Shown: piece after piece, positions 1-64,000 of the stretch
How the letters are laid out: each line of letters begins with the position of its first letter
Numbering within the stretch: the first letter of the stretch is position 1
Virus record (IMG/VR): IMGVR_UViG_3300044723_011313
Location: 2,942 to 66,941 of that record
DNA length: 64,000 bases
Strand: one strand, 5' to 3'
DNA from: a virus
Lineage: Duplodnaviria; Caudoviricetes
Translations under genes and position numbers: made by a program
The notes under the pieces: model-generated
Told to the model about the DNA's origin: nothing
Seen by the model: only the letters and a program-made list of their open reading frames with translations
The model's database searches: none

Positions 1-1035
1 GTCGGTTCTGGTCAAGGTGGCGGAAGAATGGCTAAAGCATTCTACGACCTCGGATACAGAAAAACAATCGCATTCAACTTGGCTGAATCTGATTTGAACC
101 ACTTAGGTCTTCCAGAAAACCACAAGCATCACTTGAAATATGATGGTGCATCAGGTGCTGGTAAAAACCATGCTGTATCGAAGCAGGCTTTTGATGATAG
201 AAGCCAAGAAGTATTCAACAAATTCAAAGAAGTTTTCGGTGACAAGATCGACCGTATTTTGATTTGTGTTGGTGTTGGTGGTGGTACCGGCGGTGGTAGT
301 GTCATGTCGCTTTTGGATACAGCCAAAAGATATTTTACTTACATTGGTGTAGATAATCCAAATGAAAGAGTCGGTGTTATTGCTTCTCTTCCAACCACGG
401 GGGAATGTGCTTCTCCAGTTGTTGCTGAGAATTCATATGACAGAATGACAGAACTTTGTGATGCAGCAGAGGCAGGACAGTTTGCTCCTTTGGTTATTAT
501 CGACAATGATAAAATCAAGAAGTTGTATCCTCGTTTGACTGTAAAACAATTTTGGCCAACACTCAACAACACAGTTGCTGGTCTTTTTCATATTTTCAAT
601 CTTCTCTGCACAAAGAATTCCGATTACACAGTATTTGACCCAGCAGACTACGAAAGCATTATGAAAACAGCAGGTTGTATGATTTTTGGTGCTACAACAA
701 TCAAAGATCCAGAAAGTCCAACTTCTGTTTCGCAAGGACTTCGCAACAACTTGGAAAAAACACTTCTTGCTAGTGGATTTGATCTCACTTCAGCAAAAGG
801 TGCTGCTTCGATTATCGTTGGAGGAACTGTTCTTTATGAAACCGTTCCGGGTCTAATGGATAATATCGAGTACGGATTTGATACTTTGGCTACCTTGACT
901 GGTGGAGCAATCATCCACAGAGGTATCTACGAAGATCCAGAAAGAGAGAAATTGGTTGCTTACACAATCGTTGGTGGTCTCAAGTCGCCAAAGAAAAGAA
1001 TCGAAGAGCTTAAAAAATTCCTTGTTTTGAAATAA
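1..1035 (+). CDS. Tubulin/FtsZ-superfamily GTPase (TubZ/CetZ/PhuZ-like), 5'-truncated by the window edge
   Basis: Frame is open from base 1 (VGSGQGGGR, the N-terminal GxGQGG nucleotide-binding loop) into the tracked ORF at 28; tubulin signature GVGGGTGGG; IIDND; T7-loop-like FDPAD; GCMIFG. Confidence 0.9.
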   Translation, partial: VGSGQGGGRMAKAFYDLGYRKTIAFNLAESDLNHLGLPENHKHHLKYDGASGAGKNHAVSKQAFDDRSQEVFNKFKEVFGDKIDRILICVGVGGGTGGGSVMSLLDTAKRYFTYIGVDNPNERVGVIASLPTTGECASPVVAENSYDRMTELCDAAEAGQFAPLVIIDNDKIKKLYPRLTVKQFWPTLNNTVAGLFHIFNLLCTKNSDYTVFDPADYESIMKTAGCMIFGATTIKDPESPTSVSQGLRNNLEKTLLASGFDLTSAKGAASIIVGGTVLYETVPGLMDNIEYGFDTLATLTGGAIIHRGIYEDPEREKLVAYTIVGGLKSPKKRIEELKKFLVLK

Positions 1036-1044
1036 GCTCTTGAA

Positions 1045-1350
1045 ATGCTTCAAAAAATACTCATCATCATATTAGTATTCGCACCACTCCTTTCTCAAGC
1101 AAAAGACATACATAAAGTTTGGGAAAGCGAGTGTGGGTACTGCCACACTTCTTTTGAAGATTTAGCAATACAAAATGGAAAAAGAACAAGACAGTATGTA
1201 TCCAACTACATATTCAGGCATGCTAATGATATAAATGAGAAATTTGGAGATATTTTATCAAAAAAAGATATCGATACACTTGCAATTTTTATTCTAATAG
1301 AGTATTATATCTTAACTTTGCCTGATAAAAGAGATACTATCAGGTTATGA
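1045..1350 (+). CDS. Small secreted protein with CxxCH haem-binding motif (putative monohaem cytochrome c)
   Basis: Sec-type signal peptide MLQKILIIILVFAPLLSQA; ECGYCH about 10 residues into the mature chain; C-terminal LSKKDIDTLAIFI resembles the class I cytochrome c terminal helix. Confidence 0.6.
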   Translation: MLQKILIIILVFAPLLSQAKDIHKVWESECGYCHTSFEDLAIQNGKRTRQYVSNYIFRHANDINEKFGDILSKKDIDTLAIFILIEYYILTLPDKRDTIRL

Positions 1351-1352
1351 GA

Positions 1353-1430
1353 GCACCAGTAGCTCAGTTGGATAGTAGCAACCGCCTTCTAAGCGGTAGG
1401 TCAGAGGTTCGAGTCCTCTCTGGTGTGCCA
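1353..1430 (+). tRNA. tRNA-Arg (anticodon UCU)
   Basis: Acceptor GCACCAG/CTGGTGT, anticodon arm ACCGC-CTTCTAA-GCGGT, T arm AGAGG-TTCGAGT-CCTCT, encoded CCA. Confidence 0.95.
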
Positions 1431-1452
1431 CAAATTTAAAAAAGAGGTTTTT

Positions 1453-2079
1453 ATGGATAAGTATTGGAATATGAGAGCGGACGACGGAGGACGACAACCT
1501 GAAGGACCGGTAATGATGGCTGGATCACCAGATGACAGCAGAGTATCAGGCGATAATAATAAGATTTATTTTTATTCTGGTGTTACTCGTCAAGATAATC
1601 TTATGCTGAATAAGCTGCTTCATGCTACCGGTCATAAAATGGCAAGCATTCAGAGGGTTTATCAACTTCCAGAGCCTCCAAAGGTTCACCTTCATATCAA
1701 TTCATATGGTGGTTCTGTATTCGCAGGTTTTAGCTCTGTAGATTATATTAGAAATTGTCAAGTACCAGTTGTATCAGTGATTGACGGTTGTGCTGCTTCT
1801 GCTGCTACAATCATGAGTGTCGTTGCTCAGGAACGACTTATGCATGAGCATGCTTTTATGCTGATTCATCAACTTTCTTCAGGCATGTGGGGCAAGTTTG
1901 AAGCAATGAAAGATGACATGGAAAACAACCAAATGCTTATGGATAAGATTATTGGTATCTACGAACAACACACCAAGATCCCAAAATCAAAAATCAAAGA
2001 CATTCTCAAAAGAGATCTCTGGTGGGATGCAAAAACATGTTTAAAGTATGGTTTGGTTGATGATATTATCACACCATGA
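1453..2079 (+). CDS. clpP: ClpP-family serine protease
   Basis: HINSYGG, GCAASAA (catalytic Ser), LIHQ (His), RDLWWDA (Asp), YGLVD; start moved to ATG 1453 (GAGG upstream) because the tracked start at 1423 lies inside the tRNA. Confidence 0.9.
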   Translation: MDKYWNMRADDGGRQPEGPVMMAGSPDDSRVSGDNNKIYFYSGVTRQDNLMLNKLLHATGHKMASIQRVYQLPEPPKVHLHINSYGGSVFAGFSSVDYIRNCQVPVVSVIDGCAASAATIMSVVAQERLMHEHAFMLIHQLSSGMWGKFEAMKDDMENNQMLMDKIIGIYEQHTKIPKSKIKDILKRDLWWDAKTCLKYGLVDDIITP

Positions 2080-2576
2080 ACCTTTCAAAAAACAATAAAG
2101 TAACCATCCTAATTAGTGGTGCCTTCAATCCCCTTCATCTAGGGCATCTTTTACTTCTAAAACATGCAAATTCATACGGCGAAGTCATCGTCGCTTTGAA
2201 CAGCGATGAATGGATAAGGAGAAATAAAGGTTATCTTCTTTTCAATTATGAAACTCGTAAAATGTTCTTGGAAGACTTTCCTTATGTCTCTAGAGTAGTT
2301 GAGTTTGATGATTCTGATGGAACAGTTTGCGATGCTATTAGAAAAGTAAAACCTACTTTCTTTGGAAATGGCGGAACAATAAGGAACACTTCTATTCCTA
2401 AAGAAGAGTTTGAGCTTTGTAAAGAATTGGATGTTGTCCCTGTTTTCGGCCTTGGAGAAAGCGAGGATATGATTGAAGAAAAGTATCTCGTTCTAACTCA
2501 AGACTCAATCCTTCGTCATGCTATCAATGAGCTTGATAAATTAGATAAGTTTAGAGAAATACACCAGCAGCAATAA
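2076..2576 (+). CDS. HIGH-motif cytidylyltransferase/nucleotidyltransferase (TagD/RfaE-II-like)
   Basis: GAFNPLHLGH, VALNSDEWIRRNKG, FGNGG; ATGA overlap with clpP. Confidence 0.8.
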   Translation: MNLSKNNKVTILISGAFNPLHLGHLLLLKHANSYGEVIVALNSDEWIRRNKGYLLFNYETRKMFLEDFPYVSRVVEFDDSDGTVCDAIRKVKPTFFGNGGTIRNTSIPKEEFELCKELDVVPVFGLGESEDMIEEKYLVLTQDSILRHAINELDKLDKFREIHQQQ

Positions 2577-2949
2577 GCAAACATGCTTGATGCAATAACT
2601 GGTCAAAGCCTAAAAGACTGATTGGACCCCAAAGTTCAAGCCGTTTGTGTATGGGCTTTTTAACATCGGGGTCCAATCTAAGTGCTGAAGAATTGTCAGA
2701 AATGATCCTACTTGTGATAAAATCAACTACATAATGAGCGACGAAAGTAGCAGTACTAAATAGCAATGCTTCTTGTACTCCAACTACGAGCAATAACCCG
2801 GCATAAATTGTACCGGAATAGATTATTGTGTGGTACAAAAGTACCATATAGTCTTCTGACTTTCTAAGGGACATGCTATATGGTTGGAAGATATAATCTC
2901 CAAGATAGTGCAAAAATAATATATATGCAAATAGTCCAATCGAAATCAT
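2551..2949 (-). CDS. DUF3307-like integral membrane protein
   Basis: HYLGDYIFQ, HYVVD and DQLLH motifs set in hydrophobic helices. Confidence 0.7.
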   Translation of the reverse strand: MISIGLFAYILFLHYLGDYIFQPYSMSLRKSEDYMVLLYHTIIYSGTIYAGLLLVVGVQEALLFSTATFVAHYVVDFITSRIISDNSSALRLDPDVKKPIHKRLELWGPISLLGFDQLLHQACLLIAAGVFL

Positions 2950-2964
2950 TAGCCTGTCCTTACT

Positions 2965-2971
2965 ATAAGTA
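2965..2971 (-). promoter_or_regulatory. Putative late-promoter core (TACTTAT)
   Basis: Intergenic, 15 nt upstream of the DUF3307 ATG; core matches the recurring TAYTTAY motif but the flank differs. Confidence 0.3.
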
Positions 2972-3003
2972 TACGATTAGGAATGAAGTTTTGTAAAATT
3001 TTG

Positions 3004-3032
3004 TTGACAAATAAAAAAAGATTTATTATATT
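3004..3032 (+). promoter_or_regulatory. Sigma70-type promoter for tRNA-Leu
   Basis: TTGACA (3004-3009), 17-nt spacer, TATATT (3027-3032), 13 nt before the tRNA. Confidence 0.8.
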
Positions 3033-3045
3033 ACTAAAACACTAA

Positions 3046-3129
3046 GTCGGAATGGTGGAATTGGTAGACACGACAGACTTAAAATCTGTTGCTCTTTTGA
3101 GTGTGGGGGTTCAAGTCCCCCTTCCGATA
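3046..3129 (+). tRNA. tRNA-Leu (anticodon UAA), no encoded CCA
   Basis: Acceptor GTCGGAA/TTCCGAT, D arm GTG..CAC, anticodon arm ACAGA-CTTAAAA-TCTGT, long variable arm, T arm GGGGG-TTCAAGT-CCCCC; followed by CTA rather than CCA. Confidence 0.93.
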
Positions 3130-3963
3130 CTAAAAGTTCAAATCACTTGGGGCACTCATTGGTGAGATACCTAATGTTTCTGAAAGGGAAAAGGTATCTT
3201 CTTTTTGAGTGCCTTTTCTTTTTTGTTCGCCCATTACGATAGAATTGTAAACAAATTGACGAAGTTCTTTGATTGGTGGTGATACGGACACAACCGGGAA
3301 GTAGACATTTACAGAATGGATCATGCCAACAATTTCATCATCTGCATTGAAAATAGGAGATCCAGAACTGCCGCCCATTGCTGGGATTGAATAGTAAGCC
3401 TTCATTCCTTTTTGACCCATATAGAACCCTTCTAAGAGAGGGACAACATCTTCGTAGAAAATGCCAACAGGAGCAGCAACATTGTAAACTCTCTCACCTT
3501 CCTCTAATGAAGTGGTGGCAGAAGCTACTTTTGCTACTTTGGTTGTGTAAAGGTTGTGAGCAAAGAGAATACAAGTATCAATCGTATGATCCATATTTAT
3601 AATATCTGCTGTGTATTCTCCAAGTTTAAAGTTTACAGCCTTCATGAAGACCTCAACTTTTTTTGCTCCAACTTGCTCTGCCATTGCAAGAGTTTCTGAG
3701 TAGTCACAAACATGAGCGGCAGTTAGCACATACGATCCGCCACTAGTTCTCATAACAACAGCACCAGAACCCGTCGACAATGCATCTTTTGTCAAACATT
3801 CTTCTGGATTTTCAGGATTACAAAGAGTGATTTTGATGTCCTGCTTTATCTTGACAAAAGTGTCTCTCGCATCTCTAGAAAAATCTAAATTTGAAGTAGC
3901 ACAAGAAATAGTTGAAACACTAAGTAAGAATAATGCTATGATATGTAATGAAGCGATTCGCAT
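3130..3963 (-). CDS. Trypsin-like (S1) serine protease, probable lipoprotein
   Basis: Catalytic motifs VLTAAHVC, DTCIL, GGSSGSPIF; hydrophobic signal peptide ending in TIS-C. Confidence 0.85.
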   Translation of the reverse strand: MRIASLHIIALFLLSVSTISCATSNLDFSRDARDTFVKIKQDIKITLCNPENPEECLTKDALSTGSGAVVMRTSGGSYVLTAAHVCDYSETLAMAEQVGAKKVEVFMKAVNFKLGEYTADIINMDHTIDTCILFAHNLYTTKVAKVASATTSLEEGERVYNVAAPVGIFYEDVVPLLEGFYMGQKGMKAYYSIPAMGGSSGSPIFNADDEIVGMIHSVNVYFPVVSVSPPIKELRQFVYNSIVMGEQKRKGTQKEDTFSLSETLGISPMSAPSDLNF

Positions 3964-3966
3964 ACT

Positions 3967-3976
3967 GTAAGTAGTT
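3967..3976 (-). promoter_or_regulatory. Putative late-promoter motif AACTACTTAC
   Basis: Lies 3 nt upstream of the protease ATG with no Shine-Dalgarno; matches the recurring motif. Confidence 0.45.
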
Positions 3977-4007
3977 TTAAAAAAGTTTATACTTTATTAT
4001 TTTCTGG

Positions 4008-4017
4008 TAGTATTTAT
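4008..4017 (+). promoter_or_regulatory. Putative late-promoter motif TAGTATTTAT
   Basis: Intergenic, 16 nt upstream of the phoH GTG; divergent from the copy at 3967-3976. Confidence 0.45.
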
Positions 4018-4033
4018 AACACGAGGTAATCCT

Positions 4034-5341
4034 GTGAAAAAAACATTTGTATTAGACACCTGTGTATTTTTGTCTGACCCAAACTGTCTAAAGCAGTTCG
4101 AAGAAAATGATATCGTAATTCCTCTCAAAGTTTTAGATGAAATCGATAAAAACAAAGCTAGACAGGATGGTGCTGGATTCAATGCCCGCCATGTCATTCG
4201 TATTCTAGACATTTACCGAACCAAAGGAAGCCTTTTCAAAGGTGTATCCCTTGGAGAAAATAAGGGAAAACTGTTTGTAAAACACTATGAGACAGAAGAC
4301 TTACCACACGACTTCGACCTTAGTGTTCCAGATAACCAAATCATTGCAACTGCTCTAACAGAAAAAGCAAAATACAAAAGAAAAAAAGTCATTGTTGTAT
4401 CGCAAGATATCAATATGCGAGTCAAGTGTGACTCGCTTGGTCTTTTGTGCGAAGATTATATTGCTCACGATACAGTAGAAAATAAAGACGAAGTATTTAC
4501 AGGTCTAACCAAATACCTTGTTGACGAACAAGTTGTTGATTCTTTTTATGCTGGTGAAAAAATATATGCTGACAAAGACGAGATCAGATTGTTCTCAAAT
4601 CAGTATGTAATGCTTGTTTCAAATGCGAATGATAAAAAGACAGCACTGGCTAGATTCTTTAGCTACAATGATCCATTAGCGAAAATGTACAACACAGATA
4701 CAGTGTGGGGAATTGATGCTAGAAACAAAGAACAAACATTTGCCTTAGATCTATTGATGGATCCAGATGTCGAAGTCGTATCCCTTATTGGTCAGGCTGG
4801 TTCTGGTAAGACATTATTAGCAGTAGCGGCTGGACTGGAACAGGTCTTAGGCGAGGAAGCCGAATATAAAAAGCTGATTGTTTCTCGTCCAATCCAGCCA
4901 CTGGGAAATGATATCGGCTACTTACCCGGAACACTTGAGGAAAAAATGGATCCTTGGCTCATGCCGATCAAAGATAATCTAGAGTTCTTAATGGGAAATG
5001 ACAGAGATACTGTAAAAATGTATTTTGAAAGTGGTGTTATTGAAATCGAAGCAATCACTTATATTCGTGGTCGATCAATTACCAATGCTTTTATTATCAT
5101 TGATGAGGCCCAAAACTTGACAAGACACGAACTAAAAACCATCCTTACTCGTGTTGGCGAAGGGACAAAGATTATTCTAACTGGCGACATCGAGCAGATC
5201 GACAACATCTACATTGATGAAACTTCAAATGGTTTGACCTATGCAGTAGAAAAGTTCAAGGAACATGACATTGCAGGTCATATCACCCTCCAGAAAGGTG
5301 AGAGATCTAAAGTTGCAACTCTAGCAGCAAAGATTTTATAA
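4034..5341 (+). CDS. phoH: PIN domain-PhoH ATPase fusion (PhoH2/YlaK-like)
   Basis: N-terminal PIN motifs VLDTCVF, DEID, DNQII, VSQDINMR; Walker A GQAGSGKT; IRGRS; IIDEAQN; TGDIEQID. Confidence 0.92.
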   Translation: MKKTFVLDTCVFLSDPNCLKQFEENDIVIPLKVLDEIDKNKARQDGAGFNARHVIRILDIYRTKGSLFKGVSLGENKGKLFVKHYETEDLPHDFDLSVPDNQIIATALTEKAKYKRKKVIVVSQDINMRVKCDSLGLLCEDYIAHDTVENKDEVFTGLTKYLVDEQVVDSFYAGEKIYADKDEIRLFSNQYVMLVSNANDKKTALARFFSYNDPLAKMYNTDTVWGIDARNKEQTFALDLLMDPDVEVVSLIGQAGSGKTLLAVAAGLEQVLGEEAEYKKLIVSRPIQPLGNDIGYLPGTLEEKMDPWLMPIKDNLEFLMGNDRDTVKMYFESGVIEIEAITYIRGRSITNAFIIIDEAQNLTRHELKTILTRVGEGTKIILTGDIEQIDNIYIDETSNGLTYAVEKFKEHDIAGHITLQKGERSKVATLAAKIL

Positions 5342-5349
5342 CTTTTTTC

Positions 5350-5378
5350 TTGACAAAACTTAAACATTACTTTATATT
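5350..5378 (+). promoter_or_regulatory. Sigma70-type promoter for the CAU tRNA and downstream operon
   Basis: TTGACA (5350-5355), 17-nt spacer, TATATT (5373-5378); hexamers identical to the promoter at 3004. Confidence 0.8.
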
Positions 5379-5388
5379 ATGTATACTT

Positions 5389-5464
5389 GGACCTATAGCT
5401 CAATGGTTAGAGCATCCGGCTCATAACCGGCAGGTTCTCGGTTCGAGTCCGAGTGGGTCCACCA
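5389..5464 (+). tRNA. tRNA with CAU anticodon, probably Ile2 (lysidine-modified, reads AUA); elongator Met not excluded
   Basis: Acceptor GGACCTA/TGGGTCC, D arm GCTC/GAGC, loop CTCATAA, T arm CTCGG-TTCGAGT-CCGAG, encoded CCA; C4:G69 and C5:G68 are the known TilS determinants; paired G1:C72 excludes initiator tRNA. Confidence 0.9.
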
Positions 5465-5477
5465 AATGGAGAATATA

Positions 5478-5780
5478 ATGACTAATACAATTGAGTTCAC
5501 AGAAACAGTAGAAGATGCTAACGAAGTTTTAGACGAAGTGGTAACTCCTGAGAATGAACTTAAAACAATGCTTGTAAATTATGTTGGAGAAAAACAAACC
5601 CCAGATGGTGATCAAGTAACAGTAGAGATGATTGTAGAACAGCTTGCTACAGAATTTCCAGAGTTTGTTCTTGCGGTAGCAGAAGAAAATTTTATTAGAG
5701 GATATCAGCAAGCATTGACCGATGTAGAAGTCGGTAGAAAAGCATGGGAAGAAGAACAGCAAGAAAATGAGCAAGAGTGA
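5478..5780 (+). CDS. Acidic hypothetical protein
   Basis: Open frame with GGAG 6 nt before ATG 5478; overlaps the next gene; no recognisable motif. Confidence 0.7.
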   Translation: MTNTIEFTETVEDANEVLDEVVTPENELKTMLVNYVGEKQTPDGDQVTVEMIVEQLATEFPEFVLAVAEENFIRGYQQALTDVEVGRKAWEEEQQENEQE

Positions 5781-6462
5781 TTACATAAGAGAAAGCCTAA
5801 AAAGATCTAAATCTCTGAATCACTATAGCTTATTTGGTTCCGAAATACCCATTTATGTAAAAGACGAACTTATCTTCATAGATGACAAAAGCACTCTAGA
5901 AGATGTTATTGAGATCGTAGAAAATTCACTTCCTTCCTTCCTTGTCTCTAATGTAGATGTAATCTATGTTGGGGACTTTTCTCATTTTGAAGAACGAGAT
6001 ACTAATGCAGCCTATGAAAATGGTGCAATCTATGTGATAAATGTCCAAGATAGTGCTATGGATATGGCAGATGACATTGTTCACGAGATTGCACATGCTG
6101 TAGAGGAAAGGTTCTATGATGAAATATATGGAGATGGAAGAGTTGAGAACGAATTTTTAGGAAAAAGAGAAAAACTCTACCAAATATTGAAAGCATATGA
6201 GGAGCCAATGATTGATTTGGCTTATTTTCAGAATCCAGACTACAATGATAAGTTCGATGAATACCTTTATATGCAAATCGGATATCCAGCCCTCAATGCT
6301 TTTGGAAATGGTCTGTTTTATTCGCCATATGCAGCCACTTCTATAAGAGAATACTTCGCTAGAGGCTTTGAAGCTTTTTTCTTACATAAAGACCTCAAAA
6401 CACTTGCAAATATCAGCCCCATACTGTATAATAGGTTAGAAAACTTAGCAGATATGGAGTAA
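5767..6462 (+). CDS. HExxH zincin-like metallopeptidase
   Basis: IVHEIAHAVE plus a downstream REYFARGF third-ligand motif. Confidence 0.6.
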   Translation: MSKSDYIRESLKRSKSLNHYSLFGSEIPIYVKDELIFIDDKSTLEDVIEIVENSLPSFLVSNVDVIYVGDFSHFEERDTNAAYENGAIYVINVQDSAMDMADDIVHEIAHAVEERFYDEIYGDGRVENEFLGKREKLYQILKAYEEPMIDLAYFQNPDYNDKFDEYLYMQIGYPALNAFGNGLFYSPYAATSIREYFARGFEAFFLHKDLKTLANISPILYNRLENLADME

Positions 6463-6464
6463 TA

Positions 6465-7238
6465 ATGGCACACATTAGCTTCTCAGAGGCAAAAAACTGG
6501 AACTTTTGCCCTTTTTATCACAAATTGATGAACTTAGACAAGGTAAAAGGCTTTCAAGGCAATGCTTTTACCGCTTTTGGTAATGCTATTCACGATACCT
6601 GTGAAAAGATGCTTACAGAGGGTTTGGACGATAAAAAGTCATTTTTTCAACTAAGATTCAAGGAAATCCTTGATAATTTGCCCGAAAATGTCGAAAAAAC
6701 GGGTGATTTAGTAGAAAAAATGAAAGTTCAAGCACCTCCCATCCTTGATGAAGTGCTTCCTGCCCTCCAAGATCACTTTGGAGAGTATGAAGTAGTGGCA
6801 GCAGAAGAAGATTTGATGGAATTGATTGAATATTTTCAACCAAAAGAGGTAGAAAAGTTCAAAGGTTTCATTGATTTGATTATCAAAACACCAGATGGTA
6901 AATTTCACATCATTGACTGGAAGACTTGCTCTTGGGGATGGGATGCTAGAAAGCGATCTGACCCCATGATGACATACCAACTTACTTTCTACAAACATTT
7001 CTGGGCTAAAAAGCATAGTGTGGACCCAAAGATGGTGGAAACTTATTTTGCTTTGCTCAAAAGGACCGCAAAGAAAGACAGAGTAGAGATCTTTAGGGTC
7101 ACTAGTGGTCCTAAAAAAACTCAAAATGCTCTTAAATTTCTTGAGAAGGCAATTTATAATATTGAAAAGAAAAACTTCATAAAGAATAGGCTTGCTTGTA
7201 GCAAGTGTGAATTCTACAAAACGGAACATTGCACATGA
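6465..7238 (+). CDS. PD-(D/E)XK nuclease, Cas4/AddB-like with 4-Cys Fe-S staple
   Basis: GFIDLII and IIDWKT catalytic motifs, QLTFY; N-terminal CP and C-terminal CSKC-x7-C. Confidence 0.8.
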   Translation: MAHISFSEAKNWNFCPFYHKLMNLDKVKGFQGNAFTAFGNAIHDTCEKMLTEGLDDKKSFFQLRFKEILDNLPENVEKTGDLVEKMKVQAPPILDEVLPALQDHFGEYEVVAAEEDLMELIEYFQPKEVEKFKGFIDLIIKTPDGKFHIIDWKTCSWGWDARKRSDPMMTYQLTFYKHFWAKKHSVDPKMVETYFALLKRTAKKDRVEIFRVTSGPKKTQNALKFLEKAIYNIEKKNFIKNRLACSKCEFYKTEHCT

Positions 7239-8491
7239 CTGACAAAAAAATAAAAGTTCTTACCATTAGCGACCACCCACTCTCTCCCTCGGGTGTCGGA
7301 ACACAAACAAAATACATGATTGAAGCTTTATTGAAGACTGGAAGATATCAAATTGTATCTTTAGGCGGTGCAGTAAAGCATCAAAAGTATGACCCACACA
7401 AAGTGGATGAGTATGGAGACGATTGGATTGTTTTTCCTGTCGATGGATATGGAAATCAAGATCAAATTAGATCTATGATTCGAACACAAAAACCAGACAT
7501 TCTATGGTTTATGACAGACCCTAGATTTTACGAGTGGCTTTGGGCAATTGATAATGAAATTAGAGCACAGGTTCCAATGGTGTATTATCATGTTTGGGAT
7601 AACCACCCTGCACCTGTTTTCAACAAAGGATTTTATGAATCCAATGACCTCATCGCTTCTATTTCGAAAGTAACACATAAGATTGTGTCAGAAGTTACAG
7701 ACAAGGTAGATAATGTTTATTTACCACATGCAGTAGATTCAGATGTGTTCAAGCCTCTGTCTCCAGAGGAAGTTGCAAAAGTAAAAGAAAATCAAGGTCT
7801 CAAAGATAAGTTTGTTTTCTTCTGGAACAACAGAAATGCTAGAAGAAAAATGACTGGTAGCCTAATTCATTGGTTCAAAAACTTTTCAGAAAAAGTTGGA
7901 AAAGATAAAGTTGTTTTGCTTATGCATACTGACCCCAATGATCCATATGGGCAACCAGTTGAGCACCTTATGCAGCACTTTGGACTGACTGAAGGGCAGC
8001 TAAGAATTTCTAAAAACAAAGTTGGTTCAGAACACCTTTCCATGATGTACAACATTGCAGATTGTACTCTGAATATTTCTGATGCAGAAGGTTTCGGATT
8101 GGCAACTTTAGAATCCTTATCTTGTGGAACACCAATTATCGTAAACATGACTGGAGGATTGCAAGAGCAAGTTACAGACGGAGAGAACTGGTTCGGTATT
8201 GGAATTGAGCCAGCTTCGAAAGCTTTGATTGGATCTCAACAAGTTCCTTACATTTATGAGGATAGGATCTCTGAAGAAGATTTCAATGCCGCACTGACAA
8301 AAATGTATGAAATGTCTGAAGAAAAAAGAAAGGCCCTTGGTCAAGCAGGAAGAAATCATGTAGAACAAAACTATAGCTTCGAAGGTTATCAAAAACAGTG
8401 GGTAGAAGTTATGGATAAAGTTCATGAAGAACATGGTTCTTGGGATAATAGAAAGAAATATTCTCCGTGGAATCTGACAAAGGTAAACTAA
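7235..8491 (+). CDS. GT-B fold glycosyltransferase (GT4-like)
   Basis: SGVGTQ, NRNARRK, AEGFGLATLESLSCGTPII (E-x7-E motif); start at the ATGA overlap. Confidence 0.88.
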   Translation: MTDKKIKVLTISDHPLSPSGVGTQTKYMIEALLKTGRYQIVSLGGAVKHQKYDPHKVDEYGDDWIVFPVDGYGNQDQIRSMIRTQKPDILWFMTDPRFYEWLWAIDNEIRAQVPMVYYHVWDNHPAPVFNKGFYESNDLIASISKVTHKIVSEVTDKVDNVYLPHAVDSDVFKPLSPEEVAKVKENQGLKDKFVFFWNNRNARRKMTGSLIHWFKNFSEKVGKDKVVLLMHTDPNDPYGQPVEHLMQHFGLTEGQLRISKNKVGSEHLSMMYNIADCTLNISDAEGFGLATLESLSCGTPIIVNMTGGLQEQVTDGENWFGIGIEPASKALIGSQQVPYIYEDRISEEDFNAALTKMYEMSEEKRKALGQAGRNHVEQNYSFEGYQKQWVEVMDKVHEEHGSWDNRKKYSPWNLTKVN

Positions 8492-8503
8492 TAAGGAATC
8501 ATA

Positions 8504-9769
8504 ATGAGAAAAAAGATTATTGTAAGAGGACCAGTACTGAGCAGGTCGGGATATGGAGAGCAAGCAAGATTTGCTCTTAGATCTCTTAGAAAACATGAAG
8601 ATAGGTTTGATATCTATATTGTAAATACAAACTGGGGAGCAACAGGGTGGACTGCCCAACATGACGAGGAAAGGCAGTATATCGACTTTCTAATCCAAAA
8701 GACTTTTCATTACACCCAAAATAAAGGTCAGTTTGATATGTCTCTGCAAGTAACAATCCCAAATGAATGGGAACGACTTGCTCCTGTCAATATTGGATAC
8801 ACTGCTGGAATTGAGACAACTAAGATTGCTCCACAGTGGGTACAGAAAAGTATGCAGATGGACAAGATTATTGTAACTTCTGAGCATTCAAAAAATACAC
8901 TAGTAAACACAACTTACCAAGCATACGACAAAAACACTAATCAACCTGTTGGCAATGTATCTGTAAAGACACCAGTTGAAGTTGTGTCTTATCCTGTAAA
9001 GCTTACAGATAGAAAAAGTGTTGATCTTGAATTAGAAACAGATTTCAATTTTCTTATGGTATCTCAATGGGGTCCAAGAAAGAATACAGGAAATTCTATC
9101 AAATGGTTTGTTGAAAACTTCAAAGACAATCCAAATGTTGGTCTTATTGTGAAGGGTTTTGTAAAAAATAATTCCACTCTCGATAGTCTTCATGCACAAA
9201 GTGTGCTAAAGTCATCTGTAGATCCAGAAGCAAAGTGTAAGGTATACTTGCTTCATGGTGATATGTCTGATGAAGAAATGATTGGTCTATACTCTCACGA
9301 GAAAGTAAAGGCTTTGGTTTCTATTTCTCATGGTGAAGGATACGGACTTCCTCTTTTTGAAGCTGCATATACAGGATTACCAGTTGTAACAACAAACTGG
9401 TCTGGTCATGTTGACTTCTTGAATATGCCCGAGAAAAGAAGAAAGAAAGGCTCGAAGAAAAAGACAGAAGTTGTTATGCGACCAATGTTTGGTGATGTGG
9501 AATATACACTTGGACCAATTCAGAAAGAAGCAGTTTGGGACGGAGTACTCCAAGCAGACTCAATGTGGTGCTATGCAGATCAACAGAGTTATCAACGAGT
9601 ACTTACAGATGTTGCTGAAAACTACTCTAAGTATGAAGAAAAAGCATCCAAACTGAAAGAGTGGGTAAGAGAAGAGTTCGAAGCAGACAAACAATACGAT
9701 GCCTTTGCAAATGCAGTCTTACCAGCAGAAGAGGAAAAAACAGAAGAGCCAGTTGTGAGTTTTGACTAA
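8504..9769 (+). CDS. GT-B fold glycosyltransferase (GT4-like)
   Basis: SGYGEQAR, QWGPRKN, HGEGYGLPLFEAAYTGLPVVTTNWSG. Confidence 0.88.
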   Translation: MRKKIIVRGPVLSRSGYGEQARFALRSLRKHEDRFDIYIVNTNWGATGWTAQHDEERQYIDFLIQKTFHYTQNKGQFDMSLQVTIPNEWERLAPVNIGYTAGIETTKIAPQWVQKSMQMDKIIVTSEHSKNTLVNTTYQAYDKNTNQPVGNVSVKTPVEVVSYPVKLTDRKSVDLELETDFNFLMVSQWGPRKNTGNSIKWFVENFKDNPNVGLIVKGFVKNNSTLDSLHAQSVLKSSVDPEAKCKVYLLHGDMSDEEMIGLYSHEKVKALVSISHGEGYGLPLFEAAYTGLPVVTTNWSGHVDFLNMPEKRRKKGSKKKTEVVMRPMFGDVEYTLGPIQKEAVWDGVLQADSMWCYADQQSYQRVLTDVAENYSKYEEKASKLKEWVREEFEADKQYDAFANAVLPAEEEKTEEPVVSFD

Positions 9770-11376
9770 TGAAAAATGTTATTCACATAGCAGATTTTTT
9801 CTCAAATGAGATCAGAGGAGGTGGCGAACTCGTAGATGAAGTTCTCACCTCTTCTCTCGTTGAGAGAGGCTACAAAGTTGCTAGGGTAAAGTCCCAACAA
9901 GTAACAGACAAACTAATCAAAGACAATGCCGAAAAGACTTTTATTGTTTCTAATTTTGTTATGCTCGCTCCTTCATGCCTTCGCTTGCTACAAACTTGTG
10001 ATTATGTAATCTACGAGCACGACCACAAATACATTGTCGGTCGAGACCCGTCCCCGTTTGAGAACTACAAAGTCCCAGCGAACATGTTGACCAACTTAGA
10101 GTTTTACAGAAATGCCAAGGCAGTATTCGCTCAGTCTAAGTTGCATGCAGAAGTAATCAGCAAGAATATTAGAGAAGCAAATGTGATCAACCTTGGCTGC
10201 TCTCTGTGGTCTGACGAAGAACTGGATACTCTACAAAAGTATGTAGACACAAAGAAGAACGGCAAAATGGCTGTTCTAAACAGTGCTAACAAAATCAAAG
10301 GAACAGCACAAGCAAAAAGTTTCTGTGAGAAAAACGGCATTGAGTACAACCCTATTGTGTCTTTGGACTACGACAACTTTATCAATCAACTGTCCCAGCA
10401 CGACGGATTGGTTTTCTTCTCGCAAGTACTTGAAACCTTTTGTCGTTTGGCTGTCGAAGCCCGTATCGTAAACTGCAAACTTAGAACAAATAATAACCTC
10501 GGTTGTGCTAGCGAGGAGTGGTTCCCAAAGTACAAAGGACAAGAACTTCTTGACTTCGTAAGGTCTCAAAAAACTGAGGTAATCGACAAAGTTGCCGAGG
10601 TATTAGAAAGCGAGAAAACAAAAGAGTTTACAACTGCTCCTATTACAGTTATTCTAAATGCATATCGCCGCCCATACAATCTCAAAATGCAGATTGATGC
10701 GATTAGAAAGCAAACAACCAGACCAGCACAGATTTGGCTGTGGGTAAACGAACACGAGGATAACATTGGATTTGATTTCAAAGAATTGGACCTTGATAGA
10801 GTATTCCACAATGATCACAACTGGAAGTTCTATGGAAGGTTTGCCGCTGCTTTATTGGCTGACACTGAATATGTAGCCATTTTTGACGACGACACCATAC
10901 CCGGAGACCGTTGGTTTGAGAACTGCTTAGAAACAATGAAAACTAACGAAGGTATCCTTGGTTCTGCTGGTGTCACACTCAATGACAAGTTCTATGTAAG
11001 ACACGACCGATGTGGTTGGCCAACACAAAACAGTGAAACAACGAGGGTAGACTTGGTTGGGCATGCTTGGTTTTTCAAGCGAGAGTGGTTGTCTCACTTG
11101 TGGAGAGAGAAGCCAACAACTTGGGATAACGGAGAAGATATTCAGTTTTCTTACCTCGCCCAGAAATACGGCAATGTTCAGACATACTGCCCTCCACACC
11201 CACCAGAAGACAAGAGCCTTCACGGATCTATCTTGGGTAATGAATTAGGAATTGATACAAAAGCAACCTCAACCAACAGTGCTGTATCACATAAACAGTT
11301 TTTCAATGAAAGAGATGTATGTGTACAGACAGCAATTAGGGGCGGTTGGGAAACTGTAAAAGGTATAAAAGTATGA
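9769..11376 (+). CDS. Two-domain glycosyltransferase (degenerate GT-B N-terminus + GT-A/GT2-like C-terminus)
   Basis: N-terminal GGGELVD and LETFCRLAVEAR; C-terminal VILNAYRRP, AIFDDD, NGEDIQFS. Confidence 0.75.
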   Translation: MKNVIHIADFFSNEIRGGGELVDEVLTSSLVERGYKVARVKSQQVTDKLIKDNAEKTFIVSNFVMLAPSCLRLLQTCDYVIYEHDHKYIVGRDPSPFENYKVPANMLTNLEFYRNAKAVFAQSKLHAEVISKNIREANVINLGCSLWSDEELDTLQKYVDTKKNGKMAVLNSANKIKGTAQAKSFCEKNGIEYNPIVSLDYDNFINQLSQHDGLVFFSQVLETFCRLAVEARIVNCKLRTNNNLGCASEEWFPKYKGQELLDFVRSQKTEVIDKVAEVLESEKTKEFTTAPITVILNAYRRPYNLKMQIDAIRKQTTRPAQIWLWVNEHEDNIGFDFKELDLDRVFHNDHNWKFYGRFAAALLADTEYVAIFDDDTIPGDRWFENCLETMKTNEGILGSAGVTLNDKFYVRHDRCGWPTQNSETTRVDLVGHAWFFKREWLSHLWREKPTTWDNGEDIQFSYLAQKYGNVQTYCPPHPPEDKSLHGSILGNELGIDTKATSTNSAVSHKQFFNERDVCVQTAIRGGWETVKGIKV

Positions 11377-12368
11377 TTTTATTGAGTTTTGGAACAAGAC
11401 CAGAGTGGATCAAGATCAAGCCATTGCTAGACCAAATGGACGGCAACATTCCTTATCGTTTGCTTTTCACAGGTCAACACACAGACCTGCTCTCAAAAGT
11501 AGGCGAGGACATAGATTTAGTAAAGTTAGAAATCAAAGACGGTCCAAACCGACTTGACTCCATTGTGAGTTCCGTTATGAACTTGGAAGAGATTTTCGAA
11601 GGCATAACTTCTGTCTTAGTACAGGGGGATACAACCTCTGCTTTCTCTATTGCTCTTGCTGCTTTTCACAGGAGGATCAAAGTAATTCACTTGGAAGCAG
11701 GGCTGAGAACATACGATAAATACCAGCCTTATCCAGAGGAGTTCAACCGACAAGCGATTTCTCGTATTGCAGATGTTCACTTGTGCCCAACAGAACTTAG
11801 CAAAATCTTTTTAGCCAACGAAAAAACACAAGGCAGAGTAGAAGTTGTAGGCAATACTGTATTGGATAACCTGCGAGATATTGAGACAGAGTATACAAAC
11901 AAAGTAGTTGTAACAATGCATCGTAGAGAGAACCACCACAATATGGACGAGTGGTTCAAAGCCATTGATAAGATTGCAGGAGACAACAAAGACTTAGAGT
12001 TTATTATACCTCTGCATCCAAATCCTAATGTGCAAAAGCATAAGCATTTGCTAAAAAACCTTAAAATTGTAGAGCCAATCGAGTATAATGAGTTTGTAAA
12101 ATTGTTGGCTCAAACAAGACTGGTTATTACTGATTCCGGCGGATTACAAGAAGAAACATCTTTTCTGAAAAAGAAATGTATTGTCTGCCGAAAGAAAACT
12201 GAAAGACTTGAGGGTGTCAACACTTTTGCTTTTATGTGTCTTGAACCAGAGGATTTGGAAGGTCTTTTCAATCAAGTCAACGAGGACCACATACCTGTTG
12301 GCGACTGCCCTTACGGAGACGGACATGCTGCTGAAAAAGTGTATGAGGTCTTGAGGGATGAAGTTTGA
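11373..12368 (+). CDS. wecB: UDP-N-acetylglucosamine 2-epimerase (WecB/MnaA family)
   Basis: GTRPE, QGDT, HLEAGLR, PEEFNR, GNT, HRREN, HPNP, DSGGLQEE, YGDG. Confidence 0.92.
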   Translation: MILLSFGTRPEWIKIKPLLDQMDGNIPYRLLFTGQHTDLLSKVGEDIDLVKLEIKDGPNRLDSIVSSVMNLEEIFEGITSVLVQGDTTSAFSIALAAFHRRIKVIHLEAGLRTYDKYQPYPEEFNRQAISRIADVHLCPTELSKIFLANEKTQGRVEVVGNTVLDNLRDIETEYTNKVVVTMHRRENHHNMDEWFKAIDKIAGDNKDLEFIIPLHPNPNVQKHKHLLKNLKIVEPIEYNEFVKLLAQTRLVITDSGGLQEETSFLKKKCIVCRKKTERLEGVNTFAFMCLEPEDLEGLFNQVNEDHIPVGDCPYGDGHAAEKVYEVLRDEV

Positions 12369-13134
12369 AGAAGATTTTTTCAACCTACTTGGAAAACTAA
12401 AACAAAACGAACACTTTGCATACACTCGCTTCTCTGATGGCGAGATTTGTGTTATGCAAGATAAAGAACTAAAGCTGGCTGATGATCATGTTGTAATGGG
12501 TGAAACTCGTTATGGCTTTGGATATTCAGCAGACGATCACAAGCATTATGATCCCAACGAGCATGGCTTTCTCAAAGACATCTTGATTGAGGCTTACAAA
12601 TACAAGAAAGAAAACTATTTTGTTGGTGGTATCTGCAAAGATTGTACTTGTGCTTCCAAAGAATTTGCACCTTGGATGCATGATCTATATGGAGACATTG
12701 ACGACAAGCTTACATCAGCAAATCTCCTTGTAAACTCCAATTATCCTTTGTTTGTGGGACATTTTATTCCAGAACTAAAAAAGAAAAAACTTGTCTTTAT
12801 TTGTAGTGAGAATGCTGACTTAGATAACAGTGAGTTTGATGTTGTAAAAGATTTCCGTGTAGGAAAGAATTGTATTGTAAACGATCACCATTTAGTTGTT
12901 GACATCAAGAAGTGGATAGATGATAATGGTGTAGAAGATCATGTATTTTTGTTCTCTGCAAGCAGTTTGAGTGAAGTTCTTATCTACGAACTTTATAAGC
13001 ATAACGACAAAAACACATACATTGATGTTGGAACAACTCTCCATCCTTATCTTGGTCTGAGTATCGAAAGAGATTATCTGAGGGCATATCACAAAGGTTT
13101 CCCACATCCAGACCTTTACAAATCGTGTGTGTAA
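12358..13134 (+). CDS. GT-D fold (DUF1792-like) glycosyltransferase
   Basis: YTRFSDGE start motif and IDVG near the C-terminus; glycan-cluster context. Confidence 0.55.
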   Translation: MKFEEDFFNLLGKLKQNEHFAYTRFSDGEICVMQDKELKLADDHVVMGETRYGFGYSADDHKHYDPNEHGFLKDILIEAYKYKKENYFVGGICKDCTCASKEFAPWMHDLYGDIDDKLTSANLLVNSNYPLFVGHFIPELKKKKLVFICSENADLDNSEFDVVKDFRVGKNCIVNDHHLVVDIKKWIDDNGVEDHVFLFSASSLSEVLIYELYKHNDKNTYIDVGTTLHPYLGLSIERDYLRAYHKGFPHPDLYKSCV

Positions 13135-13517
13135 TGGAATTAGTACAAAACAAACCGGAATATTGGGAATTTATCAGGAACCTTCGCAATCATCCAGATG
13201 TGAAAGGTGGATTTATTCAGCAAGAAGATATTGAAAAAGAATCTCACGAACAGTATATGCTTAGATATGGCTTGTTCTTTTATGTATGCTTATATGAAGG
13301 ACAACCAGCAGGATATGTTGGTGTAATCGATAGAGATATTAGAGTTGCAACACACCCTGATTTCCAAGGCAAAGGTGTTGGAAAGTATATGATAAATCAA
13401 CTGATGGAAATGAACTCTGATGCATTTGCAAAGGTAAAGATTGAGAATGAAGCAAGCATGAGATTGTTTGAGGCTTGTGGATTCAAAAAGAAATATTATA
13501 TTTTGGAGAAGGAATAA
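13134..13517 (+). CDS. GNAT N-acetyltransferase
   Basis: Acetyl-CoA motif HPDFQGKGVG, N-x-A-S-x-x-L-F-x-x-CGF; TAATG coupling; adjacent to an aminosugar transaminase. Confidence 0.85.
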   Translation: MELVQNKPEYWEFIRNLRNHPDVKGGFIQQEDIEKESHEQYMLRYGLFFYVCLYEGQPAGYVGVIDRDIRVATHPDFQGKGVGKYMINQLMEMNSDAFAKVKIENEASMRLFEACGFKKKYYILEKE

Positions 13518-14137
13518 TGCTGCATAATCCATATAAAGTAGTACAAATGTTCGAAGAAGAGGTTGCACACTACACAGGAGCACCATATGCTGTGTCTGTA
13601 AACAGTTGCACAAATGCTCTTTTCCTTGCTTGTAAATGGCACAAAGTAGAAGGCAAAGATGTTATCTTGCCCAAGAGAACTTATTTATCTCCTCCTCAAT
13701 CTGTTATGCAAGCAGGTGGAAATTTGGTATTTGAGGATATTCAATGGCAGGGTATCTATCAACTAAAGCCATTCCCAATCTATGATGCAGCAAAAAGGTT
13801 GACATCTAACATGTATATTCCCGGAACAATGATGTGTCTTTCGTTCCATATCAAAAAGCATCTCAAAATTGGAAAAGGTGGAATGATCCTCCTTGATAAT
13901 CCAGAGGCTGTGAAGTGGCTAAAAGCTCGCAGATATGAAGGAAGAACTGATGGTATGCGGTATCATGAGGATATGATTGATGAAGAGGGATGGAATATGT
14001 ATATGACCCCAGAGCAAGCAGTTCGTGGTCTTATGTTGATGCAGAACTATCCAAAGCATATGCCTGATATTCCAGAAGACCCTCCTTATCGTGACCTAAC
14101 AGAATTCGAATTATTCAGGGACATTGAGGTAAGATGA
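13517..14137 (+). CDS. Compact DegT/DnrJ/EryC1/StrS-family sugar aminotransferase
   Basis: FEEEVA..AVSVNSCTNAL, DAA, SFHIKKHL (PLP Lys), GKGGM, GWNMYM; only 206 aa. Confidence 0.8.
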   Translation: MLHNPYKVVQMFEEEVAHYTGAPYAVSVNSCTNALFLACKWHKVEGKDVILPKRTYLSPPQSVMQAGGNLVFEDIQWQGIYQLKPFPIYDAAKRLTSNMYIPGTMMCLSFHIKKHLKIGKGGMILLDNPEAVKWLKARRYEGRTDGMRYHEDMIDEEGWNMYMTPEQAVRGLMLMQNYPKHMPDIPEDPPYRDLTEFELFRDIEVR

Positions 14138-14979
14138 AGACTGCTTTTACGATAAACGGATATTTTTCTAGTAAATCTGATTTGATACACGGAGGATCCG
14201 GATCTACTGGTAGGCTTTCACATGAATACTTGAAAAAAGAATTATTTGAAAAAGCAGAAAACGATGTTGATGTATTTATACATTCTTGGGACATAGAGAA
14301 CAAGCAAAAAATTTTAGATCTTTACGGAGATAGTGTAAAAGATTATAAGTTTGAAGAGCAAATCGATTTTTCAAACAAAATAGATAAACAAACAACAGAT
14401 TGGTTTGATGAAGGATTTGATAGAGCAAATACAATGTATAAGTCATGTACTTTTGAGACAATTTACAGTTATCTATATGGAAGAAAGAGTGCTATAGATA
14501 TAAAATCAAATTATGAAAATAAAAACAATTTTACATATGATTCTGTATTGGTCGGGAGATTTGATCTTGGACTAAGAGGCAAAGAACATCCTCAAATTCA
14601 CTATCCAACCAACATATATTATAGTGAAAATTTAGATATGAATTATGTATATACTCCATATTGGAATCAATTCAATGTAGGCTATGCTGATCATTGGTGG
14701 CTTTCAAGCAGTGAAAATGTAAACATTATAGCGACTTGGTATGAAAAGAGTAAAGAATATTTTTCTATCGATAGTGATTATGTAAAGGCAGCAACTACTG
14801 GCTGGTTTGATAGCAATAGGCATGATTTGTTTTCTAATGAAGTGTTGAAGAAAAAAGATGATCGATCAAAAGAGCTAATGTGTTTTCGAAAGTGGTATTG
14901 TATAAACACTCACCTTTGCTCAAAATGGTTTATGAACGAAGTAGGCTTGTACAATAAAACAAGATCATTCATGTTGTAG
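14134..14979 (+). CDS. Putative glycosyltransferase-like protein
   Basis: VDVFIHSWD and YDSVLVGRFD pattern typical of GT-A-like proteins in glycan clusters; context. Confidence 0.45.
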   Translation: MKTAFTINGYFSSKSDLIHGGSGSTGRLSHEYLKKELFEKAENDVDVFIHSWDIENKQKILDLYGDSVKDYKFEEQIDFSNKIDKQTTDWFDEGFDRANTMYKSCTFETIYSYLYGRKSAIDIKSNYENKNNFTYDSVLVGRFDLGLRGKEHPQIHYPTNIYYSENLDMNYVYTPYWNQFNVGYADHWWLSSSENVNIIATWYEKSKEYFSIDSDYVKAATTGWFDSNRHDLFSNEVLKKKDDRSKELMCFRKWYCINTHLCSKWFMNEVGLYNKTRSFML

Positions 14980-14991
14980 GTTTGAGGTTGT

Positions 14992-16179
14992 ATGTTGCAG
15001 ATAGAAGAAAATCACAAAATTTATAGAAATAAAGATTTTTTTGGAAAAATCAAAGAAAACGAATTTGAAAACAATATGGAACTAATCCATTCCATAAAAA
15101 ATATGCCTGTAAAATGTTCTATTTCTGATCCTGAAACTGATCATGAAAGCGATTATGTTATGGATTTCAATGTATATATTGACAAGGGAACTGGAATGAT
15201 TCAAGTGAACCCATTAGTTCCTTTAAATATTTTATATGAAACACAACACAACGATTCAAATGGAGGTGTGTGGCTTCAACATCATAAAGAATTTAAAGAT
15301 TTTATTTTGAAAAATGGACAACAAAATATAATTGAATTTGGAGCAGGTTCTGGAATATTGTCTAAAATGTTTTTAGAAAATAATAAGGATTATAATTGGA
15401 CAATTTTAGATATCAATACAGATTTGCTAAAAAGTAGAACAGACATTAGGGTTATAAAAGGAGAGATAAATGACAAGCTTGAATTATCAGATGAATTCGA
15501 TACATTTGTCCATTCGCACCTCATCGAACACTTATATAATCCAGAAGAATTTCTAGAATTACTTGCAAAAAAAACTAAACATAATTCGAATCATATTTTC
15601 TCTTTGCCAAATCTCAAGGTTTGGCTAAAAAAGAAGCATTCAAACACTATATTCTTTGAGCATAGTCTGTTTTTGGAGGAAGAGTATTTAGATTTTCTTA
15701 TAAACAAAAACGGTTTTGAAATAGTCGAAAAGGCATTCTACAAAGATCATAGTATATTTTATTTTTGTAAAAATAGAAAAACAAATCTATTAGAACACGA
15801 TATTCCTCCAAATCGATATAGTAAAAATGCAAAAAGATACAAAAATTATGTTGAGACAATTGAAAATTACATAGATTATATTTTGCATAGCATAAAAAAA
15901 GATGATCATGTTTTTTTATTTGGAGCACATATTTTTTCACAAATCCTACTAAAAATGGGCTTAGAAGATACAAACATAATTTCCATCTTAGATAACAGTC
16001 CAATAAAAATTGGAAAAAGATTATACGGATTTGGTCATCCAATACGGTCCCCGGAAGAAATTTCAAAGTACAAAAATCCCATAGTCATTTTGCATGCCGG
16101 ACCATATCAGCAAGAGATAAAGTCTCAATTGCTAAAAATAAATAAAAATGTCAAGATATTAGAAACAAAGGAACAATAA
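14992..16179 (+). CDS. SAM-dependent methyltransferase (NDP-sugar C-methyltransferase-like)
   Basis: EFGAGSG motif I, HLIEHLYNP, FEH, C-terminal FLFGA..ILDNSPIKIGK domain. Confidence 0.75.
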   Translation: MLQIEENHKIYRNKDFFGKIKENEFENNMELIHSIKNMPVKCSISDPETDHESDYVMDFNVYIDKGTGMIQVNPLVPLNILYETQHNDSNGGVWLQHHKEFKDFILKNGQQNIIEFGAGSGILSKMFLENNKDYNWTILDINTDLLKSRTDIRVIKGEINDKLELSDEFDTFVHSHLIEHLYNPEEFLELLAKKTKHNSNHIFSLPNLKVWLKKKHSNTIFFEHSLFLEEEYLDFLINKNGFEIVEKAFYKDHSIFYFCKNRKTNLLEHDIPPNRYSKNAKRYKNYVETIENYIDYILHSIKKDDHVFLFGAHIFSQILLKMGLEDTNIISILDNSPIKIGKRLYGFGHPIRSPEEISKYKNPIVILHAGPYQQEIKSQLLKINKNVKILETKEQ

Positions 16180-16899
16180 ATGGTACCATTAGTATTTTAT
16201 TCACATTCGGATTATTCAGATGTGTGGGCTCCTATGTTCGCACAAACCGATAAATTTCTCAAAGGGTACAAAAAGTATCTTTTCACAGATGAATCAACAG
16301 AAGAACTAGACAATGACTGGATTGTAATAAAGTATGATGATTCTCTTCCGTATCAAAAAAGAATGCTTTATTGTTTAGAACAAGTGGAAGAAGACATTAT
16401 TCTCTTTCATCACGAAGATATGTTTTTATTTGACAGCCCTAATGAAGAAAAGCTAAAAGAGATTATTTCACTTGTAGAGAATGAAGAGATCGACATTGTG
16501 AAGCTAGCAAGAGCCAGTTATGATGAGGCACATCCATTAGTAAAAAACACCACACACGAAAATGTGTATGAAAATCCCAGCAACCTCAAGTTTGCAATCC
16601 AACCAAGTATTTGTAATAAAGAAAAATTAGAATTCATTTATAGCAAAACTTATGGAAATAGTATTTGGGAATTTGAAGCAAATTCATCAATGATTTGTGA
16701 TTATTTCAATATCAAGACTGGTATGACTTGGCAAGAAGGTGACAATAAAAGGGGAATGTTTCACTGGGATAGTGGGATTTATCCATACTTTGCAACGGCC
16801 ATTGTAAAAGGCAAGTGGTCTATTGGCGACTATGGAGACCTTTTAGAAGATATACTAGAAGAAAATAAAGTAGATATTTTAGAGAGAGGAACAGTATGA
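16180..16899 (+). CDS. Putative GT-A-like glycosyltransferase
   Basis: YSHSDYSDVW, YLFTD, HHEDMF, WEFE; glycan-cluster context. Confidence 0.45.
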   Translation: MVPLVFYSHSDYSDVWAPMFAQTDKFLKGYKKYLFTDESTEELDNDWIVIKYDDSLPYQKRMLYCLEQVEEDIILFHHEDMFLFDSPNEEKLKEIISLVENEEIDIVKLARASYDEAHPLVKNTTHENVYENPSNLKFAIQPSICNKEKLEFIYSKTYGNSIWEFEANSSMICDYFNIKTGMTWQEGDNKRGMFHWDSGIYPYFATAIVKGKWSIGDYGDLLEDILEENKVDILERGTV

Positions 16900-17540
16900 G
16901 TTTGAAACTTGTTATTTTTGATATGGATGGTGTCTTGGTAGATGCCTGCGATTGGCATAAAGATGCCTTCAACCAAGCATTGGAAGAGTTGTGCGGATAC
17001 AAAATCTCAGATGAAGAACACTATTCCGAATTCAATGGTCTCCCTACAAAAACAAAGCTTGCAAAATTAGCTGAAAAAGGTATTGTAAAAGAAGATAAGA
17101 AATTACATAAAGAAATCAACAATCTAAAACAAGAAAATACAATTCGAATTATCGAAGAATCTTGTGCCTATGATAATTCAAAGGTGAATCTCGTAAGCTG
17201 GCTAAAGCTAAAAGGCATAAAAGTTGCTTGTTTTACAAATAGTATCAGAAAAACTGCTGAACTGATGCTAGATAAGTGTGGTGTTTTGTCCGAACTAGAT
17301 TTGTTGGTGACGAACCAAGATGTGAAAGAACCAAAGCCTTCTCCGGAAGGATATCTAAAAGTTCTAAAACATTATAATATTAGCCCACAAGATGCTATGA
17401 TTGTTGAGGATTCACCAAAAGGAATAAAAGCAGCAACTGCTGCTGGTTGCAAGATCATGAAAGTCGATAATGCAACACAAGTATATACAGAAAATATGAG
17501 GAGATTTATACATGAAAGTTTTGATTCCAATGGCGGGTGA
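16896..17540 (+). CDS. HAD-superfamily phosphatase
   Basis: IFDMDGVLVD, FTNS, KPSPEGY, VEDSPKG. Confidence 0.9.
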   Translation: MSLKLVIFDMDGVLVDACDWHKDAFNQALEELCGYKISDEEHYSEFNGLPTKTKLAKLAEKGIVKEDKKLHKEINNLKQENTIRIIEESCAYDNSKVNLVSWLKLKGIKVACFTNSIRKTAELMLDKCGVLSELDLLVTNQDVKEPKPSPEGYLKVLKHYNISPQDAMIVEDSPKGIKAATAAGCKIMKVDNATQVYTENMRRFIHESFDSNGG

Positions 17541-18228
17541 GGGAAGTAGATTTGCCAAAGAAGGATACACATTCCCCAAGCCACTAATCGATGTCAACGG
17601 AAAGCCAATGATCCAAACTGTTGTGGAGAATTTGGATTTTGACTGCGAATATATTTTCTTGGTTAGAAAAGAACACATCGAAAAATACGAAGGTCTTCTT
17701 CATACTCTAGATAGAATTACCAACGATCACTTTAGTTATGTTATTGTTGATGGTCTAACAGAAGGGGCAGCTTGTACTGCACTTTTAGCCGAGCATTTGA
17801 TCAATGATGACGATGACTTGCTTATTGCTAACTCGGATCAATTCATCGAGTATCACCCTCAAAACTTTTTATCTTTGAAAAATATGACTACGGCTGATGC
17901 TGTTGTTTTCACATTCAATGCAGTTCATCCTAAGTGGTCTTTTGTAAAGACAAATGCTCGTGGATTTATCACAGAGGTAGCAGAGAAAAAGCCTATTTCT
18001 GATATTGCGACTTGCGGTATTTATTGGTATCGCAAAGGGTCAGACTTTGTAAAGTATGCAAAGCAAATGATTGAAAAAGATATTAGAGTAAATAATGAGT
18101 TTTATATCGCTCCAGTTTATAATGAGTTGATTGGTGATGGAAAAACACTTATTCCATTTTATGTCCACAAGATGTGGGGACTTGGAACACCAGAAGATCT
18201 CAAATATTATTTAGAAAACAAAAAATGA
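17512..18228 (+). CDS. Sugar-phosphate nucleotidyltransferase
   Basis: IPMAGEGSRF, PKPLIDV, TEGAACT, NSDQ, EKKPIS, EFYIAPVYN, GLGTPEDL. Confidence 0.85.
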   Translation: MKVLIPMAGEGSRFAKEGYTFPKPLIDVNGKPMIQTVVENLDFDCEYIFLVRKEHIEKYEGLLHTLDRITNDHFSYVIVDGLTEGAACTALLAEHLINDDDDLLIANSDQFIEYHPQNFLSLKNMTTADAVVFTFNAVHPKWSFVKTNARGFITEVAEKKPISDIATCGIYWYRKGSDFVKYAKQMIEKDIRVNNEFYIAPVYNELIGDGKTLIPFYVHKMWGLGTPEDLKYYLENKK

Positions 18229-18665
18229 TCAAGATAGCACATCGAGGCAATCTCCAAGGTCCAAACCAGAGATTTGAGAATGAACCGTCTTACATTATAG
18301 AAGCCCTAAAAGAGGGTTTTAATGTAGAGGTCGATGTTTGGCTAATGGAAGACAGACTATATTTGGGTCATGACATACCAGAGTATTTGGTAGGTTTAAA
18401 CTTTCTAAAAAACGATAAATTCTGGTGTCATTGCAAAAACATAGAAGCATTGCAGTTTCTAATGAAGAAAGGTATAAGGTGTTTTTTTCATGACACAGAC
18501 GATGCTACACTCACAAGTGATGGATATATTTGGACTTATCCCGGAAAACACTTGACAGAAAATTCTATATGTGTTATGCCTGAGAGAACAAACTGGGAAA
18601 TAAAAAGTTATGTAGCAGGAGTTTGCTCTGACTTTGTTTTAGGTATAGAGGATTATATAATATGA
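18225..18665 (+). CDS. Small GDPD-like phosphodiesterase
   Basis: IAHRGN, EVDVW, LGHD, WCHCKN, GVCSD; start at the ATGA overlap. Confidence 0.7.
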   Translation: MIKIAHRGNLQGPNQRFENEPSYIIEALKEGFNVEVDVWLMEDRLYLGHDIPEYLVGLNFLKNDKFWCHCKNIEALQFLMKKGIRCFFHDTDDATLTSDGYIWTYPGKHLTENSICVMPERTNWEIKSYVAGVCSDFVLGIEDYII

Positions 18666-19618
18666 AATTGGTTGTTATTACAGGCTGCTTGGGGTTTATT
18701 GGATCTCATGTTACCAAGAAATGCTTAGATTTAGGTTGGAAAGTTTACGGAATCGACAACTTCACTTATGCTGCTAATGAAGATTTGGTTGGCTATTTCT
18801 TCGAAAATTACGGAGATAACTTTGACTTTGTAAGAAGTGATATCGCAGATCTCAAATACCTACCAGACTGTGACTATGTTATCAACACAGCAGCCGAAAC
18901 TCATGTTGGAAATAGTATTATTGATAGTAAAGATTTCCTAAGATCTAATATCAATGGGGTGCAAAACTTGCTTGATCTAATCAAGGCAAAACCAAATAAT
19001 GTCGATAACCGACCGATTTTGTTTCATTTTAGTACAGATGAAGTCTATGGAGACATTGTAGCAGGTGATCATTACGAAACAGACCACCTAAACCCAAGCA
19101 ATCCTTATTCAGCCTCCAAAGCAGCAGCCGATATGCTTATTACTGCTTGGGCGAGAACCTATGGAATAGAATATATTATTTTTCGTCCAACAAATAACTA
19201 CGGAGAATACCAATACCCAGAGAAACTTATCCCATTATCGGTCAAACTTTTACAACGAGGTAAGAAAATTAGACTTCACGACGAAGGAAAGCCGGTTCGT
19301 AACTGGTTGCATGCTGAAGATACGGCAAATGCGGTCATAAGTATCGTAAATAGTGGAAAAGTAAATGAAATTTACAATGTTGCTGGTGGCTTCGAGCAAG
19401 AAAATCGAGAGACAGTAAGAAAAATTATTGAATGTTTCCATGGGCAAGGTACCAACTGGCTTGATTATGTCGATTTGGGCTATAAAAGAGAAGGTCAAGA
19501 TGTGAGATATGCCCTAAACGACGACAAACTTCGCTCTTTAGGGTGGCAACCACAAAAAACATTTAACGAAGAGATACCGAAACTGGTACAATTCTATAAA
19601 AATAACTTCAAATGGTAG
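18662..19618 (+). CDS. rmlB: dTDP-glucose 4,6-dehydratase (RmlB/RfbB family)
   Basis: TGCLGFIGS, AAETHV, STDEVYG, YSASK, NNYGEYQYPEKLIP, RNWLH, DVRYAL. Confidence 0.9.
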   Translation: MKLVVITGCLGFIGSHVTKKCLDLGWKVYGIDNFTYAANEDLVGYFFENYGDNFDFVRSDIADLKYLPDCDYVINTAAETHVGNSIIDSKDFLRSNINGVQNLLDLIKAKPNNVDNRPILFHFSTDEVYGDIVAGDHYETDHLNPSNPYSASKAAADMLITAWARTYGIEYIIFRPTNNYGEYQYPEKLIPLSVKLLQRGKKIRLHDEGKPVRNWLHAEDTANAVISIVNSGKVNEIYNVAGGFEQENRETVRKIIECFHGQGTNWLDYVDLGYKREGQDVRYALNDDKLRSLGWQPQKTFNEEIPKLVQFYKNNFKW

Positions 19619-19626
19619 GAGATAGT

Positions 19627-19830
19627 ATGAAACTTTCAAAACAAGCAATGGGATCGCTGATGATGGCTCTTCAAAAGAGTCTTATGGAGCAAAGCGACAT
19701 CACTGAGACACTTGAAAAGATGGATTTTGTTCCCGGAGCAGATGAAGAAGGTACAGAAGCAGAGCTTTATGTAAAAAACCCTCCTCTGGTCAAATTTGGT
19801 AACGAGGACACAGTAGAAGAGGGCGAATAA
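19627..19830 (+). CDS. Small hypothetical protein
   Basis: GGAG 5 nt before ATG 19627; TAATG-coupled to the next gene. Confidence 0.65.
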   Translation: MKLSKQAMGSLMMALQKSLMEQSDITETLEKMDFVPGADEEGTEAELYVKNPPLVKFGNEDTVEEGE

Positions 19831-20072
19831 TGCCAAACTATGTGTATGAATGCTCTGACTGCGAAGAAGTAATGGAGATTTATCACTCCATGAGTGAAGA
19901 TAGGACCGATTGTGAAGTCTGCGGAGCCAAAAGTACACTAAATAAGATTCCAGAAGTGCCGATTTATGTAAAGTCGAATGCTGCTGGTAATGTTGTAAAG
20001 CAACATATCGAAGAAGCTAAGCAACAAGTCCGTGAGGACAAAGAACAAATGCGAAAGGACTATACAGGTTGA
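19830..20072 (+). CDS. FmdB-like zinc-ribbon protein
   Basis: MPNYVYECSDC ... CEVCG, two CxxC pairs. Confidence 0.75.
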   Translation: MPNYVYECSDCEEVMEIYHSMSEDRTDCEVCGAKSTLNKIPEVPIYVKSNAAGNVVKQHIEEAKQQVREDKEQMRKDYTG

Positions 20073-20371
20073 GCTTGCTAATCTTATTTTTGATACTTTC
20101 AGTAAGCATCAATGTGCTATTGGTCTGGTATATTAGAAAAATGCTACAGAAACTTCTTTATATCTCTGATAGCATCGGATCTTTATTGGTATCAGCCAAG
20201 GACTTTTCCCGACACTTAGATGGTTTACATTCTATGGAAATGTATTATGGGGATGAGACACTTGGAGGATTGATTAGACACTCTAAACAAGTCATAGAAG
20301 ACATAAAAGAGTTTGAAGACATCTATGAACTAACCAATGAAGGGTTGGTAGAAGATGAAGAACAAGAATAA
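20069..20371 (+). CDS. Single-pass membrane protein with coiled-coil/acidic tail
   Basis: TTG start overlapping the upstream TGA; N-terminal hydrophobic helix followed by WYIRK. Confidence 0.6.
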   Translation: MSLLILFLILSVSINVLLVWYIRKMLQKLLYISDSIGSLLVSAKDFSRHLDGLHSMEMYYGDETLGGLIRHSKQVIEDIKEFEDIYELTNEGLVEDEEQE

Positions 20372-21054
20372 TGCCAAAAGCAAAAAAGAAAAATTTATAT
20401 TTTACACAAGTACATGAAGATGCAATCGTCAAGTATGCGAATACAGACGATATCAAAGTAAGAACTGAATTGTATATCGATTACATCGAGCCTGCTTTCA
20501 ATGAGATGGTCGATAAGATTATCTACACATATAAGTTCACAAGCCTTCCTAACATTGAGGTTCTAAAGGATGATTGTAAGATTTGGCTTACAACTATTTT
20601 AGACAAATATGATCCGAACAAAGGCTCAAAAGCCTTTTCATATTTCTCAGTGATTACTAAGAACTGGTTTATTCACAAAGTAAAGAAGACAACACTAGAG
20701 AACAAAAGAGAAGTTCAACTAGATCAAATCCCAAAAAATATTGAGATTAGACAATTCACAGTTGTCAATGAATATGAGTCGAGCAGAGTTGAAAAAGAAT
20801 TTTGGATGAGTTTCTGGGAAGAAGTAAATTCTTGGGAAACAACCAATATGAAGCCTAACGAAGAGAAAGTTTATGAAGCAATCAGACTAATCTTTTCGAA
20901 TCCAGATCGTATTGATATTTTCAACAAAAAGGCAATCTATTTTTATATCAGAGAAATAACAGGTCTCAACACAAAGCAAGTTGTTAATAACCTAAATAAA
21001 ATGAGAATAAAATATAGAGTATTCAAAAAGAAATGGGATCGTGGCGATTTGTAA
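20371..21054 (+). CDS. Phage sigma factor (T4 gp55-like late sigma candidate)
   Basis: Region-2-like YDPNKGSKAFSYFSVITKNWF; C-terminal HTH-like IREITGLNTKQV; sits directly upstream of the virion block. Confidence 0.7.
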   Translation: MPKAKKKNLYFTQVHEDAIVKYANTDDIKVRTELYIDYIEPAFNEMVDKIIYTYKFTSLPNIEVLKDDCKIWLTTILDKYDPNKGSKAFSYFSVITKNWFIHKVKKTTLENKREVQLDQIPKNIEIRQFTVVNEYESSRVEKEFWMSFWEEVNSWETTNMKPNEEKVYEAIRLIFSNPDRIDIFNKKAIYFYIREITGLNTKQVVNNLNKMRIKYRVFKKKWDRGDL

Positions 21055-21070
21055 TACTTTTTTGTCCTTC

Positions 21071-21080
21071 AACTATTTAT
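21071..21080 (+). promoter_or_regulatory. Putative late-promoter motif AACTATTTAT
   Basis: Intergenic, 7 nt before ATG 21088 at the head of the structural block; no Shine-Dalgarno. Confidence 0.55.
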
Positions 21081-21087
21081 TTTTGTT

Positions 21088-21378
21088 ATGAAAGACTTAG
21101 AATCCTACATTGATGAAGCAATCAAAAATATAAGAAGCGACCGTGCTATTACCACAACTTTGCTTATGGAGTTGATGGAGTATATGAAAAGTGATGACGA
21201 ACGAAAAGAAAAGGTCGGTGTCATCGCAGCGAAGTATGTAGAAACTCTACAAAGATCAAACGAACAACTTGTCAAAGTAAGTGCTCTACTCCAGAAAAAA
21301 ACTGGAGCAGACCAAGGGCTTAGTGACGAAGATAAGAGTGAACTGTTTGATTTGATCAAGGAATCTGGTAACGGCTAA
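21088..21378 (+). CDS. Hypothetical helical protein heading the baseplate operon
   Basis: Open frame, TAATG coupling to the next gene. Confidence 0.7.
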   Translation: MKDLESYIDEAIKNIRSDRAITTTLLMELMEYMKSDDERKEKVGVIAAKYVETLQRSNEQLVKVSALLQKKTGADQGLSDEDKSELFDLIKESGNG

Positions 21379-22745
21379 TGAATGTAAAAGATTTATTAAA
21401 TGCTGGATTTGGACTTTTGAATCCTATTAGGGATACATTAGTTGGAAAAAACTTTGATACTTCTAATGTCAAAGCATTAGATGCTGTTGTCAAAAGTGCA
21501 GAAAATAGCTTCGCTCCAAATGCCACTTTGGGTTCTGGTCCTTATGTAGGAATATGCTTGAGAGTAGATGGATTTCTGAACGAAGGAACACCCGATCCAT
21601 CAAATTGGGCCACTGTTGTAAATGAATCGATCACAAAAAATAATCAATCAGAAGCACCAAGATTGTTGCAAATAAGGGTAAGAATACCTGAAATTCATAG
21701 TTCATTACCTATTCCAAATAGCCTTCCAAGCTCAACAGAAAAAAGCTCTGATCATGGAATTATAAACCTATATCCTGTATATATTGCAAAAGATACCTCT
21801 GTATCTCAAGACATACCACAAGCCGGAGATATGGTTTGGGTCGATTATCAGAACACCAATACACTAGAAGGACCATTATATCTTGGAAGAGTAACCAACA
21901 ATGTAGGAGTAAATGGAAATGCTTCTACATCTGGAAGACAATCTTTTGCAAAAACTTGTACACAAACTCCAGCAATTATTCCACCACAAACTCAACCTGT
22001 TGCTGCCTCTAACTCAGCCACAGATCCATTACAGTTTTCTCAAGCCGCTCTAGCATCATACAGTCCCAGACCTATACAGCCACAGCAAAAAAGCAGTGTT
22101 AGTTTATGTGGAGGAGACTTTGCAGTAGGAAGCTCTATTTCATTATCTGGAGAAGAATTGATGCCTTTATCAACACAAGGGGCAGGATATAAATTCAAGT
22201 TATCTACAATTAGAAGACAAGGAGGAGCTTATTACTTCCAGCCCATCATTGCAAATGCAGTTGGTTATATAGCATCTTCATATCAGAGGAGGTTGGCTGA
22301 ATTAGGGGGAAATTCTCCTCATTTCAATTATCTAATACTTGGAGACGGTAGTGCCAAAGAGGGAGGAGATTTACCTCCTCACAGATCTCACAAGACTGGA
22401 GAAGATATTGACATAGGTACACCGTGGAATACTGTAAACAAATCAGGTAGTGGAGCTATCCTAAACAAAGAAAGATTCCAAAACTTTGCTATCAATGAGA
22501 ACAATGTTAACAAACAAGCATTTCTAATTTTGATGGAAGAAATATTTAGAGCACCAGATGCAGTAAGGGGACCAAAAATTGATCTTATATTAATATCTCC
22601 GGCATTTAGAAGTATAATGGGTCCAGAGATAGAAGCTATTAAAAAAGCCTCTTCTTCGAAAAATGCAAGAATTTCTTATAGTAGTGAGTATAGGGGCAAC
22701 CACTTTCATCTTAGGTTCAAAACACCTAGTCCAGAAGTGTCATAA
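21378..22745 (+). CDS. gp5-like OB-fold baseplate protein fused to a MepA-type (LAS, M74-like) zinc peptidoglycan endopeptidase
   Basis: IRVRIPEIH and PQAGDMVWVDY (gp5/VgrG OB-like); P/Q/S-rich linker; GDGS..GG..PPHRSHKTGEDID (H-x6-D) and HFH. Confidence 0.7.
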   Translation: MNVKDLLNAGFGLLNPIRDTLVGKNFDTSNVKALDAVVKSAENSFAPNATLGSGPYVGICLRVDGFLNEGTPDPSNWATVVNESITKNNQSEAPRLLQIRVRIPEIHSSLPIPNSLPSSTEKSSDHGIINLYPVYIAKDTSVSQDIPQAGDMVWVDYQNTNTLEGPLYLGRVTNNVGVNGNASTSGRQSFAKTCTQTPAIIPPQTQPVAASNSATDPLQFSQAALASYSPRPIQPQQKSSVSLCGGDFAVGSSISLSGEELMPLSTQGAGYKFKLSTIRRQGGAYYFQPIIANAVGYIASSYQRRLAELGGNSPHFNYLILGDGSAKEGGDLPPHRSHKTGEDIDIGTPWNTVNKSGSGAILNKERFQNFAINENNVNKQAFLILMEEIFRAPDAVRGPKIDLILISPAFRSIMGPEIEAIKKASSSKNARISYSSEYRGNHFHLRFKTPSPEVS

Positions 22746-22757
22746 GGGTAAATATAT

Positions 22758-23705
22758 ATGGCTGGAAATAGTAAGAAAAAGAGCGACATCTCGAATGTTC
22801 CACAGAGAGTTAGAGAGCAACTTGATAATTTAACACCCGAAGAAAGAGCAAAATTCGAAGGCTTCGGAGGGACAAAGAAGGTAGAATCAATACCTGAGTT
22901 TATTCAATCTGATTGCGAAACAGTTTTCAAGGGAGAAAATAACAGTTGGGTTGTTCTAGGTAGAGATAGACCAGCCGGAGTTTTTTCTGGTCATGGAGGT
23001 TCTGGTGCCAGTCATGCCGCATCAATAGACATGTGTGTCGGTCGTGGTGGTGCAAAATCAGACAGAGTTGATGAAAATGACAATCCTTTATACATCAACA
23101 ATGATTTCAAAAGTGATGCTGCAAGAATTTATATTAGTCAAAAGACAGATATAGATAGGAACTTTGGTATTGTTCCGGGCATTCATGGGAATCCCACTAA
23201 TCGATCTGGTATTGGCATAAAGGCTGACAATGTTAGAATTATTGGTAGAGAAAGTATCAAATTAGTAACGAAAACGGATGATACAAACTCTAGAGATGGT
23301 AAGGTAAATGCTACCCTCGGAATCCAACTGATAGCAGGAAATGATGATTCCGACATGCAACCTCTTGTAAAGGGAGATAATTTGTTGGATGTGCTCAATA
23401 TTATTGTTGATGATATTCAGAGGTTGACACAAATAATGCACTCTATGACCATGACACAAATTGCTTTTGATGTTGTGCTTCAAGCACATACTCACCCTGT
23501 GTCTGTGGCTGGAATTCCAACTCCATTGATAACCTATCCTTCTCCGGAGGTTGCAATTGCAGGAGGAATAAAAAATATAAAAACAATCGTTATTGATGCA
23601 CCTTCTCAGATTATAGAGACAATCAATGGAGTTATGACAAATATATCATACTTGAAGAAATGGGGTTCTAGATCAATATTGAGTGACCACAACTATACAA
23701 ATTAG
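22758..23705 (+). CDS. Baseplate central spike (gp5 C-terminal/gpV-like)
   Basis: Beta-rich repeats (IGIKADNVRIIGRESIKLVT), LVKGD, then the AHTHP metal-binding tip motif. Confidence 0.65.
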   Translation: MAGNSKKKSDISNVPQRVREQLDNLTPEERAKFEGFGGTKKVESIPEFIQSDCETVFKGENNSWVVLGRDRPAGVFSGHGGSGASHAASIDMCVGRGGAKSDRVDENDNPLYINNDFKSDAARIYISQKTDIDRNFGIVPGIHGNPTNRSGIGIKADNVRIIGRESIKLVTKTDDTNSRDGKVNATLGIQLIAGNDDSDMQPLVKGDNLLDVLNIIVDDIQRLTQIMHSMTMTQIAFDVVLQAHTHPVSVAGIPTPLITYPSPEVAIAGGIKNIKTIVIDAPSQIIETINGVMTNISYLKKWGSRSILSDHNYTN

Positions 23706-23714
23706 AGAATAAAA

Positions 23715-26700
23715 ATGAGCAGCGGATACGAAGACATATATTTTAAGGTTCCTACAAAGAAGAATCTAAAACTAAAATCAAGTGTGACCATGAGATTGCC
23801 ACTAATGGACAATGAATCTTATGGAAGTATCACTGTAAGAAAAAAAGAATCAAAGCACAGTCAGAAAGTGTCAGATTCTGGTGTATACCAATATGATGTT
23901 TCTCTAGAAAGTTTGCTCAAAATGAATGCCGCTCAGGTTGCAGAACTTGTGAGTCGTGCATTTATACCAAAAGCAATAAGATATGCATTGGCATATCACT
24001 ATTTTGGATATCCAACAGTAAATTCAACAACAGATAAAGATGGAAATCTTTATTTTCCTCGTTTTGGAAAGACAGAAAATTTCCAAGGCATCGATGATGC
24101 TGCTGGAGAAAACCTCGGATCTCTAATTGAAATCGCAGAAAAGGCAGGACTTGAAGAAAATATTATAGATAAATATAGAGTCGGGCTATATGAATATTTG
24201 AGAGGTGCATATGATGAATCGGCAGGCGGCTACGGTAGCTTCAATGTATGGTTCAATACAAAAGTAGACCCAATTGAGCAAACAATAGATATTTCAAAAG
24301 TCGGTATAAAAAATGACTCTTTGGGAAAAGGTAACAGTGTCATCAGGAATGATTTTTATGATGATGTGAGACAGAATCTAACAAAAACTTATGCAAAAAT
24401 GTGGAATCCGGGATCTTCAACTGCTATGTTTATGGCAGGCTCAACTATTCCATACAACAAAGGCTTTGATGGTGTGTCGCAAAATGAAATTTTATCATAT
24501 GATAATTTCAATTTCAATGCAGATCAAAATGCCACATTACAGTTTCTAGTTGGACCAAAAGGAAATAGTAAGTGGTACTATTCTCAACAACCGGGAACAC
24601 CTGATAATGAGAAAGATTTCAAAACATCAAATCTGGTAACAGCATACAAACTCTTTCCGACAGAAGCCGGTGTGGCAGGAACCCTTATTTATTCTTTGTC
24701 TCCTAATATTGCTGTTGATCAATCGGTGGCAAAAGTGTGGGATTACATAATTGATTCTGCCCCTTTGGTGAACATAAATCAAGCAAAAGGAAATTACAAC
24801 CAGCCTGTTCAAGGAAAAGATTCAGATGGAAATGACCCACTTCCTTTGAGATTTTATGTCAATGCTGTCGACAACACAGATCTTGGAAAGCCTGATAATA
24901 CAAAACAAGGCTCTCCAACTGTGAAGCCTGAAGATCTCCAAACACTCGGATTTACTAATTATTTAGGGGGATATTATCCAAAAACCATTGCACAGACAGA
25001 AGAGAATAGGACTATTGACAATGCCTATAGCGGAGGAGATTTGTTATTCTTACCCAAGAATATTGAAGCCTTCCGTGCAATGAAAGCTTTAGCAAAAATC
25101 GGTCTAATAAACGGATGGTCGACACCTTCTAGCAAAGAATATAATAACGGTGCTCTGTATACAACAAACCATCTTTTGGAAATATACGATCCAGATAGGG
25201 ACGGCATCTTGTTTGGAAATGAAACGACTCCCGGTGCTGAAACTGATGAGAACTATGAAGAAGCATACTATCAATCTGAAACAATAGAAAGCACTCCTTT
25301 GCAGGGTGTACTCAACATGTCTCCGAGAGATTTTGATGAGTGGATGTATAATGAAGCAAATGGATTTGGAACAAACAGTGACAAAACAGGGACACAAATA
25401 CCATCTCCTGTCTCTATAATGAAAGTGTTTTCTGATCACTTTTGTGCTGGATTCTTCAAAAGAATACCAAATGGAAGTTGGTATGTTCTAAAAAATTATG
25501 CTTTTGCAAACACTGGAAAGCCAAGCAAATTAGTTTTCCCAGTTTGGAATTATAGTAAAGAAGACATTATTTCTATTGGATATGAAAGGAGAATCGATTC
25601 TAGTTCAGAGACAGAGCTTGGTCAATTTAGTTCTCAAATTCAGAGTAATCCAGAAGTCTTGTTGCAGGACAATGTTGCAGTTCCAGACTGGGTAAGTGGT
25701 CTACAAGTTTATCCTTCGATTTCTGAAGAATATATCGGATATGGTCTTGGGCTAGCTAGCATGGGAGTGTTTGCGGATCCTCCATCACAAGTTCCTCTTT
25801 CTAATGAAGAACAAAATGAATTGTATTCTATAGAAAATGAAGAATATAGAAACTTCATCTTTGATAATGTTTCCGAATGGAAAGGCTACAAAAAGGGTCA
25901 AAACTGGAACGGATCTGCTGGTCTTCCTTGGATTGGTATTGATGTAGACGAGAACGGTGTACCATTCGCAGAACTTAGATATTCTATCGAATTAGATATC
26001 GATGAGTCGATGCTTCTCACGGACATGGTAAAGAGAAATGTATTTACTCTTGGCGGAACCGCATTGGAATATGAGGCTGCTGGTTTTGATGTAGACCAGC
26101 TTTTATTGGCTACAAAAGGAAATGTCACAGGAGACTCACTTTCAGAGGCATATGAAGAAGCTGTGGCAAAACAAACAGGACCAAACATAGATTTTTCAGA
26201 GTTTCCTTTCTTAGTTACTGGAGACACAGAAGTTGGTCAAGTATTGCCAGATGAAATATATTTCGAGGCACAAAAAGTAGTAGATAAAAGAAGCGATACT
26301 AAAGCTGTGTCTAGCATAATCTTTTCTAATGAAGGCTTGAAAACTGTTGCACTCAAAGAATCTCCCGGTCCTAGAGCAAAAAACATTGGCTATTTAGACA
26401 ATTTTACACTAGTAAAAGTACTAAAAGAATCAGTAAACGGAAAGGGAGATTATAATCAGATAGAGATTGTAGATTTGAGATCTCAAAGAGAAGGGCAAGT
26501 AGGCTTTGTAGAGCCAAAAGACTTAGTATCGCTTAAGCCGCCACAATCTCCAGTACTTCAGACAGATGGAACACCAGCGACATTTACAATTTCTTATCCA
26601 AAGTTTTTCAATGACCAGTTTAAATTAGAAGGTTATTCGCTTGGGGAAACAGAAATAATTCAAATGTCTGAAATGGCACGAGCATTAGTGCCTACTTGGT

Positions 26701-29700
26701 GGAAAAATGATGAACCATATTACCATCGAGAAGAGGGAAATTACTATATTTCAGTAGAATTGCCATATCAGTGCATAACAAGCAAAGAAGATTTGCAAAG
26801 TAAAATACCAGAAGCAATCGAAAAAGGAATAGTAACACTTCTTGATTTCTACAATAAAGAATATCAGCCAAGCGATGTTTCCAAGCTTGCACAAACAGAT
26901 CTTGCTGTTGAATATCTTGACTACAATGTAGATCTAAGACCGGGATCGTATGTGAAAATGCTGGTTAGACTCGGCGGAATTTATCTGAATGGATTCCCAA
27001 CCAAAGCCGATGATTTGCAGCAACTAAAAGAGCAGTCAGACAAGATATTATCTTTGGATGCGGCCTTTTATCAGAAGCACTTAGAGCAGGCTGTGTTTGG
27101 TTTGAACAAACTTTATATTGAATTGTTCGCTTCTAATTTTTCTTTGAAAGGATTCAACATCATCAAAGAAGCAGATCGTCTTGCTAATGTAGAGAATTAC
27201 ATCAAGAAGTTGCTTTTGCTGAACGAATATGATCTTACAAAGCCCGGAAATCATGTAATTGATGTAGGTTTCACTGATAATTATCAGCTAGTTTACATGT
27301 CATACAGAGAAGAAGGATCTCCAGAAAAGAAGCTCTCAATTGGATTTGAGGCTTTCAAAAACTCAAGTCCTTTTACTGACAAAAACACGATGGCTCTTTT
27401 CTATTATCACAGACAGCTTCGTAATCCAACACTCACTTGGCAAAGAATGGTCGATGAATATTTGCCAGAGCCAAAACCTGAAATTGTTGCAAAATCTTTT
27501 GGTGATGGCTTTGATTATCCTTCCAATAGATGTTCGCCACCAAGTTTCATCGCCCCAGATTTTGGAGACATTATTGAAAACTTGGCAGCCAAATTAGATC
27601 AGCAATTGAATATTGATCCAAGATTTGATCTGGGTGCATTTGAGTTTAGTTTGCGAAAGTTCTTGCCACCTTGCCCAAAGCCTCCGGCAGGTCGAGGAAA
27701 TGCACTTTTCAAAACGACAGTTGATTTGGCAGGAGATCAAAACATATATGAAAATCTAGATTTTCTCATGAATCTAACAAATGAGAGAGATAGAATTACT
27801 GAATATGTAGGAGATTTTCTAACATCGGCGGGTGCTCTGAGAGATATTAGAAACAAGGTTGTCAATCTAGATGACTTGCATAAGTATGTGACATCAATGA
27901 TTGATGTTCCGACACTGTACAACACTTTATGTCGCTGCTTTATTGATCTTGCTGGCATTGACGATGTTACATTACCAAACTTCGAAATGAAAGCATCTGG
28001 CGGATCAGCAGGCATGTCAACTTCTGCTGCTCTTCAGGGCAAGTCGAAAGATGAAATTTTGAATATGAAAGGTCCACAGGCTTCTGTGAACACTGATCCA
28101 ATCACTATTGATGCGGCAGATTTGTATTGTTCTTTCTGTTTAGAAGTGCCAGACCTGTTTGTCAGATTGCCAACAACCAATATTCTTCAATTTTTGATTG
28201 ATGGGTTACTCAAGCTTCTTGAATTTATTTTGACACAATTGTTGTTAGAATTGATTGCTGCACTCTTAGAGGCATTGCTGACATGTCCTGATATCCAGTG
28301 CCCACCCGGACAAGGTAATTTGAAAGATTACGGCGGTCAAGATCTAAACAGTATCGTCGCAAGCACAGGGGTTCCAATTCAAGAATTTTTCAACACTTGC
28401 GGAATTGTAGTTGGACCAGAAGGGCAGCAAGAATTGCAATCATTCTTGGGAGGTGTTTCAAAAACAATCAGTTCTGGTGAAGTTCTTGATTTGTTTGACG
28501 GATCTGCTGATATTGCTGTATATGAATCTGTTCAAAAAATCCTCGTTGATTATCCAACAATACAAAAAGAATTGTCATCAAAAACAAAAATAGAAGACTT
28601 CTTTTTGTGCATGGGATTACAACTTCCAATTGAGGTGATCGACGACATTGAACAAGATATCGCTACAAAATTCAAAGACCCTGAAGTTTGCAGAGACATC
28701 CTAGAAGATACCAAAAAGACACTCAAAGATAAGTGTGGAATTGTAGAAGATGCAAATAAGATATCTGCACGAGCAGAAGGGACTGATGTAGAAAAATATA
28801 AAACTCTTGCCGACATTATTAGAAAACAAAACGATCTGTCAACTCAACTTCCTCCTTTGTTTTCTGATGGAAAAGGCAATATAGGTATTATGTCAGAAAT
28901 GAAAATACCTTCAATGGAGTATGCTATAGATAAAGCTGCAACTTCTTTGATTCTGCCAATTGAAGTAAACCTAACTAAAGAATCCAAGACTTTTACAAAA
29001 GGAGGAGGTAAAAGAGGATATGTTATTCAGGATCCAGACCTCAAGCAGGTGCTGGCTTTCCCTCCATTTGTTGCAGCAGCACTTGCACCATTCATGCCAA
29101 ACTTGACAAACAGGATTGTAAACGATGTCGATGCTAATGCTATCGGAGGAATGAATGAGTTTGTATCCATTATACAGTCTGAAAGTGCTATAAAAATGAA
29201 ACTAGATTCAGATAATCTTGTTACATTGTTCTTGAAGCCTCCTGTGTCAAAGAATCAGATTCCTACATATACAGATAATTTTACTATTTTCGTGAAAAAC
29301 GAAAGACTAGGAGATTTCACTATAACTCCTTCAAGTGTTGGCGGCATATCTGATGAACAAATCAAGATGTTGGAGAAGTACCCTCTTTTCTCAACTGCAC
29401 CAACGGATGCAGACGATAATGTATATTCTGAGCAATCACAATATTTTGCAGGATTGTTTCTGAAGTCACTTGGATTAGGTACGGAAACTGAACTAGGTGG
29501 TCAAACCAAAATTGTATTCGGTGATAGCACTGCATTATCTCCAATTAGAAATGAAATCTGTAATAATTTATTTTTCTTGATATACAAGAGAATGTTTGAT
29601 GAAATTTCGAAAGCTATATCAAATGGGGAATTGTTGAAGAAATTTGATGCCAACCCTTTTGAAGATCTAAATGAAGAATCATTTGCATCTGCAAGTGATA

Positions 29701-31652
29701 GGATAGCAAATAGCTTATCTGGTGGTATCACATCTTTGTTGAGCATATTGGGGGACATCAAGATTTACAGATCAGAAATAGAAAACATCGATTTTACACC
29801 AACTAATTCTAATGTACCTTCTGATACACTTGGTATGATCAACTTCCCATTGGTAAAAGAAGTTATCAAAAAGAATTACGATTTTTCTCAGTTCTATGAT
29901 CCAAATAGTACAGAGCTTGGAATGCCCCATTTTGCTATGCTTGAAGGGTTGACTGTTGCAATGGTACAAATGTTTGTAGCAGATTTCTTTGCAAAATCTA
30001 TTTTTGTGATTTCAAAGATCCCTGTAAACTTCTTTACTGATGATTATTCGCTAGCAGATGTTATTGTGAAAGAAATGGATCTGTTCATGTCTCAAGAAGT
30101 TCCAAAAGATCAAGCCTCTTTTTACAAAGAAGCACTCCTGAGAGTGATATCAAATAAGTCAGAATGGGAGTTTTTAGACTCAGAAAACACAGATTACAAT
30201 TCTCCGGGGAGAATCTATGATGCTTCACTGGCAAATGAAGTTGTTGTATATAATTGGAAAGATGCAGCAAAATACTTTATAAGACAGTATTATAAATCAC
30301 CAATTGTTTTCATCAAAGATAGATTGAACAAGACAGAACTGAAAGACAATGGAGTTGCAATTGCAGGAAAGAAAAGAATCGAACAACTAAATCCTTTGAC
30401 GGTATTATCTTATCCAAATATATTAGAAATATATGACGGAGTGAAGAGTGAAGAAGTTGGAACAAGTTCTATATGTGCAGCAGAAAGAATAAATGATTTC
30501 AAAGACGGAAAGTTTTTCTATCAATATTACTATGAAATTGTTGATTGGGATGAGAATGATCCTTTATATAATCAAAAGCTTATTTCTGCTCGCAAGAAAA
30601 ATGGCTACAATGGAAAGCTCAGTGCTGAAACCATGAGAGTATTTCTTACTCAGTTATATCTAGGAGCAACATATCAAGAACAAGGTTTTGAACCAGATGA
30701 ATCACTCAATTATGGATTTACTTCAGAATATATTGATAAGCTCAAATCACAAACTTGGGCAGAAAAATGGTATAATGTACCTCTAAATGATTTATTCAAA
30801 GATATTCGAATTGGTGTAAGATACTGCTTTGGCTATGCATACACTGGGGATCCTGTCTTGAGCAATCAGGGAGAATTCCTTAACATCAATCAGAATGAAA
30901 CTTTGCAAGAAATACAAAAGACAATATTCAATTTGAATTTCGGAAATGCAAACACCAATCCTATATTTTCCGGATCTACAAGCAAAGATATCAACGAGTT
31001 AGAGGAAACGGTCCAAGAAACTATCAAAAGAGAAAAAAGCATTAGACTTGTGGAAAATACAAATGTAGATGGTCCTATATTGTTCGGCATTCCATCTGAA
31101 AGAATTTCATATATTTTCCCTATTTTTGAAAAGTCAAAGTCTATCTCAAGCTGGAATCAAGGACTTACAGGAGTCGCTGAGACTCTAACTTTTGACAAAG
31201 GGTTGTATCAAATTATACATGGGTTCAATTCAGAAGACATGTTCTCAACTAATGGTCCGATAACTAAAAACTTCGGTGATCTTTTTTATGAAGATAGAAT
31301 TCAGACAACTACTTTCAATCTTTTGAAAGAGATGATCAACTCGGATGATTTCCAATTGTTGTATAAATATGCATTTTCAGTACCGAAAATATTATATACA
31401 ATATCTATTTATACTATCTTGGCTGTCTCAGCACAGAATACATTTACACCTGAAGGTGAAGTAGCATCAGGATCAGTATCGGGGCAGAGACTAAACAGTG
31501 CCTTCAATAGAACTAAAAAGTCTATATTTGAACAAATGAAGATGGTTGGAAGTATCCGTGGATCAGAGTCTTATAAGGAAGAACCAGACTCTATAAAACA
31601 GCAAGGTGGACCTTCTGGAATTGCAAATTCAAATATAAAAGGAGCACCATAG
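23715..31652 (+). CDS. 2645-aa virion protein with SH3b-like segment and long hydrophobic helix (hub/tape-measure/ejection candidate)
   Basis: Uninterrupted ORF between the spike and gp25; SH3-like 26343-26528; hydrophobic helix 28182-28286 flanked by Cys pairs. Confidence 0.55.
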   Translation: MSSGYEDIYFKVPTKKNLKLKSSVTMRLPLMDNESYGSITVRKKESKHSQKVSDSGVYQYDVSLESLLKMNAAQVAELVSRAFIPKAIRYALAYHYFGYPTVNSTTDKDGNLYFPRFGKTENFQGIDDAAGENLGSLIEIAEKAGLEENIIDKYRVGLYEYLRGAYDESAGGYGSFNVWFNTKVDPIEQTIDISKVGIKNDSLGKGNSVIRNDFYDDVRQNLTKTYAKMWNPGSSTAMFMAGSTIPYNKGFDGVSQNEILSYDNFNFNADQNATLQFLVGPKGNSKWYYSQQPGTPDNEKDFKTSNLVTAYKLFPTEAGVAGTLIYSLSPNIAVDQSVAKVWDYIIDSAPLVNINQAKGNYNQPVQGKDSDGNDPLPLRFYVNAVDNTDLGKPDNTKQGSPTVKPEDLQTLGFTNYLGGYYPKTIAQTEENRTIDNAYSGGDLLFLPKNIEAFRAMKALAKIGLINGWSTPSSKEYNNGALYTTNHLLEIYDPDRDGILFGNETTPGAETDENYEEAYYQSETIESTPLQGVLNMSPRDFDEWMYNEANGFGTNSDKTGTQIPSPVSIMKVFSDHFCAGFFKRIPNGSWYVLKNYAFANTGKPSKLVFPVWNYSKEDIISIGYERRIDSSSETELGQFSSQIQSNPEVLLQDNVAVPDWVSGLQVYPSISEEYIGYGLGLASMGVFADPPSQVPLSNEEQNELYSIENEEYRNFIFDNVSEWKGYKKGQNWNGSAGLPWIGIDVDENGVPFAELRYSIELDIDESMLLTDMVKRNVFTLGGTALEYEAAGFDVDQLLLATKGNVTGDSLSEAYEEAVAKQTGPNIDFSEFPFLVTGDTEVGQVLPDEIYFEAQKVVDKRSDTKAVSSIIFSNEGLKTVALKESPGPRAKNIGYLDNFTLVKVLKESVNGKGDYNQIEIVDLRSQREGQVGFVEPKDLVSLKPPQSPVLQTDGTPATFTISYPKFFNDQFKLEGYSLGETEIIQMSEMARALVPTWWKNDEPYYHREEGNYYISVELPYQCITSKEDLQSKIPEAIEKGIVTLLDFYNKEYQPSDVSKLAQTDLAVEYLDYNVDLRPGSYVKMLVRLGGIYLNGFPTKADDLQQLKEQSDKILSLDAAFYQKHLEQAVFGLNKLYIELFASNFSLKGFNIIKEADRLANVENYIKKLLLLNEYDLTKPGNHVIDVGFTDNYQLVYMSYREEGSPEKKLSIGFEAFKNSSPFTDKNTMALFYYHRQLRNPTLTWQRMVDEYLPEPKPEIVAKSFGDGFDYPSNRCSPPSFIAPDFGDIIENLAAKLDQQLNIDPRFDLGAFEFSLRKFLPPCPKPPAGRGNALFKTTVDLAGDQNIYENLDFLMNLTNERDRITEYVGDFLTSAGALRDIRNKVVNLDDLHKYVTSMIDVPTLYNTLCRCFIDLAGIDDVTLPNFEMKASGGSAGMSTSAALQGKSKDEILNMKGPQASVNTDPITIDAADLYCSFCLEVPDLFVRLPTTNILQFLIDGLLKLLEFILTQLLLELIAALLEALLTCPDIQCPPGQGNLKDYGGQDLNSIVASTGVPIQEFFNTCGIVVGPEGQQELQSFLGGVSKTISSGEVLDLFDGSADIAVYESVQKILVDYPTIQKELSSKTKIEDFFLCMGLQLPIEVIDDIEQDIATKFKDPEVCRDILEDTKKTLKDKCGIVEDANKISARAEGTDVEKYKTLADIIRKQNDLSTQLPPLFSDGKGNIGIMSEMKIPSMEYAIDKAATSLILPIEVNLTKESKTFTKGGGKRGYVIQDPDLKQVLAFPPFVAAALAPFMPNLTNRIVNDVDANAIGGMNEFVSIIQSESAIKMKLDSDNLVTLFLKPPVSKNQIPTYTDNFTIFVKNERLGDFTITPSSVGGISDEQIKMLEKYPLFSTAPTDADDNVYSEQSQYFAGLFLKSLGLGTETELGGQTKIVFGDSTALSPIRNEICNNLFFLIYKRMFDEISKAISNGELLKKFDANPFEDLNEESFASASDRIANSLSGGITSLLSILGDIKIYRSEIENIDFTPTNSNVPSDTLGMINFPLVKEVIKKNYDFSQFYDPNSTELGMPHFAMLEGLTVAMVQMFVADFFAKSIFVISKIPVNFFTDDYSLADVIVKEMDLFMSQEVPKDQASFYKEALLRVISNKSEWEFLDSENTDYNSPGRIYDASLANEVVVYNWKDAAKYFIRQYYKSPIVFIKDRLNKTELKDNGVAIAGKKRIEQLNPLTVLSYPNILEIYDGVKSEEVGTSSICAAERINDFKDGKFFYQYYYEIVDWDENDPLYNQKLISARKKNGYNGKLSAETMRVFLTQLYLGATYQEQGFEPDESLNYGFTSEYIDKLKSQTWAEKWYNVPLNDLFKDIRIGVRYCFGYAYTGDPVLSNQGEFLNINQNETLQEIQKTIFNLNFGNANTNPIFSGSTSKDINELEETVQETIKREKSIRLVENTNVDGPILFGIPSERISYIFPIFEKSKSISSWNQGLTGVAETLTFDKGLYQIIHGFNSEDMFSTNGPITKNFGDLFYEDRIQTTTFNLLKEMINSDDFQLLYKYAFSVPKILYTISIYTILAVSAQNTFTPEGEVASGSVSGQRLNSAFNRTKKSIFEQMKMVGSIRGSESYKEEPDSIKQQGGPSGIANSNIKGAP

Positions 31653-31653
31653 A

Positions 31654-32049
31654 GTGGCTAATTATTCACCATTATTGCCTTTGACATTAGATCCAATCAC
31701 TGGATATAAGATGCTAGATAACATCAAAGATGTGGTCAAGCAAAACTTCAAGATGCTTATTCTTACCAATCCGGGCGAGAGAATTATGTTGCCTGATTTT
31801 GGAATTGGAATGTATACTTTTTTATTCGAACAAGATAATCCACTTTTATATCAGAGAATACAACAAAGAATACAGACCCAAACAGCAAAATACTTGCCGT
31901 TTATTACTGTTCAAGATGTACAATTCGATAGCATGGAAACAAATTCTGAATATACCGAGAACAGAACTTTGAAAGTAACAGTAACATATTACATCAAACC
32001 CTTGAATGCTTCTGATGTGCTATCCGTATCTGTTTCCAGTGGCTACTAA
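31654..32049 (+). CDS. Baseplate wedge protein, T4 gp25-like
   Basis: VKQNFKMLILTNPGERIMLPDFGIG, YLPFITV. Confidence 0.9.
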   Translation: MANYSPLLPLTLDPITGYKMLDNIKDVVKQNFKMLILTNPGERIMLPDFGIGMYTFLFEQDNPLLYQRIQQRIQTQTAKYLPFITVQDVQFDSMETNSEYTENRTLKVTVTYYIKPLNASDVLSVSVSSGY

Positions 32050-32085
32050 ATGTTTGCTTTATTGTAGGTAAACATTTGTTTTTTT
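32048..32085 (+). terminator. Weak intrinsic terminator-like hairpin after gp25
   Basis: AAATGTTTGCTT / loop TATTGT / AGGTAAACATTT (12 bp, 2 G-U) followed by a T run. Confidence 0.45.
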
Positions 32086-32095
32086 GACTATTTAC
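32086..32095 (+). promoter_or_regulatory. Putative late-promoter motif GACTATTTAC
   Basis: Intergenic, directly after the hairpin and upstream of the GAGGAG SD and gp6 start. Confidence 0.55.
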
Positions 32096-32115
32096 AAGTT
32101 GAGGAGAACAATAAA

Positions 32116-33921
32116 GTGCCTTTTGATAAGAAAAAGATAGTCCCTATCAATTATACAAGCAGAGACTTTGCAACCATCAAGAGAGATCTTGTCACATATG
32201 CAAAGAGATATTACCCAGATAATTTCCAAGATTTCAGTGAAGCCTCGTTTGGTTCTCTGATGCTTGATACTGTCTCTTATGTTGGAGACATATTATCGTT
32301 TTATGTAGATTATGCAGCCAACGAATCTTTCCTTGATTCAGCAATAGAATACAACAATGTCATAAGATTAGCTAAACAACTTGGCTATCGTTACACTGGG
32401 ATCCCTGTTGCAACAGGACAAGTCACTTTATATATTTTAGTCCCAGCATCTTCAACTGGAACAGGACCAGATCTAGATTATGCTCCAATCCTCAAAAGGG
32501 GTGCAAAGTTTACATCCGGAGGCGGAACAACATTTACACTGAACGAAGATGTAGATTTTTCTAATCAAAACAACGAAGTTGTAGTAGCAGAAGTAAATTC
32601 ATCAACAGGTGTACCAACAAGATATGCCATAAAATCATATGGTCAAATCATATCTGGAGAATTGGCAGTAGAATTCATCGAAGTTGGAGAATATCAAAGA
32701 TTCCCAAAATATGAATTAGCAGGAAATAATATTTCTGAAGTTGTTTCTGTGTTTGATTCAGAAGGAAATGAGTATTACGAAGTAGACTACTTGAGTCAAG
32801 ATGTTATTTATAGACCAATTACAAATAATGCTAGCGATAAAGATAAAGTTCCTTTTATCTTGCAACCTTATGGGGTTCCAAGAAGATTCATAACGGAGAC
32901 AATTGGGCAAACAACTACAATTCAATTCGGATATGGATCGGAAACGAACTTGACAAATGAAAAAATATCAGATCCAAGCAAAGTAGTATTGAATGTTCAT
33001 GGCAGGGATTATGTCACAGATCAAAGTTTCGATCCTACCAACCTTATTGAGACTGATACATTGGGGGTCGCTCCTTCCAATACCACCTTGCAGGTGACAT
33101 ATAGAATCAATGGTCAAGAAAATGTAAATCTTGCTGCAAATTCTTTAGTTAGTGTTGGCGATACCACCTATGACTTTGGAAATGTAAATCAATTAGATTC
33201 TCAAAAAGTAAGAAACACTGTATCCTCTTTGGAATTTGAAAACGAAAAGCCAGTTGTAGGAAACATATCGCTACCAAACTCTGAAGAGATAAAATATAGA
33301 GCATATGGAAGCTATGCTTCGCAAAACAGAGCAGTTACAAAAGAAGACTACATTGCAATGATTTACAATATGCCACCAAAATTTGGTGCAATCAAAAGAG
33401 CAAACATTGCTCAAGACCCGAATTCATTCAAGAGAAATATAAACTTGTATACTGTTTCAGAAGATGTCAACGGATTCTTGACACAACCTACAGAAACATT
33501 GAAAAAGAACTTAAAGACTTGGATAACAAACTATAAAATGCTAAATGATACCATAGACATCATGGATGCCACAATTGTCAATGTTGGTATTGAGTTTGAA
33601 GTAGTAGCAGATGTTGATACAAATAGATTCAAAGTCTTGGCAGAGGCTACAGAAGCCATTAAACAAAAAATGACTTCTTCGAAGTTCAACATTTCAGAGC
33701 CTATCAGATACGGAGATATCTTTCAAGCTCTAAAAGAGGTAGAAGGATTGCTTGATGTTGTAAAATTGAGAGTGCTAAAGAAGACAGGATCAGCCTATTC
33801 ATCAGCAGATTTTGACATTGACAGGTACACAACAGCAGATGGAAGAATGATATTGGCACCAGAAGATATTATTTTTGAAATAAAGTTTCCTGATATCGAC
33901 ATAAGGGGCACTGTTAAATAA
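32116..33921 (+). CDS. Baseplate wedge protein, T4 gp6-like
   Basis: INYTSRDFATIK, DFSEASFGSLMLDTVSYVGDILSFY, LAKQLGY, QNRAVTKEDY. Confidence 0.9.
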   Translation: MPFDKKKIVPINYTSRDFATIKRDLVTYAKRYYPDNFQDFSEASFGSLMLDTVSYVGDILSFYVDYAANESFLDSAIEYNNVIRLAKQLGYRYTGIPVATGQVTLYILVPASSTGTGPDLDYAPILKRGAKFTSGGGTTFTLNEDVDFSNQNNEVVVAEVNSSTGVPTRYAIKSYGQIISGELAVEFIEVGEYQRFPKYELAGNNISEVVSVFDSEGNEYYEVDYLSQDVIYRPITNNASDKDKVPFILQPYGVPRRFITETIGQTTTIQFGYGSETNLTNEKISDPSKVVLNVHGRDYVTDQSFDPTNLIETDTLGVAPSNTTLQVTYRINGQENVNLAANSLVSVGDTTYDFGNVNQLDSQKVRNTVSSLEFENEKPVVGNISLPNSEEIKYRAYGSYASQNRAVTKEDYIAMIYNMPPKFGAIKRANIAQDPNSFKRNINLYTVSEDVNGFLTQPTETLKKNLKTWITNYKMLNDTIDIMDATIVNVGIEFEVVADVDTNRFKVLAEATEAIKQKMTSSKFNISEPIRYGDIFQALKEVEGLLDVVKLRVLKKTGSAYSSADFDIDRYTTADGRMILAPEDIIFEIKFPDIDIRGTVK

Positions 33922-35480
33922 TGGCTATTAAAAGATATATTGCTACGGCTGACAATACAATTACAAATGCATACGAAGCAAATCTCACAACGAGAGGCAC
34001 CGGATCAAACATGGGTGCAGCAGATGTTGTTGAAGTGTTTTATATTTACGGACAAGTATCCTCATCTTCTGGAGTACAAACAGAAAAATCAAGAGCTTTA
34101 GTGCAGTTCGATACCGATTCTATCAACACTGATAGAGGAAACGGTTTGATTCCTGCAAGTGGCAATGTTTCTTGGTATTTGAACTTGTATAATGCTCCTC
34201 ATGCTTTTACATTACCTAAAAACTTTACTATGTCTATTTTGGCAGTGTCTTCTTCGTGGCAAGAAGGTACAGGCTTGGATATGGAAAACTATTCAGATCT
34301 TACATATGAAAGCACTGGCTCTAACTGGATTCGTAGAGGGGCTAGTGGTGATGGATTTACTGACTGGACATCTGAAGGAGGGGATTTCCTAGAAATATCT
34401 CAAGTTGTTAGTTCTAGTGGATATGCATCATATACTGCTTCTTTTGTAGATGGAACAGAAAATATTTCTGTCGATGTAAGTGATTTGGTAGAAAAGTGGC
34501 TTGAAGGTGCAACTGACAATTATGGATTTGCAGTTTTGATGTCGGGAGGATATGAATCTGGTCCAGACTCAAATTATACTAAAAAATTCTTTGCAAGATC
34601 AAGTGAGTATTTCTTCTTAAGACCAAGCTTGGAAGCTCGATGGGATTCTGCACAGAAAGATGACACAGGTAACTTCTATCAAAGTAGTTCTTTGGCAACA
34701 GGAGAAGATAACCTAAACAAGATCTATCTCTACAACTATGTAAAAGGGCAACTCAAAAATATACCAGATAGTAATACACACTCGGATACTAACCAGATTT
34801 ATGTAAGTGTGTACTCTAATTCTGCTGGAAACATTTACGATAAGTTGCCTTTACCAATTGGTGGGGATGTAGTAGCTGGAGGCGATGTCAATGTCACTGG
34901 AGGGATTGCAATAGGGCCAAAAGGTGCCATTGAAGGTGTGTACACTGCATCTTTTGCAATGTCACACTCAGTTGAAGATGTTTATGCAGTGTGGCATTAT
35001 GAAGATCTGGTTGCTTATCACACAGGTTCTGCAATAGAAGTGAAAGATTTGCAAGCATCAAATTATAATCCAGACCCTGATTATGTAACAGATATAGAAA
35101 ATCTAAAACCTTCTTATTCTACAAGTGAAAAAGCTAGATTTAGATTGTTTGTAAGACAGAAATATTGGAACCCAAATATTTATACAGTTGCTCAAACTGA
35201 AATACCAACTGAAATTATTGAGGATGCATACTATTCTGTTTATAGAACAAGTGATGATTATGAAGTAATTCCATTTGGAACAGGATCTTCAACTCAACCT
35301 CAATCATTGGGAAGTGCTGGATCGTATACTAGATTATCTTACGATGTTTCTGGCAACTATTTTGATTTAGATATAAGTTTGTTGCAAGCTGGTTATGAGT
35401 ATGGTGTTAGGTTCGCATATTACTTGAACAACTCATACAAGGAACAGGAAGAAATTTTTAAGTTTAGGGTTGAAAAATAA
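33921..35480 (+). CDS. Baseplate-associated beta-rich protein (DNRLRE-like N-terminus)
   Basis: ADNTITN, SRALVQFD, WQEGTG, VSDLVEKWL, NYGFAV, KKFFARS, RPSLEARWD. Confidence 0.55.
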   Translation: MAIKRYIATADNTITNAYEANLTTRGTGSNMGAADVVEVFYIYGQVSSSSGVQTEKSRALVQFDTDSINTDRGNGLIPASGNVSWYLNLYNAPHAFTLPKNFTMSILAVSSSWQEGTGLDMENYSDLTYESTGSNWIRRGASGDGFTDWTSEGGDFLEISQVVSSSGYASYTASFVDGTENISVDVSDLVEKWLEGATDNYGFAVLMSGGYESGPDSNYTKKFFARSSEYFFLRPSLEARWDSAQKDDTGNFYQSSSLATGEDNLNKIYLYNYVKGQLKNIPDSNTHSDTNQIYVSVYSNSAGNIYDKLPLPIGGDVVAGGDVNVTGGIAIGPKGAIEGVYTASFAMSHSVEDVYAVWHYEDLVAYHTGSAIEVKDLQASNYNPDPDYVTDIENLKPSYSTSEKARFRLFVRQKYWNPNIYTVAQTEIPTEIIEDAYYSVYRTSDDYEVIPFGTGSSTQPQSLGSAGSYTRLSYDVSGNYFDLDISLLQAGYEYGVRFAYYLNNSYKEQEEIFKFRVEK

Positions 35481-38400
35481 TGGTTAGAAAATCTGATAAG
35501 AAAGGATTGGGAGATCTTTTCAGAAAAGGCTCGACTGCATACGATGCTACAAAAACAAGAAAAGTTCTAGCATCTAGCAGTGCTGATGAAGTTGGAAGAG
35601 AGATTGAGTCACCCGGATATGTAAAGTCTTTTCTAAAAGATAAAGACCGTTTCTTCCCAAATGTAGATTTTTCCAATCCAGCTAATTTTGCAAAGTTTGG
35701 ATCAGCAAGGCAGTATTATGTAAAAGCCATTGAGAACATCTATAGATTCTATCCATATGATGGGTCTCTTAAAGAGAAGCTTGATTGGCACAACTCTTCT
35801 TCATATTTTGATAATTACATTTTTGAAAACGAATACCCTAGAACCAACGGGTATGTTGAAATCGGTCATACTTGGGGATCAGTTTCGTCAACAATTGATG
35901 GAACTTCCTTTGGCGATGTTGTATACAAGAAGTCATCTGCCCCTCAATATATTAGCATAAAAGGTGGACCAAACGGTCCTTCTGTTCCTGCATATGCATC
36001 AGGATCCGGATATGAAAAGCCTCTAAGCTACAAGTTCAAAGAACAAAAGGCTAATGTTTATGATGCTGATATTCGACAAGAACAAAACCTTACTATCGAT
36101 GGAACAACAGGAAACACTGTTGAGTTCTGGCTCAAATTAGAAACAGAGCCTTCGAAAAGCCAAGCCTCTCCGGGTCATGCTTATTTCGACATTTGGAACA
36201 ATGATCTTGAGTATCTTCCGGGAAGTAACCAGACATACGGTCGCCTAATCATTGAAAGTCTTTTTGATGTTGACGGAGGCGGAGATCCTGATGGTTCATA
36301 CTTAGGAGATTCCATCTTTTATGTTACATATGCATCTGGATCTAATGGTGTAAGTCGTACCCCAATCGGTCCAACAAGCCTGAGTGGAAACTTAGATATC
36401 AGCCTGTCAGATTGGAATCATTATTCTTTTGTTATGCAAAACGATCCAACTGGATCTAATTTGTTACTTAAGTTATACATAAATGGGGATCTTGCAGATA
36501 CAGTTATAACTGGATCTCAGATCAACTCAGTCGATACTTTGCCGCTCAATGCAAACATTGGTGCCTACAGGATTGGTCCAACACCTGCTTTGTATAGTTT
36601 GGGCATGAATAGTGATGGATGGGGAGCCTTATCTGGATCTTCGATGGATGAATTCAGGTTTTGGAAAAGTGCAAGAAGCTCAAAACAAATTGGAAGAAAT
36701 TGGTTTACACAAGTAGGTGGAGGCACCAATTCAGATTATGGCACTACCGAATCCAAGTTCAGTGGATCATCTAATCCAGTTGACTTAGGAGTTTATTACA
36801 AGTTCAATGAAGGTATTACACTTACTGCCTCTCTGGACAGAGTAACTTTGGACTATTCTGGTCGCATCTCAAATGGATTCATCAATAATTATTCTTCAGG
36901 AATGAGATCTACTGGATCCGCTATGGTTATTTCCAATGCGGCAGAAAGAGAATTCAAAGATCCAATTATCTATAGCAGCCATCCAAGTGTTGTTACATAC
37001 GAGGCAGCAGCTAGTTCGAAAGGTCGTGAATACGATGGAAGAAACTCTTCTTTCATGTTCAACACTCTTCCCGGATGGATTATCGATCAAGACGAAGATA
37101 GACAGAGAGATACAGTTCTAGCCTTGACTCAAATTATGTCAAGCTACTTTGATGAGCTTTCTTTGCAAATAGAGAAGCTTCCAGAATTGAAAAATAAGGG
37201 ATATATAAGTGGATCTGTAAGCGGAAGCACAAACAAGCCATTGCCATTTGCTGATAGGTTATTGAAGAGTCATGGGTTTGTAGCTCCCGAAATATTTGCA
37301 GATGCAGAAATTTTAGAATCATTGGCTAATAGAGATGACAGCAGAGAGTTTGAAAGAAAATTAGCTGATGTCAAAAACCAGATTTATACAAACATTTATA
37401 ATAACCTTTTGTTCATCAATAAGTCCAAAGGGACAGAGAAGGCTATAAGAAACCTTATTAGATGCTATGGTGTTGATGATGATCTATACTCGCTCAACAT
37501 GTATGCAGATAATGCATTTATAAAGTTGTCTGAATCTTCTAGACCAAAAGTTGTTCGCAAAACATATGCTGACTTTAATAGTTTGGCAAATTTTGATGCA
37601 ACGGTTTACCAACACCCAGATCCATCTAATTCTAATTCGGTATCATATATTACAGGAAGTACGGATCCAAGTTTTGATGGCTTCGATTCGCACACGGGGA
37701 TGACATTAGAAGCAGAAGCAATCTTTCCCAAGAAGCCCCTTTCAAACTCTCCGGGATTTTTAGACAAAGCATTTGTAGGTTTATCTGCTTCTTTGTTTGG
37801 TATGCACTCTGCTGTTGAGACTTCTACAGATTATGCTTGGGCAGATGATGATTATGCCAACTTCCAAGTATATGCAGTTAGATCATCAGAGACATATCCT
37901 TCAAATAGAGATGTACATTTTGTTTTGAGTGCTTCAAATGTCAATGACACAACTGAAGGAATCTTTACAAAGATTGTTACAGATGTCTACAAGGAAGTGT
38001 ATGAAAATCAAAAGTGGAACTTCGCTGTAAAAGTAAAGCCAGAAAGGTATCCAAACATAGGTGAAATCTCTGGCTCAAGCGACGGTGTTGGATATACTGT
38101 AGAATTCTTCGGTGTATGCACATTCAATGACCAAATTATCCACCAGTTTGCTTTGACTGAATCAATCAATCAAGCAAATGGTATTCAATTTGCAACAAAT
38201 AGAAAAAGAATTTATGCAGGTGCTCACAGAACAAACTTTACAGGTTCTTTGCTGACTAAAACAGATGCAAGAATATCTTCTTGCAGATACTGGTCTATAC
38301 CTTTAGAAAACGAAGAAATCGTTTCTCATGCGATAGACCCTAAAAATTTCGGTGTTTTCAATGCAATGGAAAGCAGTTACTTGTTGCAAACGGCACCATC

Positions 38401-41400
38401 TGCATTTCCTCAAGACATTGCAAAAATAAACACTCTTGCTTTGCATTGGGACTTTGATACTGTAACTGGATCCGATTCAAATGGTCAATTTATTGTTCAA
38501 GACTATTCTTCTGGTTCAGACGATGCGAGATATGGAGATGGATTCTCTAATTTGTTACTCAAGCAACACACTGGTAGAGGTGATTTCTTCGCAACTAGCA
38601 GCCAAACAGCAGTATCTAGAGAATATGTTCAAAGTTACAGACAACAAGTACCAGAGAATTTAAATTCTTACACTTCTGTAAACATTCTGTCAAGAGACGA
38701 TGAGCTTTTCACAACAAGGACAAAGCCAATCAAGTTCACTTATGCAGTCGAAAAAAGCATGTATCAGACCATTTCAGAAGAAATGATCAATTTTATGGCT
38801 GCTGCATCTGATGCAAGTGCTATGGAAAACTTGATTGGAGATCCTGTAAACAAATATAGAGCAAATTATAAAGCTCTTGAAAAGATTAGAAACATTTTCT
38901 TCGAAAGAGTTCAGAACACTCCTGACTTAGATAAGTATTTGGATTACTTCAAGTGGCTCGACTCTGCTGTGTCAGAAATGGTCGAGAAGTTAGCCCCTGC
39001 TTCAGCAAGAATCAATGAAGTTTCTAATGTTGTCGAAAGTCATCTTTTCGAGAGAGGCGGCAAATATGCACACAGGTTCCCAACAATGCACTTTGGGTCG
39101 AATGATCCAAGTGGTTCAATTAGAGGTATCAATGAGCTTCTTTACGATTGGGAATTTGGACATGCCCCAATTAGCTTGGAACAAGATGAAAATTGTTTGT
39201 GGTGGAATAAAAGAGCACTAAGAGATGATGCTAGTCTTGCAATAGGAAATGACGGTGTTGATACAGACAGAACTAGAATTCATTCTGCATCAGTGCAAGT
39301 TTTCAACAGAAGATTCAACTCTCCATATAGAATTACAGCGATTGATGGCGGAGGATCTAAGAAGACACAGAGAAATATCAAGTCAATTGTAATGACAGAG
39401 ACGGTTCCTTTGAATAACGACAAAGGATTGTCTTTCAATACAGGAACATTCTTGAGCAGTTCTGATTGTTCTGACTTAGACAAGATAGATCCAAACAGAA
39501 AATATAGAACAGACTATCAAGTAACTTTTAGAGACAACGATGGCAAAGTATTACCCGGAAAATTAGTTGGTAATTACGAGTTTGTATCTTCATCTGTTGA
39601 GCCAAGTGACGGAGAAGTGCCAAGCGGATATACTATAGATTCTCAGCACTTGCAAGATTACTACTCTTTACACAAAGAGATTCCGATTCAAGGACCATTC
39701 ACGGAACAACATGTGGGTGGTAACTCGCATAGGCATGAAGGCTTGAATATTGGTGTTGCAACAGAACGACCAGAAGGATATGTTGTAAATACATCTGTAG
39801 ATTCTGATGGAAATATTCAATATAATGTTGTGAACCCTTCTTATAATGATGTAAATGCTCCAAGAGCGGATTATACAAGGGATTTTGTTGCCAAAAGTGC
39901 TGTAAATATCAAGAATATTCAAACAAATACAGCTTCAATTCAAAACGAATACGGATCTTTGGTTGCCGAAGGTAACTATGTGAACGATTATGAGATTGTT
40001 CAAATCCCCGGTAGAGACATCAACAACAGATATTTGGCTGAAAATGGGGGCATTGACACCACATTTGCAACATCTTCCATCGTTTTTGGTCTAGAAGATT
40101 ACGAAGTTCCAGATAGAGGAAGAAATTCAAGCATTATGGTCAGTAGGTTCTCTGCTCCGGGAGGTCCTGAAGTAAATAGCCCTGCTTATTTGGATGCTGA
40201 ATCAGAAACCTATTCAATATACAATGTTTTACCATTCAGAAACCTGTCAGTTAGACGACCAATGAATACTCTTTTGACAAGACACTCTAATTTTGGTGGA
40301 ATTGACAGTGTGTTGGGCTCCCCATCTGCATCTTATCAGAAGACACAAAGAAATGGGGCAAAAAGAATCGTATCAAGCAGCAGTGGATATTCAACTGCTT
40401 CTGTATATGACAATTACTGGGTTCAACATATGATCCCACAAAGTGATTTGCAATACTCATGGATCACAGCATCTGCAATTCAAGCACCATTTGGATATTC
40501 TAAGAAAGACTTTTCAAATGCTAGCGAAGCATCAACTGATATACTGTTTGTGACTGCTAGTTTGACTGGTGCATATCGAGAAAACGGCGAATTGGTTCCT
40601 GTTGACTTTGTTGGCTTGAATTCTGTAGTATTGAACAGTGTAGATAATAGCTCAAACTTGATCGAATTCACATCTAGTACTGATTTGTTCCCTGCAAACG
40701 GAGAACTTAAGTCGACTTTACTTCTCAATTCAATCAATTTGAACACAAACGGACCCGGAGGCTTTTCTTCTTGGAAGCAAGTTAGACAATCGTATAATCC
40801 TATTGTAAGAAATATGAACAAAACTAATAGAATTAGTTTTGTCACAGGAGAAACATTAGAGAGCTACACAGAATCACCAGTTACTTTTAGATTCAAGCCA
40901 ATGGAACACCAGTTTGTTTTGAAAAACGGTGATACAATCAATATAAAAAGCTCTTATGGAAACAATCTTCATAGTTTTAGTGATCCAAATATCGTATCTA
41001 AATTGAATATTGGTCCTGTAAAGATTGAAAAGTTGTTCCAACTCAAGGCAGGAATAGGTCAAACTTATGATGATTTGAAGGCAATTTACATTTATCAACA
41101 AATGGATTCAGATTTTAGTCCTTTTGCAATTGATGATTTTGGTGCCAACCGTCTTGAATTTTTGAAATATTCAGAAGATATTTATCCTGCTGGAAACAAT
41201 GTTGGACTTTCTAAGGTTAGAGGTAGAGAGAATTACACAGTAGCTACTGGATCTGAAAACTTTGAAGTAAACTTGGGAGACTCAATAGCTTTTTGGAAAG
41301 ACAATATTGATGATAGACAGAGAACAAACGATGTAGCAAGAAATGCCCAAGGCTTATTGATTGCCAGTGGATCATCCTACTTTGGAATTTCTGATCTTAG

Positions 41401-44400
41401 CATTTGGCCGCTTGATGCAGAAGAACCATTCTACGACTTGGAACATCATTCTGCATCTGGGGATGCTGCATACACTTTGGCACAGCAAGGGTATGATCCA
41501 TTTTATTATTCTCCACTAGGACCATCTGGAGCACAGCTAGACCCGGATGTTGAGCCTCGCTGGAATGATGTCACAAAGAACGGAGAGCTTTCTTATGCCG
41601 GTTGGATTTATAATCTACTGAATATACAGATACAAGGTAAAGTAAGATACGATGATGGAAACGGACCCGGAGCACCAACTGGTTCTGGTCCAATTGAAGT
41701 GAAGACCTATTATGTTGAAGCTTCTCCAACAGCATCGTTCCAATTTGAGTATCCAAATATGATTTGGTCTGGATCGATTGCTTACACATCTGATTACTAT
41801 GCAGCAACTGGTCCGAGACCTTCTGCTTCGTTGCATTTGATCCCTCCTTACAGAGCAAATGTGCTTAGTGGAAGATCTCCTTGGTTTGATTCATATGAAG
41901 ATTATGCAAAAGACATCAGGTCTTTTGGTAAAGACTTCAGTGTCTTGCCAGAATTTAGAATCTCAGAGCATATCGATTATTATTTGAGTAAAGGTGCCAA
42001 ATCTATCAATAAAAAGTATGCCACCCTTGTTGGTGCATCTACTGATGTAACCGCATCTGCTGATGGAGAAGAATTATCATCATTATTCAATAAAGACTTC
42101 ATAAACACTTATCAAATGAGTGATTTTATGAAGCATTTCAAAATCATAAAAGAAGATCACAACAAAGAAGTTGGTGGTGTAAAAGAAGTAGATACTATTG
42201 AGGGAGAAGGAGGAGTCCCAACATCAGTAGTTACAGAAAAGACTCGAAAAGCAGCCAAGTTTTCTAAGATAAAATTGGAATGCGAAGGGATCAAAAAACT
42301 CTTACCATATCAAGGATTTTATCCTGCTCTCCGTGCAGTTCAACTTGGTCATCTTTTTGCAGACTCTTATGGTCCATATATCACAGGATCTAACACAAGA
42401 TTGGAAATAGAACCATCAAGAGCCGAATCAGAACAAGGTGTAAGTATGGAAAGGTTGGCTGCACTTTATCAGCCATTCTTTGCACCGGGAATCTTTTTCA
42501 ATACTATCAAGTCTGGTATAGCTGTTGATTATGCTGTTCACACAGGCTCTCAGCCACAGGTACAAACAAACCCATATTTCAGAGTATCAAGTCCTTTCAG
42601 TGGGGCAGGATATCCTATGAATCAATTTGGAGAGGGTCCAAATTATGTATTTCCGTTTGAAGCCATAGTGAATCCGGACAGATTCCTCCCTATCTCCTCT
42701 TCAGAAATAGGACCAGATACAAATGTGCCATCAGCAAGTGTATACTTTGTATATCCTCATTTTACCGGATCTACTGTCACAGTCTATAATGAAAATTTCT
42801 ATGCAAGAGACGGCGACAGGGCAATCTTTAGAGAAGATCAAGGTTTCAATGGTATAGGGTCTGCATCTGGATCTGGAGCACAGCCTATATACTTTGAATG
42901 GTTGGGGCAAAGCGATGTAAAATACTCTTTGGCTGCAAACAATTTCTTTGCAGAAGTTCAAAACTTTTTCCTCGAAAAGAGGTCTCCAACTTCATTTGTT
43001 TCACAAGCGGAAAAGAGTTTCAAGACAATGACTTCGGGCTCATCTTACTATATGGATGTGGTTCTCTATAAGACGGACGATTTTATATCTTACGAAGGTC
43101 CTTCTGGTTCTTTCTCATATGATCCATATGGAGGAGATTTGTCTAGATATGACCAATCAGCAGTAAATCTTTTGGGAGATGGAAAAAGATATGAAAAAGC
43201 TACCGCAACTATCACTACTGCAACAGGGTTTGCAAATGGCGAAACTATAACACTGGTTGATTCAGATGGAACATCTCATCTATTTACTTTAGATAACACA
43301 ATCACTTACGGTGCTGGTGGTAATCCATCCTATTCTGGAACAGGAAAAGTTGGAATTAGTGGAATTAGTACAGCAAATGATTTTGCTTCTGCTATAGCCG
43401 TCGCTGTAACTGGTTCTTCTGCTAGTGGTGCAACTGGGTTTGATAGTAGTGTTGCGACCAATGTTGTTACTGTTGAAACTGATAAAGCAGGTTCTGACGG
43501 AAATCAAACCAATTCAGAAACATTAAGTGGAGATACAGTCGTAGGAGACTTCATAAATGGATCTAATCCAAATCCAGTTTCGGCTAGAGGTATACACTAT
43601 GGACCTCCATATAGATCACAACAATATGCATGGGGCTTGAAAGGCACAGGGTCGGCTTGGTTTGAAGATCCTTCTTATGCTATCCACACTCCTCCTTATT
43701 TCTATGGAGATGCAATTGCAAGAATTGAATTCAAACCTCATGAAGCGAGAGACTTAGCAGAAGGAGAATCAGCAAAGTTCACTCTTCAAGAGATTTTGGC
43801 AAATGCTAAAGTAAACACAAGTTATAGAAATAAGAACCAGCGAGCAAAAGCACTTCAAAACGATGATTACAGAAATGATTATCCGGCAGGAAGATCGCAA
43901 ATGCAAATTTCTTCTTCTGTAAACTTGTTCGGTCAAATAACTTTGAAAGAAGTTCAATATAAGAATCAGAAAGATGCAGCAGGTAATTTCATACCAGATG
44001 GTGCTACAACACCAGTTATTCAAGATTCACAAGATGCTTGGGTAATTGAGTCAAAGTTTGAATGCCCATCAGTAAACTTATTTGATATGGATGTTGATTC
44101 TTTGGGAGCCGGTGCAGGTCTTGGAAAAGAAAAGTATTATACAAAAGGAATTTGGAAAGGCTATGGTCGCCCATCTTCTGGCTCATCTGGAATTTACATG
44201 CAAATTCGTGAGAGCTTTGGACCAAAAACTTATGCAATTGGAGGAAATACAGAGTTCAATCCATCTGCAAAAACTCCATTGACTGGTTCTCTAATTGATG
44301 TATGCGGATTCAAAGCAGACCAACAAAGGGTAGGGGAAATTGCAGACAACAGAGAATTATCAGAAGCTATTGTTGCGATACCTGTAGATGGAAAAGGAAT

Positions 44401-45028
44401 GCCTTTCAACATCAGTACGACTGCTTATAAGACCCAAATTCAGAACATGAAAAATGGAGATCTTCCTGTGCTAGCAGGACAGCTTGATTCGGAAAAGGAT
44501 GTCGAAGAAACTTCTATTTCTAGAATGTATAACTTGATGCAAAAATATTACATTCCGCCAGATATGGATTTCTCAAAAGAAGATAATTTCAGCACTCTTA
44601 CAATAAAACCTTTTGTAATGTATATCTTTGAGTTTACACATACACTCTCAAAAGAAGACTTGTCTTATATTTGGCAAAACTTGATGCCTGACATTTCTAT
44701 AAAGGCAGAAAAGCAAAAGTCTGTTTTTGAGCATGAAATTGGACCTGCATATGAATTCTTTGGAACTCTTGGAGAACAAGGGTTCCCTGACAATGTTAGA
44801 TGGAAAGTATTCAAAGTAAAGAAAAGAGCACGAAACAACTATTTCAATATCACTAAAACATCTGAGAGAGGTAATGGCTTCGCATTTACATCTCAGACTG
44901 AATTAGCAGGATTCTCATCTGATCCAGAGGCAGAATTGCCATTCAGCTACAACTGGCCTTATGATTTCTGCTCACTGGTTGAATTAGCTAAGGTCAATTC
45001 AGAGGTTACTTTTGAGCCGGAAGAATAA
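35480..45028 (+). CDS. 3182-aa baseplate wedge protein (gp7-like) with LamG/concanavalin domains
   Basis: LamG patterns TVEFWLK..WNHYSFV..LYINGDL..DEFRFWKSAR..YYKFNEG and a second copy ending LHWDFD; gp7-like KSKGTEKAIRNLIRCYG; position after gp6. Confidence 0.65.
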   Translation: MVRKSDKKGLGDLFRKGSTAYDATKTRKVLASSSADEVGREIESPGYVKSFLKDKDRFFPNVDFSNPANFAKFGSARQYYVKAIENIYRFYPYDGSLKEKLDWHNSSSYFDNYIFENEYPRTNGYVEIGHTWGSVSSTIDGTSFGDVVYKKSSAPQYISIKGGPNGPSVPAYASGSGYEKPLSYKFKEQKANVYDADIRQEQNLTIDGTTGNTVEFWLKLETEPSKSQASPGHAYFDIWNNDLEYLPGSNQTYGRLIIESLFDVDGGGDPDGSYLGDSIFYVTYASGSNGVSRTPIGPTSLSGNLDISLSDWNHYSFVMQNDPTGSNLLLKLYINGDLADTVITGSQINSVDTLPLNANIGAYRIGPTPALYSLGMNSDGWGALSGSSMDEFRFWKSARSSKQIGRNWFTQVGGGTNSDYGTTESKFSGSSNPVDLGVYYKFNEGITLTASLDRVTLDYSGRISNGFINNYSSGMRSTGSAMVISNAAEREFKDPIIYSSHPSVVTYEAAASSKGREYDGRNSSFMFNTLPGWIIDQDEDRQRDTVLALTQIMSSYFDELSLQIEKLPELKNKGYISGSVSGSTNKPLPFADRLLKSHGFVAPEIFADAEILESLANRDDSREFERKLADVKNQIYTNIYNNLLFINKSKGTEKAIRNLIRCYGVDDDLYSLNMYADNAFIKLSESSRPKVVRKTYADFNSLANFDATVYQHPDPSNSNSVSYITGSTDPSFDGFDSHTGMTLEAEAIFPKKPLSNSPGFLDKAFVGLSASLFGMHSAVETSTDYAWADDDYANFQVYAVRSSETYPSNRDVHFVLSASNVNDTTEGIFTKIVTDVYKEVYENQKWNFAVKVKPERYPNIGEISGSSDGVGYTVEFFGVCTFNDQIIHQFALTESINQANGIQFATNRKRIYAGAHRTNFTGSLLTKTDARISSCRYWSIPLENEEIVSHAIDPKNFGVFNAMESSYLLQTAPSAFPQDIAKINTLALHWDFDTVTGSDSNGQFIVQDYSSGSDDARYGDGFSNLLLKQHTGRGDFFATSSQTAVSREYVQSYRQQVPENLNSYTSVNILSRDDELFTTRTKPIKFTYAVEKSMYQTISEEMINFMAAASDASAMENLIGDPVNKYRANYKALEKIRNIFFERVQNTPDLDKYLDYFKWLDSAVSEMVEKLAPASARINEVSNVVESHLFERGGKYAHRFPTMHFGSNDPSGSIRGINELLYDWEFGHAPISLEQDENCLWWNKRALRDDASLAIGNDGVDTDRTRIHSASVQVFNRRFNSPYRITAIDGGGSKKTQRNIKSIVMTETVPLNNDKGLSFNTGTFLSSSDCSDLDKIDPNRKYRTDYQVTFRDNDGKVLPGKLVGNYEFVSSSVEPSDGEVPSGYTIDSQHLQDYYSLHKEIPIQGPFTEQHVGGNSHRHEGLNIGVATERPEGYVVNTSVDSDGNIQYNVVNPSYNDVNAPRADYTRDFVAKSAVNIKNIQTNTASIQNEYGSLVAEGNYVNDYEIVQIPGRDINNRYLAENGGIDTTFATSSIVFGLEDYEVPDRGRNSSIMVSRFSAPGGPEVNSPAYLDAESETYSIYNVLPFRNLSVRRPMNTLLTRHSNFGGIDSVLGSPSASYQKTQRNGAKRIVSSSSGYSTASVYDNYWVQHMIPQSDLQYSWITASAIQAPFGYSKKDFSNASEASTDILFVTASLTGAYRENGELVPVDFVGLNSVVLNSVDNSSNLIEFTSSTDLFPANGELKSTLLLNSINLNTNGPGGFSSWKQVRQSYNPIVRNMNKTNRISFVTGETLESYTESPVTFRFKPMEHQFVLKNGDTINIKSSYGNNLHSFSDPNIVSKLNIGPVKIEKLFQLKAGIGQTYDDLKAIYIYQQMDSDFSPFAIDDFGANRLEFLKYSEDIYPAGNNVGLSKVRGRENYTVATGSENFEVNLGDSIAFWKDNIDDRQRTNDVARNAQGLLIASGSSYFGISDLSIWPLDAEEPFYDLEHHSASGDAAYTLAQQGYDPFYYSPLGPSGAQLDPDVEPRWNDVTKNGELSYAGWIYNLLNIQIQGKVRYDDGNGPGAPTGSGPIEVKTYYVEASPTASFQFEYPNMIWSGSIAYTSDYYAATGPRPSASLHLIPPYRANVLSGRSPWFDSYEDYAKDIRSFGKDFSVLPEFRISEHIDYYLSKGAKSINKKYATLVGASTDVTASADGEELSSLFNKDFINTYQMSDFMKHFKIIKEDHNKEVGGVKEVDTIEGEGGVPTSVVTEKTRKAAKFSKIKLECEGIKKLLPYQGFYPALRAVQLGHLFADSYGPYITGSNTRLEIEPSRAESEQGVSMERLAALYQPFFAPGIFFNTIKSGIAVDYAVHTGSQPQVQTNPYFRVSSPFSGAGYPMNQFGEGPNYVFPFEAIVNPDRFLPISSSEIGPDTNVPSASVYFVYPHFTGSTVTVYNENFYARDGDRAIFREDQGFNGIGSASGSGAQPIYFEWLGQSDVKYSLAANNFFAEVQNFFLEKRSPTSFVSQAEKSFKTMTSGSSYYMDVVLYKTDDFISYEGPSGSFSYDPYGGDLSRYDQSAVNLLGDGKRYEKATATITTATGFANGETITLVDSDGTSHLFTLDNTITYGAGGNPSYSGTGKVGISGISTANDFASAIAVAVTGSSASGATGFDSSVATNVVTVETDKAGSDGNQTNSETLSGDTVVGDFINGSNPNPVSARGIHYGPPYRSQQYAWGLKGTGSAWFEDPSYAIHTPPYFYGDAIARIEFKPHEARDLAEGESAKFTLQEILANAKVNTSYRNKNQRAKALQNDDYRNDYPAGRSQMQISSSVNLFGQITLKEVQYKNQKDAAGNFIPDGATTPVIQDSQDAWVIESKFECPSVNLFDMDVDSLGAGAGLGKEKYYTKGIWKGYGRPSSGSSGIYMQIRESFGPKTYAIGGNTEFNPSAKTPLTGSLIDVCGFKADQQRVGEIADNRELSEAIVAIPVDGKGMPFNISTTAYKTQIQNMKNGDLPVLAGQLDSEKDVEETSISRMYNLMQKYYIPPDMDFSKEDNFSTLTIKPFVMYIFEFTHTLSKEDLSYIWQNLMPDISIKAEKQKSVFEHEIGPAYEFFGTLGEQGFPDNVRWKVFKVKKRARNNYFNITKTSERGNGFAFTSQTELAGFSSDPEAELPFSYNWPYDFCSLVELAKVNSEVTFEPEE

Positions 45029-45041
45029 TTAAGAATAGATT

Positions 45042-46076
45042 ATGGAATTTTTTGATAGAAAAGAAGAAGTAATAAACTTAGAACTAACTCCCTATGGCAA
45101 AAGACTCATGTCACAAGGGAGATTTAGACCGGTTTACTATGCTTTTTATGACAACGACATCATTTATGATACTCAATATGCCGGAAACGAAGAGACTCAG
45201 AAAGATATAGAAGACAGAATCAAGTCGACTCCTCGTCCCAAGGCACAGTCTATTTTAGATGGAATCGAGTCTAAATTCACGGAAATAAACAGGGTATTTA
45301 TTGACGATATTGAAAATAAGCTCAATAATTTAGCAAAGCCCGGATCAAAACAGAATATCTATGGTCTTCCATTGCCAATAGGAAATTCAGCCCTTGGTGT
45401 ACAAAATGCTCCTGCATGGGACATTAGGTTTATTGAAGCTAGTGCAAGCTCTTCCACGGATGCTATTAGTGGGTCTTATGGATTTATAAAAATTCCACAA
45501 ATTGAAGTAGATGTCTATTATAATACCTCAGTATCAGAAGTGGATGCTGCTATGACTTCTCCTACTCTAAACTATCCGGGACCTATAACTCCGGGATCAC
45601 ATGATGTAGAGCCAGCAATAACCGAAGATGGAGAGGAAAATCCTTCAGTGACATACAGCGGAGAAACGGAAATAGACACTGTTAGTGTGTCGAAGGTTTA
45701 TCCTGATGGAACTTTCATAGAATTAGACAAAGATTATGTTTTATTAGATATTAGAGAGATCAATGGCTTGTTTGACAAAGAGAACTTTGATATTGAAGTT
45801 TATGAAATAGTTGCTGGATCAGATAATGATGAGTCTCTAAGAAGATTGCGATTTTTGAAAGATGAAATCGAGGTTGATAATGATAATGTTATTTACGACC
45901 CAATTCTAAAAGAGAATGTAAAAGTGGATGAAACATATGTAGAATACTTCTTTGATATTAGAATTGATGATGAAATAGAAAAACCATTACTAAGCGAAAC
46001 ACAAAAGCAAATCATTTCACTTCCAAAATCAGATCCAGATTCGGAAGACGAGCCTTGCTTGGATGAACCAGTATGA
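45042..46076 (+). CDS. Virion structural protein, paralog of 53137-54054
   Basis: FFD..VINLELTPYGKRLMSQG.F...YYAFYDNDIIYD aligns with FLD..IILDAVLTDAGRARLAAG..F...YAFADDEIDY. Confidence 0.6.
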   Translation: MEFFDRKEEVINLELTPYGKRLMSQGRFRPVYYAFYDNDIIYDTQYAGNEETQKDIEDRIKSTPRPKAQSILDGIESKFTEINRVFIDDIENKLNNLAKPGSKQNIYGLPLPIGNSALGVQNAPAWDIRFIEASASSSTDAISGSYGFIKIPQIEVDVYYNTSVSEVDAAMTSPTLNYPGPITPGSHDVEPAITEDGEENPSVTYSGETEIDTVSVSKVYPDGTFIELDKDYVLLDIREINGLFDKENFDIEVYEIVAGSDNDESLRRLRFLKDEIEVDNDNVIYDPILKENVKVDETYVEYFFDIRIDDEIEKPLLSETQKQIISLPKSDPDSEDEPCLDEPV

Positions 46077-49000
46077 TAACGAAGACTAAACTACAAGATA
46101 CACTTGGTGTCGGATTGCCAAATGTTTACTTCAATACGATTACTTTGAGTAATGGTGGTGATGTACGAAGAGCAATACAAGACCCTCACATTGATCACCC
46201 AAATGAAACAAGTGTAGCGAATCTAAATGAAATTTCAGATACTATCAAAAACAAAAGCCTGAATATCAATATCAATATTGTCTTGAAAGAGGCAATGACT
46301 GAAAATGCTACATTAAATTTTCTTACAAATAAAAATATCCTTGAATACATCAATGTAGCAGTTGTGCAATGCACTAGTAGAACTCTCCATGATGCTATAC
46401 TAAAAAACCCAAGTGAGTGGCTAAAAGATAGCACTCAAATGGAACAATATAGTGGATTGAAAAAGAATGTTATTTCTATAAGTGAATTTATACTCAGCAA
46501 GACTCAATCCAGTACGACAGGTGAAACAAAAGCCGGAATTACTGAGACGAATGCAGCAGCAGCAATTAATCAACTTCCGTATGCCAAAAATCAAGATTCG
46601 CAAGGAAATATTGTTTTTGATATAGGCTTGTCGACAGACTTTATAATTGGTCCTTCTGAAGGTGGTGCCAATGTAAACTTTTTATCTTATTTTTCGTATG
46701 CTTATTTCGATCTAAATCAATTCTTGACTGATAGTGAGGTCATGGATCAATATAATGTGTCGCAAGACTTTTTAGATGTGTTATCTATAGGAGAAGCTTC
46801 TTCTGAGTTGGTAATAGCTGGCGGCAATACAAATACCACATCCTTCGTTTTTCTAGATGATCAAAACAACTATTGGCTTGGACCAATACATCAAATGGAA
46901 GATGGTTCTTGGATGAAAGGCACAGAACATCCTGTGAATCCTGTTGAATCAGATTACTTGACAAAAGTTGAATTACCAAATTCAAAAATCGTTGATAATA
47001 GAGAAGTTATTAATGTCGAGCAGATAAACTTAGATTACCTGAAGTTTTCAGATTATTTTACTAATGATGAGGCTTTGCTAGCTCTGACCAAGAGCCTAAA
47101 GACTGATGGTATTTACAAAAAGAAGCCACAATTAGTTTCAGATTTATATCTAACAAGAGACAAATTCAATAATGCCAGATTTATGTTTAGTTTGAATGTT
47201 CATGAGTCAATCAAGAACAGTACAATCTTTCCGGGTCTGCTTGATGCAATCAAGAAAGTAGACAAGTTAGAGTATAATAAGATTATAAATAATTCTTCTA
47301 TAACAGAATTCAAACTCTACAGGCAACGAGTTCGCTCACAAGAAGTAATTCAAAGTGATATCAACAGAACAAGCTTTTCTTCTTTAGATGCTAAAAAGTT
47401 GATTGTGAATAGTAGTGACAGTAATGGATACTTGAAAACTGTAACCTCTAAGACAAAAATCAAAAAATCAAAAAAAGATAATGTTTTCAAAATTGGATCT
47501 ATCAAAGAATCGGTTTTCAAAATAAAAAACAATATCGGTATTAGAAGCTTTACTGGCACAGATTTTGACATAGCAAAACAGTTAGACGGCATGTATGAGT
47601 ATAGTCTCGAAGTCAGTATGTCAGATCCAGTCGTCCCTTATCTTATAAGCAAGTTATCGAATCTATCAGAGACATTGAACGGAAGTGTTACAAAATTCGC
47701 TGGGAAGAAATTTGGTCTGAAAGAATATTATCACGATGCAATATCAAGCCCTGCATACTATGACACATACACAAATCGTTTTACACTAGATTTCTTAGAG
47801 TTCTATGGAAACAAATACGGAGATGACGGAACGACATCGAATTTCTTGTCAAATGCAATTGGCACATATACTGAAATTTTGATTCTGATGGGCTTTGGCT
47901 CTAAAGAATCTGTATTTGATTCTTTCAAGTTGTTTGAATATTTGTATAAGCTATCTAGCCCAAATACAGGAAGTCCTGACGGAGTTGGGTTATTGATAAA
48001 GTTGATTGAAGATTTTATCGAAAAGCTAGACACTTTATTGAAGTCAGCTACGGCATATGCAAAAAAGCCACAACAAGGAACATCTAACTCTTTGGGAAAT
48101 ACACCCAATATTTTAGGTGGCAAAGCACAAAAAACTTTCAAGCTTGAGCACGATTTCAAGACTTTGTACGATGCATCCATTCCAGCATCATTTGGGCTTG
48201 ATTACTTGTCTATGTCTGAAGATGAACCACTGAACAACCTAGAAGGATTGTTGGGAGTAACTTCTGGTCACATTCAACAAAGAACCGAAAAAGAAGTACA
48301 AAAATACTTTACAGGTCAAGCAGTAGACATATCTATTCAAGATAGCAACCTAAATGGCTCTAACACATTGAACCCCGGCGATTCTATAGAGAACAAGCGA
48401 TATACTTTTTTATCCCCATCTTTGGTAAAGATTCCAACAAGAACAACGACTTCTATTTTGTCAAACGGTTCATTATCGCAGGACTATAAAGAACTAAATG
48501 ATTTGGCTTTGGATATTGCAAGGTACAACGAAGATACTTCAAAAATTGGAACACTTCTGTCAGGAGATGAGAAAAAGTCCGGTGCCATATCTATCGAAGA
48601 CCAAAAAAGAAGATTTGATCTTGTGAGTTATTTTGCTGAAAAAGGAACGACATTTTCTACATTCAAGCCCCTTGGTACTACAACTAATGCAACATCAACC
48701 CCTTCAGATTCTAATGCTGCAACGGCCGTTGGAAATACTTTGTTAGATATTGGGTCAAATATATTTTTGAATACTGAAAACTCACAAACAACTTTCGGCT
48801 TCAATGATGTTGAGATTTTAGATTCATCTACAAATCCTAACACCTTACTTCAAACCCTGTTTCAAATAAATGACACTAGGTTTTTCTCCAAGTATAATCA
48901 GCAGATATTTTACGATGTTTCTATTTCTGGAGCAGGTAAAACATTCAAAGATGAATTGTTGGCATATGCTTTGATTTCAGGTATTGCAGGAGCATTCGGA

Positions 49001-49921
49001 GAGGAAACAGAAGAGCAGGCACCTCTAACAAGAGGACCAAATCAACTAAAAGCTCTGATGTTATCTTTTGTCAAGTCACAATCTGTAAAATACCCTACAA
49101 TATTCGAGGCAGGAATTCAGAAAGATCCACTAAAAAATCCTCAAAACTTTGGGTTTATTTATTTCAATTACAAAAATCTAACAAGGATTGAAGTATTGAG
49201 ATCTTTCAATATGGTCGATGAAAGCCTCTTTCTCGGAGAGCCAGTCTGGACAGACTTGCAACCAGAAGACTTGACAGGAATTACTAATGTTCCTTTGTTG
49301 TGTCGCCACAAAAGACACACCAATTTGCAACATGGCTTTGATACAATACCAAAGTTGCAAATGCCTTCATATGATGAGTATTTTTTCCTTACTCCGGAAT
49401 CAAATTTGGAAGACATAGCAAATCAAGCTGAGTTGATTCCAAGCACTCCGGGAGTACCTTCCAGTGTAAGAGGGGTCAACAACAGGTTATCAAATCCGCA
49501 AAGAGGAACATTTGGCATACCTTCTGGACCAAGAAATGGTGCTTTGTCTGATTTCAAATTGAAAAAAGATAAATATATGGAACAAAGAGTGCTAAACTTT
49601 GAGCCTCCAACAAGAGGCGGAGAAAGAGGACCGGTTAGAAATGAATATACAAAATCAACATTTGTAACCAATAAAAAAGGTATAGATCAATTTGGAATCA
49701 ACATTGATCCACAAGAGATTGCAAAAGAGACTAATCGAGTTGTAAGCATGCCAAGAGCCGAACAATCTAAAGCAATGAGGGATCTAGGAATATCAGAGCA
49801 GCAAATTCAAGGAAAGCAGTTGGCAACAACAAAGACACCTGCAAATCCAACAACATCGCAAGATTTTGACCTAAAGAATGATATTGCTGGAAAAAACAAA
49901 GGAACTACTTATAATAGGTAG
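46073..49921 (+). CDS. 1282-aa probable virion protein with disordered C-terminal tail
   Basis: Uninterrupted ORF in the structural operon; ATGA overlap; P/G/R-rich C-terminus. Confidence 0.55.
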   Translation: MITKTKLQDTLGVGLPNVYFNTITLSNGGDVRRAIQDPHIDHPNETSVANLNEISDTIKNKSLNININIVLKEAMTENATLNFLTNKNILEYINVAVVQCTSRTLHDAILKNPSEWLKDSTQMEQYSGLKKNVISISEFILSKTQSSTTGETKAGITETNAAAAINQLPYAKNQDSQGNIVFDIGLSTDFIIGPSEGGANVNFLSYFSYAYFDLNQFLTDSEVMDQYNVSQDFLDVLSIGEASSELVIAGGNTNTTSFVFLDDQNNYWLGPIHQMEDGSWMKGTEHPVNPVESDYLTKVELPNSKIVDNREVINVEQINLDYLKFSDYFTNDEALLALTKSLKTDGIYKKKPQLVSDLYLTRDKFNNARFMFSLNVHESIKNSTIFPGLLDAIKKVDKLEYNKIINNSSITEFKLYRQRVRSQEVIQSDINRTSFSSLDAKKLIVNSSDSNGYLKTVTSKTKIKKSKKDNVFKIGSIKESVFKIKNNIGIRSFTGTDFDIAKQLDGMYEYSLEVSMSDPVVPYLISKLSNLSETLNGSVTKFAGKKFGLKEYYHDAISSPAYYDTYTNRFTLDFLEFYGNKYGDDGTTSNFLSNAIGTYTEILILMGFGSKESVFDSFKLFEYLYKLSSPNTGSPDGVGLLIKLIEDFIEKLDTLLKSATAYAKKPQQGTSNSLGNTPNILGGKAQKTFKLEHDFKTLYDASIPASFGLDYLSMSEDEPLNNLEGLLGVTSGHIQQRTEKEVQKYFTGQAVDISIQDSNLNGSNTLNPGDSIENKRYTFLSPSLVKIPTRTTTSILSNGSLSQDYKELNDLALDIARYNEDTSKIGTLLSGDEKKSGAISIEDQKRRFDLVSYFAEKGTTFSTFKPLGTTTNATSTPSDSNAATAVGNTLLDIGSNIFLNTENSQTTFGFNDVEILDSSTNPNTLLQTLFQINDTRFFSKYNQQIFYDVSISGAGKTFKDELLAYALISGIAGAFGEETEEQAPLTRGPNQLKALMLSFVKSQSVKYPTIFEAGIQKDPLKNPQNFGFIYFNYKNLTRIEVLRSFNMVDESLFLGEPVWTDLQPEDLTGITNVPLLCRHKRHTNLQHGFDTIPKLQMPSYDEYFFLTPESNLEDIANQAELIPSTPGVPSSVRGVNNRLSNPQRGTFGIPSGPRNGALSDFKLKKDKYMEQRVLNFEPPTRGGERGPVRNEYTKSTFVTNKKGIDQFGINIDPQEIAKETNRVVSMPRAEQSKAMRDLGISEQQIQGKQLATTKTPANPTTSQDFDLKNDIAGKNKGTTYNR
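49903..49912 (+). promoter_or_regulatory. Putative late-promoter motif AACTACTTAT
   Basis: In the last codons of the 1282-aa gene, 19 nt before ATG 49932. Confidence 0.45.
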
Positions 49922-49931
49922 GTGATATAAA

Positions 49932-52900
49932 ATGCCAATTGATTTTGATTTACTAAAATATACAACAGGCAAGGGATCTGACGATCCCCCGCAAGGTGCT
50001 ACAACAGACAAAAAAGCCATTTTATCTGTAAAGCCTGCAAATGGCACAGATCCGTCTATAGTCAAAACAAGTAAAGCAATAACGGACACTGTTACACAAA
50101 ATCAAGAAAAACTTACTAACGAACATTCCTTGATAACTAATGGCGGAATATTCTTCCCAGCAAATACCCCTGAGCTTTTTGAATATACACCCTTTTCTCA
50201 AGATCCATTTAGGCAAAGCATGGGATCGATGTTCGTTCAATATGATGTTGGGCAACTGGATGTAGTAAGAAATGCACCAATTGAAGCAAACTACAAATGG
50301 TCAGATTCAACTGCGGATAGTCCAAAGTCTTTTATTGAAGAAAATAAAAAATATTTGACACCAAAGAATTATTACAATGCAAACATTGTAAAGTTTTCTG
50401 TGTCAGGCAGAACAAGAATCAACAAAGAGACTGTTCCTATATTCAATTTTGCAGATATTTTTCATGTCAAATTATATTACGGTCAGCAAGAAGGTAGTCT
50501 AAAAGACAGTATTGGAGGAGACAACAATCCGTCTTTTAATAGATTGAAGCTAGATTTGCTTTCATTGTTTTTTACTGTCGATCAAAAAATGGAAGGCTAC
50601 ACATATAATGCTGGAAGTGCAGAGCAAAGTCTAGACATACAATTCTTATCCAAAGCTTCTGGGTTCGGATTCGATTCAGTAATGTCCGATGAAAACAATC
50701 AAATTGTTAGTTCGATTATAGGATCTTATTCAAGTCTGCCTGATGTAGTCAAATCCATTGCAGCAGAGGTTCTCAAAAATATTGAAGATACTGTATACTA
50801 CGATCACACTTTTAGAGCAGATGCAGCTATATCAGAAGAAACGGTGCCTTTGTTTGGCGAAGAACTTGGGCAGAATACTCTAATTGCAGACATCAAGCCG
50901 GTGTATAACTTCTTTTCAAGAAAATATGAAGATGCACAAATACCAGAAACAGCGGCAGCAAACATATATATAAATCCAAATATCCCAGCACAGGGAAAAA
51001 TATTAGTTCCCGGTGGTGCTGTTGGAAAGCCTACAGTTTTTGTTGATACAACGAATTTTGAAAAATATGGATCAGCAGTAATACAAAACTGTGTGGATAA
51101 AGACATTTTGCAAAGTCAACAGTTCTCTAGAAAGAACAGTATCATTGTTTTCGATTCAGAATCCAAGCTACTAAATAACCGTGCAGAGGATGCAAAAGAG
51201 CAATTCCCTTTCTATAACACAATTGAGTTCAAGCCAGATAGCAATAGGGCTGTGTCAACCATGATGCGGCAGCATGGAATTTTGGATGACTTTATAAAGT
51301 CCTTGATTACCAAGTATTATGGGTCGACATTTAGTCTAAAATATGGAACTGAGGAATCAGTAGAAACAATTGGAAAACAAATTGGTTTTGCATTAGCGGG
51401 TGTGTTGATTCCAAATCAGCCTTTTAGTGTAGTATCAAAAATAAAAGATCCAGCATCATTTGATTTTTTTGACAAAAAAGATGAAACATATGTTCGAAAT
51501 CCTTCTTTTTTTCAATATGATTTTACAAAATGGCTAGAATATTACATCTATGAATTGAAAACACCAAACTTAGATGATCTGCCATTCACACTTTTTGATG
51601 ATAGTTTTGTAAACGGTTTGACGAGATTCTTTGTCGGTGAAAAATCAGATCTAAGTCAAGCAGCAGAGGTCAATACCAAATTTGACAAAATGATAAATTT
51701 GCTGATGTTCTTGCCTAAATATAAGAAATTTGTTGAACAACAGTCTAGAACCTTTGCAGACCTTCTTGGTGCTGGCAAGTGTTACTCTGAGACTCTTTTT
51801 TACAGAGTTGAGAAAACAGATCAAGAAGGAAATGTTGTGCAGCAAATTTTCATAACCAAGCCTGAAGAAGCCGATATTGTAAAGTATATTGACACACAAG
51901 TTCAATATGGTAAGAAGTATGAATACAATATTGTTTCATATCAGCTTGTTATAGGAAGCAAGTATCAGTATAAGTTTGCGAATGATAAGCCAAGCTTGTT
52001 TGATCCAACTGATGTAGACTTGTTGGCTTCATCTGATCCAAGTGGACCATATTATGTGCAAGATGGAGCTACGATATACACCGACGAAGAAGATATGCAG
52101 TTCTCTGTTTATTCAAAGTTTCAAACTATTGGAGGATCCAAAAAATCTGTTGATGATAAGCTGTCGATTTTTGGTGTATCAATGCAACCAGATGTGCGAA
52201 TTATTGAAGTTCCATACCATAAAGAGTCAGATGTGGTTGTATTAGATTCTCCACCACTGACACCAATTGTCAATTTCTACCCGATACACGAAAAGAAAAA
52301 CGATATTCTTATTTCTTTTGAAACTCAAACTGGAGATATTGAACAAAAGCCTGTATCTATTCTTGATGAAGATGACAAATTTTTTGAATTAGAAAGAATA
52401 CAACAAAAAAGAACTTTACAATATACGGAACAGGGCGATGGAGCAGGTGCATATTCTGGTAAAAAAGTCTATGTTTATCCGAACTTGAGGTTCAAGTCGG
52501 ATGACTTTTCATCCGAGTATCAAGTGTTCCGAATAGCAAATAAAAAACCAACAAGTTACAAAGATTTCAAAGGAAACTTGTATCAGATTTTGAATGTAAA
52601 TGAAAGAACTGCATTTGTAGATAAAATTCAAACAAATACAAAATACTATTATACATTTAGATCAAGAGATTTGCATGGGAACATTTCTAACCCATCACCA
52701 GTATATGAGTTTGAGATGGTTGATAATTCTGGCACTGTATATCCAGTGATTTCTGTTGTTGATATGGAAACCGGCAAAGAAAGCACATATGATATGACAA
52801 AATCTATGAATAGATATTTGCAAATAGATGCTTCAGCAATTCAATCATATCTAAATGAAGAAAAGTCTGGTTTGAATGGTGCCACTGCGATCAACGAAAC

Positions 52901-53063
52901 AATAGATCCTGTTTTAGGCTTATCTGAAGTGTCATTGTGGAATCAAAAAAGATTCAAGATACGATTGAGGTCGAGAAGCACTGGAAAAGCGATTGACTTG
53001 AATGTCGGATTCAAAACACGACACGATAAACAATCAATACAAAACACTGAAATATGTGACTAA
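49932..53063 (+). CDS. 1043-aa probable virion protein with FN3-like C-terminal modules
   Basis: YIDTQVQYGKKYEYNIVSY and VDKIQTNTKYYYTFRSRDLHGNISNPS resemble FN3 E-F-G strands. Confidence 0.5.
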   Translation: MPIDFDLLKYTTGKGSDDPPQGATTDKKAILSVKPANGTDPSIVKTSKAITDTVTQNQEKLTNEHSLITNGGIFFPANTPELFEYTPFSQDPFRQSMGSMFVQYDVGQLDVVRNAPIEANYKWSDSTADSPKSFIEENKKYLTPKNYYNANIVKFSVSGRTRINKETVPIFNFADIFHVKLYYGQQEGSLKDSIGGDNNPSFNRLKLDLLSLFFTVDQKMEGYTYNAGSAEQSLDIQFLSKASGFGFDSVMSDENNQIVSSIIGSYSSLPDVVKSIAAEVLKNIEDTVYYDHTFRADAAISEETVPLFGEELGQNTLIADIKPVYNFFSRKYEDAQIPETAAANIYINPNIPAQGKILVPGGAVGKPTVFVDTTNFEKYGSAVIQNCVDKDILQSQQFSRKNSIIVFDSESKLLNNRAEDAKEQFPFYNTIEFKPDSNRAVSTMMRQHGILDDFIKSLITKYYGSTFSLKYGTEESVETIGKQIGFALAGVLIPNQPFSVVSKIKDPASFDFFDKKDETYVRNPSFFQYDFTKWLEYYIYELKTPNLDDLPFTLFDDSFVNGLTRFFVGEKSDLSQAAEVNTKFDKMINLLMFLPKYKKFVEQQSRTFADLLGAGKCYSETLFYRVEKTDQEGNVVQQIFITKPEEADIVKYIDTQVQYGKKYEYNIVSYQLVIGSKYQYKFANDKPSLFDPTDVDLLASSDPSGPYYVQDGATIYTDEEDMQFSVYSKFQTIGGSKKSVDDKLSIFGVSMQPDVRIIEVPYHKESDVVVLDSPPLTPIVNFYPIHEKKNDILISFETQTGDIEQKPVSILDEDDKFFELERIQQKRTLQYTEQGDGAGAYSGKKVYVYPNLRFKSDDFSSEYQVFRIANKKPTSYKDFKGNLYQILNVNERTAFVDKIQTNTKYYYTFRSRDLHGNISNPSPVYEFEMVDNSGTVYPVISVVDMETGKESTYDMTKSMNRYLQIDASAIQSYLNEEKSGLNGATAINETIDPVLGLSEVSLWNQKRFKIRLRSRSTGKAIDLNVGFKTRHDKQSIQNTEICD

Positions 53064-53075
53064 ATTTAAAAAAAA

Positions 53076-53085
53076 TACTATTTAT
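53076..53085 (+). promoter_or_regulatory. Putative late-promoter motif TACTATTTAT
   Basis: Intergenic, upstream of the GAGGAG SD and ATG 53137; a TATAAT lies at 53088-53093. Confidence 0.55.
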
Positions 53086-53136
53086 CGTATAATGTTACTC
53101 ACATAGAGAATATATACATTATTGAGGAGTTTTAAA

Positions 53137-54054
53137 ATGGCTTTTTTGGACAATAGCGGAGATATTATTTTAGATGCCGTTCTCACCGATGCAGGTAGGG
53201 CGAGATTGGCGGCAGGAGACGGATCATTCAAGATCGTAAAGTATGCTTTCGCAGATGATGAAATTGATTACTCAAAGTATGATAAAAACAATGCTAGTGG
53301 TTCTGCTTACTATGATCTCAATATTTTGACAACTCCTGTTTTAGAAGCCTTCACAAACAATACTTCTCTAATGAAAAGCAAGCTCATCTCTATTCCAAGA
53401 ACAAACTTGTTGTATCTTCCTATTTTGGCGGTCAACGAGGTCGCAGATGTGGGGGCAAAGTTGAATGCTGGATCAGGACAAGCTAGTGGATCATTCGCTG
53501 TTTCTGTAGACCAAACAACAGACGACACTTTCGCTGCTAATCCAGATAGAGCTACTGGAGTATTCTTTGGAGTAAAGAACGAAACTAAATCGATTCAAAT
53601 CGATCAAGGGTTGGCAACTGATTCAATTTCTAAAGATCAAGAATTGGATGCATCTCTTGTAGAAACTCATTTCATTCTAGAAATGGACAATAGATTGGGA
53701 ACTTTGCAAAGCCCAAATGGAACATCTCAAGGATACTCTTTCTTAGATGATGACAATATCGCAGCATACAATATTTCAAACACTGGCGATAATCAAGGAT
53801 TTTTTGTACCTTTGACTGGGCAAGACAACTCTCCACTTGCTGGACCAAGAGGAGTTGCTTTCAAGTTTAGAATCAGACCTTCATTGGAACTTCAAACAAG
53901 CAACTTCTTGTTTACCAAGCTTGGAACAACAGGTAATAGCTGGACTGGAATTAGTGGCGAAACTTTTTCATATATCGACACTATTGTAAGACTAACAGGT
54001 GCAACTACTGGATATAAATTGAGTATTCCAGTTAGATTTATAAAACAAGAATAA
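53137..54054 (+). CDS. Tail/baseplate structural protein (DUF3751/P2 gpH N-terminus-like first half)
   Basis: AVLTDAGRARLAAG..FKIVKYAFADDE; start moved to ATG 53137 (GAGGAG upstream). Confidence 0.6.
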   Translation: MAFLDNSGDIILDAVLTDAGRARLAAGDGSFKIVKYAFADDEIDYSKYDKNNASGSAYYDLNILTTPVLEAFTNNTSLMKSKLISIPRTNLLYLPILAVNEVADVGAKLNAGSGQASGSFAVSVDQTTDDTFAANPDRATGVFFGVKNETKSIQIDQGLATDSISKDQELDASLVETHFILEMDNRLGTLQSPNGTSQGYSFLDDDNIAAYNISNTGDNQGFFVPLTGQDNSPLAGPRGVAFKFRIRPSLELQTSNFLFTKLGTTGNSWTGISGETFSYIDTIVRLTGATTGYKLSIPVRFIKQE

Positions 54055-54071
54055 CGAGGTAGACTAAAGCT

Positions 54072-55202
54072 ATGGCGACCACTTTTAAAAACTTTCTGAA
54101 TGAAGATGTGACTTCAACCCGAACATTATTGCACGAGTCCATCCCGATTACAGGCTCTATTGTATCGGGAACTTACAACGAAGGCAATTCCACAACTGAG
54201 ACAAATATCAAAAATTACTCACACGGGTTGTTTCAGTCTGTATATGACTACCCATACTTGAGTTCTTCTGCAAATCATATTTTTGATTTGACTATTGGAT
54301 ATTCGAATGAGTCTGGTCTTTCTTCTTCTGCAAATACACAAAATGCAGATAAGATCAATCTTTATAATCAAATGGCTCAAGTTTTGGTTGGACATGATCC
54401 AACTGGAAACATTAGAAGATTTGATGAAGATGGAGACTTGACTGCTGGAACTAAATTAGATGAAGTTGTGTTTGTCAACTTTGCAAGACTTCTCAACAAA
54501 GATGAAGTAAAGAAAGGAAGTTTTACCTTAGAGTTTGGACTTGATGAAGATTATCAAACAGCAAGTTTCGATGCTGGTGAAAACTTTAGAAAAAGAGTCC
54601 AATGCTCAGACCTTAGTGGTACCACTTCTTATTTGGTAAACTCCCCAGCAGGAGAATATGGAATCCTCTATGCAACTTCTAGTACAGGAACCTCCTATCT
54701 TGAAAATGAAGAAGTACCTGTAGGGTTGGTCTTCTATCAAGCTGGTGTGGCTGTTATCTCTGGATCGTTATTTAGACCATCAGATGAAGGCGGTTTGCTT
54801 GATGCTGCAACAATGGATGCTGTTCCATTCGGAGACCCAATTGTAAATGATAATGGTCGTACAGGATTTGATTTCGTTTCTGGTTCTTCCGTTTCGGGAT
54901 CTTGTTCATCTATTAGAAACAGAATTTACAATATTAGCTTCAACAACACAACAGAATTGAACTCAACTATCTACTTCTGTCGTGCATCGCATAACGAGTT
55001 CAACTATAGTTCGAACCCAACTTACTTGTCTTCTAGTCAGATTAGAGTAAAGGACAGTACTTTAGATGAACCAGTATCGTACATCACAACTGTTGGGCTT
55101 TACTCTGCAAACAACGAGCTTTTGGCCGTTGCTAAAGTTTCCGAACCACTCAAGAAAACTCCAGACACAGAGCTTACCTTAAGAGTCAGATTAGATTACT
55201 AA
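54072..55202 (+). CDS. Tail/baseplate structural protein, paralog of 55226-56398
   Basis: EFNYSSNPTY and C-terminal YITTVGLYSANNELLAVAKVSEPLKK. Confidence 0.65.
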   Translation: MATTFKNFLNEDVTSTRTLLHESIPITGSIVSGTYNEGNSTTETNIKNYSHGLFQSVYDYPYLSSSANHIFDLTIGYSNESGLSSSANTQNADKINLYNQMAQVLVGHDPTGNIRRFDEDGDLTAGTKLDEVVFVNFARLLNKDEVKKGSFTLEFGLDEDYQTASFDAGENFRKRVQCSDLSGTTSYLVNSPAGEYGILYATSSTGTSYLENEEVPVGLVFYQAGVAVISGSLFRPSDEGGLLDAATMDAVPFGDPIVNDNGRTGFDFVSGSSVSGSCSSIRNRIYNISFNNTTELNSTIYFCRASHNEFNYSSNPTYLSSSQIRVKDSTLDEPVSYITTVGLYSANNELLAVAKVSEPLKKTPDTELTLRVRLDY

Positions 55203-55225
55203 TGTAGGTCAAGGAGGTAGAAGCT

Positions 55226-56398
55226 GTGGCATATTACCAATTTGGACCAGACGATATAGTTTTCAATATCCTCAAGGCAAATCCTAGAGTTCAATTCTAT
55301 GTCTATCAGAATGCTGTATTCTTCAATAACAGACCTGAAATACTTGGTGATAGATCAAATAGTAACATCAATGGTGTTCCTGCGGGATACATTAGTTTGT
55401 ATGAACTAAATGTTGACCGTACAGCGAATGACTTGATTTATCCGTTCATAACTAAGAATGGAAGTCTCACCACATTCAGCACAATGTCAACCAGAGAATA
55501 CAACTCTGATTTTCAATATGGAGATACTATAACGGGCAGCTATCCTCTGTCTGCAAGTATTAGTAAAGACTATTTTACTCAAGGGCAATCAAGAATAAAA
55601 GTAGATGCATTGCAAAATACTTTGAATTATTACTCTGCCCACTCACCACATTATCAGTTTAGTTCTTCATTGGGAGACAAATCAGACCAAGAGCTTGGAC
55701 TCATAAGCATACCTTCAATTTTTTATGGGAGTAAAATAGAGAAGGGAACAGTGGAATTAAATTTTTATATCTCTGGAACTCTTGCTGCTCAATTGAAAGA
55801 TGTAAACAAGAATGGAGAATTGATTCAGGTTTCTGGAACAGCCAACGATCTTGGATCAGATTATGGATCTGGATCTGTTGCTGGTGTTGTTTTGTACAAT
55901 GAGGGTTTTGTTGTTCTAACCGGTAGTTGGGATTTAGATCCAGATCACACTGAGGCTTACACAGGGGGATCGCCCACTAATCCAAAATGGTCTTACTTCG
56001 CCCGAGGTGCAAATGATGGCACATCAACAAGCATACCTTCATCTAGTTACGGTCTGAAATTTTCAGGATCAACTGAAACTCCGGTGATGACAATGTTTGC
56101 AAATGCTGATCGAGGAATGTTGAACTTCTCAAACAATCCAACTTTCTTGTCGCACTCTCAAAGCACTTCTGGAATCACAAGCTCATATGGATATCAAGAG
56201 CCTACAAATGTTGTGATCAAAAATACTGTAAGTGGAGCTTTTTCTGATTACAATGAATCCTTCAAAAAGCAAACTTTTGTGTCTAAAATCGGCATTTATG
56301 ATGAAGACATGAATCTCATAGCAGTTGCCAAACTTGCTACCCCTGTCAAAAAAACTGAAGAAAGAGACTTGACATTCAAACTAAAACTTGATATATAA
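55226..56398 (+). CDS. Tail/baseplate structural protein, paralog of 54072-55202
   Basis: LNFSNNPTF and C-terminal FVSKIGIYDEDMNLIAVAKLATPVKK. Confidence 0.65.
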   Translation: MAYYQFGPDDIVFNILKANPRVQFYVYQNAVFFNNRPEILGDRSNSNINGVPAGYISLYELNVDRTANDLIYPFITKNGSLTTFSTMSTREYNSDFQYGDTITGSYPLSASISKDYFTQGQSRIKVDALQNTLNYYSAHSPHYQFSSSLGDKSDQELGLISIPSIFYGSKIEKGTVELNFYISGTLAAQLKDVNKNGELIQVSGTANDLGSDYGSGSVAGVVLYNEGFVVLTGSWDLDPDHTEAYTGGSPTNPKWSYFARGANDGTSTSIPSSSYGLKFSGSTETPVMTMFANADRGMLNFSNNPTFLSHSQSTSGITSSYGYQEPTNVVIKNTVSGAFSDYNESFKKQTFVSKIGIYDEDMNLIAVAKLATPVKKTEERDLTFKLKLDI

Positions 56399-56403
56399 TA
56401 TAA

Positions 56404-56952
56404 ATGATTCTAGGATTAGACATTTCAACTAGTATTATTGGTATTACCATCTTGAACAAAGACGGCAATATTATACATACAGAAGCATTAGACCTGCGAA
56501 ATAAAAATCACTACCCAGATGTGTATAAGAAATACGAAAGAGTTTATGCTTATTTCTTGGAACTGAAGTTAGACTATAACTACAATTTCACACATATCTT
56601 CATTGAGCAAAGCCTACAAATGTTTCGCTCTGGTTTTTCCTCTGCAAAGACTTTATCAACACTTTCCTCGTTCAATGGGGTGGTTTCCTACCTTTGCTAC
56701 AGAGAACTAAAGAAGAAACCAGAGCACCTTTCAGCCGCTTCTGCTCGCAAATCCTGCGGTATCTCTATTCCAAAGGGGCAAAAAGCAAAAGAAGTGGTCG
56801 TTCGGTTTTTGCTTGACAACGAGCCCAAGTTTGTAGTAGAGTACACGAAATCAGGCAATCTCAAACCTAAATATTATGACATTGCCGATAGCATTGTAAT
56901 AGCAAAAGCAGGATACGAACTTGTCCAACAGCGAAAAGATAACAATCCTTAA
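56404..56952 (+). CDS. RuvC-like Holliday junction resolvase
   Basis: ILGLDISTSIIG (D), IFIEQ (E), DIADSIVIA (D-x2-D). Confidence 0.85.
   Translation: MILGLDISTSIIGITILNKDGNIIHTEALDLRNKNHYPDVYKKYERVYAYFLELKLDYNYNFTHIFIEQSLQMFRSGFSSAKTLSTLSSFNGVVSYLCYRELKKKPEHLSAASARKSCGISIPKGQKAKEVVVRFLLDNEPKFVVEYTKSGNLKPKYYDIADSIVIAKAGYELVQQRKDNNP
56813..56842 (+). promoter_or_regulatory. Possible sigma70 promoter inside the resolvase gene, driving the primase/early operon
   Basis: TTGACA (56813-56818), 18-nt spacer, TAGAGT (56837-56842), about 80 nt before the primase start. Confidence 0.3.
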
Positions 56953-57880
56953 AGATTTCCTCGGTGGCTACAACAAGTCAGGAGGCGAATATCTTTTCAC
57001 TTGCCCTAAATGTAATCACCATAAGAGAAAACTAAGTGTAAACATTGATAAAAATGTTTTCAAGTGTTGGATTTGTGAATACAGCGGCACTAATATTGGT
57101 CGCCTTGTTCGAAAGTATGCCGATTTCAATCTCAAAGCCAAATGGAAGGAGATTTCAGGTCAATACGAAATCGAGCAGTTTGACGAGATTATTGCCTCTC
57201 TCTTCCCTGAAGAAGAGGAAGAGTTGGACGAGATCGTAAAACTCCCAAATGAGTTCGTATCCCTCGCAAATAAAAGCAGATCTTTGCTTTCTACCAAAGC
57301 ACGGAACTACCTTACGAGACGAGGGATTACAGAAGAAGACATTTTGTTCTGGAAGATAGGATATTGCCCGAGCGGAGAATACGGAGGAAGAATTGTTATT
57401 CCTTCATTCAACGAAAATGGTGATTGCAACTATTTTATTGGCAGAACCTATCAGGGAGACTGGCGAAAGTACATGAATCCGCCAACTTCCAAGAGCAAAA
57501 TCATCTTTAATGAACTTTATATTGATTGGGATGAAGAATTAATCTTGACAGAGGGAGTATTTGATGCTATAGTCGCTGGGAAAAACTCGGTACCTATCTT
57601 GGGATCGTCGTTGAAGGAGCAATCTAAGTTGTTTAAAAGTATTATTTCTAATGATACGACAGTTTATGTTGCTTTGGATCCAGATGCCGAAGAGAAAGCA
57701 TCGGGTTTGATTGAAAACTTAATTAAATATGGTGCGGAAGTATACAAAATAGAAGTTGCTCCGTACAGTGATGTAGGCGAAATGCCGAAAAGAGAATTCC
57801 TTAAGAGGAAGAAAGCCGCTAGGCTTATGTCATCGGAAGATGCATTTTTACAAAAGTTTATCAGCAGTTTTAATTTTTAA
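56921..57880 (+). CDS. DNA primase (zinc-binding + Toprim domains)
   Basis: CPKC..SVN..FKCWIC zinc finger; YLTRRGI; RIVIP; GRT; KYMNP; TEGVFDA; ALDPDA. TTG start. Confidence 0.88.
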   Translation: MSNSEKITILKDFLGGYNKSGGEYLFTCPKCNHHKRKLSVNIDKNVFKCWICEYSGTNIGRLVRKYADFNLKAKWKEISGQYEIEQFDEIIASLFPEEEEELDEIVKLPNEFVSLANKSRSLLSTKARNYLTRRGITEEDILFWKIGYCPSGEYGGRIVIPSFNENGDCNYFIGRTYQGDWRKYMNPPTSKSKIIFNELYIDWDEELILTEGVFDAIVAGKNSVPILGSSLKEQSKLFKSIISNDTTVYVALDPDAEEKASGLIENLIKYGAEVYKIEVAPYSDVGEMPKREFLKRKKAARLMSSEDAFLQKFISSFNF

Positions 57881-57894
57881 TAAAGGAGAGTTTA

Positions 57895-58383
57895 ATGAGT
57901 CAATTGGAAGATATCCAACTTAGCGATGATACTTTGATTACCTTGACATATGAAGATGTCTACGAAGGTCGTCATTGTGATGATGAGTTTGAGCAATGGG
58001 CAGTGGAAAACACAAGCACAGTAGAAACTTTGGTTGAGGTAATCAATAGTGGTGTAAATGTTTTGGCTGTTTATGGCAACAAGCCCATTATGAACTCTGT
58101 TCCAGACTACATGGAGTCAGATTTTACTGAGGCTATGGAAGGAACAGAGGTTGGAAGCGAAGGATTTACTGAAAAACTTAGTGATTTCTTGACTTCTAAC
58201 TACATGGATATGGACAGTTTTATTGAACGAACTGTTGAGCAGTGGGATTACAAGGAAGGTTCTTGTACTGTTGCTGCGACCATTAAGGTCACACTAGGAG
58301 ATCTTCGTCAGAACGAAGAAGTATTTTCTGGTTGGACCGCTTCAGTGCCAATGGGAAAAGGCACTTTTACAACTGAACTATAA
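57895..58383 (+). CDS. Acidic hypothetical protein
   Basis: AAGGAG SD before ATG; no recognisable motif. Confidence 0.7.
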   Translation: MSQLEDIQLSDDTLITLTYEDVYEGRHCDDEFEQWAVENTSTVETLVEVINSGVNVLAVYGNKPIMNSVPDYMESDFTEAMEGTEVGSEGFTEKLSDFLTSNYMDMDSFIERTVEQWDYKEGSCTVAATIKVTLGDLRQNEEVFSGWTASVPMGKGTFTTEL

Positions 58384-58394
58384 AGGAGTTTATT

Positions 58395-58748
58395 TTGAAG
58401 AATTTATTTATTTTATTTACCGCTTTCACTTTTGCAGCAGCATTCATTGGCTGTGAAGAAGAGGAAGAAACTACTGTAGAAGAAGCAGCAGATGCTGCTG
58501 AAGGCGAGGAAGCCGCTGAAGAAGAAGCGGAAGAAGAGCCAGCAGAAGAAGAGGTAGAAGAAGAAGCCGAAGAGGAAGCCCCTGCTGAAGAAGAAGCAGA
58601 GGAAGAAGTCGAAGGCGAAGAGGCAGCAGAAGAAGAGGAAGAGGCTGAAGAAGAAGCCGATGCCGAAGAAGAAGTTGCCGAAGAAGATGCTACTGACGAA
58701 GAGGAAGTAGTTGAAGAAGAAGAAACTGAAGAAACCGAAGGAGAATAA
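58395..58748 (+). CDS. Poly-glutamate lipoprotein
   Basis: TTG start with AAGGAG SD; signal peptide MKNLFILFTAFTFAAAFIG-C; mature chain 58 Glu and 4 Asp in 97 residues, no Lys or Arg. Confidence 0.75.
   Translation: MKNLFILFTAFTFAAAFIGCEEEEETTVEEAADAAEGEEAAEEEAEEEPAEEEVEEEAEEEAPAEEEAEEEVEGEEAAEEEEEAEEEADAEEEVAEEDATDEEEVVEEEETEETEGE
58455..58745 (+). repeat. Coding low-complexity GAR/GCN repeat (A-EEE units)
   Basis: Imperfect tandem units such as GCN-GAA-GAA-GAR encoding (A/V)EEE. Confidence 0.8.
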
Positions 58749-58749
58749 C

Positions 58750-60369
58750 TTGAAGAACTTTTTTATTGCGACACTGATTGTTTTTGGATTGGCTGGCTGT
58801 GAAGACACAACCACACCAGAGGACACTACAACAGAGCAGACAACTGGTGTAAAGTTTACAGGAGCAAATGATAATGGCACAACAACCCCAGAAACTACTC
58901 CTGTCAGCACTACGACAGAAGAGGCTGGAACGACAAACGAAACTGGAACAGGCACAACTCCAACGGAAGTTGAAACTGGCACAGAGACGGAAGTTGAGCC
59001 AACCGAAACTGAAACTACTCCAGAAGAGTCTACTGAAACAGAGCAGGTAGAGGGTGTAACCCTCGCCGATCTGACGGCAGAAGATCTTGCTGAGATTGAA
59101 TCTCTAAGGCAAAATATCTTTGCTGGGATTAGTGTAGGTGAAGGTCTTTATGTAAATCAGGTAAATCTAGCCCTAGAAGATCTCGGTCTTTATGACGGAG
59201 GAACCCAATGGGGAGCAGAAGTAGATTTGCCAGAGGTTTCTAGTTGTCCTTTTGTTGAGTTTTATAACAATACAAAACCACTTTCAGAGGCTAGTTGCGA
59301 GTATTTGGTTGACCAAGCAAGGTCGAGTGCTTACTCTAAACTGGCAGCAGCACTACAAACTGAACGACAAAACTTCAACTCTGAACTATCAGAGCAGGAC
59401 TTTTGGTACGAGCAGGGTGCTATTAGTGGTCTAGAGAAAACCCGTGTTGTAATTCAAGTTCAAATGAAAACCGGAGGTCTTTGTAATCAAACCCCAACAG
59501 CAGTAGAGAGTTCTAAGGAAAAAGGGCTTGTTGTTGGTCGCCAGCATTTTATCAACACAATGAATAACTGGCTGACTACCAATGAATACAAGGCTGATTA
59601 TCCAGTAATGTCTGACCCTATCGAAGTATGTGATGCCAACATTGCTCTTCTCGACCCTGTTTATGATGAGGCTGTCAATACAATCTCGCAAGCAGTAACA
59701 AGCACTCCTCTGTGTCAGGATTTTGTCCCAACAGACGGAGACGAAGAGTTCTTGTATGCCCAAGCAAAAACCGACTTTTCCAATGCGGTTGAGCAGGGTA
59801 TTACAGATGAGTTTTCTTTGGCTGCTGTAAAGATTTTTGAAGTTGTCCCTTGTAATGTGTCAGACCCTATCGTTATCGACCTCAATGGTAATGGTAAGTT
59901 TGATGTGACTGCGATTGAAAAAGGTGTAAACTTTGCCATGACTGGTCGTCGTAGCCAAGCAGTATCTTGGGTAAACGGAGACGGTTTCCTGTTCTTTGAT
60001 GCTAACCAGAATGGATTAGCTGATAATGGCTTGGAACTTCTTGGAACAGACATCAAATCTAAGTCTGGTTTCGACCAACTTGCTTGGTTTGATACAAACA
60101 AAGACGGAACTTTCAGTTCGGCAGACAAGCAGTTTGACCAGTTCTTCGTGTGGAATGATGTAAACTCCAATGGAACTTGTGAAAAAACAGAAGTATTTAC
60201 TTTGAGTAAATTCAACATCACAAGCATTCCGTTGACTACACAGACTTCAAACACAGTTGTAAATGGAAACTTGGTCAAAACAACCGTTCGTGCTGCCACA
60301 ACCAAAGAAAATGCTAGTATTCTTATGGGAGATATAAACTTGCGATCAGCAGCTTATCCTCGCCTGTAA
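58750..60369 (+). CDS. Lipoprotein with Thr/Glu stalk, Cys-containing central domain and C-terminal FrpC-like self-processing module
   Basis: TTG 58750 with GGAG SD; MKNFFIATLIVFGLAG-C lipobox; D|PIVIDLNGNG at 59863-59895; DANQNGLADNGLELLG; DTNKDGTFSSAD; VWNDVNSNG..EVFTL; MGDINL. Confidence 0.8.
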   Translation: MKNFFIATLIVFGLAGCEDTTTPEDTTTEQTTGVKFTGANDNGTTTPETTPVSTTTEEAGTTNETGTGTTPTEVETGTETEVEPTETETTPEESTETEQVEGVTLADLTAEDLAEIESLRQNIFAGISVGEGLYVNQVNLALEDLGLYDGGTQWGAEVDLPEVSSCPFVEFYNNTKPLSEASCEYLVDQARSSAYSKLAAALQTERQNFNSELSEQDFWYEQGAISGLEKTRVVIQVQMKTGGLCNQTPTAVESSKEKGLVVGRQHFINTMNNWLTTNEYKADYPVMSDPIEVCDANIALLDPVYDEAVNTISQAVTSTPLCQDFVPTDGDEEFLYAQAKTDFSNAVEQGITDEFSLAAVKIFEVVPCNVSDPIVIDLNGNGKFDVTAIEKGVNFAMTGRRSQAVSWVNGDGFLFFDANQNGLADNGLELLGTDIKSKSGFDQLAWFDTNKDGTFSSADKQFDQFFVWNDVNSNGTCEKTEVFTLSKFNITSIPLTTQTSNTVVNGNLVKTTVRAATTKENASILMGDINLRSAAYPRL

Positions 60370-60383
60370 AACTAAAAAAATAC

Positions 60384-60412
60384 TTGACATTACAAAGCTC
60401 CTCTGCTACTAT
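60384..60412 (+). promoter_or_regulatory. Sigma70-type promoter with extended -10
   Basis: TTGACA (60384-60389), 17-nt spacer, TG-c-TACTAT (60404-60412); AGGAG SD and ATG 60443 downstream. Confidence 0.8.
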
Positions 60413-60428
60413 GTAGGGGAGCTTTTTT
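60394..60428 (+). terminator. Intrinsic terminator hairpin overlapping the promoter
   Basis: AAAGCTCCTCTGC / TACTAT / GTAGGGGAGCTTT (13 bp, 2 G-U) ending in a 6-T run, 25 nt after the lipoprotein stop. Confidence 0.7.
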
Positions 60429-60442
60429 ATTAGGAGAATAAA

Positions 60443-60910
60443 ATGTACTATGATGTGATTGTTCTAAGTGGAGGATTTGACCCAATGCATGTCGGTCACC
60501 TTCGTATGATCCAAGAATCTGCTAAAATGGCAGAGATTGTTATTGTCGGGGTGAACTCTGACGAATGGTTGATGAGAAAGAAGGGTTATATTTTTATGCC
60601 CCACGACGAAAGAGTTGAAATGGTACAAGGTACAAGGGGTGTATCAAAGGCTATGTCGTTTGACGACGACGATAACTCTGCCTGTGACCTTTTGCGAAAG
60701 GTTCGAGCATTGTGGCCTAACTTCAAGGTAGCATTTGCCAACGGAGGAGACAGAACTTCTGACAATATCCCAGAGATCCCAGTAGCAAAAGAACTAAATG
60801 TCCACCTTATTTGGGGAGTAGGCGGAGGAAAAATCCAAAGTTCTAGTGACTTGGTTGACGGTTTGGTTGGAACTTCTGCTCGTATCTATAAAGACAACCG
60901 AGAAGAATGA
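60443..60910 (+). CDS. HIGH-motif cytidylyltransferase, paralog of 2076-2576
   Basis: GGFDPMHVGH, VGVNSDEWLMRKKGY, FDDDD..ACD, FANGGDR. Confidence 0.82.
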   Translation: MYYDVIVLSGGFDPMHVGHLRMIQESAKMAEIVIVGVNSDEWLMRKKGYIFMPHDERVEMVQGTRGVSKAMSFDDDDNSACDLLRKVRALWPNFKVAFANGGDRTSDNIPEIPVAKELNVHLIWGVGGGKIQSSSDLVDGLVGTSARIYKDNREE

Positions 60911-61098
60911 AAGTTGGTGATTTAGTTTATTATCTAAGTCCAATAGGGCTACCAGAAGAAAATCCACTAGCAATCGTAGTGGAGATAGACGAAGAAAAGG
61001 ATGTTGCTTGGATAAGATGGATAGACAACAACCAGAAAGACATGATGCCAATAAAGTTTTTAGACATTCTCCAGCCTTCGAAGTCGGAGACCTCGTAA
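60907..61098 (+). CDS. Small KOW/SH3-fold protein
   Basis: MKVGDLVYY..LAIVVEID..AWIRW. Confidence 0.65.
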   Translation: MKVGDLVYYLSPIGLPEENPLAIVVEIDEEKDVAWIRWIDNNQKDMMPIKFLDILQPSKSETS

Positions 61099-61268
61099 TG
61101 GTAAAGGACAGTCTAGAAACTCTCGGCATAATCTCAGAAGTAAAAGGCAAAATACAAGGGGCTAATCATGATTGGAATAGGTACTATTACATGGTTATAC
61201 CAATGGGGTCAAAATACCCAGTTCCAGTGTGGAACAAAGAACTTGAATTAGTAAGGAAGGCAAAATGA
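61098..61268 (+). CDS. Small KOW/SH3-fold protein (start uncertain)
   Basis: TAATG coupling with GGAG 8 nt upstream; in-frame FEVGDLV precedes the ATG; ATGA overlap with the next gene. Confidence 0.55.
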   Translation: MVKDSLETLGIISEVKGKIQGANHDWNRYYYMVIPMGSKYPVPVWNKELELVRKAK

Positions 61269-64000
61269 AGATCGCACATGTAAGTGACATTCACATTCGG
61301 AACCACCGATACCACGAAGAATACACTGCTGTATTTGAGGAACTCTATGCTAAACTGCGAGAACTCAAGCCAGACATTATTGTAAACACTGGTGATACAG
61401 CACACACTAAACTACAACTAAGCCCTGCTTATTTTCACATGACCGCCAAGTTTTTTGAGAACTTAGCAGACATAGCACCCCTTCATGTGATCTTGGGGAA
61501 CCACGACCTCAACCTTCGTAATCCGGGTCGCATTGATGCTGTAACTCCGATTGTCGAGGCACTAGACCACAAGGACATTCACTTCCACAAGTTCTCACAA
61601 GAGGTAGATTTGGGTAATGGCTTTGTTCTGAATGTCTTGTCTGTTGTCGATGAGGACAAGTGGGTTGACCCAACAGACGAAAGCAAAGTAAATATTGCTC
61701 TTTTCCACGGCTCTGTTGCTGGTGTTACTACTGATACTGGCTGGGTAATGGACCACGGAGACATAAACATACAGCAGTTTGCTCCATTTGACTATGTTTT
61801 GCTCGGAGACATTCACAAGACATACCAGAAACTAGACGACGAAGGGCGAGTTGCTTATCCCGGCTCTCTGGTTCAGCAGAATTTTGGCGAGACCCCTGAT
61901 AAAGGATTTTTGCTTTGGGATATTGCAGATAAAGAAAACTTTACTTGCGAGCACTATTCGCTTACAAACCCAAAGCCATTTATCACTATCGAACTTACCC
62001 CAAAGGGAAAGATGCCCAAGAACTTGGATGTCCCCAATGGAGCACGACTTCGCTTGGTGTCTCAGAACAACCTGCCCCTCGATGTTATGCGACGAGCAAT
62101 GGATATTTCCAGAACTCGTTTCAAGCCTGAAAGTGTAACTTTTCTCAACAAAGCATCTGGTCAGCGAGCAGATGTAAAGAATTTGACTGACGGACTTGAC
62201 ACAGAAGACTTGCGAGACATCAAGACCCAAGAAAAGCTAATCAAAGAGTATCTCAAAGATTTTGAGGCTTCAGAAGAGACTTTGGAAAAAGTTTATTCCC
62301 TCAATCGACGATACAATACTATGGCAGAAGAGGAAGAAGAGGTAGCCAGAAACATCAACTGGTCGCTCAAATCATTTGAGTGGGACAACCTCTTCAACTA
62401 TGGCGAAGGAAACAAGGTAGATTTTACCAAACTCAACGGAATCGTTGGTATTTTTGGTAAGAACTACTCTGGTAAGTCTTCGATTATTGACGGATTCCTG
62501 TACACTCTCTTCAATTCTACCAGCAAGAACGAAAGGAAAAATCTAAATGTAATCAACCAGAATAAAGATAGAGGATGTGGTCGCCTTGAGATTGCTATTG
62601 GTGAAAAAGATTTTCTAATTGAGAGAGAGTCAACTAAGTATATCAAGAAACTCAAAGGTGAGGAAACCCTAGAGGCTAAAACCGACATCAATTTTTCCTG
62701 CTACGACCATGTAACTCAAGAGGAGGAAGAACTCAACGGAGATAGCAGAAACGGCACAGACAAGAACATTCGTAAGATGTTTGGAACAGTAGACGATTTC
62801 CTGCTGACTTCTATGTCGTCTCAAGTGGGTAGTCTCACCTTTATCAATGAAGGCTCCACAAAGCGAAAAGAAATCTTAGGCAAGTTTCTTGACCTCTTGA
62901 TCTTTGAAAAGAAGTTCAAGAAAGCCAAAGAAGATGCTGCGGATATGAAGGGAGCCCTAAAACTATTGGAGGGCAAAGAATATGAGACCGATATCGCAGA
63001 TACCACAGAAGCACTTGAACAAAACTCTTCCTCAAAAGAAAAGCAAGAGCAGAAATGTCGTAAATACTCCGAAGCAATCACGAGGACTGAAAACTCTATC
63101 AGCGAGATTGACCGGAAGATTGGTTCTATCCCAGCAGAGATAATCAATATCGTTGAGGTCAAGGAAGAGCAGATCTCTAAGCAAAAAGAGGTCAAGACTC
63201 TTACCAATCAAATCAACGAACTCAAAGAAGAAAATAAAACAAAAAGAGTAGATCACCAGCGAATCAACGAAGCCTTAGAGAGTTTCGACATTGATTCGCT
63301 CCGTGCCGTTCAAAAAGAGATTGCCGAAAAGCAGATTGTTTTGGAAGGCACAAACCAGACAATCGAACAGCAAGAGTACCGATTGGAGCAGAACAAGAAC
63401 AAGGTAAAACTTCTCTTGGAAGTTCCTTGTGGTGATGAATTCTCTTCTTGTAAGTTTATCAAAGATGCTTACAATGCTCAGGGCAATGTTGTTGTTATCG
63501 AGCAGAACCTCAGAGACCTTCGCAATGAAAGCGAAACACTCTATGAGGACATTGAGCAACTCAACCCTAAAACAATCGAGCGAAAGATTGATAAGTACGA
63601 AGAAGTTCTCGAAATGCGAGACGATATCTACAATACTATCAACCAAAACGAACTTGTGGTCGAGAAGAACGAGAGTAAAGTATCTACACTCAATCTAGAA
63701 ATCGAAAAACTCCAAGGAAAAATAGAGGAATACGAGGAAAACCGTGAGGCTATTGAGAACTTGGAAGAACTGCTCGAACAAAAGGCAGAACAGCAAAATA
63801 ACCTCAAAGCACAGCAAATAATCTTGGACGAGTGTAACGAAGAGATTATTGGTCTAATCAAAGAGCGAGGTTCGCTGGAGCAGAGATTAGAAAATCTTAC
63901 TAACCAGAAAGAAGAAATGGAAACTCTGCGAGATAACTTTGCTGCCTACGACTTGTTTATGCGGTGTATGCATACCAATGGCATCTCTTTGGATGTTATC
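61265..64000 (+). CDS. Fused Mre11/SbcD nuclease - Rad50/SbcC ATPase (gp47-gp46-like), 3'-truncated; absent from the ORF track
   Basis: Manual translation gives 912 codons with no stop: SDIH, TGD, GNHD, FHG, GDIH phosphoesterase motifs, then FEWDNLFNYG, Walker A GKNYSGKSS (62456-62482), a coiled coil and PCGDEFSSCKF. Confidence 0.92.
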   Translation, partial: MKIAHVSDIHIRNHRYHEEYTAVFEELYAKLRELKPDIIVNTGDTAHTKLQLSPAYFHMTAKFFENLADIAPLHVILGNHDLNLRNPGRIDAVTPIVEALDHKDIHFHKFSQEVDLGNGFVLNVLSVVDEDKWVDPTDESKVNIALFHGSVAGVTTDTGWVMDHGDINIQQFAPFDYVLLGDIHKTYQKLDDEGRVAYPGSLVQQNFGETPDKGFLLWDIADKENFTCEHYSLTNPKPFITIELTPKGKMPKNLDVPNGARLRLVSQNNLPLDVMRRAMDISRTRFKPESVTFLNKASGQRADVKNLTDGLDTEDLRDIKTQEKLIKEYLKDFEASEETLEKVYSLNRRYNTMAEEEEEVARNINWSLKSFEWDNLFNYGEGNKVDFTKLNGIVGIFGKNYSGKSSIIDGFLYTLFNSTSKNERKNLNVINQNKDRGCGRLEIAIGEKDFLIERESTKYIKKLKGEETLEAKTDINFSCYDHVTQEEEELNGDSRNGTDKNIRKMFGTVDDFLLTSMSSQVGSLTFINEGSTKRKEILGKFLDLLIFEKKFKKAKEDAADMKGALKLLEGKEYETDIADTTEALEQNSSSKEKQEQKCRKYSEAITRTENSISEIDRKIGSIPAEIINIVEVKEEQISKQKEVKTLTNQINELKEENKTKRVDHQRINEALESFDIDSLRAVQKEIAEKQIVLEGTNQTIEQQEYRLEQNKNKVKLLLEVPCGDEFSSCKFIKDAYNAQGNVVVIEQNLRDLRNESETLYEDIEQLNPKTIERKIDKYEEVLEMRDDIYNTINQNELVVEKNESKVSTLNLEIEKLQGKIEEYEENREAIENLEELLEQKAEQQNNLKAQQIILDECNEEIIGLIKERGSLEQRLENLTNQKEEMETLRDNFAAYDLFMRCMHTNGISLDVI

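Follow-up and report, generated by a model that had tools for sequence, protein, structure and literature searches.

The self-processing module (SPM), on which the NeissLock protein-ligation technology is built, has been studied in the searched literature solely inside RTX proteins that leave the cell by type I secretion, where it is an internal module. A lipoprotein gene of an uncultured estuarine/marine phage, found in a 64,000-nucleotide stretch of DNA (hereafter the window), poses the question whether the module has also been taken up in a different setting. Is the C-terminal domain of this lipoprotein a true SPM, does it cleave itself, and what would a lipid-anchored protein with a reactive end be for?

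The open reading frame extends from a TTG start at 58750 to a stop at 60369 on the plus strand and encodes 539 amino acids. A Shine-Dalgarno sequence read from the DNA (AAGGAG, 58738..58743, +) lies 6 nt upstream of this start. Starting at an alternative in-frame TTG, at 58711, would lengthen the N-terminus by 13 Lys-rich residues; we prefer 58750 because the starts of the homologues sit at the MKNFFI/MRNFII position. The gene begins 1 nt past the stop codon of a gene for a second predicted lipoprotein (58395..58748, +; 117 aa, TTG start, lipobox FIGC), recognised by its signal peptide and its composition. The mature part of this poly-Glu lipoprotein contains 58 Glu in 97-98 residues and neither Lys nor Arg. 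On the 3' side of the SPM gene, a consensus scan returned a terminator-like hairpin as a pattern match (60394..60425, +; a 13-bp stem followed by a T run), which is probably the end of a two-lipoprotein transcription unit. Metatranscriptomic runs from four studies contain short contigs that are 97-100% identical to parts of the SPM gene, one of them spanning the junction with the poly-Glu gene. As DNA carry-over into RNA libraries is possible, we do not take these contigs as evidence of expression.

The first-pass annotation had proposed an FrpC-type SPM at the C-terminus of the lipoprotein, and sequence, profile, predicted fold and conservation all uphold this proposal. An Asp-Pro pair is encoded at 59863..59868 (+) and followed by 167 residues up to the stop codon, exactly as annotated, and all motif blocks quoted for the module are found in the translation. 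Alignment to the structures of the Neisseria meningitidis FrpC SPM (6SJX/6SJW), together with conservation, marks Asp372-Pro373 as the predicted scissile bond, equivalent to D414-P415 of FrpC. The SPM itself comprises residues 373-531 and, with an 8-residue tail and the stop codon, occupies 59866..60369 (+), an assignment resting on phmmer, Foldseek, PF26745 and conserved Ca2+ ligands. In a phmmer search of all PDB chains, 6SJX/6SJW were the sole matches (E 1.5e-15), so the likeness is far above chance. The alignment pairs residues 371-531 with positions 2-171 of the 182-residue chain, which is the whole module, at about 30% identity to FrpC. The AlphaFold2 (AF2) model of the C-terminal domain matched 6SJX in Foldseek with an E-value of 6.9e-9, a probability of 1.00 and a target-normalised TM of 0.75 (rmsd 3.5 Å over 177 columns), and there was no other significant target. 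The precomputed Pfam family PF26745 ('SPM') is assigned to the window's own protein and to every full-length homologue. When we scanned the whole protein against Pfam-A and NCBIfam, no useful match came back; the Pfam set scanned lacked PF26745, and its null result therefore carries no meaning for the SPM. A PHROG scan of the protein returned only phrog_3677, over the SPM region, and a weak match to phrog_902 over the signal and stalk, and cluster names read only 'hypothetical protein' or COG2931.

Two doubts raised at the outset, that the Asp-Pro pair might not be conserved and that the domain might match only generic EF-hand or RTX-associated repeats, were not borne out. Both D and P are present in all 119 close homologues with a residue at that column, D372-P373 is also found at all 13 bacterial loci, and the match spans the entire SPM. 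Neither a GGxGxD motif nor RTX repeats follow the module, as only 8 residues precede the stop; in the representatives of the family, 0 to 63 residues remain C-terminal to the SPM match, partial matches counted.

Functional residues were mapped from FrpC (PMC7078468) and counted over 120 homologues. The first Ca2+ site (D377/N379/N381/G382 with D411) corresponds to the FrpC site D419-G424 plus D456, and by alignment three further EF-hand-like sites lie at D417...E429, D448...D459 and D470...E481. The Trp pair W407/W468 matches W451/W519 of FrpC. These four sites and the Trp pair are each kept in at least 117 of the 120 homologues, if D/N exchange is allowed. D528, kept in 117/117 homologues, is the equivalent of FrpC D579, which is essential, as its Ala mutant is dead (PMC7078468). 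One position departs from FrpC: D478, a rate-enhancing ligand of a proposed fifth Ca2+ ion, is Thr433 here, and the family has Thr in 94 and Asn in 24 sequences. In FrpC, D478A cleaves markedly more slowly, while D478N is moderately slower and still cleaves (PMC7078468). The SPMs shown to cleave are all at least 60% identical to FrpC, or are ApxIVA. Since the phage domain is a true copy of the FrpC-type SPM, the lipoprotein likely cuts itself. Phage and Myxococcota members whose overall identity falls as low as 32% still have Asp-Pro and the D579 equivalent, neither of which varies within their clade. In eleven distant family members Ser-Pro replaces Asp-Pro, which shows that anhydride chemistry is not needed for the domain to be retained; Thr-Pro or Glu-Pro also occur at the junction.

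The cargo N-terminal of the cut has three parts. Residues 1-17 (58750..58800, +), which read (M)KNFFIATLIVFG-LAGC, form a predicted lipoprotein signal peptide, with K2 in the n-region, FFIATLIVFG as the h-region and a lipobox L-A-G-C17 that fits [LVI][ASTVI][GAS]C. In addition to the sequence and a weak match to Pfam LPAM_1, the conservation of Cys17 speaks for the lipobox that had been claimed: Cys stands in 113 of 120 aligned homologues, and of the seven exceptions six are gapped at this column. Lipoboxes are also present in the bacterial orthologues. After processing, the mature protein would thus begin with a lipidated Cys17. The lipid-anchored product of cleavage is accordingly predicted to consist of residues 17-372 (356 aa, 38.6 kDa) rather than of the 372 residues first given, and the released SPM has a calculated mass of 18.2 kDa. 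A disordered Thr/Glu/Pro-rich stalk of residues 18-104 follows (58801..59061, +), indicated by an AF2 pLDDT below 50 for residues 1-108, by its composition (34 T and 19 E in the 90 residues from 18 to ~107) and by its variation in length, with a median of 94 and a range of 53-146 aa across the family. The Thr/Glu stalk had been noted before at about 70 residues; the stalk stands, its length is nearer 90.

The third part, residues 105-371 (59062..59862, +), is modelled by AF2 as a helical-bundle head, with a pTM of 0.81 when modelled alone. In agreement with the earlier description of a six-Cys central domain, C166, C183, C245, C294, C322 and C368 are each kept in 117-120 of 120 homologues; a seventh Cys, C477 within the SPM, is not conserved. 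Together, the conserved lipobox and the six Cys indicate an extracytoplasmic site for a predicted helical domain of the disulfide type. This head is also the part that would bear the reactive C-terminal Asp after cleavage. A profile search against PDB sequences gave only a chance match for the head (E 0.88), and in Foldseek all significant matches were confined to the SPM. The best hit of a wide VIA-align search (Z 7.7) lies inside the noise range for helical bundles, and the ESM Atlas yielded no usable match. Pfam scans of ten head-family members that have no SPM found nothing except an unrelated DUF5666 protein. In the PDB, Pfam and Atlas searches, the head is thus without a known family or fold relative.

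The head family is small, with 103 representatives among 1.84 billion proteins. The SPM lies at the extreme C-terminus in 63 of the 103, and many of the others are short fragments, so that head and SPM are tightly coupled. The family is not phage-specific, as orthologues with the same architecture occur in metagenome-assembled genomes (MAGs) of aquatic Myxococcota, where a gene for a BamB-like lipoprotein is conserved next to the SPM gene. All phage sequences form one clan (support 100/100), which appears to nest within the Myxococcota sequences when the distant members root the tree. On this tree, one transfer from Myxococcota-like bacteria seems to account for the phage copies. In six related phage contigs the SPM gene occupies a shared position, flanked by primase and SbcCD, and three further phage contexts, a 267-kb phage among them, also have it; the gene is stably kept in the phage lineage. 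Among cultured and deposited phages, the sole tblastn match was the 'unverified' faecal phage scaffold MT835772. Its SPM protein is of the ordinary RTX type, with RTX repeats, and hence does not belong to the lipoprotein type. A full-text literature search for 'clip-and-link' and 'phage' turned up no phage SPM, judging by titles and abstracts, and to that extent agrees with the earlier remark that no phage example had been described. Per the searched literature, the lipid-anchored layout with a terminal SPM has not been described in print.

In phages, the SPM gene is often preceded by a gene for a poly-Glu lipoprotein. An acidic lipoprotein ORF lies immediately 5' of it in five phage loci (L019, L021, L022, L023 and L024) and is kept even where the wider synteny differs; it is absent from L020, L026, L027 and every bacterial locus. 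The SPM gene sits in the replication (early/middle-like) module, outside the structural genes. Of the ten surrounding genes scanned against PHROGs, none matched a type I secretion component. We also weighed a role as a spanin or in lysis and set it aside, as the scanned neighbour genes include no endolysin or holin family match. With regard to the host, the GC content of the phage loci (about 37-41%) does not fit the bacteria that carry orthologues (53-66% at the Myxococcota loci). The nearest cultured phages, Microcystis Mel-JY01, Flavobacterium 'immuto' and Rhodothermus RM378, are very distant. A Bacteroidota host was considered as a candidate, suggested by acidic residues after the lipid-bearing Cys and by D-T-T motifs.

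Taken together, we consider it probable that the protein is an exported lipoprotein that undergoes Ca2+-triggered cleavage at Asp372-Pro373 and may become covalently tethered. The steps are modelled on the mechanism of FrpC (PMC7078468). The protein would be made in infection, and its chain would pass through the inner membrane in an unfolded state. Once in the periplasm, which is rich in Ca2+, or on the cell surface, the SPM would fold round four to five Ca2+ and strain the Asp372-Pro373 bond. Upon breakage, the 18-kDa SPM would be released, leaving the lipid-anchored stalk and head with a short-lived Asp372 anhydride at the terminus. The anhydride would then either hydrolyse or acylate an amine close by, for which a Lys of a target bound by the head is the most plausible candidate; acylation would create a covalent tether from membrane to target. 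Seawater contains about 10 mM Ca2+, so the trigger would be constitutive upon export rather than a regulated switch. The link step requires a positioned nucleophile, and hydrolysis, that is cleavage only, is an equally simple outcome. As to partners, we can only speculate that the BamB-like lipoprotein, the obvious candidate, is the one in Myxococcota, that the phage product remodels or blocks a component of the host envelope, and that the poly-Glu lipoprotein is an accessory, e.g. a local Ca2+ buffer. We set aside the idea that an intramolecular isopeptide bond to K258 is generally obligatory, because this residue is Ala in the two most divergent orthologues.

If the reaction ended in hydrolysis, the SPM would be a self-removing, Ca2+-dependent folding or export-maturation domain, and the head would act non-covalently. 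Anhydride hydrolysis is indeed a major outcome in engineered SPM fusions that lack a positioned nucleophile, and no partner or acceptor Lys was found here; even K258, the best-conserved Lys of the head, is the one replaced by Ala in those two bacterial orthologues, which keep Asp-Pro. Yet self-removal needs no Asp specifically, while Asp-Pro is invariant among the close homologues, and the SPM is always fused straight behind the same head domain. The invariant Asp-Pro and the constant fusion fit a bind-then-lock design like that reported for FrpC 1-414 and FrpD (PMC5233953). We regard cleavage alone as unlikely, though it deserves to be taken seriously.

A covalent tether could also serve superinfection exclusion, with the lipoprotein locking irreversibly onto the receptor of its own phage or onto another outer-membrane protein. 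The first-pass annotation had put forward this conjectural role, picturing the protein as a covalent grappling hook that might also attach the cell to prey. Such masking would stop secondary infection and spare progeny from inactivation by debris, much like the non-covalent action of T5 Llp on FhuA. Receptor blocking by outer-membrane lipoproteins of phage origin is established, with T5 Llp as the precedent (PMC9586334; bioRxiv 10.64898/2026.03.26.714494), and the location of the gene in the replication module, the terminator-like hairpin after it and its stable retention would all suit this role. Against it, the protein has no similarity to Llp/Cor, PADLOC gave zero matches for the two lipoproteins or their neighbours, and no PHROG functional match was found beyond the SPM region. 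Moreover, the bacterial orthologues and the cellular gene conserved beside them imply a housekeeping function in the envelope, which the phage may copy, and we judge exclusion to be quite unlikely as the function.

By analogy with Braun's lipoprotein, the Asp372 anhydride might instead acylate a stem-peptide amine of peptidoglycan (mDAP or Lys) and so tether the membrane to the wall without an L,D-transpeptidase. The architecture would allow this, with its lipid anchor, a spacer of 53-146 aa able to span the periplasm and a reactive C-terminus. On the other hand, the conserved, putatively disulfide-bonded head of 270 aa suggests recognition of a specific protein rather than reaction with the wall, and no peptidoglycan-binding domain was detected in the protein by Pfam or the wide structure search, which leaves this reading improbable. 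That the domain is an inactive relic, a purely structural Ca2+-binding domain that no longer cleaves, could be argued from the Thr/Asn at the D478 position and from the altered junctions of distant members, but is highly improbable given the invariant Asp-Pro and D579 equivalent in the phage/Myxococcota clade and the residual activity of FrpC D478N.

Returning to the tethering model, we tentatively extend it to the poly-Glu partner. Marine phages might carry a two-lipoprotein cassette in which the SPM member acts as an autocatalytic 'covalent harpoon' and the poly-Glu member tunes local Ca2+. It is likewise conceivable, if somewhat doubtful, that ambient Ca2+ after export causes the SPM to be shed and the stalked head to be welded irreversibly to a specific envelope component, with a receptor, a BamB-like assembly factor or the cell wall as candidates. 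If true, the protein would be without precedent in two ways, as a natural SPM that has a defined cis-anchored role beyond RTX/type I secretion proteins and as a phage protein that covalently modifies the host envelope.

What the locus indicates more generally is that the SPM was recruited to a different export route, via Sec and a lipoprotein signal, and to a different topology, in which the module is terminal and the cargo stays on the producer. From Myxococcota-like bacteria, the lipoprotein appears to have spread to large marine phages, of which at least two kinds carry it, opening a possible covalent route by which phages remodel the host envelope. The natural purpose of clip-and-link chemistry is unclear even in Neisseria, and these compact systems, with a defined head domain and, in bacteria, a candidate partner gene next door, are suited to asking what it is for. 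Their SPMs, at about 30% identity to FrpC, are a divergent set that includes natural Ser-Pro variants and likely comes from cool, Ca2+-rich habitats, and they could widen the ligation toolbox.

The closest known systems are FrpC/FrpA of N. meningitidis and ApxIVA of Actinobacillus pleuropneumoniae, whose 160-170-aa SPM is homologous over its full length and has the same predicted fold. Both share the Asp-Pro at the N-terminal edge, the four EF-hand-like sites, the Trp pair and the D579 equivalent, and in both the cargo lies N-terminal of the cut and hence would receive the reactive Asp. In contrast to these RTX exoproteins, the SPM is the last domain here, with no nonapeptide repeats or type I secretion signal after it, and D478 of FrpC is Thr. 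FrpC and ApxIVA lack a signal peptide and leave by type I secretion, whereas Sec/lipoprotein export is predicted for the phage protein, whose cargo would not be released but stay bound to its producer through the lipid anchor. A phage bears the gene, and Myxococcota, rather than Neisseriaceae or Pasteurellaceae, harbour its cellular relatives. FrpD of N. meningitidis is reported to be a lipoprotein binding FrpC 1-414, the fragment left after clipping (PMC5233953), which brings a lipoprotein and a clip-and-link fragment together at the outer membrane. At the Myxococcota loci, the gene of the predicted clip-and-link protein likewise has a conserved lipoprotein gene, the BamB-like one, beside it. 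Here, however, lipid anchor and SPM are combined in one polypeptide, and both the BamB-like neighbour in bacteria and the poly-Glu neighbour in phages are unrelated to FrpD, making them candidate partners only. Like T5 Llp and the Cor proteins, outer-membrane lipoproteins of phage origin that exclude superinfection by blocking FhuA, the protein is a phage-encoded lipoprotein from outside the structural module with a predicted action at the envelope. There is no relationship in sequence or fold to Llp, a small, non-covalent FhuA binder, and an exclusion role is conjecture here. Finally, Braun's lipoprotein Lpp is a functional analogue in that an N-terminal lipid anchor is combined with a C-terminal residue joined covalently to the envelope. 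Unlike Lpp, which L,D-transpeptidases attach via its C-terminal Lys, the phage lipoprotein is proposed to make its bond autocatalytically, through an Asp anhydride.

The SPM lipoprotein is encoded by an open frame on the plus strand, which runs from a TTG at 58750 to the stop at 60369 and encodes 539 aa. A ribosome-binding site (AAGGAG, 58738-58743, plus strand) precedes it, and the start codon lies one nucleotide past the stop of the preceding poly-Glu gene. Downstream, a 13-bp stem followed by a T run (60394-60425, plus strand) resembles a terminator by pattern only. The N-terminus, (M)KNFFIATLIVFG-LAGC, is a textbook lipoprotein signal, from which lipidation is predicted. It is followed by a stalk (34 Thr and 19 Glu per 90 residues), a Cys-containing region, Asp372-Pro373 (59863-59868) and a further 167 residues. 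The first-pass annotation had placed the Asp-Pro and the length of the remaining chain correctly. Its layout of lipobox and Thr/Glu stalk also holds, but the stalk is nearer 90 than the proposed 70 residues. The six-Cys central domain is confirmed in so far as six cysteines are conserved; a seventh lies inside the C-terminal domain and is not conserved in the homologue alignment. The membrane-tethered fragment, given as 372 residues, has to be shortened: the predicted lipid-anchored product comprises residues 17-372 (356 aa, 38.6 kDa).

Several lines of evidence agree that the C-terminal domain is a genuine FrpC-type self-processing module (SPM), as first proposed. When the whole protein was compared with every PDB chain by phmmer, the only matches were 6SJX and 6SJW, the FrpC SPM (E 1.5e-15), with residues 371-531 aligned to essentially the full 177-residue FrpC module. 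In an AlphaFold2 model built on 44 homologues, the C-terminal domain is confident. Superposition of this domain by Foldseek again retrieved 6SJX/6SJW (probability 1.00, target-normalised TM 0.75, rmsd 3.5 Å), and no other PDB entry was significant. The precomputed Pfam annotation PF26745 ('SPM') is present on the window's own protein and on all its full-length homologues; a direct Pfam scan was blank because the scanned set did not contain this model. The match is thus not one to generic EF-hand or RTX repeats.

The functional residues of FrpC (roles from PMC7078468) were mapped through an alignment of 120 homologues. The scissile D414-P415 of FrpC corresponds to D372-P373, which is conserved in 119/119 homologues and favours the SPM reading. 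The incomplete EF-hand (D419/D421/D423/G424, completed by D456) is kept as D377/N379/N381/G382 with D411. Likewise kept are the three EF-hand-like loops D462-E474, D499-D511 and D521-E532 (here D417-E429, D448-D459 and D470-E481) and the T-shaped Trp pair W451/W519 (W407/W468). D579, whose Ala mutant is dead in FrpC (PMC7078468), is represented by D528 (conserved 117/117). The sole departure is D478, the second carboxylate of a proposed transient fifth Ca2+ site in FrpC, which is replaced by Thr433 (Thr in 94 and Asn in 24 homologues). In FrpC, cleavage is moderately slowed by D478N and markedly by D478A (PMC7078468). With this single departure, the window SPM would be expected to cleave itself, possibly with different kinetics.

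AlphaFold2 predicts residues 1-108 to be disordered. Family members differ in the length of the stalk (53 to 146 residues), which is what a spacer would be expected to show. The head, residues 105-371, is modelled as a bundle of long helices (pTM 0.81 for the domain alone). The six head cysteines are conserved in 117-120 of 120 homologues, which fits an oxidising, extracytoplasmic location. Pfam, PDB profile and structure-based searches for a relative of known function returned nothing above noise, and a head profile run against 1.84 billion cluster representatives recovered only 103 proteins. The SPM sits at the extreme C-terminus in 63 of these, many of the others being short fragments, and none carries an RTX block. 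Head and SPM therefore form an evolutionarily coupled unit. Such coupling would be predicted if a target is held in place for the reactive Asp by the head. FrpC 1-414 acts in this way on FrpD (PMC5233953), and so do engineered NeissLock binders on their targets.

In distant head-plus-SPM members, the Asp ahead of the SPM Pro is replaced by Ser in 11 representatives, by Thr in two and by Glu in two (P0197, P0202, P0210, P0213, P0218, P0222, P0223, P0229, P0232, P0253 and P0254; also P0200, P0250, P0234 and P0246). These SPMs could be inactivated or could use another self-processing chemistry, for example an N-to-O acyl shift at Ser/Thr-Pro.

What the analysis directly supports is a lipoprotein signal, Cys conservation of an extracytoplasmic type, and a bona fide SPM with intact Asp-Pro and Ca2+ ligands, placed C-terminal to a conserved head. 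By analogy with FrpC, the unfolded chain would be exported by Sec and Ca2+ would drive SPM folding outside the cytoplasm. Sea and estuary water contains Ca2+ in the millimolar range, so that the module would fire constitutively and not in response to a signal. The 18-kDa SPM would then be released by cleavage at Asp372-Pro373, and the lipid-anchored stalk and head would bear a transient anhydride at Asp372. We favour a fate in which this anhydride forms an isopeptide bond with a lysine of a protein bound by the head. Other options are plain hydrolysis, or reaction with a peptidoglycan amine, which would yield an autocatalytic Lpp-like tether. A further option is intramolecular stapling. K258 is a Lys in 120/120 close homologues, but the two orthologues that diverge most while retaining Asp-Pro have Ala at this position, so that stapling cannot be a general rule. 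Receptor masking or superinfection exclusion, as by T5 Llp (PMC9586334), may reasonably be proposed as a role in the phage.

Directly upstream lies the poly-Glu lipoprotein gene (58395-58748, plus strand). After the lipobox Cys, its mature part is 97 residues long and contains 58 Glu but neither Lys nor Arg. Without amines, this protein cannot be the acceptor; as a conjecture, it may be a local polyanionic Ca2+ buffer or shield. An equivalent is found directly upstream of the SPM gene in 5/8 other phage loci covering this region, two of which differ in wider synteny; no bacterial locus has one. The poly-Glu gene thus accompanies the SPM gene often but not always, and in phages only. A 162-aa acidic ORF (57895-58383), located between the primase and poly-Glu lipoprotein genes, has no Pfam, PHROG or PADLOC match and no counterpart in any related phage locus, which makes it a strain-specific insertion adjoining the lipoprotein cassette.

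The window derives from a 66.9-kb IMG/VR virus record that is about 37% complete. Nearly all genes lie on one strand, three tRNAs are present, and PHROG matches include PhoH, glycosyltransferases and a baseplate wedge protein. The tail/baseplate region also contains two giant ORFs (23715-31652, 2,645 aa; 35480-45028, 3,182 aa). Even the closest cultured phages are very distantly related. Genes around that of the SPM lipoprotein encode a RuvC-like resolvase, a primase, a cytidylyltransferase and a fused SbcD-SbcC-like protein. The latter is a single ORF of >912 aa (61265-64000, 3' open; phrog_77, phrog_35725), in which an SbcD/Mre11-like metallophosphoesterase N-terminus is joined to an SbcC/Rad50-like ATPase/coiled coil; it is 81-87% identical in related phage contigs. 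In six related viral contigs, the SPM lipoprotein gene is likewise found between the primase and SbcCD genes; three other phage contexts carry it as well, one of them a 267-kb phage. In this jumbo-phage context (L027, also L002), the gene is followed by one for a 563-aa secreted protein with a MopE-type metal-binding motif (PF11617; L027:7672-9363). An 801-aa protein 3 kb upstream has a faint precomputed match to the same family (PF11617), and a cytidylyltransferase gene lies nearby, as it does in the window. Many studies have yielded near-identical DNA, in metagenomes labelled as estuary, marine or freshwater. RNA-library contigs also match the gene, which may reflect DNA carry-over.

A search of one genome per prokaryotic species yielded 13 bacterial loci with 32-44% identity. 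Eleven are labelled Myxococcales/Myxococcota or, in three cases, 'Deltaproteobacteria', and one 'uncultured proteobacterium'. The bacterial genomes inspected are 4-11 Mb in size with one or two copies each, and the head domain occurs in 12/301 sampled genomes of the phylum Myxococcota. The 12 loci with a complete N-terminus all encode the layout of the phage protein, in which a signal with a terminal Cys is followed by an acidic/Pro-rich stalk, the head, PCNV[SG]DP and a ~170-residue SPM. A conserved gene follows immediately downstream in 8/12 loci and on one 384-kb bacterial contig; it encodes Big_7 Ig domains with a BamB-type PQQ_2 beta-propeller (three copies scanned). The translated L013 copy (L013:7622-9505) has a lipobox; equivalents occur at L006, L008, L009, L010, L011, L014 and L016. 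This BamB-type lipoprotein is a candidate binding or cross-linking partner in Myxococcota. In a maximum-likelihood tree, the nine phage sequences group as a single clan (support 100/100). A second tree, built with FastTree and midpoint rooting after distant family members had been added as outgroup, places this clan inside the Myxococcota sequences. This nesting is only suggestive. The simplest history would be that a phage acquired the gene once from a bacterium and that it then spread to other phages. GC content is far apart (37-41% in the phages vs 53-66% in the bacterial loci), and no host is inferred from it.

Full-text literature searches turned up nothing published on an SPM within a lipoprotein. 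The first-pass annotation knew of no described phage example, which is in line with the two papers that combine 'clip-and-link' and 'phage': judging by titles and abstracts, neither concerns a phage SPM. The profile of phrog_3677, labelled 'protease', matches the SPM region (E 1.9e-8). Furthermore, MT835772.1, an 'UNVERIFIED bacteriophage' scaffold from human faeces, encodes on its reverse strand (1-5427) a protein of >1,112 aa with VDP-LVLDFDKDG, an SPM and RTX repeats. The record is labelled as phage, and its protein is of the classical RTX-type clip-and-link kind; phrog_3677 probably collects such proteins. An SPM-like region in phage-labelled data is therefore not wholly new. The SPM domain family is known; the lipoprotein, RTX-less architecture is the new part.

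The SPMs demonstrated to cleave all come from Neisseriaceae/Pasteurellaceae RTX proteins; they are 60-98% identical to FrpC (PMC12538545) or are that of ApxIVA. Judged by its layout, the SPM lipoprotein does not belong to the RTX proteins: its chain ends eight residues after the SPM, and a search for the GGxGxD repeat found none. Whereas clip-and-link RTX proteins have the signal-less layout of type I secretion, it bears a Sec/lipoprotein signal at the N-terminus. It thus carries a domain of the SPM family, yet stands outside the clip-and-link RTX class.
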